A DNA stretch of 64,000 nucleotides from Yuukianura sp. NJ FZ-2021 (taxonomy: Eukaryota). The stretch is from positions 1,550,001 to 1,614,000 of the forward strand of contig CM102284.1 of assembly GCA_046563655.1 (NCBI GenBank), given 5' to 3'. Positions 1 to 64,000 of the stretch are shown in pieces. Numbering within the stretch: the stretch's first letter is position 1; every line of letters begins with the position of its first letter. The position numbers and the translations under genes are program-made. The notes beneath the pieces are model-generated. The model was given only the letters and a program-made list of their open reading frames with translations, had not been told where the DNA came from and did not search any database.

Positions 1-1165
1 ACAGTATTTCATCAACTGATGGACGAGTCACTGCTGCTAGACGGAAGTGTTGCAAAAATGGCGCCAAATTTCGACTCGTTTCAGATTTGGTGGTTTCCCA
101 GTTCTGGCAAAATTGTACTCGGAACCGGGAATTACACGAGTTGTGACACCCCCGGAGAAGCAGTTTCAAATTTTATACCAAACATGCACACTCTCGCAAT
201 TGCTGCCGGCAGCATAGTGCTGGAATTCTCGCAAATACTGGCAAGTACCAGTCTGATACGCAGTATTGAAAAGTTGACTGAACTTTTATTACATTCGGAC
301 GCATTCGGCAAACCGCCGATTTATTCCGAAGATGGACATCATATCACAAATCCCGCAACGGGATATGCTTGGAAGCTGCAGTCGAGTTTGTGTAGAAGCG
401 ACGGCTGGTATAGATGTCCTTGGTTGAATGGTGATTGGTCACTAGGTCCCGAAGAGAGTTCAATGGCCTTTGACCTTTCGGAGTTTAGTGGAGTCATGAA
501 CATGATGTACAGAGTGGTTCAGCAGAATCCATCCTTGTTTCCAGCAATTGGAGTTTACATTAGATTTGCAAAGGCCTCTCCGGCAACAATGGCAATTTCG
601 GCGGGAAGGCCTACTTTCAGCGTCGAGTGGGCTGCGCCCATGCGCCTTGATTCGTTCAATTCTGCCCGCCATGGACTTGGCCCACAGCAGGCAATTCTGC
701 AGGAAATGGTAAATTTTGGCAACAAATTTATAATGCTTTAACAAATCGATTTTTTTTAATTTTCAAAACGCCTTAAACCTGTAGGTGGACAACTTTGGCG
801 GGCGACCGCATTGGGGTAAAAATGGGCAGCATTATTTTTCGGACCAAGTTTTAAGCCGAACAGTTCCGAATAGAAACGAATTCGTTCGTGCTATGCAGAA
901 GTACGATCCAAATGGTTTGTTTTTGAATACTTTTGGAAGGCGCATGCTCGGTGTAGATGACAAACAAGATCGGGATCCCAGAGTAACTCGCTGTGCATTA
1001 CAAGATCATTGCATCTGTGCACATGATAATGACTGTGGGAGGTTCCAAAAGTGCGGCAAAATCAACCAATTTCAAGTATGTTTGGACTTAGATTGGCAGG
1101 ATTTGGCAAGTGACTTAAAAAATTCTGCACAACGTGTGTTACGACAGGTAATCAGCATTCTATAA
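1..1165 (+). CDS. L-gulonolactone oxidase-like FAD oxidoreductase, copy 1 (5' end outside window; exons <1-708, 785-1165)
   Basis: ALO-type C-terminal domain with YIRFAKAS, FGGRPHWGKN and KYDPNGLFLN, and a Cys-rich tail CALQDHCICAHDNDC. GT-AG intron 709-784 joins the two ORFs in frame. Paralogous to the gene at 1721-3608. Confidence 0.8.
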
Positions 1166-1720
1166 CAAGTAAACAGCCAAATATTCCGACCTGGGCTCGA
1201 ACCCGAGTCCCTATTCCAGAGGAAAGAGCCAAAAAAATTTTTGTAAATAATTTAAATATTTTTTATGTCAAATCTTCAACAGATAACTTCCAGATTGTGT
1301 GACATAACATGCTAAACATATTTTATGTTGAAGAATCCGACAATTTTTTTTTCATTTTTCTGGAGTGTGGCTATACCGACACCCGAAACTACTGTAGAAA
1401 TTTTTTTTTGAATATACAGAATAAGATTTCTTTTTTAAATTGGAAAACTTGACGACAGGCTGAGCATATTCCCTCGTGAGTCACATAAGTCCAATTAGAT
1501 CAATTGAATATGATTTGACTCATGTAAGAATTTGGTTGATTTAGTTGATTATGTAGACATTGAATTATGCATTACATATAATTCAATTACATGATTTTCA
1601 TTATGTAAATTAAATTACATTAGCAGAATTAATATTCACCGAATTACATAAGCTCAATTACAATAGCCGAACTTACATAAATTCAGTTACATCAATTCAA
1701 TCAGGCTAAGCCTTAATCTT

Positions 1721-3608
1721 TTAACCTAAAATTCCCGAAAGGAGTTTCTTAGTGATACAAGCCTTAGTATTTGAATACCCAGCTATGCTGCTACAAACTT
1801 GTCCTGCTGCGCAGTCGCTGTCTTTGGAACAAATACAGTTGTCCAATAGAGCGCAATGTGCTAGTGCTTGTGGGTCGATGTCATTGGCGTCACTGTCACC
1901 TCTAAGTCGATGCCCAAAGTCATTTAGAAAAACACCGTTTGGATCATACTTATTCATCAGATTCAAAAATTCCTGTTTCGCTCCAGCATCCAAATTTAAA
2001 TCCAAATTTTGCCTGTTATGGTAAACAGCTCCAGATTTTCCCCAGTGCGATTTTCCACCATATTTGAGCATCTGTAATTCAAATTTACAAAAATCAAAAC
2101 ATTTTTGGAAAAACATAAAAAAACATCAAAGTTTGCAGCTTTTTTACCATTGTTTGGAGTATTGTTTGGTATGCTGCGAGTCCCGGGGTGGCTTTATCGT
2201 ATAAATCAGGTCTCATTGGCATGTAGAATTCAAAATGGCATGTTTCTTGTTGGTATGCCGCTGACATGTAGGTTTCACTTGGAGCCGAAAAACGCATCAG
2301 AATTCCTTGAACTGGAAACGCCGCAGGGTATTTAGTTATAATGTCCTTCACCGTCTGAACTAATGCCGGTACATGTGAAGTAGCCACAGAAAATTCGTTG
2401 TCAAGTTGGCTCAGCGCTGGAGTTTGTTTCCATGGACACTGCCAGAAGCCAGTATCGTTGCAAATTGGGGCAAACATTTCATGGTAGTAGCCAACAGCAG
2501 GATTTGCAAAAGTTAGCATATTCTGTGTATCGTAGGTGTAGATCGGTGCAAAAGTCGGTACGAGTCGGAATAGCGTTTCATAAGAAAGTAGTTCTATACC
2601 ATGCATAGTTGTGTAGGCTGCATCTGGTAGTCGGAGGTCCTCGGATTCATATGCGGTATTGAGAGCCGTGTCGGCAGCGGTATTAAATACCGAGTTGGTC
2701 GACGGTACGTGATCGTTTGTTATGGCTTCTCCTGGTGTGTCGACATCAACAATTGTCCAGTTAGCCATCACGATTTTTGATAAAGATGGAAACCAGTAGA
2801 GCGACATTTGGTCAGCTTGGCGTACCGTATCGATAAAAGTACCGTCAAAAAGCATCTGATCCGAAACAACGGTATTGTGGCCCTGAACTTTATAGAGCGG
2901 TTCGGTTCGAAGGGTAATGCTGACGACTATTCCGAGAAGACCAAGGTGGACTCGAAACCCGGCCAGGTCAGGGTTACCTTCAACAATAGTCTGAAGGTCA
3001 CCGTTGCCATCGATAATGACTACCGCGATTACGTGTTCTGATATTGAGCTTGGATATTTTATAGAAGAGCCATGCGCGCCTGTTCCAATTGCCCCACCGA
3101 TAGTGATTGCACCATAAGCCGGTGTAGTTTTAAGTCCTCTGCCATTGGATTTTAAAAATTCGGCCAATTCACGAAGTGTGACTCCCGGCTCCACTGTGAC
3201 AGTTTGGTCCGGGTTCATCCCCATGCCAACCATTCCCGTCATGTCCAGTGGAATGCCATTGGTACAGATGACGTCAGTTGCGGAATGGCGGATACCAACA
3301 GCCTTTACAGTCTTACCATTGTTGATGGCAAATCTGACAACTTCTTGAACTTGATCAAGTGACGTTGGTTTAACAAATTCAGAAGCCGGAGTACATACTG
3401 GGCCTTTGTAGTATGGACTGTAGTTCAATGTAGATTGAGGACTACAAAAAAGTTGATTTAAATCATTAATTTTTAGAAAATTTTGAAAATTTCTGATTTA
3501 AAAATTTTGAAATATGAGTTTTGTATTTTCTAAAATGCACTTTTGAAAACGTTACCCCGTGGAACACTGGATGCCTAGCACAGAAAATATGAGGCAGATT
3601 GGCGACAT
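1721..3608 (-). CDS. L-gulonolactone oxidase-like FAD oxidoreductase, copy 2, probably secreted (exons 3608-3556, 3441-2148, 2071-1721)
   Basis: Signal-like MSPICLIFSVLGIQCSTG. FAD-binding PCMH motifs VKAVGIRHS (His at the covalent-FAD position), TVEPGVTL and TIGGAIGTGAHGSS. Also HWGKS, KYDPNGVFLN and CALLDNCICSKDSDC. Canonical splice sites keep the frame. Confidence 0.85.
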
Positions 3609-5178
3609 GACTAAAAGAAAGGTGGGTTGACAAATAAAAACTGTACGGTATGTACTATGGCGCGTTTAAGTACCAATTTCAAAACTTAAATGTGGGATGA
3701 CGACAGGAATTTTTGCGACCTTGCTGAAGGTTAATAAATTAACTTTTTAGTTCACCATTCATGCACATCGGCATTTCAATTATTATACAGTTTACCATAG
3801 TGGTTCTGCACACGCGCTGAACTTTGACCCATCTTGCGCAATGGCAATGGTTTGCAACCAAAAGTGTTGTAAAATTCGTTACACATTTTCAAGCTTCTAT
3901 ATGTTTTGTCATGCATGCAAGCTGCTGGAATTTCCAATTTATAAAAGCAACTTCATCTAACATATTTGCATCAGGAGCGTGCCTGATTTGTAGGTCACGT
4001 AAGGTCACATCGGACAGACATAAAATCCGACTCCATCTGTCAAATTCTTGGAAGTTAAAATCTATGACAGTACAAATGCTTGAAACGATAAAAGTAAAGT
4101 CGATTAGTAGTAATAAAATAACGTAGATATCATTTTAGTTGCGCATAGTGTGACTTGATTTTGACAAATTTGGCAAAAGTTTGAGGTTGGCTTGACGTAT
4201 ACAAACAAGGTTCCTTGACAATGAAAAATGAATTTTCTTTAACAGGTTGAGTACTACCTCACTTGTTGACAAAAAAAATTGGAACCATCTTTGGTACCAA
4301 TCCAAAAAATTGGTGCCAACGCATATAATGCTTAAATTGACCTTAGGTTTTCAGTTGATAATAATTCCCAACACAATTTCCAGTTGATAATAATTCCCGA
4401 GATGGAGTAGCACTTAATGCAATATGGCTGTTGATACAATGGCAGTTAATACAATTCAAGTAACACAATGGCATGTACCCGAATTAACTTCTGTTTCAGA
4501 GTACAAAGTTCAAACTTTGGAAGAATTGAAACAAACTGAAGATCAAAATTAAGAAACCCACTCAGCATAATTAATTTTGATTGTTTTTGTTGTAAAACGT
4601 TGTTTACTTTTGTACACAAAACATCATGAATTAATGAAATATTGCTTTTTAAAGCAATTTTTTGCAAGGTACATCGGAAATTAATTATTCAAAACTTTGT
4701 TGACTGTGCTATTTGTGTAGCTTAATTTAAACTTATCCGTCTTTCTGCTCTTCTGCAAGAAAACGAGTATGATTGATGATGCCAGTTTAATCCAGGTTTC
4801 AGTTTTTCTTATCAAAAAAAACCATAAAAACAAATGGAAAAAATGAATTGTACTCTTTATGCTGCTTTGCTGTAGTAGCAGTAGCTAATTTCTGACTTTG
4901 CCATAATCGACCTATACAAATTTTTTGTCTCTACACAGGTTATCCTTCAAAACTTTCTGTTCACATCATAACTTTTGGAACTTTTAAGGAAATGCATTGC
5001 ACAGAAGTTGGCTTAATTTCTGTTCCCACTCTGAGCAAATTAGTTCTGGAAAAATTGCTAGTGTTGAAATCAAGTTTTCCGAATTTAATGAATTTAATTG
5101 TGGCCTACACGGTTTCAACGTGACTTAAATTTTCAAAATTTTACGTTAATAATAAATAAATTCAAAATTTTTAAAGAA

Positions 5179-6150
5179 ATGAATCTCTCTACGCTGTTTC
5201 TTCATCTCTTACTGTTCCTCGTTTTCTACATCTGCACAAAATCAGTCGCCGAAGGTAAAGTTGTCTTTTTTAAAAAACTAAAAATAGGAAATTTCAAAAA
5301 CCGATGTTTGTGTATTTCAGAGGAAGAATTTATTGGTCCAATTCGTAAATGTAGAAAGGGAACTGACGAGCAAGTGAATGCTTGTTTTCGAAGGATTTTG
5401 GCAGATTTGAAACCGAAATTAGCAGCGGGAGTTCCAGAAATTGGATTGCAACCATTAGATCCATTTCAAATTCAAAAGCTGAAGTTTTCCCAAGGTCGTG
5501 GAGCACTTGTCATCAAAGCACTTTTTTCAAATATCACAGTTCGCCACTTTTCGGAATTTGAAAATGGAGAATTCAAAATCAATTCCCGGGAAAAACGGCT
5601 TAACTTTTTCATGGACGTGCCAAAACTGAGACTTGACGGAACTTATAGCTTAGAGGGAAAAGTTTTATTGTTTCCACTGGGCGGGACTGGACCATACTGG
5701 ATAGAATTGGGTAAATTCTTAACAATATTTTCCAAAAAGTTTTTGTTTCAATTTTTTCTTTCAAAAAAATTTTAGGTGGTGTGGTAGCCCAAGGATTTTG
5801 TGGTTTGAAAGTAGCAGAAGATGAAAGTCTTGGAAGATTTGTGCAAGTTGACAAAGTCCATTTGGAATTGACAATTCGCGATATCAAAGTTGAACTATTA
5901 AATCTTTTCAATGGAAATCCAGTGTTAGGTAAACTAGAATTTTCGAAATTTATAAAATTTTGAAATTTCAAATGCTTCACGAATTTACACTTTCTCAGGC
6001 CCAGTCGTGAACAACATTTTGAATGAAAACGCGCAAGACTTGTTCAAGGAAATGAAACCAGAAATTGTGAAAGTAGTATCCAACATTGTCATGAGCATTT
6101 CAAATAGCATAATCAAAAATATGGCGTTCCTTGTTCCAATTGTAGAGTAA
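5179..6150 (+). CDS. Takeout / juvenile-hormone-binding (JHBP) family protein (exons 5179-5254, 5321-5710, 5776-5928, 5999-6150)
   Basis: Signal peptide, two N-terminal Cys (KCRKG...NACF), GVPEIGLQPLDP, GKVLLFPLGGTG and NLFNGNPVLGPVVNNILNEN. GT-AG introns in frame. Confidence 0.88.
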
Positions 6151-6354
6151 CTTTTCAATATTAGTAAGTTATAATTTCCAAAATTTAAAAAAAAATGAGT
6201 ACCTTTCAAAAAATTTAATGTTACTAAATGATCTAACCTTCACTCATGAGATCAATGTCATTGGTCTACTGCCATATTCACTTCCTGGTGTGCATCATCT
6301 TTAACTAGAAATAAAAGTGGTTCACCTAGACATAATTCGCAAGAAGTTAAATTT

Positions 6355-6480
6355 TTTCAAGTTCATTTGCGCATGAACTGTGCATCTTTTGCTATGTCAA
6401 GTTCATTTGCACATGTGCTCTTAGGCCGGTCAGCCTTCATCTGCGCATGGGCTTTATTATGCCCTGTCAAGTTCAATTGA
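6355..6480. repeat. Degenerate ~35-40 bp tandem repeat (core TCAAGTTCATTTGCGCATG, ~4 copies)
   Basis: Core motif recurs at about 6357, 6397, 6430 and 6467. Confidence 0.5.
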
Positions 6481-7974
6481 ATGTCCAATGCTCAAATCTT
6501 AAAATCTTGGTTTGATTTAAATTTCAATTAGTTTCCGCATTATGTAAAAGTTTCGCACTGGAAAAAGCACACGGTTCGAGTGGGGTAAGGTTTAACGACT
6601 GCATATTTATACTGCATACTGAATATTTATTTATACCAGGATTTATTTTTAATACCTAAATCGAAAAGCCTTCAACATAGCCTGCAGGCAAAGTGTTCAG
6701 AAACTTCCAAAATATTATCCGTTTACACTTTTACAGAACAGCGTCTTACCTTGAAATCAAAGACATTTTGCCATTTTTTTTTTGGCGCGAAAGAGGTTCT
6801 ATATTTATAATACCAGCGGACTAGATTATGGTTTCCTGTTTCACCACAATACCAACGACAGACAGCGAGAAAAGCATTTGGATGATAACCGAAGCAGAGT
6901 AAACTCCGATTTGAAAATAAGACTGGGTCATCGATTCCAAGGTTTGTTAATTTGATTTTCTTTAACAGGTTGAGTGATACTTCCTGTGTTTTCGATTTTG
7001 CAAGAAAGGTGTCCATTCATTCATGGGGTCCTTCATGTCATGTTTTTGAGGTATACACGGTTGTCAAGTCCACAAAATACAACATTTGCACCTTAGTAGA
7101 ATTGTTTGTTTTAGTTCTAAGTTTGTAATTTTTGGCCGAATTCGGATTTTAGGACAACTGGAAATCCAAGGAAGCTGCTGAACTGGCAAATTCCAATTTA
7201 TATCACTTCTAGCAATGTGCATTCTGACAATGTCTGTCCAGCAGTTTTTGAAAAATGTCATCGTTTTTAGCTGAACCTGATGAGCATACGACCCAAGTAC
7301 TTCAGGAATATCAAAAGATTGCAGTGGAATTTTACAAATAAAAATTTTCAAAATTTTCATTTTGACGGTTTTAAGGAAAAAGAAAGTCAGAGAGTTTAAT
7401 ATTAAAAAGAGGTACCTGCTCGATACAAATACTGACATAAAGGAATAGTAAAGATAGATTTTTTTTTTCATTATACATATGTTTTGTTACTTTTGCATCC
7501 TCTGATTAGGCATGGCTTACCTACATCGAACATTATCTCCACACACGCGAGCGTTTCATACTATAATTTTTCTTTTCAATTGCCACCCCTTGCACGTGGC
7601 TAAGTAAAGGCTATTTACCAAAAATTCGCTTTCAGCTATTTTAGGCTTACAATACTTTGCGTGTCGTGTAATTGGATGATACGTAATTGCAGTTCAAAAT
7701 CTATTTCCTACTACAAACGATTAAAATTGGGGGTTTCCGTATGCAATATGTTTACTTGTTTCTATAGACACGTCGACATTCAACGGTCTAACTAATCGTA
7801 AATGTTAAGTTGAAAACAGGCTATCTGAGACAAAATATTACTTCAAAATTATTAGTCCTACAAGATGCTTCAAAGCAGATGCTGGTTGTCCTTGTTTATT
7901 TTTAATTACCTTAAAAGCAAAGGACGCCGGCAGGTATTTTCATGCTTGCTACAATATATTCATATTCATTTTGA

Positions 7975-8150
7975 TACCAACTACTATATACAGACTGTAT
8001 GCGTTCATACTATATGCTATACACATACTGCATACTACATACAATCACATTATATACTATGTACATACTTAATACTATATACAGTCATATATACTTTATA
8101 CATACAGTATTATCTATTTATTCCTACTATATACATTCGGTATAACTACT
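7975..8150. repeat. Low-complexity (TATAC/CATAC)-like microsatellite
   Basis: Visible degenerate pentamer run; explains the Tyr/Ile/Thr-rich ORF 7865-8158. Confidence 0.7.
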
Positions 8151-8784
8151 CTGTTTAGGCAACAAACTTAAAAACGATGTAGCTAAATTTTGAATAATAT
8201 TCTTTTGTATGTGTTGATAAATTTTGTTTAAAAGGTAAGGATAAGGTCAATTACGGTTTGCAGATTGATACCTCCACAAATGGTGAGTAAATACTACTTG
8301 GAGTCTCAAACAAGAAGTTGCCCAACTCTGAGATCAATCGCTTTCAAACGGCAACATTGTACATGTTGTGGCTTTTTACACATAGATTTAAAAATTCAAA
8401 TATCAACCACATAGGATTTTGGAATAGCACCTTACTTTGTAACCTAAAAATAGGAATAGCGTTGAATTTTAGCATTAGGGTTATAGTAGCGTCCTAAGAG
8501 ACAACCAAAAGGAAAAAACTCAACACACAATCGCAATAGCATATAGTCCTTAGAGTACAATTTATAGTCACCATCTTCACATCAATTCAGTCAGTCACTC
8601 TCAATTCAATTCCACTTTTTAACAATTCTCAATATTCAGTATTTTTAGTAATTAAATGAATCAGTATCATTTCAATTCATCTTCACGCTCTCCCAATTGA
8701 TCATTTGCAACAAGGAGCAACAGTATTTGTACATATAGTACGAATATTGTTGCAACGCCGGCGACAACTAATTAAAAGAATAAG

Positions 8785-10343
8785 TTACACTGTAAGAATA
8801 AGGTTGATGACATTTTGCAGTACAATGTCTCCATAAATTGTAAGGAGGTAACTTTTGGTGTCCAACACAAAATGTTCTCCAACTTTGAGTTCAATTGGTT
8901 TCCTTGAAATCCAAAACTTTTTGGAAAATGGCGTGGAGTTGCGCAACATAAATTTACCAACATAGCAACACTTGCTAGAATTGTCGCGACAGAGCACAGC
9001 TAAAGTGATTGATTCCGTGAGGATAAAAATTATTATAATGCCAACCAGGAGGAAAAAGAACAGGATGATGAGATATTGGAGATTGAGAAGTTTGACCAAA
9101 GCATAACAAAATAATATGAGTATAATAACTGCAGTGTACAGTATAAATGCGACGACGGCTGCAAACACATCGTTTCCAAACTTGTTCATGGCCTGATGAC
9201 ATGCGTATATAGAACGCTGCTCGTTTAGCTTTGCCCCTTCTTCCATCGTTTTACTATCCAGGACAACATACTTTGTTTTGGTTTTTTTTTTCTTTTCCAA
9301 AATTTAAAAATAAAAACGAATACTATTGTTACCTCAATTTTTGAAGCCAAAGGCGGGTTGCATTGGTGTACATTATGGCGCATATGGCAAAGAGGAACGC
9401 AATATATACTCCATGGAGAAATGCCATAGAGAAGGCTGTCGCAGCTATGAAACATACCATGGTAACGATAAGCCTACCAACATCCAGTCCAAAGCAATAA
9501 AACAAAATTGTTTGGACTATGACGTAATACGTTTCACTTATTCTGTGGTCGAGTACTACAAAGAATACTATAGCCGCCGGTGCGAAAAGTATTCGGCCAC
9601 AAAAAAATATTGCAAGGATTGATCTTAGCACAGCTTCATACCCATCCGGTTCAGTTGACCTTTGTGAAACCTTGTAAGATTTGACTAAAAAACAAAATTA
9701 AACATTATTTCGAAAAATTGTTTTACAGGATATGGCATGTAAAAGTAAACTTCTGAAATTCGTTGCTATGGGCAAGTTTGACCCAAAACTGTAAATAATG
9801 TAGTGAAAATCGTACCAAATAATGACAGAACTTTTGATTTTAGAATTTGCAAGGCAACTTTTTTGGTTTTCATAATATTTGCTACAGCTCCCTATAACTT
9901 TGTAAATAAACAACCAAATTATTCTTCCAGCGTTTACTTTTACGTGCCACACCCTGTACTACTTGCAAATATAGAGGATTAAACTTACGCAGTGAATTAT
10001 GGAATTTTATGAATGTTGATAATATTGCTGAAATTTGTTCAATGTATGTAAAATACCAAATTTCCAGTCCACACCACCATACGTTGGCAGCAATAGTCCC
10101 AAGAACAAACAAGAGCTCTTTTTGTTCTCCTTGTAGTAGCACAGCACCAATAACAAAAATTGTAATACAGACGCAGTTTATTCCAAGGCTCACTCCAGTA
10201 ATTGACTTGGGAATAATTGAGTCCTTGTATATATTTACTATTAAGTTTTTGTTTTCCCGTACAGTTTTGAAATTATAGATCTTCCAATTGGAACCATTCT
10301 CAAGTAATTGTAGTGCATATTTCCATGTCGTTTGGGATAACAT
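8785..10343 (-). CDS. Divergent 7TM chemoreceptor (gustatory/odorant-receptor-like), about 4 exons
   Basis: Three hydrophobic minus-strand ORFs (9882-10343, 9329-9631, 8785-9300) separated by short AT-rich introns. The C-terminus KFWISRKPIELKVGEHFVLDTKSYLLTIYGDIVLQNVINLILTV resembles the TM7 region of arthropod GR/OR-like proteins. Internal exon borders are approximate. Confidence 0.6.
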
Positions 10344-13300
10344 TTTCCACTGTTGCCAATATGCTACAATACTGAGATATGTGGATACATAAATACTTCG
10401 ACTTCTGAGATACTTGGATGTATTTATTTAACTATCATTGATATGTGTAGAACACCAAACTTTTAAACAAAACAACTTTAATTTTATGATGGTAGTCCAA
10501 AAGTCAATTTCCTGCTATTTGGCAACATTAAATATTGACAAAGTAGGAGTTCTACAAAATGAAAAGTTTTCCATAAAAATTTGGATCTGGAAATTACTTT
10601 TTGTGGTTTATGTCTACTTCGAACATTAAAAAAATCAGCCCGGGATAGTCGCGATGTACAAAAGTAGCGACGGATGTTGTTGGTTGTGTACCAGGACTAT
10701 TACAAATTTATGGCAATTTAATATTCGCGTGAGTAGTAGTGACTGACTAATGGACGGACGGACAGACCGGCTAGGTTAAGTCCTAAGGTAGCTTTTACCT
10801 AATAAATAAAAAATAAATGTAAGAACATTTATTTCATCGTTTGAAATATGCTAAATGGTTTTCTTTCAAACATGGAAAGTTTGTTGATCGTTTCGGTTGC
10901 CATGGAAACCGATGCCAAGTGCAATCCATTTCGTGTGTCGGGTTTGAATTTAATTATTTAAAGAGTTTTTACTAAAGTTGAACCCCATCAAATAGTTTTC
11001 ATAAAAGTAAAAAAAAAAGTAAATGAGGAAATACCGTCGGGAGTCTCAAACATAAAGCTCTCCAACTTTCTAGATCAATCGGCTTGAGACTATTGATTAA
11101 CAAAATTTTTCACAATTACAGAAGCTTACGACAAATGAATTCCTTAAGAATGCCAACAATTGAGAACGTTACACCTACAGCCAGGATCACATAAATTGTT
11201 GAACATTTTTCAGTAAGACACTGGATGTGATGTGCAAATTGTCAAAGTCTTCCCCTTGAAGACTTATGATGTACTGCCTTGTACCAAACCGGATAAGTTC
11301 CATTTCATCTCGTTTCCGATTTCCAGAGTACATGACTTTTGTAGTTTCATTTTTGGCAATTTTAGAAGTTTTTTTAAGGTTTTACTTTTTAGTTCGTCCT
11401 TAAACATTTAAGGACGCCGCTTTGGACAGGACAAAGAAGACACATTTTAAGAAAAATTTGAAAAATAGCTCATTTAAATTTAATAATATTTGTCCATTGT
11501 CGACATCATAACAGAATTTTAGTATCAACCTACTTTTCTTCTTTCCATCAGAATACTACAAACATTTTAAGAAATATAATGGAACAACGTTTTCATAATG
11601 GTTGCGGCAGACTGGGGTGACCTGAGTGATGAGATGACCTCTGACCTCCGCTCGGATGATGCACTACTCAATAAAGTGTCCTTGAACTACTTTCGTCATC
11701 GTCTTCCCATCACGGAAATTTAGTGAGTTGGGTTGGCTATTTCGCTCTACAGAAATCCAGCCCAAAATCGAATTTAAATGATTCGTCGTGAAAATGTTTG
11801 TTGTATATGTTTTTTAAATTTACAGCTGTAATCATTCAATTTTCTAAATTGTTCTCACATGTCGTCACAGAGATCATTGGGCAAAGTTACAGGGTGACGG
11901 CTTCCATAGCAACCAATGAAAAGAGTCCTTAACGCTTAAGTCATTTCCTGTCAAAGTTCATCTCGTTTCACGTCCGAAAGTTAATTAGCAATTCCATTGT
12001 CACCTTGCCAGAAACAATTGAATTTTGATTACGTCTTAGCCTGGGGCTAAACAAACATCGTTAATTAAATTTTAATTACACGTCTAACTTTAGGTTTCGA
12101 TACAATTTGTCCGCATCATCCAAATTTTTCCTGACAACAATAAACATTTTGGGCTATACAAATCCAAAAATAATGAGAACAGAATGTTAACCCAAATTCA
12201 GTTTAAGAAAACAGTGATGTCATGAACGTGTTTGAGATGCAATTTTTCAATATAAAAATGTAAACAATTTGCTAAAAGTCAACAATAATTGAAAGTGTTT
12301 TTGAAAAGTGTACATGATAAATAGACGAATAATTGTAGCTTGTGAGGACTTAAGATGTGGAATTACACAGAGGATGGGCAGAACAACAATAAAAGTGGCA
12401 CAATTAAAGTGGAACAATTAAGATTTTGGTGACTTAAGTTGTCACTTTTTGGCTGAGGGCCCTTAAGGGATCGAGTGGCGAGTGGGTGCTAGAGGTTGTG
12501 CAATTGTTGTCATCATCATATGTAGTACTTGTCACTTGTCAAGAGACAAGGGGATTGAGATCCCACGTCCCTTTGTTAGTTTGCTCGTAAGAGTGGTGAA
12601 AGGGACGTTGATTAAAACTTGATTTTTAATCAACGAAAATCAGGGTTCTAAGGGTCTTGGGCATGAATGTTAGCGGCTTTTGCTCGTAATGAATCAAATA
12701 TGTTTAAAAAAATTGCACAAGAATTTCCATCTAGAGAAATTTTACGTCGAACAAAATTTTTTCAATTTTTGGTGACAGAGTCGTTTTTAAATTTCTTAGA
12801 AGTTCTAAAAAACGGTTGTAAACAGGTATGCACAGAAGTGGCGATAGCTGCATGGATGTACGCCATTAGTTCAAAATTGAATTGGCTCAAGAGCTTCAAT
12901 TTTTCAAAACATTAGGTTGAATTTGTAGATACATTTATACATACTATATGTAGGTTAGCTTTTTGAACCATTTTGTTTTGAACCGAGTTAGTTGAACCAA
13001 TGGCATGGAACCAGTTGCATTGACCTTTGACATCGACACTTGCTAAAGAAGTGAGACGCTCATGGTCAGTTGTCCAATTGTGCTAATCCAGGACATTTTT
13101 AGGAATTTCCGACATGCAACCACGGATGGACAGATAGACGGACAAGGCAGTTCCAAAAAGTAGCTTTTGATGTTTAGTATGGAAAACTTGTATTGGGATA
13201 AAAATTTTAACTTAAATACTGAGATAAGTACTGAAATTAATCAAACTTAAATAAATTAACTTACATTTAAACATAGCCTATGATCATGTAACCTTTGTGA

Positions 13301-13566
13301 TTAGTGTTGCGTGGGTTTGAGACTGTGTTGAACCCTGTATTTGTTAGTGATGCAATGTGTGGCAGTGTGAAGATGTAGTTAGGGTTGCATGTTGCATCAG
13401 GAAGATGTTAGGTGCATTGTAAATGCTAATTGGGCCGTTGGTTAAGTCCCCCAACTTTCTTTTGCACTTTTGGAAGGGAGTCAAAAATAGACAATTATTA
13501 ATCAAGGAAGACGGAGGGGTTCCTCCCTCAGCCCAGAGAAAATCCTTCACAGCCCCACCAAGGAGA

Positions 13567-13572
13567 TATAAA
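13567..13572 (+). promoter_or_regulatory. TATA box of the DUF243/Tweedle gene
   Basis: TATAAA in GAGATATAAAGG, about 80 bp upstream of the ATG at 13649. Confidence 0.6.
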
Positions 13573-13648
13573 GGACCCACGGACCCACGCAGAGCCACTA
13601 CTCACGGCACGAACCAACGACACACGCTAAACTGTCACACCACGGACA

Positions 13649-15834
13649 ATGAAGCAACTCATTGTAAGTTTTAGTCGCTAAAAACTAGATTTAGACTAGT
13701 AAGCAAAAGTTCAAAAAAACGATTTCAATTTAAGCGTTCGAGAGATGAAAAATTTCGACAAACTTCCGCTCAAAAATTTCACTTTCTCTTTGAAATCTGA
13801 AAAAAAAATCTGGTCTAAGAGATTTTGGAAAATTTTTGTTTTCTCATTGTTTTTTTTTTTAAAAACTCTTCAGTACGCGTGTGTAAATTTGGAATTCGGG
13901 TTATGCAGATTTTGAGCTCAAGTTTGAATTCGGCTGTTCGGATTTTTTGTGCCTATAGACTTGGACTTCGTTTTCCCCCGTTTTTGTTGAGCTTTTTGAA
14001 ATTCACTTTTTCCGATTTTGTTGAACTTAAAGGAATTCGTTTTTTTCTGATTTTGTTGTGAAAAGTTTGTGATTTGTCTTTTTTTTTCTGATTTTGTCGT
14101 CATTTCTGTAATTTCATTTGTGTAAATAGTTTTGTGATTGTTTTTTAAGCTTTTTCTGACCTGGTTGGTCACAGCACATGCGCAATACCCGGGGACTTCG
14201 TACACAATTGCACAGCCATTGGCAACGCCACAACCAACTTACGGACTCCCCACGCAATCTTCTGGACTAGACCAGCAACTCCTGTTGCTCCCACAGTATT
14301 CACCTATTGCTACAAATGCAATTAGCCAAGGTCAAGCTGACACGCAGTATGCCGCACCAGCCGGCGTTCCGGCTAGCCAGCCATATGCAGTACAAAGTCC
14401 AGTATATGCAGCTCCACCTTCCGTAAGCGTCCAGTACTCCTCACCGTCTGCGCAGTACAGTCAACAATATGGACCACCTCAATTGTCTACTGCACAGCAA
14501 TACGCTGCTCCAGCACCATCACCTCCAGCTCAGCTGTACTCCACGCCTACGGCTTCTACTGCACCACAATACGCTACGCCTGCACCAGCATCACAATATT
14601 CGGCTCCTGCACCAGCATCGCAATATTCGGCTCCTGCAACATCTTCAGCTCAGCAGTACTCTCCAGCACAGCAATATGGCGCACCAGAGGCCTTGCCTGC
14701 TCGACAATATTCTGCACCAGCTACGTCGCAACAATATTCTGCACCAGCATCGTCTCAATCTCAGTATTCTGCACCAGCAACGTCACAATCGCAGTACTCT
14801 GCACCAGCATCATCACAACCGCAGTACTCTGCACCAGCAACATCACAACCGCAGTATTCCGCTCCAGCATCATCGCAATCGCAGTATTCCGCACCAGCAT
14901 CGTCACAATCTCAATACTCTGCACCAGCATCGTCACAATCTCAATACTCTGCACCAGCAACATCACAATCACAGTATTCTGCACCAGCACCTCCCCAATC
15001 GCAATACTCTTCACCAGCTCCGTCACAATCGCAGTATTCTGCCCCAGCACCGTCACAATCGCAGTATTCCGCTCCAGCATCATCACAATCGCAGCAATAT
15101 TCTGCACCAGCCCAACCACAATCGCAGCAGTACTCTGCACCAGCACAAGCACAATCGCAGTATTCCGCTCCAGCCCCTTCACAGCAACAACAATCTAGCA
15201 CACCCGATGTAGCTTCGAGTCCTCAACAGTACAGTAACGGTGGAAATGAGCCAGCTCGAAGCAGCGATGCAGGAGCCATTATACACAAACATGTCTACGG
15301 TAAGCAATGAAATCAAAAAAATCGTTGAATTTTTTATGGCTTTCATAAAAAAAATTGAATAAGTTCCTAAAAAGACTTAAAATTTTTTGCTTTTCAGTTC
15401 ATGTCCCACCTCCAGAAATTCCTGAAGTTCGGAAAGCCAAATCGACCGCCGCCCCACCCCCACCGGAGAAACACTACAAAATCCTGTTCATCAAAGCACC
15501 AGAACCTCCTGCCCCTGAACTCCAAGACTACCAACTTCCAGCCGAACCGGAACAGAAGACACTCGTTTATGTTTTAGTCAAGAAACCCGAACCGGGGGCC
15601 CAGGTTCGAATCCCCACGCCTGCACCGACGAAACCCTCCAAACCGGAAGTGTACTTTATCCGTTACAAGAGTCCAACCACCGCACTTCCACCAGTTTCTC
15701 AGTACGGAACTCCCCAAGTTCGGGCAGAACAGGATCAAGCCAGCGGTTATTCGCAGGGTCAAGCAAGTGCACAAGGACAGAGTCAAGCCAATGCAGGGTC
15801 ATCGTCACCCCAAACCGGTGGATACTCAGGCTAA
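13649..15834 (+). CDS. Tweedle-family (DUF243) cuticular protein with a long Ser/Gln/Ala/Pro/Tyr repeat region (exons 13649-13663, 14150-15299, 15398-15834)
   Basis: Spliced signal peptide MKQLI/LFLTWLVTAHAQ. The four DUF243 blocks are present: HKHVYVHVPPPE, KHYKILFIKAP, KTLVYVLVKKP and PSKPEVYFIRYK. Confidence 0.9.
14705..15180 (+). repeat. Coding 30-bp tandem repeat (QYSAPA[S/T/P]SQ[S/P]), about 15-16 copies
   Basis: Unit CAGTATTCTGCACCAGCATCGTCACAATCG with variants, seen directly. Confidence 0.9.
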
Positions 15835-15913
15835 AACTTACACGTCCACTTGCGGCTAATAAAAGATAACTTAATATTTTAACTTCATTTTAATCTAAAA
15901 ATTTAATTTACAT

Positions 15914-17230
15914 TTATTTTTTGTCACTTAACCACTTCCGGTAATCCTCCACTTCAACACCTTCCCAGTGTCCTGCGTTGCGGGATTTAAATGTTGTCAA
16001 AATTTTTTGGTGCAAAGTACGGTCAATTTCGTGTGGAAAGAGCGTGGCAATTTTCAAATTGGTTTCCAATATGTTTTTGTTGGGAATGCTCACTAATGTC
16101 GTCGCAATTGGTTCCGGAGGGTGAAGACTGTACTGAAGTGAGGCCGTTTCTAGTGTTGATCCACTGGCAGCAGCCAACTCTGCAGCAATTCTAGCAGCCT
16201 CCTTTGTTTCATCGGATGCTGCATGCCATGCCGGGGGACCTTGACTGGACAAAAGGCCCATGGCAAGGGGAGCTGCATTTATAATCCCGATTTTGTTTTG
16301 AGCAAAGAACTGAGTTGAGTCGTACAGTGAGTCGTCGTGGAAGTTGTAGCGAGCGTATGACAACACAGTACTTATCTGTCCAGCAGGAACTTTTTCGATA
16401 ATTTGTTTTAACAGGGTCAAATCGTAGCCAGTGATTCCAATAAACCTGGCCTTTCCAGCTTTCACGACTGACTCCAAAGCAGGAATGGTTTCGTTTATCA
16501 AAATGTTAAAATCGTGACAAAACTCGGCATCGTGTACTTGGATAATGTCGACGAAGGGAAGGCGTAACCTTTCAAGACTGGTTTCAACATTTTTCAGTAC
16601 CGCTGAATAGCTAAAGTCAAATCGACCATCCCAATCCGGCGTAAAATTTCGTCCGACCTTGGTTCCAATGTAGTATGCTTGTCGTGGAACTCCCACAAGG
16701 GCTTCTCCAATGATACTATAAAAAAAATTTCAATGAATTCAATCACTTACTACTATGCTAGAAGTTCACAATTAATGGAAACGTAATCTTACCTCTCCGA
16801 CTCGCCGTACCAAGGAGACGTATCCAGGAAATTTATGCCACACTTGATACTCTCACGGATAGTATCAACGGCTTCTTGTCGTCCGACGTCTCTGAAATTA
16901 TGTCACATTAAAGTTGGTTGACAATTCCGCGTGATTCGGCATTACAAAATCGCGTGAAACAATGAATTTGACCTACCGATAAGCTCTTAAGTTAAGCTAT
17001 AGTTGTACACAGTGTGAAAACACAGGCACTAACCCATAGAATCCTCCTAAGGCTGATCCACCATATGACACAGTCGATACGTCCATCCCTGTCTCACCCA
17101 ATGGTCGGTACCTCAAATTCGGTTTCCATTTGTCGCCAGGTAGACTCCGATCGTCCGAATCTTCACAGTTTTCACGTTCTCCATGGAATGCTTCAACATA
17201 GTTGGCGTTCGGTAGACCCCTTATTGACAT
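15914..17230 (-). CDS. Aldo-keto reductase, L-galactose dehydrogenase / D-arabinose 1-dehydrogenase-like (exons 17230-17034, 16891-16793, 16715-15914)
   Basis: Motifs YRPLGETGMDVSTVSYGGSALG, GINFLDTSPWYG, YYIGTKVGR, FDFS, DIIQVHDAEF, ETIPALE..KAGKARFIGITGY and HWEGVEV. The AKR catalytic D/Y/K/H tetrad is present. Confidence 0.85.
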
Positions 17231-17574
17231 TGTTGCCAGTAAAACTAGTGATGATATGGAAAATTTTGAATTGATGAATTTTGAATTGAAAATTCCTAGA
17301 GTTAACTCTAATGGCCAAGACTAAAAGTCTGAAGTGCTGTCTGAAGTGCCTGTAACTTTGTCCAGAAACTCCAGAACTGACTGGAAACAACAAAAACAAT
17401 TCTCCCACCTCCTTCTCACTCGATCCCACCACTGGGAAATGCTGGGAAGTTACTGGGGAAAAAACTACCCCTTTCACTGTCTGAAGTTACTGTCTGAAGT
17501 GGACCCACTATTCCACTGACTCGGCGGAAATCGCATTCGTATGCGGTGGAATTTTGGCTAGTAGCAAGTTGCGA

Positions 17575-18014
17575 GATGCTGGGAAGTCACAAAAATGAGT
17601 TCCCAGCATCTGGTTCATTAGTTCCCGCTACTGGGAAATGGTGGGAAGTGACTAGGGAAGAAACTACCTCTTTATTGTGGGGGGTGGGGGGCAAAAGTCT
17701 GAAGTTGGAATAACTTTGGCTAGGAAGGTGGGAAATGCTGGGAAATCACAAAACTGAGTTCCCAGCATCTGGTTCATTACTTCCCACCACTGGGAAATGG
17801 TGGGAAGCGACTAGGGAAGAAACTACCTCTTTATTGTGGGGGGTGGGGGCAAAAGCCTGAAGTTGTAATAACTTTTTCTAGGAAGGTGGGAAATGCTGGG
17901 AAATCACAAAACTGAGTTCCCAGCATCTGGTTCATTAGTTCCCGCTACTGGGAAATGGTGGGAAGTGACCAGGAAAGAAACTACCTCTTTAATTTGGGGG
18001 TGGGAGGAAAAGTC
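17575..18014 (-). repeat. Left-arm 157-bp tandem array (about 3 copies, inverted relative to the right arm)
   Basis: Reverse complement of the unit at 19285-21245, e.g. ATGCTGGGAAATCACAAAACTGAGTTCCCAGCATCTGGTTCATTA recurring. Confidence 0.9.
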
Positions 18015-19121
18015 CCTTTAGAAGAATTCCAGTATATGAAGTGCTGCAGGATGCAGAGAACGATTTCTGGGCAAGTATTGCTTGTAACAATACGCCCTAC
18101 ATGAATGGAATGCCTTACCAGCCGGAAGAGGAAGTAGGATTGCAAATGAATCAAGCGCATTTGGGAAGTACAGTGAGGCCCAGCTAAAAGAGTACACCCA
18201 AAAATCAGTAATTTGTTTGATTTCACAACTATGGAGGGCAAACGAGTGAAATAACGCAATTTTCGAATTAAGTCCGTCATATTGGAAACTGAAGTTTCAA
18301 AATTTGAGTTAGTTTTCTCCTCGTGTTTAACGGAGTTTTAACTCGTTTCTATGGAAACAAAATAGAGGTGTACTCTTTTAGCTGGGCCTCACTGTATAAT
18401 CTCGGACTACAACGTTCCCGGAGTAACACACCCCTACATGTATGCTGGGGTGAATAATTCATTCGGTCAGTGGCACACAGAAGACTGCGAGCTGTACTCC
18501 GTTAATCAGTGTATTGGCGAAGACGGGAAAAAAATGTGGTGAGTAGAACTAACTAAACTATCATTGTTTTAACGAATTTATTTTAAAATTTTGTGCTGAA
18601 AACAAAGGTACGCAATCAGTCGCGATTGCAAATCTGCTTTTGAACGTGAAATGCAGGAGTTATTTCAGCAAGACTTCCATAGTTGTCATGCTTTCATTCG
18701 CCATAAAACAATTGTCACGTCACCAATTTTCCTGAAAAAAAAGAAAATCAAGTTTTACAAAACGGTGCAAACCACTGGGGAGATAATCGTTACACGACCC
18801 AACGGATACCACCAAATCATAAACCTTAACAACACCTTAAATTTGGCGGTCAACTTCGCGCCAACCAGTTGGATTTCCCACGGCATTCGGGCGTCGCACT
18901 GCCAAGTACACTGCAAGTATGTGGGGTAAGGTTTAATATTTTTATAAACGAATACGTATACTTATACTTGAGTTTACATGTATGTTTACTTCTGTTACTT
19001 TTTTAAAAGTCACAACCCTCGGTTTCCGATGAATGATTTCGTACTGCACAAGGACAGGAAGTTTACGCAGAAGCTGCAAAACTTGGATATTTTAATTGAA
19101 ACTATAATTAATTGTATTTAA
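18014..19121 (+). pseudogene. KDM4/JMJD2-like JmjC histone demethylase domain, 5'-truncated and MITE-interrupted (segments ~18014-18170 + 18397-18538, 18608-18916, 19010-19121; about 240 codons)
   Basis: Manual translation: ..LQDAENDFWASIACNNTPYMNG..MNQAHLGSIISDYNVPGVTHPYMYAGVNNSFGQWHTEDCELYSVNQCIGEDGKKMW/YAISRDCKSAFEREMQELFQQDFHSCHAFIRHKTIVTSPIFLKKKKIKFYKTVQTTGEIIVTRPNGYHQIINLNNTLNLAVNFAPTSWISHGIRASHCQVHCN/HNPRFPMNDFV... This is colinear with KDM4A motifs GVNTPYLY, WHTEDMDLYSIN, CEAFLRHK, GYHAGFN and KISMDVFV. Two GT-AG introns (18539-18607, 18917-19009) keep the frame. Confidence 0.88.
18171..18394. mobile_element. Tc1/mariner-type MITE (224 bp) with TA target-site duplication
   Basis: Perfect 28-bp TIR CAGTGAGGCCCAGCTAAAAGAGTACACC / GGTGTACTCTTTTAGCTGGGCCTCACTG; TA at 18169-18170 and 18395-18396. 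Confidence 0.92.
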
Positions 19122-19284
19122 TTATGCTTAAGTAATAATTACCTCATCAAATATTACAACAAAAATAATTAAATTTATTAATATAATTAAATTAATAACA
19201 ATTAAATTAGTTGTCATTAAAATTGGATTTTTGTTTCTTTGAAAAATCCCATTGTAGTAGTTTTTTTTTTTAAATTCAGGTTTA

Positions 19285-21245
19285 CTTCCCAGGATTTCCC
19301 ATTTCTCAGTGGTTGGAACTAATGAAGGAGATGCTGGGAACTCAGTTTTGTGATTTCCCAGCATTTCCCACTTCTCTGGCCAAAGTTATTACAACTACAG
19401 ACAGCAGTCCCCCCCACAATAAAGAGGTAGTTTCCTCCCTAGTCACTTCCCACCATTTCCCAGTAGCGGGAACTAATGAACCAGATGCTGGGAACTCAGT
19501 TTTGTGATTTCCCAGCATTTCCCACCTTCCTAGCCTAAGTTATTCCAACTTCAGACTTTTGCCCCCACCCCCCACCATAAAGAGGTAGTTTCTTCCCTAG
19601 TCACTTCCAAAAATTTCCCAGTGGTGGGAAGTAATGAGCTGGATGCTAGGAACTCAGTTTTGTTGTTTTACAGCATTTCCCACCTTTCTAGCCAAAGTTA
19701 TTCCAACTTCAGAGTTTTGCCCCCACCCCCACAATAAAGAGGTAGTTTCTTCCCTAGTCACTTCCCACCATTTCCCAGTAGTGGGAACTAATGAACCAGA
19801 TGCTGGGAACTCAGTTTTGCAATTTCCCAGCATTTCCCACTTCTCTGGCCAAAGTTATTCCAACTTCAGAGTTTTCCTCCCACCCCCAAAATAAAGAGGT
19901 AGTTTCTTCCCTAGTCACTTCCCACCATTTCCCAGTAGTGGGAACTAATGAACCAGATGCTGGGAACTCAGTTTTGCAATTTCCCAGCATTTCCCACTTC
20001 TCTGGCCAAAGTTATTCCAACTTCAGAGTTTTCCTCCCACCCCCAAAATAAAGAGGTAGTTTCTCCCCTAGTCACTTCCCACCATTTCCCAGTAGTGGGA
20101 AGTAATGAGCTACATGCTGGGAACTCAGTTTTGTGATTTCCCAGCATTTCCCACCTTTCTAGCCAAAGTTATTCCAACTTCAGAGTTTTCCTCCCACCCC
20201 CAAAATAAAGAGGTAGTTTCTCCCCTAGTCACTTCCCACCATTTCCCAGTAGTGGGAAGTAATGAGCTAGATGCTGGGAACTCATTTTTGTCATTTCCCA
20301 GCATTTCCCACTTCTCTGGCCAAAGTTATTCCAACTTCAGAGTTTTGCCCCCACCCCCAAAATAAAGAGGTAGTTTCTCCCCTAGTCACTTCCCACCATT
20401 TCCCAGTAGTGGGAAGTAATGAGCTAGATGCTGGGAACTCAGTTTTGTGATTTCCCAGCATTTCCCACCTTTCTAGCCAAAGTTATTCCAACTTCAGAGT
20501 TTTGCCACCACCCCCAAAATAAAGAGGTAGTTTCTCCCCTAGTCACTTCCCACCATTTCCCAGTAGTGGGAAGTAATGAGCTACATGCTGGGAACTCAGT
20601 TTTGTGATTTCCCAGCATTTCCCACCTTTCTAGCCAAAGTTATTCCAACTTCAGAGTTTTGCCCCCACCCCCACAATAAAGAGGTAGTTTCTTCCCTAGT
20701 CACTTCCCACCATTTCCCAGTAGCGGGAACTAATGAACCAGATGCTGGGAACTCAGTTTTGCAATTTCCCAGCATTTCCCACTTCTCTGGCCAAAGTTAT
20801 TCCAACTTCAGAGTTTTCCTCCCACCCCCAAAATAAAGAGGTAGTTTCTCCCCTAGTCACTTCCCACCATTTCCCAGTAGTGGGAAGTAATGAGCTAGAT
20901 GCTGGGAACTCAGTTTTGTGATTTCCCAGCATTTCCCACCTTTCTAGCCAAAGTTATTCCAACTTCAGAGTTTTGCCCCCACCCCCCACAATAAAGATGT
21001 AGTTTCTCCTCTAGTCACTTCCCACCATTTCCCAGTAGTGGGAAGTAATGAGCTAGATGCTGGGAACTCAGTTTTGTGATTTCCCAGCATTTCCCACCTT
21101 TCTAGCCAATGTTATTCCCACTTCAGACTTCCACCCACCCACAAAATAAAGAGGTAGTTTTTTCCCCAGACACTTCCCACCATTTCCCAGTGTTGGGAAA
21201 TGATGAACAAGATGCTGGGAACTCAGTTTTGTCATTTCCTGGTAT
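19285..21245 (+). repeat. Right-arm 157-bp tandem array (about 12-13 copies)
   Basis: Equivalent positions at 19634, 19791, 19948, 20105 ... 20576, 20733 are spaced by multiples of 157 bp. Units are near-identical and contain internal palindromes (ATGCTGGGAA..TTCCCAGCAT). Confidence 0.95.
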
Positions 21246-21952
21246 TTCGCACATTCCTACTAGCGAAAATTTTAACCAATGCGATTGCGATTTCTGACGA
21301 ATCAGCGGAATAGTGGGTCCACTTCAGACAGCAACTTCAGACAGCTAAAGGGGTAGTTTTTTCCCCAGTGACTTCCCAGCATTTCCCAGTGGTGGGATCG
21401 AGTGAGAAGGAGGTGGGAGAATTGTTTTTGTGGTTTCCAGTCAGTTCTGGAGTTCCTGGACAAAGTTAGGGGCACTTCAGACAGCACTTCAGACTTTTAG
21501 TCTTGGCCACTCTAATTATTAATCCTATTAGGTAGTAGTTTACGTGGTCTCCCTAAAAGACGTAATCTCGGATTCTGCTGATTTTCGCACACTATTAAAT
21601 CTTAAATTGGTGTGAAATCTGCCGGCATGCGACTCGAAAATCTATTACGTAATGTAGTATTGTGTTTTACCGCTGGATTGCGTGTTGTGCGTTGAGGAAG
21701 TTCTAAGCAAACGAGAATTAAAGGGTACTTTATTAGTATAGTAGCATTGGTACAATTTGTTTGCATTTTTATTCTTGATTCAACGATTACATGCGCGGTT
21801 TAATACTGAGTTAATTTTGAACAAAAAGAAACAGAAGAATAACCTTAAATTTTTTGCTTAAGATAATTTAATTTCTGTTGACATAAGTTGGGTTTACGTA
21901 ATTGTATTGATGACGTCACGTGGTAGTCAGACTTATATTCAAATTTAGAGTT

Positions 21953-24900
21953 TCACATCACAGCATCTACTTTAAAGTCCTTGAAAATGTCTACTCTAAA
22001 CACGGCTTCGTATACGGGATAACCTAGAGGCGTGTCAGCGCCCTCTGTACATAAATTTCTCATGAGGTGCCGGTCGTGCTGAAACAAAATATTTTAAACA
22101 TATATTCTATATATTTAATTTACGTATATATTTGTGTACACTATATTTATAACTTATATTTACTATGTTTTCTACCTGAATCGAAAACCTTTCGTCATCG
22201 TCGCTTGTGAGATACAAAAGTTCCAAATTCAAATTTGCCCAAATTCCCTCCAAAACTCCTTGGTCAAACCCGCCCAACTGAAAGTCGAGACCATTTTTTT
22301 CCGGAACAAAAATTCGCATCTGACTCATGCCTTCTTCCTTAGACGTTATGCACAAAATGGTTTCATTTGTTTCGAAATTTGGAAACGCTGATTTACGCAG
22401 TAAAGCTGAAATTTCTGTTGGTTGGCAAAAAGAAAACTCTGATTCAAATCGGCATAATTGTGTAAAAATTTCATCTTCGGTTGACCCTGTTGACTCCTCA
22501 GTAAAATCCATTTGGTAAATTTCATCCAGTGTTAATTTTGATGCATATCTAACATGTAAATAGTAAAGTCAAAATTTATGGTCCAGTTTCACTGTGGCTT
22601 GTTTTGTAGTTAGCCACTTTGGTCAGTCATGTATTGGCTTTACCTGAAAGATTTTTTCGTAATTTCAACTAAATTTTCGGTATCCAAAGTCCGGATTTTG
22701 TGCGACTCCTGGATAAGGAAATCTTCTTCAAAGTACCGATGAAGTTTAATTTCAAAAAAATCTAGTATCAAATTCAAAAATGGAACCAAATTTCAAAATT
22801 TTGGTTTTAGTCAATTTGGTTTTGGAATTTACCGTTGTTGTTGTGCACAATTTTCCAAATTTTTCTCACGAGTCGTTCCATCCTGTCCTTAATTGCTTTA
22901 GACGGAATAGATTTCCCTACGCATTTCTTAATCCACGACGTTGCACAATCCTCCGGTGGCTCATGCGCAGATCCACGCTGAATTCCTGTCGGAGATGGCC
23001 ATTGCGTCTGCGCAATTGACTCCTCCGTGTTGCTTACTTCGTCAGCCAAAGAAGTTCTGGATCCGGCCCAATTTTTTTCGTCTTTGTCCTCGCTGATTCC
23101 ATAAAATTTTACACGTTTTCCGTTCCAGTAAGCTTCGCCCTTAAATGCCGGTTTTGCTTTGATCCATAGAAACGAAAATGCTTTGAAGAAAAATTTTTCA
23201 AAAAGTTGTTTTTCATGTTCCGAGGTTAAGTAAGGAATTGTTGACTTGGATTCAGAGTAGGCGGGAACTTTGACTTCAAAAAGTGGCCAAACTGCGGTCA
23301 ACTTGTCCTTCAAATTTTTGACCCGACAACAGTGCGTTTCCTCTACGGCATTTTTTTCAAAAATTTCATCCATCCATGCAGATTCCTACAAAAGTTTTTT
23401 GAAAGCATACACAACTTTTTTGAAAAATGAAATTCAAAAATAAAATTTCCTGATTTTTTTTTTTTTTTTGAAATTTTACTTGATGATGACACGACGTCTG
23501 TTCTTGGAGTTCAAGACCTTTGACCCCGACGTACACAAAATTCAGTCCAGCTCCCAAAATTCGCAAAAAGAGCAGCCGATCTTCGTATCTAGCTACAAAA
23601 GCATCTCTTGGTCGCAAATCTAAACAATACATAAAATTCAAATTTCAAAATTTGGAAAGTGTTTTGAAAAAAAATGTTTCAAATTCTGCACTTACTCCGA
23701 CCACTGATAGTAGCGTTCTTAACAAATTCAGTAACCAGAGAAAAACCGATTGCTGAGTAAATAGCTTCGTCCAGAGAACAATTTGCTTCGTCTTTTTTTC
23801 GTTTTCGACGAAACCAGTTTCCTTTCCAAAACGAAATTGGCCTTGGAAATCCAAGTATGAAAATTGGCAAAGTGAAGAGCGGCGTTAAAGTTGAACCTTC
23901 TATAATACTTGCCAGCATTAGTGACGTCATTGACATTGGCATCGCTAAAAGGCACATTACTAAAAATTCAAAAACAGAAGATCAAAATTCCCGCCATTTT
24001 TTAAAACATTGGATAAGTTGTTATTCTAGTCAAAGTAACTTTTACTTGTACTTTGACTTAGGAAAATGAGGATATCCTCATTTTTGTAAAGTCAAACTGG
24101 TAAGTCAAAGTATAAGTTCGAGTGGAAGTTTGACTGAGAATTGAGTTTTTCACTCAAACTTCAGAACTTAGACTTTGTGTGTGGTTTCCTTCGGTTGAAG
24201 TGAACTTTTACTCCACTGATGTGTTTTCCACAAAATACATTGTACTTTTACATCCCCCCATCATCGTCGGAAACTTTCAATGCTCATTTTTATTTCCCGA
24301 GATGTAAAAAACTTAATTAAAATTTTAATTAAAATTAAAATTCTTCAGGATTGCAACCACTCATCCGAGGTCATGTGCTAGAAATTGATAATTACGCGTT
24401 TCAATTGTCCCTGAATACAAATTTAACCTTAAGAACTTTGGAAAATGAAATCCTAATTAACTAATTGCAATTAATAATTACGTTTAATTAGCACGATTAA
24501 CATACCAGATACGTACATTTAGGGTGATTTCGTGTCGCTGACAACGAAAATGACTTCAAAAACGTTGAAAAGCTAAACCTGGTTAACTTATTGCGATTAA
24601 TAACTAACTTTAATTGGTTAATTAAGTTCAGGTACTTCAACGTTTATGAAGTCATTTTAGTGCTCGGCGACCCAAAACCACCGTAAATGTATGGTCTGGT
24701 ATGCTAATTGTACTAACTGAAGGTAATTACAGATTGCAATTAGTTAACTCTGATTACGTATTACAACATTTTTGAGCTCGAATTCGTGCTCAGCGAGAAC
24801 TAAAATTTGTAGTTATCAATTTTCATGCGGTTCAATACAATTCAACGAGGAGTTAAAGTTTACTTCAACCATTTTTTCATTGAAGTCAAAGTAAAACTGA

Positions 24901-27398
24901 TGAGAAGTAACAACAGAAGTTGTACTTTGACTATGACTTTCGTCTGTAACAAAGTCATAGTACAAGTAAAAGTAACTTTGACTGAAATAACAACTTATCC
25001 ATTAACTATTTCACAAGATTTTGAATTTCCATACTTCCGAGTCTCGACTTATTGTCAAGCAGTGGTGACGTAAAATCAGCTGCAGCAATTCTCAAAATTG
25101 ACACCGAATGGCGCCAAAATCGAATTCCGGTTTTCCTTCCAAATGATACCAGGAACAGAAGTGTAGTAAATTCACATTCATTTGGAAATGACATTCCGTC
25201 AGTCATCATGCGTAATACGGCAGTTACAACTGCGTCGAACCCGGTTTCAAGTGGACCGTTAATCGTAACGGCGTAGGCTCTAATGTTAAGTGCAATGGCC
25301 ATAAGATGAAACAGTGAAAGCCGCTCGTTTTCACCATGACGTCGACCCTCTTCAACGATTTCTACTGTTAGCCATGCGTGGAGTAGCAAAACAAGCGATT
25401 TGTTCAGAACAAATTGCGTCCAAATCCCGGTTTTGTTCCAAGGTTTTTGAAAACAGGCAATTTGTGATGCACGGAGTACTGCGCCGCCGGCAATCGTGAC
25501 GGCCATGAAAATATGTGCAGACTCTGCATGCATTTCCTCCCTCTCGAAATGATTAATCAGTGCAGTAATGATCACTGAGAGGATCAATACTGCTGCGGTG
25601 GCTAGCATGCAAGACTTCCCCCGTAGATTGAAACTGCCGCCAAATTTTGAAGCGAGAGACATAAAGGAACCTGCGAGATAAAAAACTGACAAATTTGTGA
25701 TATAAAATAATTCCGACGATTTACCTGAAATATTCTTTAAAACTGTAACTTCTAACTAAAAATTAGGCAAAACTTAGCTTACAATTAGTTTATCATGAGC
25801 ATTACTTGTGTCAAGGAGGATGAGAAATCCAAAGGCACATTGGAGAATGACTCCTTCTGGATCATGTGACCCAATGACGAAAACGACTAGAACGTACATG
25901 AAATTCAAACACAACCCAAGGAACGAACCGAAGTAAAAGTATGATGGAGCTCCGCCTAATTCCGACAATAGCTAAGAAAAGTAATTAAAAATTGAGTTAA
26001 TTACAAAAGTTAATCAAAACTGGAATTTAAAATTTTGCGAAGTAAGGATTAGCAACCGTCTTTGTAGCCGTACAGCGTAGCCTCCTGACCCCATCTTGTG
26101 CTGGCTAGGATAAGTGGCTGCACGTACAGTGGCAACAGTTGTAACCGCTCGAACTTAAGAAATCCCAAACCTAATGTGGCAACATTAGGAGCCGCTAGTG
26201 TAGCCACCCATTGTAATTGCTGAGTGGCTGCACTATGTGGCTACAATCACGGTTGTAAACCTTACTGCAACTCAAAAGGCTCATTTTTTTATTTTTACCG
26301 TCTCCATTGTCCATGGTAAGAGTGCATCCAGCGGCGGAAGAAATCCGAGGCCCCAAGCAATGGGAAGGAGGCTCAAACTCAACAAGGATGGGCAGCCATC
26401 AACTTCGAATGTCAGGAAACTAAACCAAACAATTTTTTAAAATGTGAAATGAAATTTTAAGTCCGAAATTTCAAAAATTTTACCCCGTATGAAAAGCGTA
26501 AACAAGGCCAATAAATGTGCAGTAGAAGGGACGGTGTAGTGCAGACTTTTTTTGGCTCGTGTCAAAAGTGGCAATCTCAGGTGGAGCGCTAAGTGTAGCA
26601 CTGAATCTCGAATTGCTCAAAACAAAAACCGCCAAAATTCGAAGAGCTATTGCATTTCCATTTTCAAAAATGAGAGCCGAGTTTACCGAAAATGCCACCG
26701 TAGAACACAGAACTGCAAAAATGTAGCGTAGATTTAGGGCTGCGTTTGGCGCCACAAATGACCAAGTGCTAGTAGCCAGCCATCCTTCAAAGTTGACCTG
26801 TCAAAAATTCAAACCAAAAATTTGGTTTGAGTTTGGAAAACTTTAAGAAAAATACGCTGTCAACTTTTTGATACTAGAAAGTTGCAGCACACATTGAGAA
26901 AAAACTATCATTTCTTAAAGATTTCTCAAAAGATCAAATATTTTTTTAACCCTTAAACGTCAAAATTCGAATAACTGGGTCAAATCAAATACTGGTCAAA
27001 ATTTCAATCTTAGAGCTTAGGTCAAAAGGTCTGCAAAGCCTTGGTGAAAAACGTTTGCTTACTAAATCCTCTTGTGCAAATAGCGTCATTTCCATCGATG
27101 GACATCTTGGTCTGACTACGTTTCTGTCTTTCTTGAGTGCCAAAACCACTCCTACAACAATCACTTCCACAAAGAGCAGCGACACAGTAAATGTCAAAAT
27201 TTTCCAATGAAGTTCAAGGTCACGTGAGCTGCAAGATTCAACTACCAGCAAAATCATAATTGGCACAAGAAAAAGTAGAATTTGAATCACAGTTAACTGG
27301 AAAGGCACAGAGAGGAGTCTCGGCCCTCCAAACAAATTTTGGCAAATTCGTTTCCCTGCAAAACCCATTTTGTACTCACTCAGAAGTGGTGGCGACAT
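21953..27398 (-). CDS. PCNX4: Pecanex-like protein 4, multi-exon
   Basis: The N-terminus MSPPLLSEYKMGFAGKRICQNLFGGPRL matches the PCNX4 start. Internal STLTPLFTLPIFILGFPRPISFW and GVKGLELQEQTSCHH. Pecanex C-terminus VLEGIWANLNLELLYLTSDDDERFSIQ/HDRHLMRNLCTEGADTPLGYPVY; stop TGA at 21955-21953. Internal exon borders not all resolved. Confidence 0.88.
24011..25000. mobile_element. Non-autonomous TIR element in a pecanex intron (PIF/Harbinger-like, ATT TSD), with an internal foldback at ~24380-24825
   Basis: ~49-bp imperfect TIR GGATAAGTTGTTATTCTAGTCAAAGTAACTTTTACTTGTAC vs GTACAAGTAAAAGTAACTTTGACTGAAATAACAACTTATCC; ATT on both flanks. Confidence 0.75.
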
Positions 27399-28025
27399 TT
27401 TCAAAAACTAAAATTTTGACAGATCAAAATTGTCCAACATTCCGAAACGGAAACTAACAAAAAACTAGGAAACATAATGCCTTGACCTAACATTATACCT
27501 TGTCTAATTCTTTTGTTGTTTTGAACATCACCAAGACAACGCTTGTTTTTCAACATGCAATTCGATGATATTGATCCCCTTGAGTCAATACTTGAGAGAA
27601 AAGAAAAAGTCTTTGGTTCGGGAAAGTGTGCCTTGAATACACAAAATTATTGAACCTAATCGCCTTTTATCGATACGAACAATTTTGAAATTCCGCGTAA
27701 TTTGAATTTCAAAATGCCTCTGCTTCACAAAATATTTATGAATCTTGGGCTTCCGTTTTCTATAAGAAATTTTTTATAATTTGACTACAGAGCAGAAACA
27801 TGTTATTGGAAATTGTACAGACACTTTTCAATTTTTTTTCACAACGCATTATGACAATTTTCTGTAAAAAAAATTGTTGCAACTCAAATTTTGTCCTTTA
27901 TTTTGAAAGTCTTCAATCATAAAGTTAAAAAATTTCAGGTTAGACAAATGTTGGCAATTTGAAACAGTCCGGTATCGCAATTTTTTCCGCAAATTGTAGG
28001 AGTCGTGATCACTAGGTATGGTTGC

Positions 28026-28814
28026 TCATCCTTCAACGCAGTGCTGCAAAAAAGAAAAGCATAATTTTCAAATTTTAAAAAATTTTAGTTTTAAATTTTG
28101 AATTTTACCGCAAGAAAAACGTCGTGGACGCATATGCCGACTTCCATAAAAGCGAGACAGTTTGGATCATTTGGCTGTCGAACGGCAACACCTAAAAAGA
28201 GATTCATTTTTTTGCGATTACAAATTTTAATTTGCAGCTTAAAATTGAAAAAACTAACAAGGACAAAGCCAAAACTTTTCTCATAATCCCCGAAAACGAG
28301 AAAAAAATTTTCAATTTAAAAGGTTTGTCATTTTTTAAACATTTTACCGTGATCTTTGATACACTTCTCAACTCCGTCGACAATTGGCTGTTTGACCTTG
28401 TCTGGTTTCATGACATCCATGATATACTTGTAGATTTTGTCGTGGTCCAACCCTCCCTTGTCATTCAGTAAACTCTTCTTTTCCAAAATACAAATTCCAA
28501 AACAATTGATTTTCTCCATCGGAATCTTCCAAATGCTCATAATTCCAATTTCTCGCATGCAGGCTGTAACTTGACCCAATTGAACTTCCGTCATGTTCAA
28601 ATCTTGACCGAGACATTGGATTTCCTCTTGTGCCGACGCAAACTAAACAGAAAAATTAATTTCATAGCAAAAATTCTCAATGTTCTTTTTAAAATGTTGT
28701 TTTAGAGAAATTTCTGATTGGCCAAAAACTTCACAAACATTTTCGACATACCTGAATTTCTGATACCAGAACTAGGAGCGTAACTACTCCAAGAAAAACT
28801 AATTTTGAAATCAT
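28026..28814 (-). CDS. Odorant-binding protein-like (OBP/PBP-GOBP fold), 4 exons
   Basis: Signal exon MISKLVFLGVVTLLVLVSEIQ. Cys pattern ACM..NCFGIC (C2-X3-C3)..EKCIK..NCLAFMEVGIC (C5-X8-C6), plus extra Cys at the N-terminus (IQCLG) and C-terminus (HCVEG*). Confidence 0.8.
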
Positions 28815-29629
28815 TGTGGAAAAAAATACTTTTGGTTTTTTAAATTGCAAAATTTTGTGATCAAATGAAAACTCAATTGTGTGCTTGGGATTTTAATGGG
28901 CATCGAATTTGATATTTATAGTCTGTTAATTAATGTGGCGGTCAAATTCTTTACAATTTCTCCTCTTTTGTTCAAAATTTTCTCTTTTGTTTTCAAAATT
29001 ACCAAAAAGTCAAAGTTAACGATGTGCATGTACTTTTCTTAAATAAAATTTAAATAGGTTAGGTAATTTAACCTAGAAAAAAGCTCTATTTTTGTTACGA
29101 TAATGAGCACACTCACTTTGTGTGCAAAAAAACGTTCCTCTTTGTGTATACCTATTAATTTTCATAAATTTGACTACCTTGTTGAAAAAGTATGAGTAAG
29201 CATCACCTGTTCATTTTTTTTCAAACCTGGATCCTTTAGTATATTTACTAAATTAAAACATTGAATTGATGTACTGACTAAATTTAATTGACAAAGTTTA
29301 GCCTTGGAACTGCTTTTTGTGGCTATTTGACCACATGTGTTAAGTTTTGATTAAATTCTCATGACTGAAATTTTTTTGAAACCAAGATACGTTATTGTGC
29401 TAACTTCGTATCACTTCTTTTTACAAGTGTTTGTTAAATATTTCTTGTAGCTTTTAAGAGGCTCTTGAGAAGTAAAAGATTAGATTGGAATTCAAGGTCA
29501 ATATTTTTGTAATAAGAATGACGGCACGTGATGTATGACAAATTTGAAAAACAAAGTTAGTACAATTTAGTCCATTGCAAGTTTAGTCGTATGAAAGTAT
29601 TTTAAGTGAAAGATATTATTGTCACAGCC

Positions 29630-31363
29630 ATGGCTCCAAGTGTAAGCCCCTACATCTCTGAAATTACTACCAAAGTTCAAAAAATTTTAGTTGAAGAATT
29701 AAAATTTGAAAATGTGGAAAACGTTAGTTTAAAGTTTCCAGAAGAACTAAAAGGAGAACACTTTGCAACGGAAACTGTCTACGTACAAGTCAAATTCAAT
29801 GGCGGGGAAACTCAAAATTTGTTTCTCAAAATTCCGTCAGACAACCAAGCTCACCAAAAACTAATGAGAGAAATCAGGGTCATGGAGAAAGAAAGTACAT
29901 TCTATAATGAATTTTTGCCTGCTGCACAAAAGTTTTGTGCGGAAAGAGGGTAAAATGCTTGTTTGAAATTTTTAGTCAACATGTTCGTAAAGACTTTTAC
30001 AAAATTTTTCAAAAGTATATCTAACAAACTCCATTTTCGTTTGCAATTTTAAAATATTTAGATGTGGAAACATCTTGGACTTTTTCCCGCCATGCTTGTA
30101 CGCTGACAACGACATGGTACTTTTGAAAAACCTTGTGTTGGACGACGGATACGAAATGTTGTCAAAGTTGGAACAGCAAGACTATGAATCAGCAAAGTAA
30201 TAAGCATTTTATAGTCTTAAGTATATAATTTATGACTCTAATTAGTAATTATTATAATTAGTTATAAATGTGGTATTTACGGCAATATAAATCGCACAAA
30301 TTGCTACATACACAAAAACGTTTTCATATTTTGTTAAAAATTTTTTAGGTTGGTGCTAATGAATTTGGCAAAGTTTCATGCCGTATCGTACACAATGATC
30401 CAAGAATCAAATTTGGATGAATTTAAACAACGTTGGGCGGTGACTGCTGTTGATTGTCTGACGAAACACGAAATGATGGAATCACTTTTCAGCAATGGTC
30501 CGAAATTCTGTTTGGATATATTGAAAGTAATATCTAAAAATATAAAATATATAAATATATACATATACATACTACATATTTGAAGATACTTTGGTCAGAT
30601 ATGTATTGTAATATGTAATGGCATAATTTCAAATTGGTGTTATAGGTGAACCCCATAGATGGAAGTGCAGAAGCCGTGCGTTATTTGAGCGAATACACTA
30701 AAACTGTTACCGGTAAACTTGGAAAACTAGCTGAAGATTCTCTGCAAGCAAACTTGGTCACCCTTGGACACGGAGACTGTTGGAACAACAACATGCTTTT
30801 CAAAAAAGACTCAAAAACCGGACAAATTTTGAAAAACGTTTTGGTGGATCTTCAGGTGAAATTTCGGTTTCAATACATTACAGTCATTTCAAAATTCGAT
30901 TCCAAATTTTAGTCATCAAAGACTTTCGTTGTTTACCTTTCAGTGCACCAAACTAGGTTCCCCAGTGTTAGACATTGCAAATTTTTTATTCAGCAGTGTA
31001 AAATCCGGAGTTAGAAGGGAGTCTCACACCAAATTCACTCACCATTACTTTGCAACGTTTCAAAAAACGTTAGAATTGTTGCAATGTCCATGTACAATTG
31101 GATTTGAGCAGTTTATGGATGACTACCGCAAGTTCTGTGAACATGGATTTATGATGGGAATGCTGTGTCTTACTGCCATAGGAGCCATGGAGGGAATGGA
31201 TTTTGATGTAATGGGAACAGAAAATGAAGCTGACAGTGCAAACGTCTTTAACCGCCGAATTGAAAAGTGGATTGCAGCTAATCCCGAAAAAGGAAAAGAA
31301 ATTGCAGTTGAAACTGTTTTGCTCGTAGAGGAATACAAACGCCTAACTGCACAAACGACTTGA
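29630..31363 (+). CDS. Ecdysteroid-kinase-like (EcKL/CHK, DUF227) protein, copy 1, 5 exons
   Basis: Motifs GEHFAT, LFLKIP, EKESTFYNEFLP, LAKFHAVSY, Brenner motif HGDCWNNNMLFK, LVDLQ and GSPVLDIANFLFSS. GT-AG introns. Confidence 0.9.
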
Positions 31364-31925
31364 CAAGTAGACATTTTTTGACAAAATTTGACTTTTACTC
31401 TGCAATTGTGCATAATACTAATTTTTGGATACAGATGGAGATTAAGTAGAAATCAAGGTCAAGGTCACACTTTAAAGTTAGAAATAAATATACCTGTTGT
31501 AAATCCAAATCTGAAAATACTAACGGGAAAGAAATTGCAATTGAAATTGTTTTACCTGTAGAAGAATTTAAAAATTTGTTAGCAGATGAACTTCGAAAAG
31601 ATTAAATTTTTGAAAGGACTGCAGTTTTTGTTTCTTTGTTGTATTTTTTGATCGGGTGGTTACCTTTTTTTCTGCCAACGCATGACCTTCGGAAAGACAT
31701 CGATTAGATTGAGGGGTTACATGCAATGTAACCCAACCTCAAGTCAACCAGAACTTCCTCTGCCGCCGTTTCAACACACAACATCAGTCGGTCTCCCACC
31801 TTTCAACTAGCTTTCAGAACTCAAGGTTAAGCACTACAAAAAAATACTTGATATAAAGTGTTTGAAATGAATTAGTACGGTTCCGTTTGTTCAGTGGAGT
31901 GAAGCTTATTTTATTTATAAGCATC

Positions 31926-33496
31926 ATGGTTATTGAATCCCAAATTTTAAAACAAATTACTGAAATTTTAGTCGAGAAATTAAAATTTGAGAAAGTAGAG
32001 AATGTTAGTGTAAGAGTTCCGCAGGAACTTAAGGGAGAGCACTTCGCGACACAGGCTGTGTATGTTCAAATCCACTTCACTGGCGGGAAAATTCAAAATT
32101 TGTTTCTCAAAATCCCTTCGGACAATGAAAGTCATCGTAAGGTCATGAGTGAACTCAAGGTCATGGAGAAGGAATGCGCATTCTACAATGAATTTTTACC
32201 TGCAGCGCAACAGTTTTGCTCTGAAAGAGGGTATAACAGTGGAACCTTAACGTTTTGAATTTTTTTTTAAATTTTGAAAGTTTCATTCTTAAAATTTTAA
32301 ACTACTTAGGTGTGAGAACATCCTGGATTTTTTGGCGCCTTGTTTGTATGCTGATGACATCATGATACTTTTAAAGAATCTTGTTTTGGACGAAGGATTT
32401 GAAATGCTACCGAAATCAGAAGGACAAAGCGTTCAAGCAGTAAAGTAATTTTTAAAAAAAAATGAAAAAATTTCTAAAATATAGTTTGCATTTTGATTAA
32501 AATTTTAAGTCTCGCGCTATCAAGTTTGGCTAAACTCCATGCCGTATCGTACGCAATGATCCAGGAATTGAATTTGGAAAACTTCAAGCACCGTTACGCG
32601 CTGACCACTGTTGACCTCATGACAGAACACGATTTTATAAACTCCATTAATAAGGGTGCGCCGCAGTTCTGTCTGGATGTATTAAAAGTAATAAGTATAT
32701 AATTGTAAATATTACAGTTTAAGTTAATTAATTAAATTAATTAATTAATTACACTTACATTGTTTGTGGCAGACTAGCCCTGTTGACGGCAGCGAAGAAG
32801 CTGTACGTTATTTGACAGAATACAGCAAAACAGTGGGTGGTAAATTGCTAGCTGAAAAGTCTTTACAAACCAACCTGGTTACACTCACGCACGGAGATTT
32901 TTGGAACAACAACATGCTGTTCAAAAAAGATCCACAAAATGGACAACTTTTGAAAAACGTTTTGGTTGATTTTCAGGTAACTTCGAAAGTTTGATTTTAA
33001 AGTTTCCTTCAAAATTTTAATTTTATTTAAACAAAAACAATTTCATTCTGCTTTTCGTTTTTTCACAGGCAACGAAATTGGCATCTACCGTAATAGACAT
33101 TACAAATTTTTTGTAAAAAAAAATTTTTTGTTCAGCAGTGTAAAACCCAGTGTTCGACGAGAGTTTCATTCAAAATTTCTTAAGAATTATTTTGCTCAAT
33201 TTCACAAAACGTTGGAAATTTTGAACTGTTCATGTACAATTCCATTTGAAGAGTTTATGAAGGACTATCGTATGTGCTGTGAACATGGATTCTTAGTAGC
33301 TCTAGTATTTTTGACTGCAACAGGAGCTTTGGATGGCATGTATGAGGATGTGGCAGCGAAAGAAGACCATGAAGGTGGCTCCGTTTTTATTCACAGAGTT
33401 CAGAAGTGGATTCATGAAAATCCAGAAAAGGGAAGAGAAGTTGCAACTGAAATTGTTCTACTTGTAGAAGAGTACAAAAGTTTAGGTGCAACATGA
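31926..33496 (+). pseudogene. EcKL kinase copy 2, disrupted by a 17-bp insertion (33114-33130) giving TAA plus a frameshift in the last exon
   Basis: Same exon structure as copy 1, with HGDFWNNNMLFK. The last exon from 33069 reads ATKLASTVIDITNFL*, and homology resumes in another frame at FSSVKPSVRRE. Confidence 0.75.
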
Positions 33497-33599
33497 AGTT
33501 ATAAATTTTCTATATCTTTCTGCAACTCATGCTTTGAAAAAAAACATTAGCACTTGTTAACCTAACGTAACTATTTTTTTAGTAAAATTTGAGCGGACC

Positions 33600-34310
33600 A
33601 ATTGAAATTTGAGAATATGGAAAATATTTGTGTGAAGTTTCAAGAAGAGCTGAAAGAAGAACACTTTGCAACTGAAGCTGCTTACGTTCAGGTCAAATTC
33701 AATGGCGGGGAAGTTCAAAATTTGTTTCTTAAAGTTCCATCAGACAATGAAAGTCGTCAGAAACTTATGAGAGAAATCAAAGTCATGGAGAAAGAATGCG
33801 GGTTCTACAATGAGTTTTTGCCTGCTGCTCAAAAGTTTTGCACAGAAAGAGGGCAATGTGATGGCTTAAAATTTTGAAAATTTTATGAAACATTTCTATT
33901 TTGGTAAATTTCTTGCTTTTTTTTGTTCTAATTCAAAAGCGCTAGTTGCAGAAACATCCTCTGGGACTTCTTCCCGCCGTGCTTGTATGCTGACAGCGAC
34001 ATGGTACTTTTGAAAAACCTTGTGAAGGATTTGAAATTTACCAAAATTGGAACAGCCAGACTTTGAATCAGCAGAGTACTAAAAATTTATAGTCTTTAGT
34101 TACATAATTTCTCCAACTTAACCAAAAATTTCTAAATTTATGTAGTTAGCTTTATTTTTTTATTTTCCTAAAACTTTTAAGAATTGTGTTGTGAAATTTG
34201 GCAAAATTTCACTCCGTATCGTACGCAATGATTCAAGACTCAACTTTGGATGGGTTTAACCAACGTTGGGCCATGACTGTTACTGACTTTACTGAATGAT
34301 AGCTTTTCTA
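33600..34310 (+). pseudogene. Truncated, frameshifted EcKL fragment (decayed duplicate of the 5' half of the 50817-52444 gene)
   Basis: High nucleotide similarity to 50890-51610, including introns. Lacks the start codon region, has small indels in exon 2 and stops before the catalytic exon. Confidence 0.8.
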
Positions 34311-35500
34311 AAAATCAAACTACTATTCAAAATCCGAACAAAATAAAAAATCTTCAACAGTTCAAAAAATTATCATTGCAATGTAAACTGCAAAAAAAAA
34401 GTGAACGTTGGACTTACCTCTTCAACAGAGTAAGAATAATTGTTTCACAACTGGAATCCGAAGAATAGATTCACTGATGTGTCACTGTACGGAGACTGTC
34501 AAAGTTATTAATTAATGAACCAACTGCCGGAATCGGTGACTAAACCAAATGTTAATGTGACTAGTACAGAGGGGCATGCAGACGGGCGGACAAGAACTAA
34601 AACATACAGTAGGAAGCTACCTTTGCTACTTTATAATAATGAACTATTATTGAAATTGGTTGGTTTATGTAGTTCACATAGTAAAACCATAACGTATGGT
34701 CTCACGAGTATGATAAACAAATTTCCCTGACATTGACGTAGTTCCAAACATTTATTCAAAGGAGGAGACAAGAATCTTGCAAGAAAAAAACCGCAACCTA
34801 CGTGAATTAGTAGACTTCAAGGTTGTTTCTTACGTATATCAATTAATTTTCCCATTATTTTTGTATCAGTCTGGTTCTCCTTCGTCCCATCTTGATACGA
34901 ACAAAAAAAAACAAGTTAATTATTATTAATGAATTCAATAATTTACCCAATTTGATCATGAGCGCGTTATGTCTAAACTTAAGTCGACGTAATTTTAAAA
35001 AGTATAAAATCAGTCTGAAATACGGATTCATAACCACTAACCAAGTCTGTGGGATTCATCCAAAAATGGGTTCGCTATTTTAAACTTTGAGAACAAAGGA
35101 CAATAAGGTTAAGATATTTCTTAGTGTTGGAAAAAGCTAGGCATTGGATTACAAATTCTTAAGCTTGTGAACTTTTCAACGAACGAAAAAGGAAAAAATA
35201 GCGTGGGTTTGGTACAAAGTTGTTAAGGGGTCGGGTCCCTTGAGAAAAAAAAGACGCCTAAGGGACCATTAGAGTTCACCGCTCTCATTAAACCCTTTTG
35301 CAGGACTGAACATAGAAACTCACATATCATTGCACAAACCTTATAAAAACAAATTTGTTTCTAAAGTAAAAGTTATTAAAAAGTAGTTTAAAGTTTAACG
35401 CTTTGAAACAAATTCTTTTAACCAATTAAGTTTTAAATCGTGTATAGTAGAGTTTATTACACCTCACTAGTACAGAATACAAGTTTAAAGTTTCAACAAC

Positions 35501-38500
35501 ATGGCAGGTAACTTTTTCAAATTTACTTCTATTTAAACTATTTGAAAATACGTTCGTTTGTTTGAAATCGTTTGCATTTTTCAAAATCAAATTTGTTTGC
35601 AGATCGCGAGTGTTGGGTGACATCAGCGACGGATGATAACGAAGCTTGGAAAGCTTTGGTGCTGGCAAGGTCAATTCGAAATTCGATGACAACGAGGACA
35701 ATCATAGTTGCAATTTCTGAACATGTTTCAAATGAAATGAGGTGAGGTTGAGTTTTCTTAAGTTTTAGAATTAATTAATTTCCAGCCAAACTTGAGTAAT
35801 GAGACAGTGTTAAAAAAGTACTTTTTATATAATTTTTTTTAATTTAAAAATTTTTAGGCTATATAATACTTTTTTTTATAACAATTGAATCTCAGAACGC
35901 TGTTACGCCGAGTATTTGAAAACGTTCTGCTCTACGAGTCCAGTGAGGTAGGAAACAAGCGACATCGGTTACTTTGGCTTTGGAACATCCAATATTGGAC
36001 CAAGTGTGTCTATGTCCACCCTATGTCTTACGTAAGGCAAAGCTAGGCCTTAAGCCTTAAGTGAACTTTTTTTTAGTGCATTTAGCTATTAAAACCGGTA
36101 ATATAACTGCAGTTTGCCCTTTGTACATATTTCATGTGCGTACAGATGCTCGAAAACGCGGACGAACTGTTTTCGTATCCACCATTCTCAACGAGAGTAG
36201 AATGTACTGCGGACGGTGGAATGAAGATTTCATCGAAGATCATAATTTTCAAACCAAATCTGCAGGATTTTGACCAACTTGTAGAACTGAGCGAGTCAAA
36301 TTTACAGGGTAAGACTCAGCTGTGTGCCAGGTCGTAAGGGCTACTACAATCAGGGCTACTGCAAAAGGAGCTAATTCAACATGAGCTACTTTCAGTAATG
36401 GCATGTGTTTAGCGTGGACAATTTTCCTTTCCTCCATTATTTTGCATTTACATTTTCAAAATTTTGAAAACTTTACTTCCAGCCCACTTACGAATGGGTT
36501 TGAAAAAGCTTTGCTACAAAAGCATAAGAGTGGAAAGATAATATTGTTTTGTGCAGCTATAGGCTTTGTGTACTTGTAGCCACTATCGCATGAGCTCCTT
36601 AGCAGTAGACTTGATTTTTTGTAGCCCTATTTGAGTAGCCGTTACTGGAGTAGCGGTTTTTGATGGTTCCATGTATTTTGGCCAAAAAGAGAAATAATCA
36701 AAGAGGAAAAGGTCAGAAAAAACGGCCAAAAGGAAAAAAAAGCTCTGTCATTTCACTTTTGGCCAATATTTTTTGGCCATTTCACCTGCTACGCTTTTTG
36801 ATTTAGCCCATATGACAAATTGAACCACTCAACTGCTTTTAGCATGAATAAATACGTTGTTGTGTTTGTTTTTGGTCACAGGCACTTTTGAGGATATTTT
36901 GGAAAGTAAATTTTCTGACGCACTGAGAGATCTTAAACATCAAGTTGTAGCGTCACATGCATCAAAGCTTTTTAAAATGGAAAACGGGACATGGTAAGTT
37001 TTAGTAAATACAAAACAGAGAAAAAGGGTTTAAACAGGGAGTTTGGGTTAAAAATTATTTATGGAATTCATAGAATTTAGGAAGTCCCGCCTCTTTCCAC
37101 CCCTGCCCCTGCAACAAATTTTGTTACGGTTACCGTAATTAGGTTAGGTTAGGTGCAAGTCAAATCTGTGAAGTCACTTTCCAAACGTTTGTCGTTTATG
37201 GAACTTATGAGTCGTGTTTCGAAAATTAAAATTCTGTAAATCCCAATCAAAGGATTTTAGTTTTTCTTAGACTACAAGGGAAATAAGCCTAATTGTTTTG
37301 AAACCAAAAATATCCCTAACCAAGGGAAAAAAGTGGCGCTTAAGCCAGCTTCACACCGAACGCAAAAAAGTTTAGATGATTGTTTGCGTTAAAATTAGCG
37401 GTTGGTGTGTGAACTGGGCTTTACATTGTGATGAAAATCGCTTTCGTCCTTGCAAGTCCCTGCAAAAATGGTTTCAAAAATTTTGTTGAAATCAAGCCTT
37501 ATTTCCCCTCTAGGCTAGACAAAAACGCAGAAAATTACCTTGACAGGTCTCTGATCCCAATAGTTTGAAAAGTGACGTCACTACCCGCCATAAATTGTAT
37601 ACTTCCCACAAATTCTATAAATTATAACGCAAACTCCCTCACATAAACTATGAAAATCAGGTATGGCAGCGTATCGCCCAAAAGTGCGTATGAGGAAGTG
37701 ATGCAAAACTGGATGACTACATTTGAAACAGAAGTTATTCCACAAGTTCTTCAACTGAAAGTAAACAATGTTTGCTTTTAAAGAGTTCAGTCTGCTTCTT
37801 CGAATAATTGTTAACATATGTTAAGCAATGAGCTTTTGTTTTTAGAATGACCGCACGAGAGAGCAGCTTTTGCATTCCGCAAGGAAACACTACTTCACAC
37901 CAACTGTAAATGGACATTCTAAAGTATCATATACTGAAACGAAAGACGCGCAAGATTTGGAAATGGGAATTGCAGTCGTGGGCATGAGTTGCAGATTTCC
38001 AGAAGTAAACGATGCAGATGAACTTTGGGAATTGCTCATGAGTGGCCGTGATCCGATTGGGCCGTTCCCACCCGATCGACCACGCCCACTAAATGACGAC
38101 ACGGAAAATTTTAAGGCGGGATTTTTGAAATGCGCAGTAGATGAATTTGACGCTAATTTTTTTGGAATTAGTCCTCGTGAGGCGCCGTTTATAGATCCTC
38201 AGCAACGTTTTCTCCTGGAAGTTGTCTGGGAGTGTCTGGAAAACGCAGCTATAAATCCAGTGGACTTACGCGGAACAAACACTGGTGTTTTCGTTGGGAT
38301 TACAGGACAAGATTACTTAAGTTTGTTTCCGAAGTACGGACTAGATGGAATTGATTACAATCATGTCTACGTGGGAAATGCCTTTAGTGCTACAGCAGCT
38401 CGCGTTTCACATTGCCTTGGACTTCGTGGACCCAATATTGCTGTCGAGTAAAGCAATTTCGTAAATATCTAATTGAACGTCAAACTAAAGAAGTATTTGA

Positions 38501-41500
38501 TTTAGGTCGGGCTGTTCAAGCAGTGCAAGTGCCGTGCATCTTGCATGTCAAAGCCTACAAAAAGGCGAATCAGAACTGGCAATTGTAGCGGGGGTGAACT
38601 TAATCCTTGATTGTTTAAGCCCTCTCGGGGGAGGAAGACTGTTGGACTCACTTGTGTTTGCAAAGGATTTCAAATGCAAGACCTTCGATGAAAGGTATTA
38701 AGTCGCACTTTTTAATTTTATATTTTGTGTATTTAAGATAGCTACTTGATGCATCGACTCTGTCTCTCTGTGTGGCTGTCTGACGGGCCGTTGGCAGTTA
38801 TTATCTCAATAACTAGTATAATATGTAATCTGTAAAGTAATACCTAGTGTTTACTATTCAATATCATCTCGGTGGGTCATCTTTTTCCGGATCAACCGTA
38901 AAGATCAGCCTGTTTTATCATGGGTAATATGAAAAATGGAATGTACAAAAGTTGTTTATCTTGCAAACAATTTATTAGTACACGCGACGTTAAGTGGCCG
39001 CTTTCCTAGTCAAAGGTCAACATTCTTTTTTGCATCATTTTTAACGTCTACTCATTATAGTCTACGATTATTTACCATTGTAAGCTGTTAGGACGCCAGT
39101 GCATCTTTCCCTACTTTTTTACACTCGGGTTTATCATTATTTGACTTTGTGTGTATTTTCAGTGCTGATGGTTACGTGCGAGCAGAAGGTTGTGCAGCAA
39201 TTGTGCTTCGACGGTTGGAAGGCACCACTCGTGCAAACGATAACGTCGTCGGTATTATCCGGGGAACTGCGTTAAATAATAATGGAGCCGAGGAAAGCTT
39301 TGGAGCTCCAAATTGTACTGCATTAGAACTAGCATTTCGAGAAGCATTGAACGGTGCAGGAGTTAAGCCTAGCAGCGTCAGCTTAGTCGAAACGCATGGA
39401 ACAGGAACCGCAGTTGGAGGTAAGTACTTCTGTGAACTTTACAAATTAAGGCAACCCAAATTTAAAATTAAATTTCTTGATTATTTTAGGTTACTAACAC
39501 AATTTTTGCCACTTATTGACTTGATTTTGTAGATCCCATAGAAATGAGTGCAGTGGAACATGTTTATTCTGAAGGCAGATCCGCTACTAACCCACTTCTT
39601 GTGACTTCGGTAAAAACAAACATAGGGCATTCCGAAGCCTGTGCTGGTTTAGCGGGACTAATCAAAGTTCTCCTCTGCTTCAAACACAAACAAGTTCCAC
39701 CGAATCGACATTTTCAAAAACTCAATCCCAAAATCAACCTACAAAAAATTCCGGCACTCATCCCCATAGAAACCACTGAATGGAAAGCCAAAACCCGAGT
39801 AGCCGCGGTTTGTTCGTACGGCATGAGTGGAACAAACGTCCACATAATCCTGCAAGAGCCACCGCTCAACAAAAATTTTACCGAATTCAAAGACCAGGCA
39901 CAAATGATTGGGATTTCTGCAAAATCAGAGGCGGCATTGGAAGCTTTGTGTCAAAAATACATTTCATATTTTGAAAAAAATCCGAAACTTGCGTTGGGCG
40001 ACATCGCATTAACTCTGAACACAGGAAGAGCAAATTTTCCTCACCGGATTGCCCTTGTAGCAAAAAACACGAAACAACTTATTGAAAAATTGAAGCAGAA
40101 AGCGTACATCAAAGGGAAAACGCTCGTGCAAAAACCGAAGCTGATTTTTCTGTTCACAGGTCAAGGGTCACAGTATTTTGGAATGGCCAAAACCATATAT
40201 CAACATTCTCCAGTGTTCCGAACAGCCCTTGAGCAATGTGAAACTCTGTTTAAGAAGCACTTGACATGTTCATTGAAGGAAGTTGTGTGGGGAGATGCTG
40301 CTTTATTGGAAAAAACCATTTACTGCCAGCCTGCAATATTTTCAGTTCAGTTTGCACTGGTTCAGTTATGGCACTCTTTTGGAATTTACCCTGACATCGT
40401 TCTTGGGCACAGCGTAGGTGAATTCTGCGCATCAGTTTGCGCAGGCGTCTTGTCATTGGAAGATGGAATGAAACTTGTTGCCGGCAGAAGCAAACTTTTG
40501 AATAGTATTGAAGGCGGGAAAATGATGGTAGTAAAAACGTCTCCGGAAAACCTGCGCAGCTTGATTCCAAAATTTCTCGAATCGAATTTTAATTCTTACA
40601 TTGACATTGCCGCTGAGAATTCGGATGAAGAAGTCGTCGTTTCAGGGACAGATACAAATATGTTAGAATTTGCAAGTTTTTGCGAGCAGCATGGACTGAA
40701 AGTCCAAATGATCTTGGCCTCTCATGCGTTTCACTCTCGTCAAATGGAATCAATATTACCAGACTACGAAATGGAAACAGCCACAATTCGACAGCAAAAA
40801 CTGAAATGTCGATACATATCTGGAACGTTAGCGCGGGAATTGAAACAAGAAGAATTTAATTCCTGTTATTGGTCGCAACACTTACGAAATACTGTGACAT
40901 TCCGTGACGCCATTGATGTCGCTTCTAACCTATTCGCCGAGGACAGAAAAGTTTTTGTCGAAATCGGAACCAAACCGACTCTGTTAAGCATGGCAATGGC
41001 AAATCTGCCCAACTCTACAAATGACGTATTTTGCCCTTCATTGCGCCCAAACGAAGATGATTTGGCTTCCGTCTTGAACTCTTTGTCGAAAATGTACGTG
41101 GCTGGAGTTGAGGTTTCATGGAAAAATTGGTGTTGTGACGAAAACACCAAATTGAATCTTCCAACATATCCATTTCAACGTCAAAAATTTTGGTTTCAAC
41201 GGGACCAGATTGACTTTGTAGAACTTCCACGTCAACTTGGTTCACACCCAACGCTAGGACGGCGTCTACCAACCGGCGGTTTGGAAATCATTTTTGATAA
41301 AATTTTATCTCCGAAGATACTACCATACGCCCAAGATTACTGCATTGCAGAAAGCGTAATTTTACTCGGAGCTGTGTACTGCGAAACCATTTTGGCCGCT
41401 GGTCGTCACGTACTGCAAAACAAAGACGCTCCTGTCCAATTCTCTGTGCAGAATTTTGTAATCGAGGCTCAACTGGAGTTGGACAAATCTGTCCACATGC

Positions 41501-44500
41501 AAACAATTGCTAAAGCAATTGAAGGCGGTGACAAGCTTGATGTCGCAATTCACAAACAGTGTCGTGAGGATTGTGACACTTGGAAGCGACTTGCAACGGG
41601 AATATTTACTCTAAATTGTTCGCAGCCCAATATCTCATGCCTTGACGTAAACTCGTTGCAGCAAAAGCTAGACGTAGTTGAGTCAATGACGAAGGTTTAC
41701 GATCAACTAGCTGCAGTCGGATACCAATTTGGACACACATTTAGGTCTATTTCTTCTGCCTGGGTTGGAGAACATACGCTTTTAGCAAGCATTGAAATTC
41801 CTCAAGATTGTGGCACTTACGTGTGTCATCCAATTGTTCTAGATGCGATGATTCAAACTGTTATTATCTATTCAACATTGAAAACACTACAAGGCAGTGA
41901 TAAACTTCAATTACTAACTCAAGTCAAAAAGTTCACTTGGTACTCAGAAGAATTGTCCCCTAAGGTTTTTGCTTACTTGACAAATTTTCAAGGATCGAAT
42001 CACGTGACCTTGGTGAATAACTTTGGGCGAACACTTGCATTGATGGAAGGAGTCGAATTTATTCAAATGTCCATTTCAACGTTTCTGGAAAAACTAAACC
42101 CGAAACCGCCTTCACTTAAATCCGGATTACATTTCGAAGAAGTATGGCGACCAAGAGATGGAGTCACACGTAATAGAGTTGACGTGCAAACTTTTAAAAT
42201 CAAGTCTTCCTGTTTTACAAAATCCACTCTCCAGTCCATTTCACAGATTGAAGACATAACATTGCAGAGCATTCAAATAATTGACAAATTATTTGTACTG
42301 TTCCTGCTTAAGGGAATCAGAGAATCTGCATGGCCGTGGCCAAAAGTGGGCCAAAAACTACTCATCTCTGATTGGGGCAATATCGCAACGGATCTGCAAG
42401 TTGTGAAATCCGGCAAAGTAATGGAAATACTCGAAGTGTTTTTATTTTTAAAAGAACTTGAGTACGGAAAGTACCAAGTGTTGCAAGAGCTGCCATCTTT
42501 GGAAGTACTGGAGAAACAAATTTTTGATGGATTTGAGCAGCATGCAAAACTGAACAATGGTAAAGAGACTGTGATTGAGCAATTTACACGACGGTGTGGC
42601 AAACATCTATCAAGTGTGCTACAGGGAAAACTAACGCCGGTTTCCTTCCTCTTTCCTGAAGATTCGTTGGAAGTTGGCGCTTTCAAATTTTATTCAGACG
42701 GTGAGCATCGAGAGTTAACAATCAATTAACTTAAATATTGCCATATTTAAACTTAAATTTGTAGAAACCTTTTTGGAACCTTTTTAGCTTATTTATGTCA
42801 GATATTTTAAAGTTCTTGAAACGGCTTTTTTGGATCTTTCTTTTCCGGCCTTTGCTAACAACTTGGAACGACATTACCGATATTTAATCTATCTTAAGAG
42901 ATCTATGCCTCGTGGTCTCTGTAGTTCATCATATGCTTTTCAGTTTAACTGGAAACGGAGAAATTCCGGGTCAAGGGTCAATATCAAATACTATTTCAAC
43001 TGAAATCGAGGAAAAGACAATACAAAATTTGCGGTTAGATTTCCGTTTCTGGGGTCATGAGACTTTTTTTAAGTGTTTTAATCAAAATTTTTGACTAAAA
43101 TAATTTTTTTTTCACTTTAATCATGTTTCAAACGTTGTTGGAACGTTGGAAGCAAAAAATATTTTTGACCGCAAGGTCCTATATTTTTAAGATTTTGGAC
43201 TCAAAAATTTTCCAAAAATTTTTCGAAAAAGTGCAGAAAGTAAAGGGGGCACCCCTGACAAGGTTACGTTAGCTTAAGTCTAAGATGTCTAAGATGACCT
43301 TTATAAAAGTTTTTTAGAATCATGAAGGGAGTTTGTCCTACGGAGTAGGACACCACAACCACTCCCCGAGGTCAAAGGTCAATTCAAGTAAAAATTTGGG
43401 AAATGTCCAGATACGTTTGAAACACGATAAAAAAAAAGTAAAAAAATAACAAACAAAAATTTCGGGTATTTTTGACCAAAAACTTGGAAAAAGGTTTCAT
43501 GACCCCAGAAAGAAAAATTTAACCCAAAAGTTGTGCTTCTCCTTGAGACAAACAACTTTATTTAGATGTCCTTGACCTTTTTAACCTAGTGCTTCTAATG
43601 TATGAATCGTAGTAGGTAATTTGGTCAAAAGTGAAAAGATCAAACATAAAAACGTCAAAATTGAAAAGGTCAAAAAGTGAAAATGTCAAAGTGAAATGGT
43701 CAAAGTATAAAAAGATCACAGAGTGAAAAGGTCAAAAAGTGAAAAGATCAAAATTGATGTAAATTCTAGTTTGAGTCTAAAGTCTAAATTGGTTTCATAT
43801 TTTTTTCTAATCCTCCCGCGCCGAAGGCGCGGCGTTAGGTTATTCGTTTGCATTATTCCCTTATGCAAATTGCGAAGGTTTATTGGCTTAGATAAAGCCA
43901 GTTTTAGGAATTCGAATTATTGACTGAAGTTGGTTTTGTCGGAGAAGCTTTTTTGAAAGATGGGCTTAACTTTAAGCGATTGTTTACATGGAAATGGAAA
44001 TAATTAACACCTTAAGGACGTGTGTTATGCTTCTAATAAACAGTAATCGTTAAATTTAGTAACCACGATAACCGAGCTTGTTTAGTCAGTAAAAGATGCA
44101 GACATCGACAAAAAGAAACGCCCTCATGGGTGGTGAAAAAGGATCAGTGCAAGTATGATCAAAAAAAGTATGTACTTTCAAACAAACAAAATACTGACTC
44201 AAAGTTCAGTTGCCGTCGTCTGGGTTTTGTCAACAACTTTTTTGAGAATGCGACATTGAAATTGAAAAATGGTCTGGATCAGCGTAGGAAGGTCGTACAA
44301 TGACCCACAATATATCAAACTTTAGGAAAAGACTTGATCTAGTATCATGACCGAGGAAATTACAAAATTTTAGTTCTATCTATGTAAAAATAGAGGTGGA
44401 ATGTTTGGGTCAATTTTTTTCACAGTTAGAAGTAACATTTTGTAATTTCCTCGGTCATGATACTAGATCAAGTCTTTTCCTAAAGTTTGATATATTGTGG

Positions 44501-47500
44501 GTCATTGTACGACCTTCCTACGCTGATCCACACCATTTTTCATTTCATGAGTTACAGTCGCATTTTGACCCCTAGTTTCCAGGGTATTCGCGAGCCTTAA
44601 ACTTAAGCTAGAATTTCCATCATTTTGACATTTTGATATTTTCACATTTTCATTTTGCGATCTTTTTATACTTTGGCAATTTCACTTTTGACCTTTTCCC
44701 TTTTGACGTTTTCATGTTTGATCTTTTCATTTTTGACCAAATTTTATGGAATCGTATGAATGCCAAATTGTCATATCGTCATCTACATTTTGCTACTTAC
44801 ATTCGGTGTTTATAACGGTTTATTTTAAATTCGTAGGTGAAGGATTCAAAGAAAATAGCATGCTGACAACATCTGTGCTTGTGGATTGTACTTGCGGTTC
44901 GTCTCGGCCGAATGGAGTTTTGAGAATTTTGGAAGTTGGCGCTGGTTCTGGCATTTCGTGCGGTTTGCTCCTTGACAAATTTGCTCAACTCAATGTGTCG
45001 GTCAAGTACACTTTAACCGACATTTCAACATACTTCCTAGACGAAGCCAAAAAGAAATTTACACAAGGCGTGAGCTTTGCCCAGTTTAATATTGAACAAG
45101 ACCCTCTGAGTCAGGGGTTTGCTCCAGAAGAATTTGATGTCATCATTGCTATCAATGTCGTCCATGCAACTGCCGATATTTCGCAAACTCTGAGGAATTT
45201 AAACCTGGTACTGCGACAAGGAGGTATGCTCTTACTGGGAGAAATGTTTGTTGATTTCACTTTCATCAACTTGTCATTTGGATTTCTGGACGGATGGTGG
45301 AGGTCAACGGATGCCCGAATCGGGTCACCACTGCTAACGCAAGATCAATGGAAAAGTGCTTTTGAAACAAATGGATTTGCACAAACTCATACGTTTTCAT
45401 GTTTTGACGGTACTTCTGGAGTTATAGCAGGAATCAAAGGCGTTGGACCATTTGAAATCAATCCACCGCCAATTGCTTATACAAGGGAAATACCTTGGCT
45501 AGTAGAAACCGACGGAACAATGTTGGCGTCAACAATTACAACAAAATTGACAGCCTTTGGGCGAAGTCCGATACAGTATGACAGAAAACAAAGTGTTCAA
45601 AATGGACTGGAGGGGGTACTTTTTTTCGTGACTGATGAGGTTAAAACTCAAGGAGCAATGCAAGAAGTTCTCGGTTTGGTGAAAAAACTAGACTCTGCAT
45701 ATCAAATGCACAAATTGAAACCAAAATTAATTTTTGTAACACGCGGAGTCAACTATTTGTCAGACGCTGGTCCAGGAAATCCAAATGCCGCTACGATAAC
45801 ATCTTTCATTCGTTCTTTTGCAAACGAACATACTGATTTTAAGATGATGCTCATTGACCTTGACCAAGATGAGATCAACTTTGAAAGAGAAGCAGAAGAG
45901 ATATTTGCCCTGTTGTGGTCACAAGAAAACGAAATGTTTCAAGCAATTCGACAAGATCATGTTTTTGTGCAAAGATTGGTCTGTGGTGACAATGTGAAAC
46001 ACACACTTTCATTTCCGAATTCAACTCGATTTTGTATAATGAAACCCGTTACTAAAAATTTGGACGACTTGGACATTTCCTTGGCTCCAAACATTCCACC
46101 AGTTGAAGATGAAGTGGAAGTAGCCGTGAGAGCAACGGGACTAAACTTCAAAGATCTCGTTCTCATTCTTCAACCAGACGGTTTTCTAGATCCATACAAC
46201 ACTCAGCCAGGTTTTGAAGTAGCTGGAGTAGTTTCGGCAACTGGACCATCTTGTACAAAATTTAAAATTGGCGACCCCGTTTATGGAGTTGTGCGCGGAA
46301 ATGGGCTGGGCTCACACGTGACTGTTTCTTCTCGCTATTTGATCCGAAAACCAGACCAAATTACGTTTACTTCTGCCGCATCCGTTCCAACTGCATTCAT
46401 TACCGCTTTGTACGGTCTCAAATATCTTGCTAATCTGAGTGACAAAGAGCGAGTTCTTATTCATACTGCCACTGGAGGTGTTGGACTCGCAGCGATTCAA
46501 GTTGCCAAGCATCTTAATGCTGAAGTCTTCGCAACTGCAGGCAGCCGAAGAGAGAAAGCTTACCTTAAATCTATTGGAGTTCAGTACGTGTACTCCTCGA
46601 AAACAACTGATTTTGGACACGAAATCTTGAAAGACACAAACGGACAAGGAGTTGACGTTGTCCTTAACTCACTCACTGCTCCCGGTTTTAAAGAAGCTTC
46701 TCTCCAAGCGTGTGCTCAAAATGGACGATTTATTGAAATTGGAAAAGTTAATACTTGGCGTGAGGTAGAAGTAAAGCGATTACGTTCCGATGTGAAATAT
46801 TATATTCCCATGTTAGGGTGGACTACTGAAGAGGGGAAGGAAAACATGTCTCAAATCATGGGGGAAATTGGGAACGCGTTGGAAACTGGCCAATTTAAAA
46901 CTCTTCCGCATCAAGCATTCTCCGTCGATAGAATTCGGGAAGCTTACTTATTTTTCCAACAAGCTAAGCATATTGGGAAAATTGTAATAACAATTCCAGA
47001 AGCAAAAGTTAGCCCATCAGGGAAAATCGAATTCGAGCAGCAACTTTTTAATCATGAAAGTACATATCTTATCACTGGTGGATTAGGTGGAATCGGCATA
47101 GAAGTTGCCAAGTGGATGAAACAAAGGGGGGCCACCAACCTTGTGCTTGTTGGACGCAACAAACCATCCATAGCAGCCGAAGATGTTTTGAAGATGCTGA
47201 ACAAAGGTGGATGCCGAACTTTGGCGGTTCAAGCAAACGTGGGAATTTACGAAGAAGTTAAATCTCTGCTTAAATCTTTAAATGATTTGAAATTCCCACC
47301 ACTTCGAGGAATTATGCATGCGGCAGGAGTGCTCTCTGACGGAGCGATTGTGAACCAGTCTTGGGAAAAGTTTGAAAAAGTTTTCCAACCAAAAGTTAAC
47401 GGGACTTGGAACTTGCACAATTTAACGCTAGGTTACGACATGGAATTCTTCATTTTGTTTTCCAGCATGGTCTCAAATTTTGGATCACCAGGCCTGAGCA

Positions 47501-48692
47501 ACCATGCTGCTGCAAATCGGTTTCTGGATTCGTTTGCTCACCACCGCCACTCACTTGGCCTTCCTGCCTGCAGCATAAATTTTGGGCCATGGTCAGAGGT
47601 ACGTCAAAAATTATTAACGAGCGAAAGAAGTTCGCTACTTTATGCTTTCCCCTCAGTCCGTCGGTCTGTCTGTCTTTCGGTCTATCCTGCCTATCTGTTG
47701 GTTTATCAGTCTGTCCGTCGATCTGTCTTATCTGTCTGTCTGTCCGTCGATTTATTGTGGCTGTCTGCCTATCTGTCCGTTGATCTATGTTGTCTGTCTG
47801 TCCGTCTGCCAATCTGCCCTTCTGTTGGTTTATCAATCTGTCCGTCTACCGGTGTGTCTGTCTGTACGTCTGCCGATCTGCCTGTCCATCGATTCATCGT
47901 GTCAGTCTGCCTGTCTCTCTGGCTATCTGTAGAACATTTTAACTGTGAAATGACTGTACAAAAGGTCAAGGTCGATCGCTTTCTTTTATGAAAATCGGAA
48001 CACTACTTCTACAAAAGTCGTCCATTCATTTCGCTACTTGCATATGGCGTTTCCAACGGTTTATTCCGTTTTATATTTGTGGTTAGAATGTAATGCCTGC
48101 TTTTCAACTACAGACTAAAATTTTGAATTTTATTTTGTAGGTTGGAGTTGCGCTAGTAAGCGACCTTGTTCGAGAACGAACTGGCATTCGTGCCTTGTCT
48201 GTCAAACAAGGTTTGGCAGCTCTTAAAACGGCCATGGAAGAACACAAGCTTCAATTTACTGTATTGAACGTTTCGGATTGGGCAAAGGTGAAGAGATCTG
48301 TATACCTGGGAAACTACTTGCATGAAATTGACTCTGACGACTCTGTTTCAAAGAAACCAAGTAGTGGAAAAAAACTTATCCGAAAAGAAATTGAGGAAGC
48401 AAAAGAACAAATCCAAAGACGAAAAATAATTGAAGAATTTGTTCATTCAGTTTTGAAAGAAACGATTCACGTGGGCGCTTACGAAGAATTGGATCCAGAC
48501 AAACAATTTTCAGAGTTTGGCGTCGACTCCCTGATGACGATTGAGATGCGCAATCGCCTTCAAATCATGTTCAAAAACAGTCAACTAACTGTCAGTTCTA
48601 TACAAGAAAGTCGCACAATTCGAAAACTTACGAACCATTTGGAAAATTTGATGCACTCTGATGTTTCACTAGAACAAAATGAACGAGACTAA
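35501..48692 (+). CDS. Single-module type I polyketide synthase with an N-terminal degenerate glycogenin/GT8-like domain: GT8*-KS-AT-DH*-cMT-ER-KR*-ACP (~2728 aa; exons 35501-35507, 35603-35741, 35896-36031, 36146-36308, 36882-36993, 37661-37760, 37846-38447, 38506-38694, 39163-39419, 39533-42700, 44837-47598, 48141-48692)
   Basis: KS: IAVVGMSCRFP, DPQQRFLLE, ESGCSSS, HGTGT, KTNIGH. AT: GQGSQ, GHSVG, HAFHS. DH-like: HPTLG, HPIVLDAMIQ. cMT: LEVGAGSG, NVVHAT. ER: IHTATGGVG. KR: TGGLGGIG. ACP: GVDSLM. All listed junctions are GT-AG and the summed length (8187 nt) is a multiple of 3. The PKS identity is secure; the 36993-37661 junction is the least certain. Confidence 0.85.
37343..37420. mobile_element. 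78-bp Tourist/Harbinger-like MITE (TTA TSD) nested in a ~250-bp inverted-repeat element (~37268-37517)
   Basis: TTA|AGCCAGCTTCACAC ... GTGTGAACTGGGCT|TTA; outer imperfect TIR TAGACTACAAGGGAAATAAG / CTTATTTCCCCTCTAGGCTA. Confidence 0.6.
43030..43525. mobile_element. Decayed inverted-repeat (MITE-like) element in a PKS intron
   Basis: GGTTAGATTTCCGTTTCTGGGGTCATGAGAC (~43033) pairs with GTTTCATGACCCCAGAAAGAAAAATTTAACC (~43494-43524); true ends not resolved. Confidence 0.55.
43618..44743. mobile_element. MITE-like element with repeat-rich TIRs in a PKS intron, with nested inserts
   Basis: ATTTGGTCAAAAGTGAAAAGATCAAACATAAAAACGTCAAAA (from 43619) is the near reverse complement of 44701-44742. The arms consist of repeated GAAAAG(G/A)TCAAA units. 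Confidence 0.7.
44266..44540. repeat. Near-perfect ~103-bp inverted repeat with a ~68-bp spacer
   Basis: 44266-44368 (AAAAATGGTCTGGATCAGCGTAGGAAGG...GAGGAAATTACAAAAT) is the reverse complement of 44437-44540 with about 1 mismatch. Confidence 0.9.
47611..48045. mobile_element. (CTGT/CCGT)n microsatellite-containing insertion, Helentron/DINE-like, in the last PKS intron
   Basis: Degenerate GTCY tetramer run at 47655-47930, bracketed by TTCGCTACTT motifs at ~47631 and ~48030. Family assignment is inference. Confidence 0.5.
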
Positions 48693-49377
48693 AAATTTCA
48701 TGTTTTCTGATTTTATGAGAAATGGATTCCTTCAAACCATCAAACCTTACGAAGGTTGAAAAATTTAAGTGTTATTTCCATTGTCTTGTCGTACTCAACT
48801 GGAAGTCGCATTTTTAGGCAACCATGTAACCAATTCTAAAACTTTTTTGCTGCTGTTATTGAAAAATTAATCTTAAAAAACAAGTAAAAATTTTCCAACT
48901 TCTTTTCTCAACTCAATAAATTTCCTTGATCTGAAAAAAAAGTAAAAATTACCTCATGAAATTGGTATAGATGCGCATTTAAGATGTAAACAGGTTCACT
49001 TTTATTACACTTTTTTCATTAGCTGCTTGACGAAACCGTCTTCGACCCAGCATGTCCATACTATTGAAGAGTGCCAAGTTTGCTTAAATATTGATAAACA
49101 GTTTTACTAAACAGGTTTGGTTCAGGAATTACATAAGAACGAGTTTGGTTGAGACGTGCTTTGTCTAAAACATTATTTAAGCTCTTGTGCTTTAGTCCGG
49201 TAGACAGTAGTCGAAATTCTGCGGTGAACAATCAAACAACCTCGTAAGTTAACTCTAAACTGAAACTAACTACCTATATCCGCCTTACCTCTTAATACCT
49301 CACTATAATTTAACACTTACTTCACTTTTCGTTAGTTTGGAATTTGGTTAGGTTGATATCCAAGCGTTTCATAGAAA

Positions 49378-49869
49378 ATGGGAGTTTCTGTGGAATGGGA
49401 TAAACCATTTACGGACGATGACGTGCGTCGATTGACGGAATTTTTCCGAACTCTTCCAACGTTCCGAGACGACGGTGTGGAGCCGTACTTTTTGTCTACG
49501 GATATCGAAACGTGCTTGCGTGGGTTCAACTACTACCGAGACGCAGCGTAGTGTGCAGCATACAAAGGCTTTTGGGATAAACACTACGGAGGAAAAGTCA
49601 GCCTTTCCAAGTACGTAGACATTTGCAAGGCTACAAATGCGGGTCTCTCTGCAGTGTCATCGGTCATTGGACCAGCTTGGGACAAGGATGGCGACGGATT
49701 CGTCTCAGCTTCGGAATTTACGGAGTTTCTCGATTTCATGACGATTCATGAACCGAAGCTCAAAGGATACGACTACAAAAGGCTTATGAATGAGGCAGAT
49801 ACTAACAAGGACGGCCTAATCAGCATCGAAGAATTTTCTGACTGGATCAAGGCTACCATTCAAAAATAA
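49378..49869 (+). pseudogene. Intronless EF-hand (calmodulin-like) gene with one in-frame TAG at 49549-49551
   Basis: Frame is open from ATG 49378 to TAA 49869 except for one TAG. Two canonical EF loops: DKDGDGFVSASE and DTNKDGLISIEE. Confidence 0.75.
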
Positions 49870-50174
49870 AAATGACGGCATCTTCGCAGTTTCGGTACAT
49901 CAGATAAAACAACTCCGTTGATATTTCAAACAACAACCTAAAAAATTGCTAACATTAAGAATCAATTCCAGCACTTCCAATGGAATTGTAGTTTTACTTC
50001 CAATACTGGTTTAGAAGTCCTTGAACGTCTATGATTAGTTGGATTAACATTCACGATTAATAACAAAAGTGGAGGTTAACCACAATTACGAATAAATTAA
50101 AAACTGTGAATTTTAAGTACTTCATCTTCATTGGTAATTAGATTGCTCAAATCAAAATTAAACCCGTCGCTTTT

Positions 50175-50389
50175 AACATGGGTTCTTAGTTGCTCTAGTA
50201 TTTTTGACTGCAACAGGAGCCTTGAACGGCATGGATGTCGACGTGGAAGCGGAAGAAGACCATGAAGGTGGCTCCGTTTTTATTCACAGAGTTCAAACGT
50301 GGATTCATGAAAATCCAGAAAAGGGCAGAGAAGTTGCAACTGAAATTGTTCAACTTGTAGAAGAGTACAAAAGTTTAGTTGCAACATGA
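50175..50389 (+). pseudogene. Orphan 3' fragment of EcKL copy 2
   Basis: Near-identical to 33282-33496 (HGFLVALVFLTATGAL...EDHEGGSVFIHRVQ.WIHENPEKGREVATEIV), with no upstream exons. Confidence 0.85.
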
Positions 50390-50816
50390 AGTTATAAATT
50401 TTCTACATCTTTTTGCAACGTGAATTACCTATACTTTGAAAAAAGTCGATATTTGTTAACCTAAGTAAAATTTGAGCTGAATGTCGAAAAACGTATACGA
50501 AGAACCGACGACGGAAATAACTAAACTGGAATTGTTGGTTTTGAGCAATTTTTAGTTTTCCTGTTTTTACATTTAAAAACGTATTAACCTACAGTTACGT
50601 TTAGTTTTCGTTCAAGCTAATGTTACGTTTTACTTTCGCTCTACGAGTATTTGTGAAGTTCTCTTTTTAAGGTGTGGAGCTGACAAGGGAACTAGATTAG
50701 ATAAAAAAGGAAGTTGGAGTCCACAGCACACTTTAAAACAAGCTGCATAAACCAAACTTGAGAAACAGAAGTACAAACTCTTTTGCTGTGGTGTGAAATT
50801 TTAAGTGAAAACGAGC

Positions 50817-52444
50817 ATGGCTATGGATTCAGGTTTGGGCTCGGTTGAAGCCAAAATTTCAAACGAAATTGGTAAAATTTTGAGAGAGAAATTGAAATTT
50901 GAGAATGTGGAAAATGTTAGTGTGAAGTTTCCAGAAGAAACAAGTTTCCACTTTGCAACTGAAACTGTTTACGTTCAGGTCAAATTCAATGGCAGGGAAA
51001 CTCAAAATTTATTTCTTAAAATTCCGTCAGATAACGAAAGTCATCAAAAAATTATGAGAGAAATCAAAGTAATGGAGAAGGAATGTGCGTTCTACAGTAA
51101 ATTTTTGCCTGCTGCTCAAAAGTTTTGTACAGAAAGAGGGTAAAGTGATGGCTTGAAATTTTTCAACCTTTTCTAAAGCATTTTTGTTTTAAATTTTGTA
51201 AAATTTTGATTTTTAAATTTTGAAATATTTAGATGTGGAAACATCTTGGACTTCTTCCCGCCTTGCTTGTACGCTGACAACGACATGGTTCTTTTGAAAA
51301 ACCTTGTACTAGATGAAGGATTTGAAATGTTACCAAAGTTGGAACAGCAAGACTTTGAATCAGCAGAGTATTAAAAATTTATAGTCTTATTTACATAATT
51401 TCAGAAATTTAACAATGTCCCAAATTTATCCATTTATCTATTTTTTTATATTTTGCTAAAAATTTCTAGAATGGTGTTATCAAATTTGGCAAAATTTCAC
51501 GCCGTGTCATACGCAATGATTCAAGAGGCAACTCTGGATGAGTTTAAACAACGTTGGAGCATGACTGTTACTGACTTTTTGTCAAAACATGAATTGATGG
51601 ACTCGTTTTTTACTAACGGCCCGCAATTTTGTTTAGATATATTGAAAGTAATTTATAAAAATATACAAATATATAATTTTACATATATAATAACAAACTG
51701 ATCATCATAGGCTAATCCAATACATGAAAGTGCAGAAGCTGTGCGGTACTTGACCGAATACAGCAAAACTGTTACCGGTAAAATTGGAAAAATCGCTGAA
51801 AATTCTCTGCAAGCCAACTTGGTCAGCATTGGACACGGAGACTGTTGGAACAACAACATGCTTTTCAAAAAAGATCCAAAAAGTGGCAAACTTTTGAAAA
51901 ACGTGTTAGTTGATCTGCAGGTAATTCCAAATTTACTGTTTATTTTTATATCTCAAAATCAAAAACAAAATTTTTCCAAGCAAAAAAAAACGCCATTTGT
52001 TTTCATATAATTTTTTTAAAACAGTGTACCACTTTGGCGTCGCCCGTATTGGACATTACAACTTTTTTGTTCAGCAGTGTGAAAGCAAGCGTGCGGAGAG
52101 AGTTTCATACAAAATTCCTGCAACAATATTTTGCAAATTTTCAAGAAACTTTGAAAACATTGAACTGTTCAAGTACTGTTGGATTCGAGGAGTTTATGGC
52201 AGACTACCGGAGATTCTGCGAACATGGATTTCTGACGGGACTCATGTGTTTGACTGCAATGGAAGCTATGGAAGGTGCAGACGTTGAGGACATGACAAAA
52301 ACAGACGATGAAGGTGTTTTCGAATTTAACCGCCGAATTGAAAAGTGGATTGCAGCTAATCCGGAAAAAGGCGCAGAAATTGCTGTTGAAATAGTGCTAC
52401 TTGTGAACGAATATAGAAACTTAGTTACAAATGGAATTAAATAA
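50817..52444 (+). CDS. EcKL/CHK kinase-like protein, copy 3, 5 exons
   Basis: Motifs HFATETVYVQ, LAKFHAVSY, HGDCWNNNMLFK, LVDLQ and ASPVLDITTFLFSS; same intron positions as copy 1. Confidence 0.88.
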
Positions 52445-53024
52445 ATTTTGAAGAAGTACGGTAGTAATAACTTTGTTAAATAAATTTGAAACGTCTGTTA
52501 CGTTTGTTGTATCTACTAGATTTAATATTTTGTATGCCTGATTTAAAAAAGTTAACAACGCAAATACAATTCCTTGCAAAAGTGTATCAACTAAGATGAG
52601 CTTAGCTTCATTATATAATTAGCTTCAATATAATAGAAACCGATGGAAATAGTGTTTGACATAATTTGGGCCATTTGGAACAGTAGGACTGTCGGTTTAA
52701 AAAGTATTTTTGTTTTTCTTAACTTTTATTTTCAGTTTCAGTTGTTGATTCCTATCGCATATCATATGTTCATGGATACTCCCTTTTTAGGCACAGTTCC
52801 TAGAAAACTTTTCCGATTCATTTTTGAAAATCAAATAATCAACTTTCAAATCTTCTCCTTACTTCAGCAGATTCAGAAACGCAACGAATATATCGTTTTC
52901 CAAAATTCGAGTTTTTTAAACAATGCATTATAAAAGCAGAAAAGCTGCCCATAATGACAAAAATCCTGCCTTTGACAGAATTCAGAAAATATTAAAAAAA
53001 AAGTTGTTACAAAAAGGCTTTATA

Positions 53025-55190
53025 ATGTCTAAATCACTAGAGGCAGTAGTTGGAATTTTACTGTTTAATTTTTCTTCTTCCTCTTTTGTTCTGACACCGT
53101 TTGCATTGAAGGGATTTGAAAACTGTCTAATCGTAATATTCGAATTCCAACCACATTTTTCCATTTTTCCAACCAAAAATTTTAGCACACCTCTATTACT
53201 TTTAAACAAAAAATTGGGATTTGTTAATGTCGCTGTCAATTCCTCGGCAACAGCCAACATTCCGCTTGGAAAACTCACATTATTTCGATGGCCAAAGACG
53301 AAACAAACATGTCTACTCTACTACATGTTACAACCACAATTTATTGGAGACATTGCGCAGGCGCAGTCCAATTTTCATCGCGTCGTTTTTTGCCAGTGTC
53401 CTCAAAATGCTACTGTTTGGTGCTACAGTCGACACACGTACTTTATAGTAGCCTCTACAACTTTACACCGAGTTAAGACCCATATTGTCCACAACAATTA
53501 TCTACACATACCGCTGTATATTTTGCTTTTCAAAACTCAAAACTCCACGTTCCCTACAGCTTTGTCCATTGATGTTCACCACCCATGTGATCGCTCTATT
53601 CTCCTACACGTTACTAATACGCAGGCACTAGAAAAACTTGGCCTACGTGCTGTTCTGGACGCACTTTTTAACAAAATACTGTACGAAGCATGTCACATTG
53701 AATGGTTTCTAAATTATGGTCACACGGAAATTGACGAGATGAAGTTTCACAACGTTGGTAAGGGACTGCGCATTGGTAGGGTTGTGATGAGATCCAACCT
53801 ATTAGTTGTAAAAGATCTCATTGGTGTATTTAATAGGACAACGTACAATAGACTTAGCACAGACAAAGCCGCTGCTATGGGAAAGTTGTTTTCAAATCAA
53901 GTTTTTATTAAGGAATGTTTTACAATGCATACAGCCTTTGCACGACAAGTAATGTATGGAAACAAGTTTCACACATTAGAGCAACATTTGGTTCACATTG
54001 ACATTGATCAGCGCCCAACTTATTTCCAGAGAAGCCTAAAGCACATACACCTCGACATACTAGTATACCCCACTAAACAAATTTCATTCAATTTTGTTAC
54101 ATGTTCTGAACACGAAAAATTTATTTCGTTTAAAGCGTTTTTAACTCCGTACCAAAATGCTGTATGGTACACTGCCATCCCAACATGCATTGTAGTAACT
54201 CTTGTATTACATGTACTTATTCGACTCATTCGCAACCGCCGTAACAGCTCCTGGTTCATGCTAATCAAAATTATTTTGGAACAAGACATTGAAGTTAGCA
54301 AGTTTCAGGATGCACATAAGTGCTTTAAAGCATTTGTTGTAGTTTGTCTCATAGGAGGCTTGCTGCTAGTCAATGCCTACAGAGGTGTACTCACTGCGCA
54401 GTCAACTGCGCCTGCGCCTACCACCAAACTGGAGACAATTAGGCAAGCGGTAGAAAGTGATTATGAAATTTTGGTTGAAATTAGTCAAAGAAGCAAGTAT
54501 TTTAATAGGTTACTCTCCATGGTCAACTTGAGTAAAGGTTCGGACAAGGAAAAGTGCAATACACTGTTAAATTTTCAGCCGTTCAGTCACTTTTATGCAC
54601 TTTTGAGCAATGTTTTGTTGTGGGGGAAGACGAACGAGGAAGAGCGGGAAAGTTTTAAACCTCTACTTGCTAGTACTGACATGGAAAGTACTTTGTGGTA
54701 CAACACTACTCAAAAACTGCTTCAGTGTAACAAAACAATTTGGGTAGGAACGGAGGAAGAGTTGGAACGGTTTCAAAATAGGGCGGAAGTGGTGAAATTT
54801 TTAAAAAATAGTTCAAATTCAAAATTGTACAAGGGTAATGACAACTTTAAACCTCATTCAGTTGCTTGGCTTATCGGACCAAATCAGTGGGATCGATCAA
54901 AGAAATTTCATTTTCATGTTCAAGGTTTTCTGGAGTCGGGAATCAAAAATCATTTAGAAGATATAGAAGCGTATGTAAACACAACAGCACGACTGCGTAA
55001 AGAGGCTGCGGGAACTACACACTTCATGCAATTGTCACTAAATCATAATTTTTCAACAGCAACATTTGCGATGTACTGCAGCTTCATACTTGCCGCTCTT
55101 TTGACTTTGGCACAGGAAGTGCTTCACAATGTAAGATGCAAGTACTTTGACCTTTGTAGAATTGTGACGTCACTTAATACTACACGCTAA
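53025..55190 (+). CDS. Divergent ionotropic receptor (IR), intronless, copy 1
   Basis: ~720 aa with a signal peptide. SFNFVTC..FISFKAFLTPYQNAVW (pre-M1/M1), KIILEQ (pore), NAYRGVLTAQSTAP..LETIRQAV (M3/S2), FLESGIK and a C-terminal TM. Confidence 0.75.
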   Translation: MSKSLEAVVGILLFNFSSSSFVLTPFALKGFENCLIVIFEFQPHFSIFPTKNFSTPLLLLNKKLGFVNVAVNSSATANIPLGKLTLFRWPKTKQTCLLYYMLQPQFIGDIAQAQSNFHRVVFCQCPQNATVWCYSRHTYFIVASTTLHRVKTHIVHNNYLHIPLYILLFKTQNSTFPTALSIDVHHPCDRSILLHVTNTQALEKLGLRAVLDALFNKILYEACHIEWFLNYGHTEIDEMKFHNVGKGLRIGRVVMRSNLLVVKDLIGVFNRTTYNRLSTDKAAAMGKLFSNQVFIKECFTMHTAFARQVMYGNKFHTLEQHLVHIDIDQRPTYFQRSLKHIHLDILVYPTKQISFNFVTCSEHEKFISFKAFLTPYQNAVWYTAIPTCIVVTLVLHVLIRLIRNRRNSSWFMLIKIILEQDIEVSKFQDAHKCFKAFVVVCLIGGLLLVNAYRGVLTAQSTAPAPTTKLETIRQAVESDYEILVEISQRSKYFNRLLSMVNLSKGSDKEKCNTLLNFQPFSHFYALLSNVLLWGKTNEEERESFKPLLASTDMESTLWYNTTQKLLQCNKTIWVGTEEELERFQNRAEVVKFLKNSSNSKLYKGNDNFKPHSVAWLIGPNQWDRSKKFHFHVQGFLESGIKNHLEDIEAYVNTTARLRKEAAGTTHFMQLSLNHNFSTATFAMYCSFILAALLTLAQEVLHNVRCKYFDLCRIVTSLNTTR

Positions 55191-55829
55191 GCATTTAGTT
55201 ACCCTAGTTGCACTGCGTGTTCATGGAAAAATGAGTACACGTTACACTTGTAAATTTCGAGCGACTTTGATTCTTTACTTTTAGCCACTAGTGACTAATT
55301 TTTTGATTACTTAATGAAGTGTAATTTTCTTGCACATACTTTGGCTAGTGAACGTACTTTATGTGCATTAAAATCTAATTTAACTATAAAGAAATAAACT
55401 ACTTATTGGGTTTAACTTTAATTCCTAATCTGCCATAAAATAATATTTTTTACCCACTTCACGTAAGACACAAAACAGTCGTCTTTATCTTTAAAGAAAA
55501 ACTTTTTTTAACTGTATCACAAAATCTGCCCTACTATCATATCACTTTTTTTAAACTTTCAAAATAAAAGTTTATGACAAACACAGAAGAGTATCTTCAC
55601 TTTTTTTTATTTTTCAAGTTTTCAACACGAAAATTTATGTTAAACCAAAGATGAGTATCTTCGTTTTTCTTTAGTTTTCTTAACAAAATTACTTCAAGCA
55701 ATTCTTATACCGCTCTTTTTTTCGTTTTCAGATTAGTCTTACATTTACTAAAACTCTTCAAACGTGTGTAGCAAGTTTATGACATATTCTGTAAACCAAA
55801 ATTGCAAAAAAAAAAATTGTTTAGGAAAA

Positions 55830-57956
55830 ATGTTCCTAGTAGTAGTTCTTTTGTTCATGTTAGCCTCTGAGTTTTCAATTTCAGCTTTTATTTTCACACC
55901 GTTTTATTTGAAAGGAATCGAAAACTGCTTCGTTGTAATATCTGAATTCAAAGATTTTGATTTTTCTCCAAATGAAAATTTTCTTTTACCCATTGTAAAT
56001 TTCAATGCACAAACTGGATTTGCCAGTAGCAATGGCTCGGTCGCTGTCAAAGCAAATAAAGTTATTTCAACACTTACTCGCTGCTGGAAGTATGTTAAGC
56101 AAACTTGCTTGGTTTACTACATCATAGAACCAGAACTATCTACAGACATTTCAAAAGCTCAGAAGAATTTTTATCAAGTCATCATTTGTCAAGCACCGAA
56201 GAATATTTTGTGTTACAGCCACCGCACGTACCTTGTCGTGGTAACCTCAAATTTACACAAGTTCGGGCAAATAGTATTTGAAAACAGGTATCTGCATTTA
56301 CCGCTTTTTATTATACAAGTACAACTTAATTCTGCGCATCCAACATCTCTGGCTATCGAAGTTCAGCATCCATGTCACCGTTCCATTCACATGACCTTTG
56401 GCCAAATGCCAAAAAAAGATGTCGGTTTACGCGCAGTTTTGGACAGGCTTTTTAACAAGTTAATTTTTGAAGCATGTGGGATAGAGTGGTTCGTAAATAT
56501 GGGTTACGCTCAAATCAGCGATCTGGATAACTTCAGCGTAATGCAAATATTGCGTATTGGTAAACCAGCAAAACCGTCAAACATTGCTGTTATAAAAGAT
56601 GTGATTGCTATATTCAACCAGTCTTACAACAGAGTTGTTGCTGACAGTAGAAACAAAAGGATTCATGTTGGTGAGATGTTTTCAAATCAAATTTGGACGG
56701 AAAACTGCTTTACAGATTTAACATTTGAGGCTAAGAAATCTTCTCATCAAATCAAGTGGGTTAGCATGGCACATCATGCAGTTTGGATAGACATTGACGT
56801 TGCACCTACACCATTTCCTCGCTTCCCTTTAGCACAACAAGATATTTGGATGTACTTAACCAAACAAATTTCGTTTAATTTTCTAACATGTGACCCACAA
56901 CGGAAGTTTGTTTCATTTAAAGCATTTTTCCGACCCTACAAAAGCGATGTGTGGTATATAGCACTTGGCTCATGCGCGTGCCTAGTAATTTTGATTCAGT
57001 TTTATATAATTTTGGCCCAGGAAAATTCAAATTCAATTTTCATGCTGGTCAAGATTGTGCTTGAACAAGATGTTGGTCAAAATAAGAAACTGCGTGCTTA
57101 TACAGCATTTAGCGGCATTATGAGTTGTAGTTTGCTTGGTGCACTGACACTTACGAATGCTTATCGAGGCGTACTTACAGCGCAGTCAGCTGCGCCTGCG
57201 CCAACTGCAAAACTGGCAACAATTCAAGAAGCTGTTGACGGTAGTTATCAATTTCTGGTTGAAATTGAACATAAAACTACAATGAAAATGGAAACGAATC
57301 GGCTCAACATTGAGAAACAGAGAGAAAAGTCGCTCTTATTTTTCCAAAGTTTTAACCTGTTTTTCTCCTTACTTTGTAGAGGGATTCTATTCAGTACAAA
57401 AAACAAAGATGAAAAGTCTATGCTTCGGGCGGTTTTGAAACAAATTGATATCGATGCAACATTAAAGTATAACACTACTCAAAAATTGCTAGAATGTAAC
57501 AAAACAATTTTGATTGGAACACAAGAGGAGTTGGTAGAATTTCAGAATCGAGCAGAAATAGTTGAATTTTTGAAAAACAATTGTAATTTGGCTGGTAACT
57601 TGTACATAGGTAAAGATAAATTTAAGCCGCATAGCGTAGCATGGATTGTCGTTCCTAACCAATGGGATCGCTCGAACAAATTTCGCTTGCGAATGGACGC
57701 ATTTCTTCAGTCTGGGATTAAAACTCACTTGAAAAAGATGGAATTTCACAGAAATTTGACATATAATTTGCGCAGTGCCAGTGCCACAAAGTCGGCTTCT
57801 TTTGCTAAATTTACGATGGGTCACAACTTTGCAGTAATAACGTTTATATTGTATTCATGTCTCACCATTGTCGCAATTTCGGTTTTTGTAAAAGAAATGT
57901 TGCACATTTTGAAATCAAAAAATTGCAGCCGCACACATTGGATTGCTATAACTTGA
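55830..57956 (+). CDS. Divergent ionotropic receptor (IR), intronless, copy 2
   Basis: Paralogous motifs SFNFLTC, FFRPYKSDVW, KIVLEQ, NAYRGVLTAQSAAP and FLQSGIK. Confidence 0.75.
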   Translation: MFLVVVLLFMLASEFSISAFIFTPFYLKGIENCFVVISEFKDFDFSPNENFLLPIVNFNAQTGFASSNGSVAVKANKVISTLTRCWKYVKQTCLVYYIIEPELSTDISKAQKNFYQVIICQAPKNILCYSHRTYLVVVTSNLHKFGQIVFENRYLHLPLFIIQVQLNSAHPTSLAIEVQHPCHRSIHMTFGQMPKKDVGLRAVLDRLFNKLIFEACGIEWFVNMGYAQISDLDNFSVMQILRIGKPAKPSNIAVIKDVIAIFNQSYNRVVADSRNKRIHVGEMFSNQIWTENCFTDLTFEAKKSSHQIKWVSMAHHAVWIDIDVAPTPFPRFPLAQQDIWMYLTKQISFNFLTCDPQRKFVSFKAFFRPYKSDVWYIALGSCACLVILIQFYIILAQENSNSIFMLVKIVLEQDVGQNKKLRAYTAFSGIMSCSLLGALTLTNAYRGVLTAQSAAPAPTAKLATIQEAVDGSYQFLVEIEHKTTMKMETNRLNIEKQREKSLLFFQSFNLFFSLLCRGILFSTKNKDEKSMLRAVLKQIDIDATLKYNTTQKLLECNKTILIGTQEELVEFQNRAEIVEFLKNNCNLAGNLYIGKDKFKPHSVAWIVVPNQWDRSNKFRLRMDAFLQSGIKTHLKKMEFHRNLTYNLRSASATKSASFAKFTMGHNFAVITFILYSCLTIVAISVFVKEMLHILKSKNCSRTHWIAIT

Positions 57957-58650
57957 AAATGCGGAAACCAAAATGCACAAAATTGTACGAATGTTAAAAC
58001 GAAATTTAACTAGAACTTGAAAAGGCAATTGCAATAGATGTTGTCGCGTTTCCGTTACATTAAAATTATAATTAAATAAAGGTTTAATTTAGTATATTAA
58101 GTTTATACTTAAAAACTTGACATACGCTTGCATGTTGAAATGGCGTGTAAACTATTTAGGAAAAGGGCAAAGTTTGTTGAATGATAAGACAACTTACGAG
58201 AACACAATTTTAAAAACTTCAATTTTTCTGGGGAAACGATTATATCTTTAGCCTTAACGTGATAAAATCTATATCATTTCGAGGTAATGGCAGGAATAAC
58301 ATGATTTCCTTGTTCTGAATAAGTAATTTCATTTCCCCCGTTTTATTTTAGTTTTTGTTTTGTATTATATCGCTAATCGCGACGTATCTACGTCTATTCA
58401 TATTAAATGTGTTCCTGCTTTTGTTTGTTTTCTTTTGTTTTAAACTTTTGTTTTCAAATTTTGAAATGCTGGTGTCTTAGTTAATAACATGCATTCCAAT
58501 AACATTTACTTCAGTCAGAAAATTACACAACAGAAACAGAGAAGTGAAACGTGAAAATTTTCTTTACCGCACTAAACTTTGTATGCCACTGAACTAAATA
58601 CAGTCCTACAACGACTACTTATATCGTTAAAACACGGATATTCTTTGGCA

Positions 58651-60831
58651 ATGTTCAAAGTATTTGTATTAGTGGCAGCAGTTATTTTTCAAATCAATTT
58701 TTCTGCCAATGGGTTTACCTTTACCTCGTTTTCTCTGCTGGGTTTTGAAAACTGTTACATGCTAGTATTCAAATTTCAGGAAAATTTTGACTTACTTCCG
58801 AATGAGGATATTAACCAACCCGTAACTTTGTTTAATCAACATGGTGTTTTACGGCTTATTGGACGATTACTACCTAGTTCTAACGACAGTTTTACCAAAC
58901 TTAAGCTACGGTGGCTATACGTGAAACAAACATGCCTTTTGTACTACATGGTGGAACCGAAGTCTCCGGCCGACATCATCCGAGCTCAATCCAATCTTCA
59001 TCAAATTCTGGTGTGTGAGGATGTTTCGTCTTGGACTTTCTATTGTTACACGTCGCACACATACCTAGTTGTGCTTTCCTCAAAGTTGACAAACATTTCC
59101 GCCATTCAGAATAATTACTGGCATGTACCCCTTTTCTCTATTTACTTCAAACCATATTCAGCAGTTCCCTTGTCCATACTTGCCGAACTTGCTTTTCCAT
59201 GCGATCGTGCGATTCGAATGAATGTACAAAATATGCACCGCTTACAGCCGAAGGGACTGCGCATGGTTCTAGACCAACTTGTTCAAAAACTCCTTTTTAA
59301 TGACTGCCATGTTGAATGGATTTTGAATTCGCCTACGGCTCTGGCATCGGCATTCCACAAAGAGAAAAGGTTTTTAGGATTACGCATAATAGAGAAATCG
59401 ATGGATGCGCACATTCAAATTGTGAGAGAACTGATTGCAATTTTCAACATGTCCAGAGTTGGGCAAAATAGTGAAACTGAAAATTATGAAACTTATTTCG
59501 ATAGTGAACTCTTTTCTAATCAAATAACTTCAGAACAATCTCAAACCCTGGTAATAAGGGTTAAAACTACGCACAAGCTATACCCAGTTCCAAAGCTTGA
59601 ATTACATTTGGTTTGGATTAACACCGACGTTACGCCATCCCTGAGAAATAGAAGAACTTCAAATGACCAACTGGACATGTACTCGTACATGACAACCCTA
59701 ATTTCTTTCAACTTTATAACTTGTGCTGAAAACAAAAAATTTATATCATTTAGTGCTCTTCTGAATCCGTACAAAAGGGAAATCTGGTACGCAGCAATTG
59801 TTGCATGTTGCATATTTATTCTGACGTTCTATGTATATTCAAAATTGACAAATTCAAAAAACTCCGCACTATTTACAGTAGTCAAAATTGTTTTGGAGCA
59901 GGATGCCACGGTTAGGCAGTGTACTGGCCATTACAAGGCATATTACGGCGTAGTCGCCATATGTATCCTGGGAATGTTAACGTTGATAAATGCTTACAAA
60001 GGAGTGCTGACTTCACGCGTAACTGCACCGCCATTTACGCGTCAGCTTGAGACTATACAGGAAGCAGTAGAAAAAGGTCTGCAACTTTTAGTTGAGACTA
60101 CGCCTCTTCGAAGTAGTATCCGTGAACGATCTCTAAGAAACAAAATTACAATCAACATGACACTCAAAGAAAGGCGCAAGTTAATAACTTCTTTTTATTC
60201 ACTAAGTCGCTTTTATTACCTAATGTACGAACGGATGGGAATACTAAATAAGAACAAAAACAAAGAAGAGCTGGGAATGCTAAATCATATACTTGAAAAC
60301 ACTGATTTGAATTCCAGTCTAAACTGTAACACAACTGAAAAGTTGTTTGAGTGTAACAACACAATTTGGGTGGCTGACCAGGAGTTGTTGGCTGAGTTAC
60401 GTCAAAGAACTGCAGTGGTGGAGTTTTTAAAAAATAATACAAACATTGCTGAGAAGTTGTACATAGGTAAAGATAAATTTATGCAGCACTACGTTGTATG
60501 GACTGTTGGTCCAAATAAGTGGGACCGTGCAAATAAGGTTCACTTTCGAATGCAGCGAATTTTGCAGTCTGGCGTCAAAACTCACCTGGAACAAATGGAA
60601 ACTTTCAAAAATTTAACGCGCGTTTTGCGCGAAAAAGCACTGAGGACAAAACTTACTAGATTGTCACTGAAACTTAACCTCACAGCGGTAACGTTCATTC
60701 TGTTGGCTTGCCTACTCGCGGTATGCATCTTGGTATTGCTGGCAGAATTGGTGCAAAATTTTGGCGCCAAGTATTTTCAAGCAAATGGGATTTGTTTCTT
60801 ATATTTTTTAAAAATTAATCGCAACATATGA
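58651..60831 (+). CDS. Divergent ionotropic receptor (IR), intronless, copy 3
   Basis: Motifs SFNFITC, LLNPYKREIW, KIVLEQ, NAYKGVLTSRVTAP and ILQSGVK. Confidence 0.75.
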   Translation: MFKVFVLVAAVIFQINFSANGFTFTSFSLLGFENCYMLVFKFQENFDLLPNEDINQPVTLFNQHGVLRLIGRLLPSSNDSFTKLKLRWLYVKQTCLLYYMVEPKSPADIIRAQSNLHQILVCEDVSSWTFYCYTSHTYLVVLSSKLTNISAIQNNYWHVPLFSIYFKPYSAVPLSILAELAFPCDRAIRMNVQNMHRLQPKGLRMVLDQLVQKLLFNDCHVEWILNSPTALASAFHKEKRFLGLRIIEKSMDAHIQIVRELIAIFNMSRVGQNSETENYETYFDSELFSNQITSEQSQTLVIRVKTTHKLYPVPKLELHLVWINTDVTPSLRNRRTSNDQLDMYSYMTTLISFNFITCAENKKFISFSALLNPYKREIWYAAIVACCIFILTFYVYSKLTNSKNSALFTVVKIVLEQDATVRQCTGHYKAYYGVVAICILGMLTLINAYKGVLTSRVTAPPFTRQLETIQEAVEKGLQLLVETTPLRSSIRERSLRNKITINMTLKERRKLITSFYSLSRFYYLMYERMGILNKNKNKEELGMLNHILENTDLNSSLNCNTTEKLFECNNTIWVADQELLAELRQRTAVVEFLKNNTNIAEKLYIGKDKFMQHYVVWTVGPNKWDRANKVHFRMQRILQSGVKTHLEQMETFKNLTRVLREKALRTKLTRLSLKLNLTAVTFILLACLLAVCILVLLAELVQNFGAKYFQANGICFLYFLKINRNI

Positions 60832-61581
60832 AGCAACGAGCTAAATAATGTAAATACTGTTCACTTTTTCATAAAGCAATCTTCGTTGTAACAAATATTT
60901 TTGTTGATAATAAATCCTTCAGGTGAGTTCTGTTCACTTTTTTTTAGCTTTATATTGTAGTGGCAATAAATGTTGTATTATTTGCGTTACATTTAAATAT
61001 ACTAAACTATAATGGTTTAATTTATTGTCACACGCTGATACGTAAGAACTGAAACTACGGTTGCATGTTCAGATGGCATGGAGAATGTTTAGGAGTGTTT
61101 GGGTAAAGTTTGTGGAAAGATAAGGCAACTTACGAGTATATCGGATTAAAAATCTGTTTAAAATTCTGTTTCGTTTGGTTAAGATTGCACATATTTTAGT
61201 TTAACGTCACATTACGTGATAAGATGAAAATCATTTGATGGCAAAAGCATTTGGTAATTTTTGATAGGAATAAACTCCATCAACTTTTCTGAATTCGTAA
61301 TTTCATTTCCTCAGAATTTTTTGGTTTGTATTTCATATCATACTTCTAATCTCGCCGTATCTACTGCCAAACTTTGTCTACTTTTGTTTTAAAATTTTGA
61401 AATGTTGGGGGTGTCTAATATAAGCACAGATATTTCAAAACATTTACTTCAGTTTGAAAATATACAAAAACAGTAGTGAAATGTGAGAATTTATTTGTAA
61501 GCTGTAGAAGTTTTGTACCATTGAACTAACGAAAGTGCAAAAACTTATATTTTTACTCTCGTTCAAACAAATTCTTTGACA

Positions 61582-63780
61582 ATGTCCAAAATATTTGTTT
61601 TAGTTGTAGTAGTGATTGTTCAAATATATTTCTCAGCTAGTAATGGATTCATATTTAGTTCCTTTTCTCTACTGGGTTTTGAGAATTGCTATCTTTTAGT
61701 ATTCAAAATCCAGGAAAATTTTGACTTACTACCAAATGAAGGTAAAAACCAACCGCTAACTTTGTTTAATAAACACTGCATTTGGGAGCCTGAAGGAGTA
61801 TTACGACCTAGTTCTAACGAGAGTTTCACAAAACTTAAACTGCGATGGCAATTTGTGAAACAAACATGCCTTCTGTACTATATGTTGGAACCGAAGTCCT
61901 TCGACATCCCTCGAGCCCAGTCCAATATGCACCATGTTCTGATATGCGAAGACGACTCATCGCGAATTTCATTCTTTTGCTACACGTCACACACATACCT
62001 AATTGTACTTTCATCAAATTTGGCACAACTTTCCGCCATCCAAAATAATTACTGGCATGTACCACTATTCTCTATTTACTTCAAACCTGATTCAGCAGTT
62101 CCATTGTCTATACGTACCGAACTTGCCTTTCCATGCAATCGTGCACTTCGAATGAACGTACATAATATGCGCAGCTTGCAACAGAAAGGACTGCGTATCG
62201 TTCTTGACCAACTTTTTCAAAAACTAGTTTTTAGTGCCTGTCATGTTGAATGGATTTTAAACTCGCCTACTGACAGGCTACCAAAATTTCAAAAAAATTT
62301 GTTTTGGGGATTGCGTATAATAGAGAAACCAATGGATTCGTACATTCAAATTGTGAGAGACCTGATTGCAATTTTTAACATGTCCAGAGTTGGTCAAAGT
62401 ATTGAAAATGACAATTTTGAAACGGATTTCAACAGTGAACTTTTTTCTAATCAAATAACTTCCGAAAAATGTCAAACACAGTTCAGTAGTGTTGTTAGGG
62501 GTAAGCATCCGCATCCGCCGGCTTCATCCAAAAACCTAGATTTACATATGGTTTGGATTAATACTGACGTTACGCCATCACTACAATCTAGAAAAGGTTA
62601 CAATCGTAACTACGAACAACTGGACACGTACTCGTACATTACAAACACAATTTCCTTCAACTTTATAACCTGTGCTGAATACAAGAAATTCATATCATTT
62701 GACGCCCTTTTGGAGCCGTACGAAACTGATGTCTGGTGTACAGCAGTTGCTTCATGTTGCATATTTATTGTTGCATTCTATGTGTATTCAAGGATGACAA
62801 ATTCAAAAAACTCCTCACTATTTACCGTTGTTAAAATTGTGTTGGAGCAGGGTGCAAATGTTGGGCAGTATACTGGGTATTACAAGTCTTATTACGCCGT
62901 AGTCACTTTATGTATACTTGGAATGCTAACGTTGATAAATGCATACAAAGGAGTGCTAACTGCACGCGTAACTTCACCGCGATTTACTCGCCAACTTGAA
63001 ACGATACAGGAAGCTGTACAAGGAGGCCTGCAACTTTTAGTTGAGACTAAACCCATCCGAATCAACAGCAATGAAGGATATCTCAGAAAAATGATAAGCG
63101 TGGACATGCCAATCAAAGCAAGGATTGCTGCAGTAACACTTTTTAAATTAGAAAGTAGTCGCTTTTATAACCTACTGAACGAGAGGTTAGGATTCCAAAG
63201 TAACAACAAGAACAAAGAGGAGAAGAAAATGCTAAATCATATACTTGAAAACACTGATTTGAATTCCAGTCTAAACTACAATACAACTGAAAAGCTGTTT
63301 GAGTGTAACAAAACAATTTGGGTGGCTGACCAAGAGTTGTTGGCTGAGTTCCGTCAAAGAACTGCAGTGGTGGAGTTTTTAAAAAATAATACACACATTG
63401 CTGAGAAGTTGTACATGGGTAAAGATAAATTTATGGAGCACTACGTTGTATGGACTGTTGGTCCCAATAAGTGGGACCGTGCAAATAAGGTTCATTTTCG
63501 AATGCAACGAATTTTGCAATCTGGCATTAAAACTCACTTGGAACAAATGGAAACTTTCAAAAATTTAACGCGCGTTTTGCGTCAACAAGCGCTGAGGAGT
63601 ACACTTACTAGATTGTCAATGCAACTTAACCTCACAGCGGTAACATTCATTTTGTTGGCTTGCCTTCTCGCCGTATGTAGTTTGGTGCTGATGGGAGAAT
63701 TGGTGCAAAATTTTTGTGCTAAATATTTTCAAACCTTGGAAATGAATTGCTACTGTTACTGGTTAAGAACTAAGGTATAA
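61582..63780 (+). CDS. Divergent ionotropic receptor (IR), intronless, copy 4 (closest to copy 3)
   Basis: Motifs SFNFITC, LLEPYETDVW, KIVLEQ, NAYKGVLTARVTSP and ILQSGIK. Confidence 0.75.
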   Translation: MSKIFVLVVVVIVQIYFSASNGFIFSSFSLLGFENCYLLVFKIQENFDLLPNEGKNQPLTLFNKHCIWEPEGVLRPSSNESFTKLKLRWQFVKQTCLLYYMLEPKSFDIPRAQSNMHHVLICEDDSSRISFFCYTSHTYLIVLSSNLAQLSAIQNNYWHVPLFSIYFKPDSAVPLSIRTELAFPCNRALRMNVHNMRSLQQKGLRIVLDQLFQKLVFSACHVEWILNSPTDRLPKFQKNLFWGLRIIEKPMDSYIQIVRDLIAIFNMSRVGQSIENDNFETDFNSELFSNQITSEKCQTQFSSVVRGKHPHPPASSKNLDLHMVWINTDVTPSLQSRKGYNRNYEQLDTYSYITNTISFNFITCAEYKKFISFDALLEPYETDVWCTAVASCCIFIVAFYVYSRMTNSKNSSLFTVVKIVLEQGANVGQYTGYYKSYYAVVTLCILGMLTLINAYKGVLTARVTSPRFTRQLETIQEAVQGGLQLLVETKPIRINSNEGYLRKMISVDMPIKARIAAVTLFKLESSRFYNLLNERLGFQSNNKNKEEKKMLNHILENTDLNSSLNYNTTEKLFECNKTIWVADQELLAEFRQRTAVVEFLKNNTHIAEKLYMGKDKFMEHYVVWTVGPNKWDRANKVHFRMQRILQSGIKTHLEQMETFKNLTRVLRQQALRSTLTRLSMQLNLTAVTFILLACLLAVCSLVLMGELVQNFCAKYFQTLEMNCYCYWLRTKV

Positions 63781-64000
63781 ACATCGAGCTGAATAATTTT
63801 AGTACAATTCATGTTTGAACACTCAAGAGGTATTGCTGCACATTGTGTTAATTAGTTTAAACTGATCCTAGTACAACAAAATCAGTCTTTGTGGTAAAGA
63901 AAATGTTTGAGTTGATAATCATTAATTAATCCTTGTGTGTGTCATTCAATATGAAGATTGTCTTTAGCGTTAGGAGTTCTTGTTCAATCTGGAATCAAAA

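Follow-up and report, generated by a model that had tools for sequence, protein, structure and literature searches.

The element at positions 17313–21508 (4196 bp) of the 64-kb stretch of Yuukianura sp. NJ FZ-2021 DNA analysed here (the window) is a non-autonomous foldback-type DNA transposon, and the sole cargo in its loop is a coding region of KDM4-type JmjC character, interrupted by two GT..AG introns. Probably it is a foldback Pack-TIR holding a captured, intron-retaining segment from a short, divergent gene of the KDM4 JmjC type, with the cargo of this copy inert. A Pack-TIR has genic sequence between both transposon ends; here this consists of KDM4-type exons with introns. The element is thus a gene capture by a transposon and not a demonstrated anti-silencing weapon; as a putative function, a transposon-encoded anti-silencing system is speculation. 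Few animal Pack-TIR cases are known, and this is a clean, datable case of foldback gene capture outside Drosophila, in a springtail-like hexapod. The element also displays nested decay: truncation, MITE insertion and a frameshift.

Structure of the foldback element

The two ends of the element consist of 36-nt termini that are perfectly inverted (2 matches vs 0 expected in 100 shuffles). Directly outside, the 8-bp target-site duplication ACTCTAAT is read at 17305–17312 and again at 21509–21516; by chance, 8 nt would match at a given site with a probability of 1.5e-5. The left terminal domain (17313–17561, forward strand) contains the 36-nt perfect terminal inverted repeat and short CTGTCTGAAGT-type subterminal repeats (13-nt repeat at 17476–17500). 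It shares a 92% identity with the inverted right terminal domain (21260–21508, reverse strand), which carries the other perfect 36-nt repeat. Between the terminal domains and the cargo lie two mutually inverted arrays. Repeat detection gives 2.9 copies of a 158-bp unit in the left array (17562–18014, forward strand), and the right array (19266–21239, reverse strand) consists of a degenerate unit at 19266–19298 followed by 12.4 copies of a 157-bp unit at 19299–21239. The arms are very unequal, 0.7 kb on the left vs 2.2 kb on the right. The size, exact terminal inverted repeats, 8-bp duplication and inverted arrays had been described in a sequence-only reading of this DNA, and the analysis bears out all of them. 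From the one copy, element ends TG..CA with a 6-bp duplication, instead of the 8-bp reading, are possible.

There is no second copy of the element inside the 64-kb window. Between the ends of the element no transposase open reading frame was found, as had been claimed before, thus the element encodes no transposase and must be moved in trans by another enzyme. An 8-bp target duplication is compatible with P, hAT, Merlin or MULE elements.

The unequal arms could also suggest that no mobile capture took place and that a resident JmjC gene was struck by two independent foldback half-elements, or was rearranged in place, to give a local composite. Ectopic recombination and rearrangements have been associated with foldback-like elements in papers on Galileo. 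Against this, the 8-bp duplication encloses the whole unit, the outer ends are perfect inverted repeats, and the cargo stops exactly at the inner array ends. The insertion is in a short intergenic stretch whose neighbours on either side, a reductase and a Pecanex-like open reading frame, are unrelated genes. A tblastn search of the window with the cargo peptide gave no other match with E < 1, i.e. no upstream or further JmjC exons are found in the flanks, and the cargo/array junction recurs elsewhere in a diverged form (see below). A local composite is therefore most improbable.

The KDM4-type cargo and its decay

The cargo lies on the forward strand and begins 9 nt inside an intron, abutting the left array. 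At this left breakpoint array and cargo overlap by 2 nt (TC, 18013–18014), which is too short to carry weight. Direct reading and related contigs place a remnant of the intron 5′ of exon A, including its AG acceptor, at 18015–18021. The first part of exon A (18022–18170) represents the KDM4-like region upstream of the JmjC core and aligns with KDM4-like proteins from residue 1. Exon A is then split by a nested MITE (18171–18396, 226 bp). Its 224 bp are bounded by perfect 28-nt terminal inverted repeats, and the remaining 2 bp are the second TA of the TA target duplication; MITE-like contigs elsewhere have many different flanks. The second part of exon A (18397–18538) holds the start of JmjC, the Fe ligands His and Glu in WHTED, and YSVN. 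Intron 1 (18539–18607) is followed by exon B (18608–18916), with the JmjC core, the C..H zinc ligands, the GYH Fe ligand and a CxxxC pair, and then by intron 2 (18917–19009). Exon C (19010–19121) ends with a TAA stop at 19119–19121 in the frame of the window; in the frame of variant contigs it would end with TGA at 19097–19099. An AT-rich tail (19123–19265) leads to the right array, where the cargo/array junction is blurred by the degenerate unit. The intron limits proposed earlier stand, as both introns are GT..AG and one reading frame is maintained across them. The coding region had been put at about 18400 onward; its actual start is 18022, with the MITE interrupting exon A. Once the MITE is removed, residues 1 to 211 of the peptide can be aligned with KDM4-like proteins, with an identity of 34–38% and E-values down to 2e-37.

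Judged by its sequence, the cargo is a KDM4-type JmjC segment, in agreement with the first assignment. Exon B matches the Pfam JmjC family PF02373 with an E-value of 4.3e-15 and 56.6 bits vs a cut-off of 24; the 3′ part of exon A gives 2.6e-4 and 21.9 bits, under that cut-off. The best solved structures are KDM4D, A, C and B (KDM4D with exon B, 1.5e-15), before JMJ14 and KDM5. That the segment is very divergent is also confirmed: among 1.84 billion representatives, the highest identity reached is 45%.

There are 53 positions conserved in at least 90% of 70 relatives, and the cargo peptide retains 38 and has changed 15. Y26, H76, E78, N86, K95 and H165 of the reconstructed peptide fall in such columns; on what is known of KDM4A, we take these residues to be the Fe(II) ligands His-x-Glu...His and the 2-oxoglutarate ligands Tyr, Asn and Lys. 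The zinc site keeps its Cys and His, but the Cys pair is spaced CxxxC vs CxC in all 70 relatives. A Phe invariant in 59/59 relatives is Gly in the cargo peptide, and an Asn invariant in 70/70 is Thr. The Fe and 2-oxoglutarate ligands are thus retained as claimed, but not every conserved residue is.

The JmjN domain, present in 42 of the 70 relatives, is absent from this copy, and its reading frame contains no start codon. Both absences had been noted, and the 5′ boundary of the cargo does fall in an intron, immediately ahead of the region preceding JmjC. A domain scan of the 70 nearest JmjC relatives found a transposase domain in none. Short divergent KDM4 paralogues are ordinary genes in other arthropods, e.g. 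a 441 aa protein in Hyalella and a 434 aa protein in the pea aphid. High divergence therefore need not mean long residence in a transposon, which undercuts the proposal, drawn from divergence, of a long-resident accessory gene.

Every variant contig has four additional letters at 19045–19048 that exon C of this copy lacks, which probably shifts the last part of its frame. The frame of the variant contigs reads Q..Y where relatives have Q..Y, which is suggestive only. Residue 69 is Asn in this copy and Tyr in variants, or Phe if two listed changes are read together; in eight aligned relatives it is Trp in six, Tyr in one and Gln in one. This copy is a pseudogene, cut off at its 5′ end within an intron, split by the MITE in exon A and four nt short in exon C. 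Truncation, the lack of JmjN and start codon, the MITE and the exon C frame shift together indicate that it cannot make a demethylase. It had been taken for a truncated derivative, and in support of this, related contigs hold at least 271 further letters upstream.

Related forms and coding constraint

Related forms were sought among contigs of four public DNA runs (X1–X4) from two studies with two organism labels, and were found in all four; the JmjC segment is thus present beyond this copy. In every run, contigs pass straight from 18167 to 18394, the MITE being absent. The similarity of related contigs to the window starts at 18013, and in X3 and X4 at least 271 array-unlike letters precede this position. 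This upstream sequence is pyrimidine-rich, and ahead of exon A it ends in a natural polypyrimidine tract. The upstream-extended form is present in both studies, on contigs of 683–721 nt that would fit a gene outside any transposon as well as a longer cargo of a foldback element. A clear non-transposon parental gene was not seen among the contigs.

On the right side, contigs in X1, X2 and X4 join 19122 to 19266 and run into the right array, with the AT-rich tail replaced by 8 other letters; in X3, an exact contig runs through the AT-rich tail into the array. The junction with the right array therefore has the same place in at least one other form, in runs of one study only, and the chimera exists in more than one form. 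Many array-like contigs also continue as array where the window changes to cargo (loose ends at 17991, 18014 and 19299).

The capture may have proceeded as follows. A single event of template switching or gap repair (cf. the 2-nt microhomology at the left junction) would have brought a gene segment into a foldback element, as a DNA-level copy in which the introns were kept. The chimera would afterwards have been copied to more than one place, and this copy would later have lost the upstream part and gained the MITE and the 4-nt deletion. Its cargo would now be an inert pseudogene fragment with no part in the mobility of the element.

Differences among the forms point to coding constraint. Of 116 differences 40 were listed and 37 used, three inside the MITE being left out, so the counts are a sample. 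The listed differences number 17 in 631 nt of exon and 17 in 162 nt of intron (8 in the 69 nt of intron 1 and 9 in the 93 nt of intron 2), i.e. they are about four times denser in introns (Fisher p = 8e-5). Of the 17 exon differences 8 are synonymous, vs an expected share of 0.20 (p = 0.01), and pN/pS among forms is about 0.28 for the listed differences. Exon conservation together with this ratio suggests that some lineage was a working gene, in line with the earlier suggestion of selection on the gene, and it appears that not all lineages evolved as dead cargo. If constrained lineages sit inside foldback elements, the term inert cargo would be limited to this copy.

These data bear on an alternative in which the JmjC gene is maintained by the foldback family: longer copies would carry a complete, expressed KDM4-type demethylase that serves the element, by removing H3K9 methylation from its own arrays (anti-silencing), or serves the host, as a new gene family of the kind proposed for Ssk-FB4, with the window copy a decayed member. 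The constraint (pN/pS about 0.3), the retained Fe and 2-oxoglutarate ligands, the other form on the same cargo/right-array junction, the MITE-free forms that reach at least 271 nt further upstream past the natural intron end, and the occurrence of forms in runs under two organism labels are all consistent with it. Fungal DNA transposons that encode TET/JBP, another 2-oxoglutarate dioxygenase that acts on a silencing mark, offer a precedent (PMC12730594). But no full-length copy, promoter or JmjN exon was seen, the variant form has only about 23 nt between its stop and the array, and some forms have a one-letter insertion in exon B at 18734. The 15 changed near-invariant positions, including the Phe, the Asn and the CxC spacing, and the 0/70 transposase-domain links among relatives also argue against it, and a host parental gene among the contigs can itself give a constraint signal. 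We consider this alternative unlikely. The narrower statement that longer springtail foldback copies carry an intact KDM4-type gene, kept under purifying selection while the element moves it, is likewise unlikely; the gene would be an H3K9 eraser that shields the arrays from heterochromatin or a young host gene family dispersed by a transposon, with the window copy decayed. If longer forms do prove to be intact genes inside foldback elements, they would give animals a direct parallel to VANC of plants and the TET/JBP transposons of fungi, and the coding constraint between forms makes a genome-wide look at longer forms worthwhile.

The cargo could also act as RNA, where putative read-through or hairpin transcripts would give small RNAs against the parental JmjC gene and tie silencing of the element to demethylase dosage. 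Such a role would fit the long inverted arrays and a loop of genic origin that shares about 95% identity with other genomic forms, and an epigenetic-conflict idea for plant Pack-type elements has been published for maize (bioRxiv 10.1101/777037). The cargo sits in the loop, outside the double-stranded part, and a role of this kind is very unlikely. Capture of a gene segment that is inert in this copy remains the preferred explanation.

Comparison with known systems

The closest parallel is Ssk-FB4, a Pack-TIR family of Drosophila melanogaster in which Ssk was taken up by the Foldback element FB4 and then dispersed to three loci whose duplications differ (Tan et al., 2021, Nat Commun, PMC8277862). 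Host-gene capture by a Foldback element is thus already described. Both chimeras show long, internally repetitive inverted arms, a host-type gene with introns in the loop and a shortened 3′ UTR, and both are found in more than one form or locus. In Ssk-FB4, however, Ssk is nearly whole with its upstream region, transcribed and translated, whereas the gene here is 5′-truncated, disrupted by a MITE and probably frameshifted. The target duplication is 9–10 bp in Ssk-FB4 and 8 bp here. The parental gene of Ssk-FB4 is known, whereas none is clearly seen here, and the element analysed here carries sequence for a chromatin enzyme. Its forms also diverged longer ago, by approximately 3% in exons and 10% in introns at the listed sites.

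The element resembles FB of Drosophila, Galileo (P superfamily), Tm1 (Mutator/Foldback, root-knot nematodes, PMC3169594) and Tetris (PMC4079207) in its composite terminal inverted repeats of tandem subrepeats and its unequal arms. A short unique terminal domain and target duplications of 7–10 bp are further shared traits, and many copies of such elements are non-autonomous. The 157/158-bp unit and the termini match none of these four as far as testable.

The cargo shows the JmjC signature of KDM4/JMJD2 proteins, notably the short forms without PHD/Tudor (KDM4D and the arthropod "probable lysine-specific demethylase 4B", 434–441 aa), with the Fe ligands His, Glu, His, the 2-oxoglutarate ligands Tyr, Asn, Lys and the zinc-site Cys and His kept. 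It differs in an identity of only 34–45%, the lack of JmjN, the 15/53 changed positions, the CxxxC pair and the broken gene. The likeness to VANC of Arabidopsis VANDAL elements (PMC5735166, PMC10398659) and to the fungal TET/JBP transposons (PMC12730594) is in concept only: a mobile element with tandem repeats of its own, and on it a protein that can erase or obstruct a silencing mark.

The foldback element and its insertion site

The sequence at window positions 17313–21508 is a foldback-type DNA transposon with a length of 4196 bp. The element tips form a 36 nt perfect inverted repeat (2 matches, with 0 expected from 100 shuffles), and the 8-mer ACTCTAAT directly abuts both outer ends, the probability of this by chance at a fixed place being 1.5e-5. 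Each tip is followed on its inner side by a unique terminal domain of ~250 bp, and the left and right domains show 92% similarity when one is inverted. Arrays of a 157/158-bp unit are found at positions 17562–18014 (left array, 2.9 copies) and, inverted, at 19299–21239 (right array, 12.4 copies). The perfect ends, the flanking 8-mer and the inverted arrays bear out the foldback element described in the sequence-only reading; element ends of the form TG..CA with a 6-bp duplication are a possible alternative. Inspection of open reading frames shows no transposase-like ORF within the element, thus it is non-autonomous.

The element is situated within a short intergenic interval, its left end falling ~80–110 nt upstream of where translation of an L-galactose-dehydrogenase-like aldo/keto reductase probably starts (gene at 15935–17230, minus strand; best named relatives Allacma fusca, 56% identity, and Orchesella, 50–52%), and the element may lie within the promoter or 5′ UTR of this gene. 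Both named relatives are springtails, which indicates that the genome is that of a springtail or a near relative. A Pecanex-like ORF is found ~600 nt from the right end. Near the reductase there are also two gulonolactone/arabinonolactone-oxidase-like genes, at 1–1165 (plus strand, from the ORF list) and 1721–3497 (minus strand, from the domain scan), with the domains FAD_binding_4 and ALO. The oxidase-like pair together with the reductase looks like an ascorbate-pathway neighborhood. Elsewhere in the window, the gene at 14138–15834 (plus strand) is of cuticle type and combines an extended SQYSAPA-like repeat region with a DUF243 (Tweedle-type) domain. Positions 37846–48692 (plus strand) hold a large gene resembling type I polyketide/fatty-acid synthases, with KS, AT, DH, methyltransferase, ER and KR domains; it is flanked by ecdysteroid-kinase-like genes at ~29606–33496 and 50805–52444. 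Four tandem, clearly paralogous intron-free ORFs of 734–756 aa occupy 52920–63780 (plus strand), the first of which gives no Pfam match at E ≤ 0.001.

The KDM4-type JmjC cargo and its relatives

The cargo consists of 1.25 kb between the arrays and carries, on the plus strand, part of a KDM4-type JmjC protein. Exon A (18022–18170 and 18397–18538) begins at 18022, after an AG acceptor; the start had earlier been placed too far downstream. The exon is interrupted at 18171–18396 by a 226-bp insertion whose inverted ends match perfectly over 28 nt and which shows a TA duplication; it is a Tc1/mariner-style MITE. The introns proposed at 18539–18607 and 18917–19009 hold, as both display GT..AG ends and preserve a single frame into exon B (18608–18916) and exon C (19010–19121). 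When the MITE and one TA are removed the frame is unbroken and yields a 236-residue peptide, of which residues 1–211 align with KDM4-like proteins at 34–38% identity and E-values down to 2e-37. The Pfam JmjC domain matches exon B (4.3e-15) and the 3′ part of exon A (2.6e-4), and the closest solved structures are those of KDM4D, A, C and B (1.5e-15). Neither further arrays, a second cargo copy nor a second MITE copy was found elsewhere in the 64-kb window.

A HMMER search of 1.84 billion representatives gave 1607 relatives of the cargo at E ≤ 0.001, all with 45% identity or less. Short arthropod KDM4 paralogues are among the top full-length matches, e.g. those of Hyalella azteca (441 aa) and the pea aphid (434 aa); the remainder come from fungi and oomycetes or are unnamed proteins of metagenomes. 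The highest score belongs to P0001, a whitefly (Bemisia tabaci) protein model of 1604 aa with 15 near-identical partial JmjC repeats in tandem, which reflects either tandem amplification of a JmjC fragment or an artefact of the gene model. The short metagenomic ORFs P0002 and P0004 (41–43% identity) both share the unusual motif GYHQ and begin at the same exon boundary. Among the 70 nearest relatives scanned with Pfam, JmjC is present in 70, JmjN in 42 and PHD-like fingers in 24, and a transposase domain in none. A word-index search aimed at longer exon B relatives produced 53 candidates, with none at E ≤ 0.001. When metagenomes were scanned with exon B aligned to its two closest short relatives, 590 stretches fit a pattern and one locus, L001, was confirmed (43% identity). 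Positions 762–1301 of L001 represent a decayed P0004-like JmjC sequence of the divergent subgroup to which the cargo belongs, with in-frame stops and without the WHTED region; L001 shows no arrays and no resemblance to the foldback element.

Conservation was scored at 53 positions, those with ≥90% conservation across the 70 relatives. The cargo peptide retains 38 of these, and 15 are altered. Assigned by reference to KDM4A, the ligands of Fe (His, Glu, His) and those of 2-oxoglutarate (Tyr, Asn, Lys) are among the retained residues, as are the zinc-site Cys and His. The Cys pair is spaced CxxxC in the cargo as compared with CxC in 70/70 relatives, and the altered positions include a Phe found in 59/59 relatives that is Gly in the cargo and an Asn found in 70/70 that is Thr.

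Other forms of the cargo and decay of the window copy

Part of the cargo occurs in five public DNA runs: four derive from a single sample within one study, and the fifth belongs to a second study with another organism label. Contigs from four of the five (X1–X4) were compared across 17950–19350; these are evidence of distinct forms and of bridges, and their depths do not represent copy numbers. A MITE-free contig linking 18167 to 18394 is present in 4/4 runs. The MITE family itself is seen in 4/4 runs as many contigs with differing flanks (loose ends at 18169–18173 and 18390–18400). In X3 and X4, a MITE-free contig shows 271 non-array letters followed by a match from 18013 onward, and X2 has loose ends resembling this upstream sequence. 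The final 30 of the 271 letters are AT- and pyrimidine-rich and resemble a natural intron end. The variant form's upstream flank (27 nt) has no match in the window at ≤3 mismatches. Thus one form at least retains more upstream sequence than the window copy, which makes the latter a deletion derivative, as the sequence-only reading had guessed.

On the 3′ side, a diverged contig in X1, X2 and X4 extends from exon B across exon C and bridges 19122 to 19266, where the right array has its inner end, with the 143-nt AT-rich tail replaced by 8 other letters. At least one other form hence joins a foldback array at the identical point. An exact contig in X3 crosses the AT-rich tail into the array, and X1 displays one exact contig and two distinct variant contigs at 18519–18668. 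The cargo is present in at least three sequence forms.

In exon C, every variant contig, in two different forms, carries four extra letters at 19045–19048, which makes the window copy the odd one out. The +4 frame reads QGQEVYAEAAKLGYFN, followed by a stop. That this frame is ancestral is argued by parsimony, the four letters being in both variant forms, and by a weak motif match, Gln and Tyr being placed as in relatives. The placement is suggestive only, since short-peptide BLAST of the two exon C tails gave nothing significant for either frame (best E = 1.7–2.0). The 5′ end of the cargo lies 9 nt within an intron, flush with the left array, and the window copy is without the JmjN domain and a start codon. 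With this intron start, the missing JmjN and start codon, the MITE and the 4-nt deficit in exon C, the window copy is unable to produce a demethylase and is dead. A separate difference is the G at window 18046, which is C in every contig of 4/4 runs; the change is synonymous and reflects either an error in the assembly or a private variant.

Of 116 differences between forms, 40 were listed; 3 inside the MITE were left out, and of the 37 used, 3 in exon C past the 4-nt gap were left unclassified. The listed differences comprise 17 in 631 exon positions versus 17 in 162 intron positions (Fisher p = 8e-5). Synonymous changes account for 8 of the 17 listed exon changes, against an expected share of 0.20 (p = 0.01), and pN/pS is ~0.28 among these changes. 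Residue 69 is Asn in the window copy and Tyr in variants or, with two listed changes read together, Phe; eight aligned relatives show Trp (6/8), Tyr (1/8) and Gln (1/8). The exon/intron contrast and the synonymous excess show that in at least one lineage, either a host gene outside any transposon or a copy carried by a foldback element, the gene worked during much of the divergence.

This constraint signal, the longer forms and the right-array junction common to another form would fit the transposon-encoded JmjC anti-silencing system proposed earlier, if it is considered at the level of the family; however the JmjC gene of the window copy is dead, and such a system appears unlikely. The earlier observations stand with corrections, and their interpretation in part.

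Origin and precedents

The best-supported account of the element and its cargo is Pack-TIR, the capture of a gene between TIR transposon ends. The foldback element would have taken up, as DNA, part of a KDM4-type gene that was short and divergent; the resulting chimera would have been copied, and the window copy would subsequently have decayed. The open-access literature searched yielded no report of a transposon carrying a JmjC gene, nor of foldback elements of springtails. For anti-silencing, conceptual precedents are VANC (PMC5735166, PMC10398659) and fungal transposons encoding TET/JBP dioxygenases (PMC12730594). The closest precedent to the cargo-bearing element is Ssk-FB4 of Drosophila melanogaster: FB4 captured Ssk and is found at three loci with differing 9–10-bp duplications, and it is transcribed and translated (PMC8277862).

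Follow-up and report, generated by a model that had tools for sequence, protein, structure and literature searches.

A bacterial-type reducing polyketide synthase gene of a springtail probably begins with exons of a degenerate glycogenin-derived domain

Background

Two kinds of described systems come closest to the locus analysed here. Bacterial and fungal highly reducing type I polyketide synthases (PKSs) have the domain order KS-AT-DH-MT-ER-KR-ACP; the additions known at their N-termini are of other folds and serve for loading or docking. No bacterial or fungal highly reducing PKS is known to have a GT8/glycogenin-type N-terminal domain, and none came up in the literature searched. The second system is glycogenin-1/2 (GYG1/GYG2; GT8, PF01501), whose C-terminal tail binds glycogen synthase; the PDB lists entries for glycogenin complexes with glycogen synthase. 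Dozens of PKS genes have reached springtails by horizontal transfer. For Folsomia candida, horizontal acquisition of PKSs is described in PMC5490193 and also in PMC10764717.

Gene model and reading frame

The window is the whole analysed stretch of 64,000 nt from Yuukianura sp. NJ FZ-2021 (contig CM102284.1, positions 1,550,001 to 1,614,000). A script-joined model in this window comprises 12 exons and 11 GT-AG introns, giving a CDS of 8187 nt and a protein of 2728 aa, with the sole stop codon at the end. The encoded domains follow the order GT8-like, KS, AT, DH, MT, ER, KR and ACP, and the N-terminal module accounts for 219 aa. The features are as follows.

35501-35507, plus strand: exon 1, 7 coding nt (start codon plus 4 nt), ends in phase 1
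35603-35741, plus strand: exon 2, N-terminal strand-helix-strand of the GT8-like domain, ends in phase 2 inside an Arg codon
35896-36031, plus strand: exon 3, with the DxD-equivalent position at its end
36017-36025, plus strand: HPM codons in the DAD columns of true glycogenins (DxD metal/UDP-sugar motif), located by alignment columns
36146-36308, plus strand: exon 4, middle of the GT8-like domain, ends in phase 1
36882-36993, plus strand: exon 5, equivalent of the glycogenin catalytic Asp..Asp-Gln stretch, ends in phase 2
37661-37760, plus strand: exon 6, C-terminal helix of the GT8-like domain by script alignment with true glycogenins, ends in phase 0
37761-37845, plus strand: intron 6 (85 nt, phase 0, GT-AG), junction of the GT8-like module and the PKS
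37846-38447, plus strand: exon 7, open linker of 40 codons, then KS start (Pfam ketoacyl-synt, 3.8e-43)
37963-37965, plus strand: in-frame ATG just 5' of the KS core, possible alternative start of a PKS without the module
38506-38694, plus strand: exon 8, KS active-site Cys (CSSS motif)
39163-39419, plus strand: exon 9, where the N-terminal part of the KS ends and its C-terminal part begins (HGTGT motif)
39533-42700, plus strand: exon 10, KS C-terminal part, linker, AT with GHSVG and HAFH, and DH (Pfam, motifs)
44837-47598, plus strand: exon 11, methyltransferase, ER and KR (Pfam); its acceptor was picked among three in-frame candidates
48141-48692, plus strand: exon 12, KR end and ACP with DSL (Pfam PP-binding, motif), stop codon at 48690-48692

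The six small exons lie within 35501-37760, introns 1-6 are all GT-AG, and the joined CDS is in frame and free of stops. Six exons of this kind had been placed here by the original prediction, and the script translation reproduced the peptides quoted in it. The placements held, apart from two minor corrections that put the end of exon 2 at 35741 in phase 2 and the end of the KS exon at 38447. The further claim that a phase-0 GT-AG intron (37761-37845) leads into the KS exon with no stop was borne out by the joined frame. The KS frame opens exactly at the intron 6 acceptor and stays open downstream, and retention of intron 6 would bring in a stop after 7 codons. From these splice sites and frames, and from the comparison with homologues, we infer that the module exons are spliced onto the KS exon. 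An operon-like or trans-spliced start at 37846 was rejected because the first ATG past that acceptor is out of frame. No copies of the large introns were found elsewhere in the window.

A single-module reducing PKS of bacterial type

In the script model, the KS, AT and ACP motifs are intact (CSSS at residue 423, HGTGT at 561, NIGH at 598, GHSVG at 860 and DSL at 2674), so the KS Cys-His-His triad, the AT GHSxG and the ACP DSL by which a type I reducing PKS is recognised were all found. Additionally, Pfam matches to PS-DH/PKS_DH_N, Methyltransf_12, ADH_zinc_N and KR placed DH, MT, ER and KR in one module. The domain set and order are those of bacterial and fungal highly reducing type I PKSs, and the nearest KS sequences among the listed matches are bacterial. 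Specifically, every source-named match of the KS exon among the 120 listed was a bacterial PKS (39-52% identity). Animal FAS-like PKSs (AFPKs) are defined by a KS nearer to animal FAS than to bacterial PKSs, and the source-named matches among the 120 listed placed this KS on the bacterial side. Wide protein searches with the PKS parts returned mostly bacterial multi-module PKSs and one useful relative, P0132. By its predicted domains and nearest matches, the PKS is thus a single-module, highly reducing type I enzyme of bacterial type.

The N-terminal module is homologous to glycogenin

The original prediction read the small exons as glycogenin-like, and profile searches upheld this reading. 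Against a profile built from 13 true glycogenins, the joined domain reached 76.3 bits, compared with 11.0 bits for the best of 2000 shuffles, and BLASTP of the joined domain against the true glycogenin P0261 gave 81 bits. Exon 2 alone, searched as a single sequence against the PDB, matched residues 5-48 of glycogenin-1/2 (E=0.023); with a two-sequence profile of this exon, 19 of 19 PDB matches were glycogenins (best E 9.7e-6), and the same profile retrieved 176 proteins at E<=1e-3 from a library of 1.8 billion proteins. A two-sequence profile of exon 4 matched residues 108-155 of glycogenin in 19 of its 20 PDB matches (best E 0.055), colinear with the exon-2 matches. Searched on their own against the PDB, exons 4 and 6 gave no glycogenin match and exon 3 gave no match. 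Pfam searches with single module exons returned nothing at E<=10, and PF01501 had no match at E<=0.01 in P0290, P0291 and P0241. P0241, a homologue with 32% identity, is predicted to fold as a glycogenin (pLDDT 84, TM 0.82-0.86 to glycogenin), a prediction made for P0241 itself. Taken as sequence statistics, the case for the module as a true glycogenin (GT8) homologue is solid.

The homology covers the whole catalytic core of glycogenin. In contrast to glycogenin, the window module has some 12-15 residues deleted ahead of the DxD strand, lacks the C-terminal tail, with the last helix running through a linker into the KS, is joined to a PKS, and escapes Pfam detection.

Catalytic residues are lost

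In the alignment column table, the DxD columns read HPM in the window (36017-36025) and DAD in 6 of 6 true glycogenins, confirming a replacement noticed earlier. The columns of the catalytic Asp pair (Asp159 and Asp162 of the rabbit protein in PDB titles) and the following Gln read Q, F and E in the window versus D, D and Q in all six true glycogenins. Moreover, the column of glycogenin's metal-binding His is a gap in the window, and the column of the self-glucosylated Tyr (rabbit Tyr194/human Tyr195 according to PDB titles) holds K. The fused relatives also vary at the DxD position, with DPT in metagenome locus L001, DCN in F. candida and SAS in Orchesella dallaii. The full DxD and the His are absent from 8 of 8 degenerate sequences and kept in 6 of 6 true glycogenins, and one Asp is invariant in all 14 aligned sequences. 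The best-kept part of the module is the N-terminal nucleotide-pocket region (55% identity between the window and L001). With the DxD, both Asp, the His and the Tyr columns all changed, the alignment supports the proposal that catalysis was lost and that the module can no longer transfer sugar.

Introns point to an animal glycogenin gene

A third intron that human GYG1 and the window gene may share is the one after c.481. No paper giving the position of a GYG1 intron after c.481 was found, and it is absent from the review PMC13737462. The first two introns can be compared directly: human GYG1 has introns after c.7 and c.143, as deduced from PMC5735306. Introns 1 and 2 of the window gene coincide in codon and phase with introns 1 and 2 of human GYG1, and the position of the start codon matches as well. 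The agreement of both introns supports descent of the module from an animal glycogenin gene, in line with the animal origin originally proposed.

The fusion is conserved in a metagenome homologue

Four metagenome loci were compared, and the 5' end is covered by L001 alone; L002 and L003 are 3' fragments, and in L004 neither KS nor module matches were found upstream. L001, which encodes P0132, is the closest relative found, and its PKS is 43-50% identical to the window PKS. It has 8 exons in frame, including the same in-frame junction of module and KS, and shares with the window the first coding exon of 7 nt. The phases of all six window introns are shared. The codon matches as well for introns 1-3 and is off by no more than one or two codons for introns 4 and 6, whereas intron 5 agrees in phase only. 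The junction intron of L001 (63 nt, phase 0) lies within one codon of the position of intron 6 in the window. Unlike the window gene, L001 has one extra intron, about 14-16 more residues near the His-equivalent region, and short introns throughout (62-92 nt). A relic of its extra exon was sought in intron 5 of the window and was not found. Identity between the two loci is 36% in the module (76/210), 19% in the linker (7/37) and 68% in the KS (107/158); within the module, it is 47% for exon 3 and 16% for exon 5.

Fused models exist in named springtails

Two F. candida proteins, XP_035716828.1/OXA63741.1 (P0290) and XP_035709867.1/OXA62037.1 (P0404), contain the module followed by a KS, and in the O. 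dallaii protein CAL8109975.1 a PKS DH domain comes after the module. In F. candida, 4 of 4 models are fused, from two annotation sets and two loci; the annotated springtail fusions are gene models, and one prediction error could be common to all of them. In XP_035716828.1, the stretch from the module to the KS core is free of Met. L001 and XP_035709867.1 do have a linker Met, at positions other than that in the window. Stand-alone models of 214-235 aa with the same domain type also exist in O. dallaii. The F. candida proteins are about 30-44% identical to the window protein in the PKS part and 32% over 100 residues in the module. In a tree, the F. candida and O. dallaii modules group with the window module, outside the true glycogenins. 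The fused models of both species are paralogues, and not orthologues, of the window gene.

The original prediction had guessed at Collembola and proposed looking in their proteomes for GT8 joined to KS. The guess was right, since annotated proteins of two named springtails carry the fusion. Fused models are already present, unnoticed, in public protein sets: the names given in the F. candida and O. dallaii sources make no mention of the module, which is conserved but invisible to Pfam and therefore unannotated there. No paper describing a GT8-like/PKS fusion was found in the literature searched, which agrees with the earlier remark that this architecture is not known from characterised PKSs.

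One gene and its alternatives

Considering the gene model together with its relatives, the locus is likely to be one gene, encoding a bacterial-type reducing PKS whose first six coding exons would be a dead, glycogenin-derived GT8 domain, with the in-frame fusion conserved. A PKS acquired by horizontal transfer would have received its promoter, start codon and 5' exons from a duplicated host glycogenin gene. The fusion would be transcribed and translated as one protein, and the dead GT-A domain would have been retained for some non-catalytic role.

It is improbable that two adjacent genes lie here instead, that is, a dead glycogenin paralogue that stops 7 codons past 37760 in intron 6 and a PKS that starts from its own ATG at 37963, fused by predictors through a chance fit of frames. 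The position of this in-frame ATG directly 5' of the KS core, the Met nearby in L001 and the stand-alone O. dallaii models of 214-235 aa would suit such an arrangement. However, the gap between the last codon of the module and the open PKS frame measures 85 nt (63 nt in L001), too little to hold a 3' end and a promoter. L001 also keeps the donor, the acceptor, phase 0 and an open 40-codon linker, although its linker is only 19% identical. Moreover, separate genes fit poorly with XP_035716828.1, in which no Met lies between the module and the KS core, and with the four F. candida models, all of them fused across two annotation sets and two loci.

Granting one gene, the module exons might still be translated without function, as decaying remains of the exon capture from which the transferred PKS obtained its promoter and start codon. 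We consider this even less probable than two genes. The catalytic residues are all gone with replacements that differ by lineage, conservation among the folded parts of the protein is lowest in the module, and the window carries a deletion relative to L001, all as expected of decay; yet frame, splice sites and fold-defining positions are kept among genes that share only 30-50% identity in their PKS parts, the window and L001 are 36% identical in the module whereas the adjoining linker is 19% identical, and a confident fold is predicted for the homologue P0241. An active glycosyltransferase that uses other residues to glycosylate the PKS product or itself is highly improbable. The well-kept nucleotide-pocket region (55% identity between the window and L001) and the Asp found in 14 of 14 sequences would be in keeping with activity, but the DxD, both catalytic Asp, the His and the Tyr columns have all changed, and the replacements vary from one fused gene to the next (HPM, DPT, DCN and SAS), so that no other catalytic set can be made out.

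Possible roles of the module

For the conserved fusion of a dead GT8 domain to a PKS, our tentative suggestion is that the module may form a folded N-terminal cap and, at the N-terminal face of the KS dimer, pair the two chains or dock partners. Glycogenin itself is a dimer, and dimerising or docking elements occupy that N-terminal position in bacterial PKS modules. It is somewhat doubtful that the module binds a nucleotide or another ligand, metal-free, through its well-kept N-terminal pocket. That the module mainly reflects past exon capture and does little at present seems unlikely. Targeting to glycogen particles, which the original prediction put forward as a possibility, was rejected as unlikely in view of the changed acceptor Tyr column and the missing glycogenin-type C-terminal tail. 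In addition, an in-frame linker Met precedes the KS core in the window, L001 and P0404, so a shorter PKS without the module could also be made.

A broader scenario, also unlikely, is that the glycogenin exons made an animal gene out of a bacterial PKS: the transferred PKS would have landed behind a duplicated glycogenin gene and captured its promoter, start codon and first introns, after which the dead GT-A domain became an obligatory dimerising or nucleotide-sugar-sensing cap ancestral to much of the springtail PKS expansion. If this were true, such a cap would tie polyketide output to the carbohydrate state of the animal.

At least one springtail PKS lineage thus appears chimeric, with host-derived glycogenin exons in frame with a bacterial-type megasynthase. 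It offers a testable case of how a transferred gene gains eukaryotic 5' parts and of the recruitment of a pseudoenzyme domain into a PKS, and the exon-2 profile provides a sequence marker for tracing the gene family.

Divergence is quicker in the module than in the catalytic PKS domains, as the window and L001 show (36% versus 68% identity). The same holds for the two F. candida paralogues, which are 82% identical in the module and 96% in the catalytic PKS domains.

Gene structure of the module and the PKS

Reading of window positions 35001-39000, with scripted joining, placed six small exons ahead of the KS exon of the polyketide synthase (PKS), all at the positions originally predicted:

35501-35507, + strand, module exon 1
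35603-35741, + strand, module exon 2
35896-36031, + strand, module exon 3
36146-36308, + strand, module exon 4
36882-36993, + strand, module exon 5
37661-37760, + strand, module exon 6

The first six introns of the gene measure 95, 154, 114, 573, 667 and 85 nt, all with GT..AG ends. The exons encode a 219-aa module, and the joined coding sequence, again as predicted, passes without a stop into the KS exon (ketoacyl-synt, 3.8e-43, Pfam), whose frame opens exactly at the acceptor, at 37846. The full model comprises 12 exons and 11 GT-AG introns (8187 nt, 2728 aa) with one stop, the terminal one (48690-48692). Because Pfam recovered the full set of KS, AT, DH, methyltransferase, ER, KR and ACP domains, and the KS retains its Cys and His motifs, the AT its GHSVG and HAFH motifs and the ACP its DSL motif, the predicted PKS looks intact.

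Homology of the module to glycogenin

Pfam gave no match to single module exons at E<=10. Exon 2 alone, however, matched residues 5-48 of glycogenin-1/2 in the PDB (E=0.023), and with a two-sequence exon-2 profile (window and homologue) all 19 PDB matches were glycogenins (best E 9.7e-6). The exon-4 profile hit glycogenins in 19 of 20 cases (residues 108-155, E 0.055), colinear with the exon-2 matches, whereas the exon-3 and exon-6 profiles found no glycogenin in the PDB. Against 1.84 billion representative proteins, the exon-2 profile retrieved 176 at E<=0.001. Thirty of the best 150 were scanned with Pfam (24 non-repeat proteins of at least 200 residues, another three with 181-192 residues, and three multi-stretch repeat proteins); 13 of the 30 reached the PF01501 cut-off, some of them named glycogenin by their sources (snail, tardigrade and aphelid).

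The joined window module scored 81 bits against a true glycogenin (BLASTP). With a profile built from 13 true glycogenins the score was 76.3 bits, the best of 2000 shuffles reaching 11.0 bits. As a proxy for its fold, we used P0241, a 221-aa database homologue with 32% identity to the module. Its predicted structure (pLDDT 84, pTM 0.84, 30-row alignment) matched glycogenin structures best in the PDB (TM 0.82-0.86, E about 1e-21), with Skp1 galactosyltransferase and LgtC ranking behind them.

Loss of catalytic residues

Columns of the functional motifs known for glycogenin were taken from a scripted alignment of 14 sequences; PDB titles name rabbit Asp159, Asp162 and Tyr194 and human Tyr195. 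In true glycogenins, DAD, the Asp..Asp-Gln stretch and the His were each present in 6/6 and the Tyr in 5/6. The window reads HPM in the DxD columns, as originally claimed, Q, F and E at the Asp..Asp-Gln columns and K at the Tyr; its His column is a gap. With every one of these columns altered, the alignment supports the predicted loss of catalysis. The remaining degenerate sequences carry DPT, DCN, SAS, NSN, KPT, EPA and NSN in place of DxD, and this lack of conservation makes a replacement set of catalytic residues less likely. The best conserved part of the module is the N-terminal pocket region (55% identity between the window and L001, a metagenome contig with a homologous PKS), in which one Asp is invariant in all 14 sequences.

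Conservation of the fusion

Among the PKSs from the large protein search, P0132, the PKS protein of L001, came nearest (43-50% identity), and its open frame begins and ends at window exon limits, suggesting common introns. Upstream of its KS, L001 carries homologues of the module exons in the same strand and order. Its model has eight exons and seven GT-AG introns of 62-92 nt, in frame from the start codon to the KS. Both genes share the 7-nt first coding exon, a phase-2 intron in the codon after a conserved Met and a phase-0 intron before 'ML' after the DxD position. Introns 4 and 5 also agree in phase, with positions that are uncertain by a few codons because the alignment is weak there, and the module/KS junction intron is phase 0 in both (63 nt in L001, 85 nt in the window; at most one codon apart). 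Unlike the window, L001 has one more intron, about 14-16 additional residues and a separate exon (1518-1602) whose 'YPW' motif corresponds to the glycogenin KPW strand; no relic of that exon was found in window intron 5. Identity between the two genes is 68% (107/158) in the KS part of exon 7, 36% (76/210 aligned) in the module and 19% (7/37) in the linker, and the module is thus clearly under more constraint than the adjoining linker.

The same architecture is present in F. candida models at two loci. In XP_035716828.1, the module covers residues 8-49 and continues past them, and the KS spans 239-487; the module is also present in OXA63741.1, the GenBank model of that locus, and at the second locus (XP_035709867.1 / OXA62037.1). 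In O. dallaii CAL8109975.1, the module is joined to a PKS DH domain. Pfam detected no GT8 domain in P0290 (XP_035716828.1), P0291 or P0241. Six short stand-alone dead-module models of 183-252 aa (P0282, P0308, P0339, P0326, P0307 and P0370), two of them named as Orchesella dallaii, group with the O. dallaii module that is attached to a PKS. They could represent either independent genes or pieces of additional PKS genes whose models were split.

The module and the PKS might instead be separate neighbouring genes. Only 85 nt lie between their coding parts in the window, and the 40-codon linker is open in both diverged genes, which speaks against this arrangement, as does the fact that the first ATG past the acceptor is out of frame for a trans-spliced or internal transcript starting at 37846. 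The stretch from the module to the KS core contains a Met in the window (37963), L001 and XP_035709867.1, each time at a different position, and none in XP_035716828.1. Judged from this comparative evidence, a fusion expressed as one transcript is highly probable.

Searches of accessible full texts yielded no paper linking glycogenin or a GT8 domain to a PKS; the PKS clusters listed in files that accompany the F. candida genome paper may be relevant here. The fused protein models are already public, and the module within them is unannotated. The window protein is predicted to be a type I PKS carrying a pseudo-glycosyltransferase domain that comes from the host and has not been described.

Origin of the module and the PKS

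PMC5735306 places the human GYG1 variant c.143+3G>C in intron 2 and gives p.Asp3Glufs*4 as the result of exon-2 skipping. From these descriptions, GYG1 exon 1 would end after c.7 (phase 1, Asp3 codon) and exon 2 after c.143 (phase 2, codon 48). Window intron 1 likewise follows coding nucleotide 7, phase 1, in an Asp codon, and intron 2 is phase 2 in an Arg codon; this last exon-2 residue falls on Arg48 of native-numbered glycogenin-1 in the ungapped PDB-search alignment. Both positions checkable against that source are therefore common to the window and the vertebrate gene, which agrees with the animal origin originally proposed and indicates that the module derives from an animal glycogenin gene. 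Moreover, 39 of 116 short open-frame exon-2-profile matches end exactly one residue past the profile end, the overrun that this phase-2 donor produces, so intron 2 is widespread. The PKS part is of bacterial type: all source-named matches to the KS exon among the 120 listed were bacterial, and PMC5490193 and PMC10764717 describe the PKSs of F. candida as gained by horizontal transfer.

A tree was built from 36 rows (five PKS-linked modules and all fetched matches of at least 180 aa), omitting 12 proteins (full-length PKS-linked forms, three repeat proteins, P0392, P0405, P0376 and P0304). It paired the window with L001 (98/92) and held all DAD sequences and a few degenerate ones in a single group (88/81). 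PKS-type modules fell outside it, split between two groups (89/77 and 91/78) that the tree does not place relative to each other. P0354 / P0412 is a stand-alone glycogenin paralogue (326 aa) in which DPA replaces DAD and the C-terminal tail is full-length; it lay among the true glycogenins and is thus an independently degenerate glycogenin.

Possible role

The module is best described as a putative pseudoenzyme long retained at the KS N-terminus. In bacterial modules, this is the site of docking or dimerising elements and loading domains, and glycogenin is a dimer. Our tentative preference is for a cap with a structural or dimerising role. Second, and rather unlikely, is that the conserved N-terminal pocket binds a ligand without metal; a mostly historical leftover is a little less probable still. 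The original prediction had also suggested targeting of the PKS to glycogen, which seems unlikely because the acceptor Tyr is lost and the core lacks the C-terminal tail typical of glycogenin.

Surroundings in the window

Pieces of ecdysteroid-kinase-like genes (EcKL, PF02958; scan of 29606-29950) flank the PKS on either side; the PKS may lie within a cluster of genes that modify small molecules. Two FAD_binding_4/ALO-type (sugar-lactone oxidase-like) genes occupy the window start (Pfam on 2097-3497). Four intronless ORFs in tandem, each about 735-756 aa long, have hydrophobic N-termini; the first had no Pfam match at E<=0.001.

1-1162, + strand, FAD_binding_4/ALO-type gene
1724-3497, - strand, FAD_binding_4/ALO-type gene
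14138-15866, + strand, low-complexity ORFs
29606-33493, + strand, EcKL gene pieces
50805-52441, + strand, EcKL gene pieces
52920-55187, + strand, tandem ORF
55752-57953, + strand, tandem ORF
58576-60828, + strand, tandem ORF
61525-63777, + strand, tandem ORF

A short-period repeat in PKS intron 11 (47599-48140) and adjoining 47400-48000 is the source of long but spurious ORFs on the two strands, rich in Ser/Val/Cys/Leu and in Thr/Asp/Arg/Gln. The low-complexity ORFs are Pro/Gln/Thr-rich, lie in a GC-richer stretch (0.47) and possibly represent a structural protein gene.
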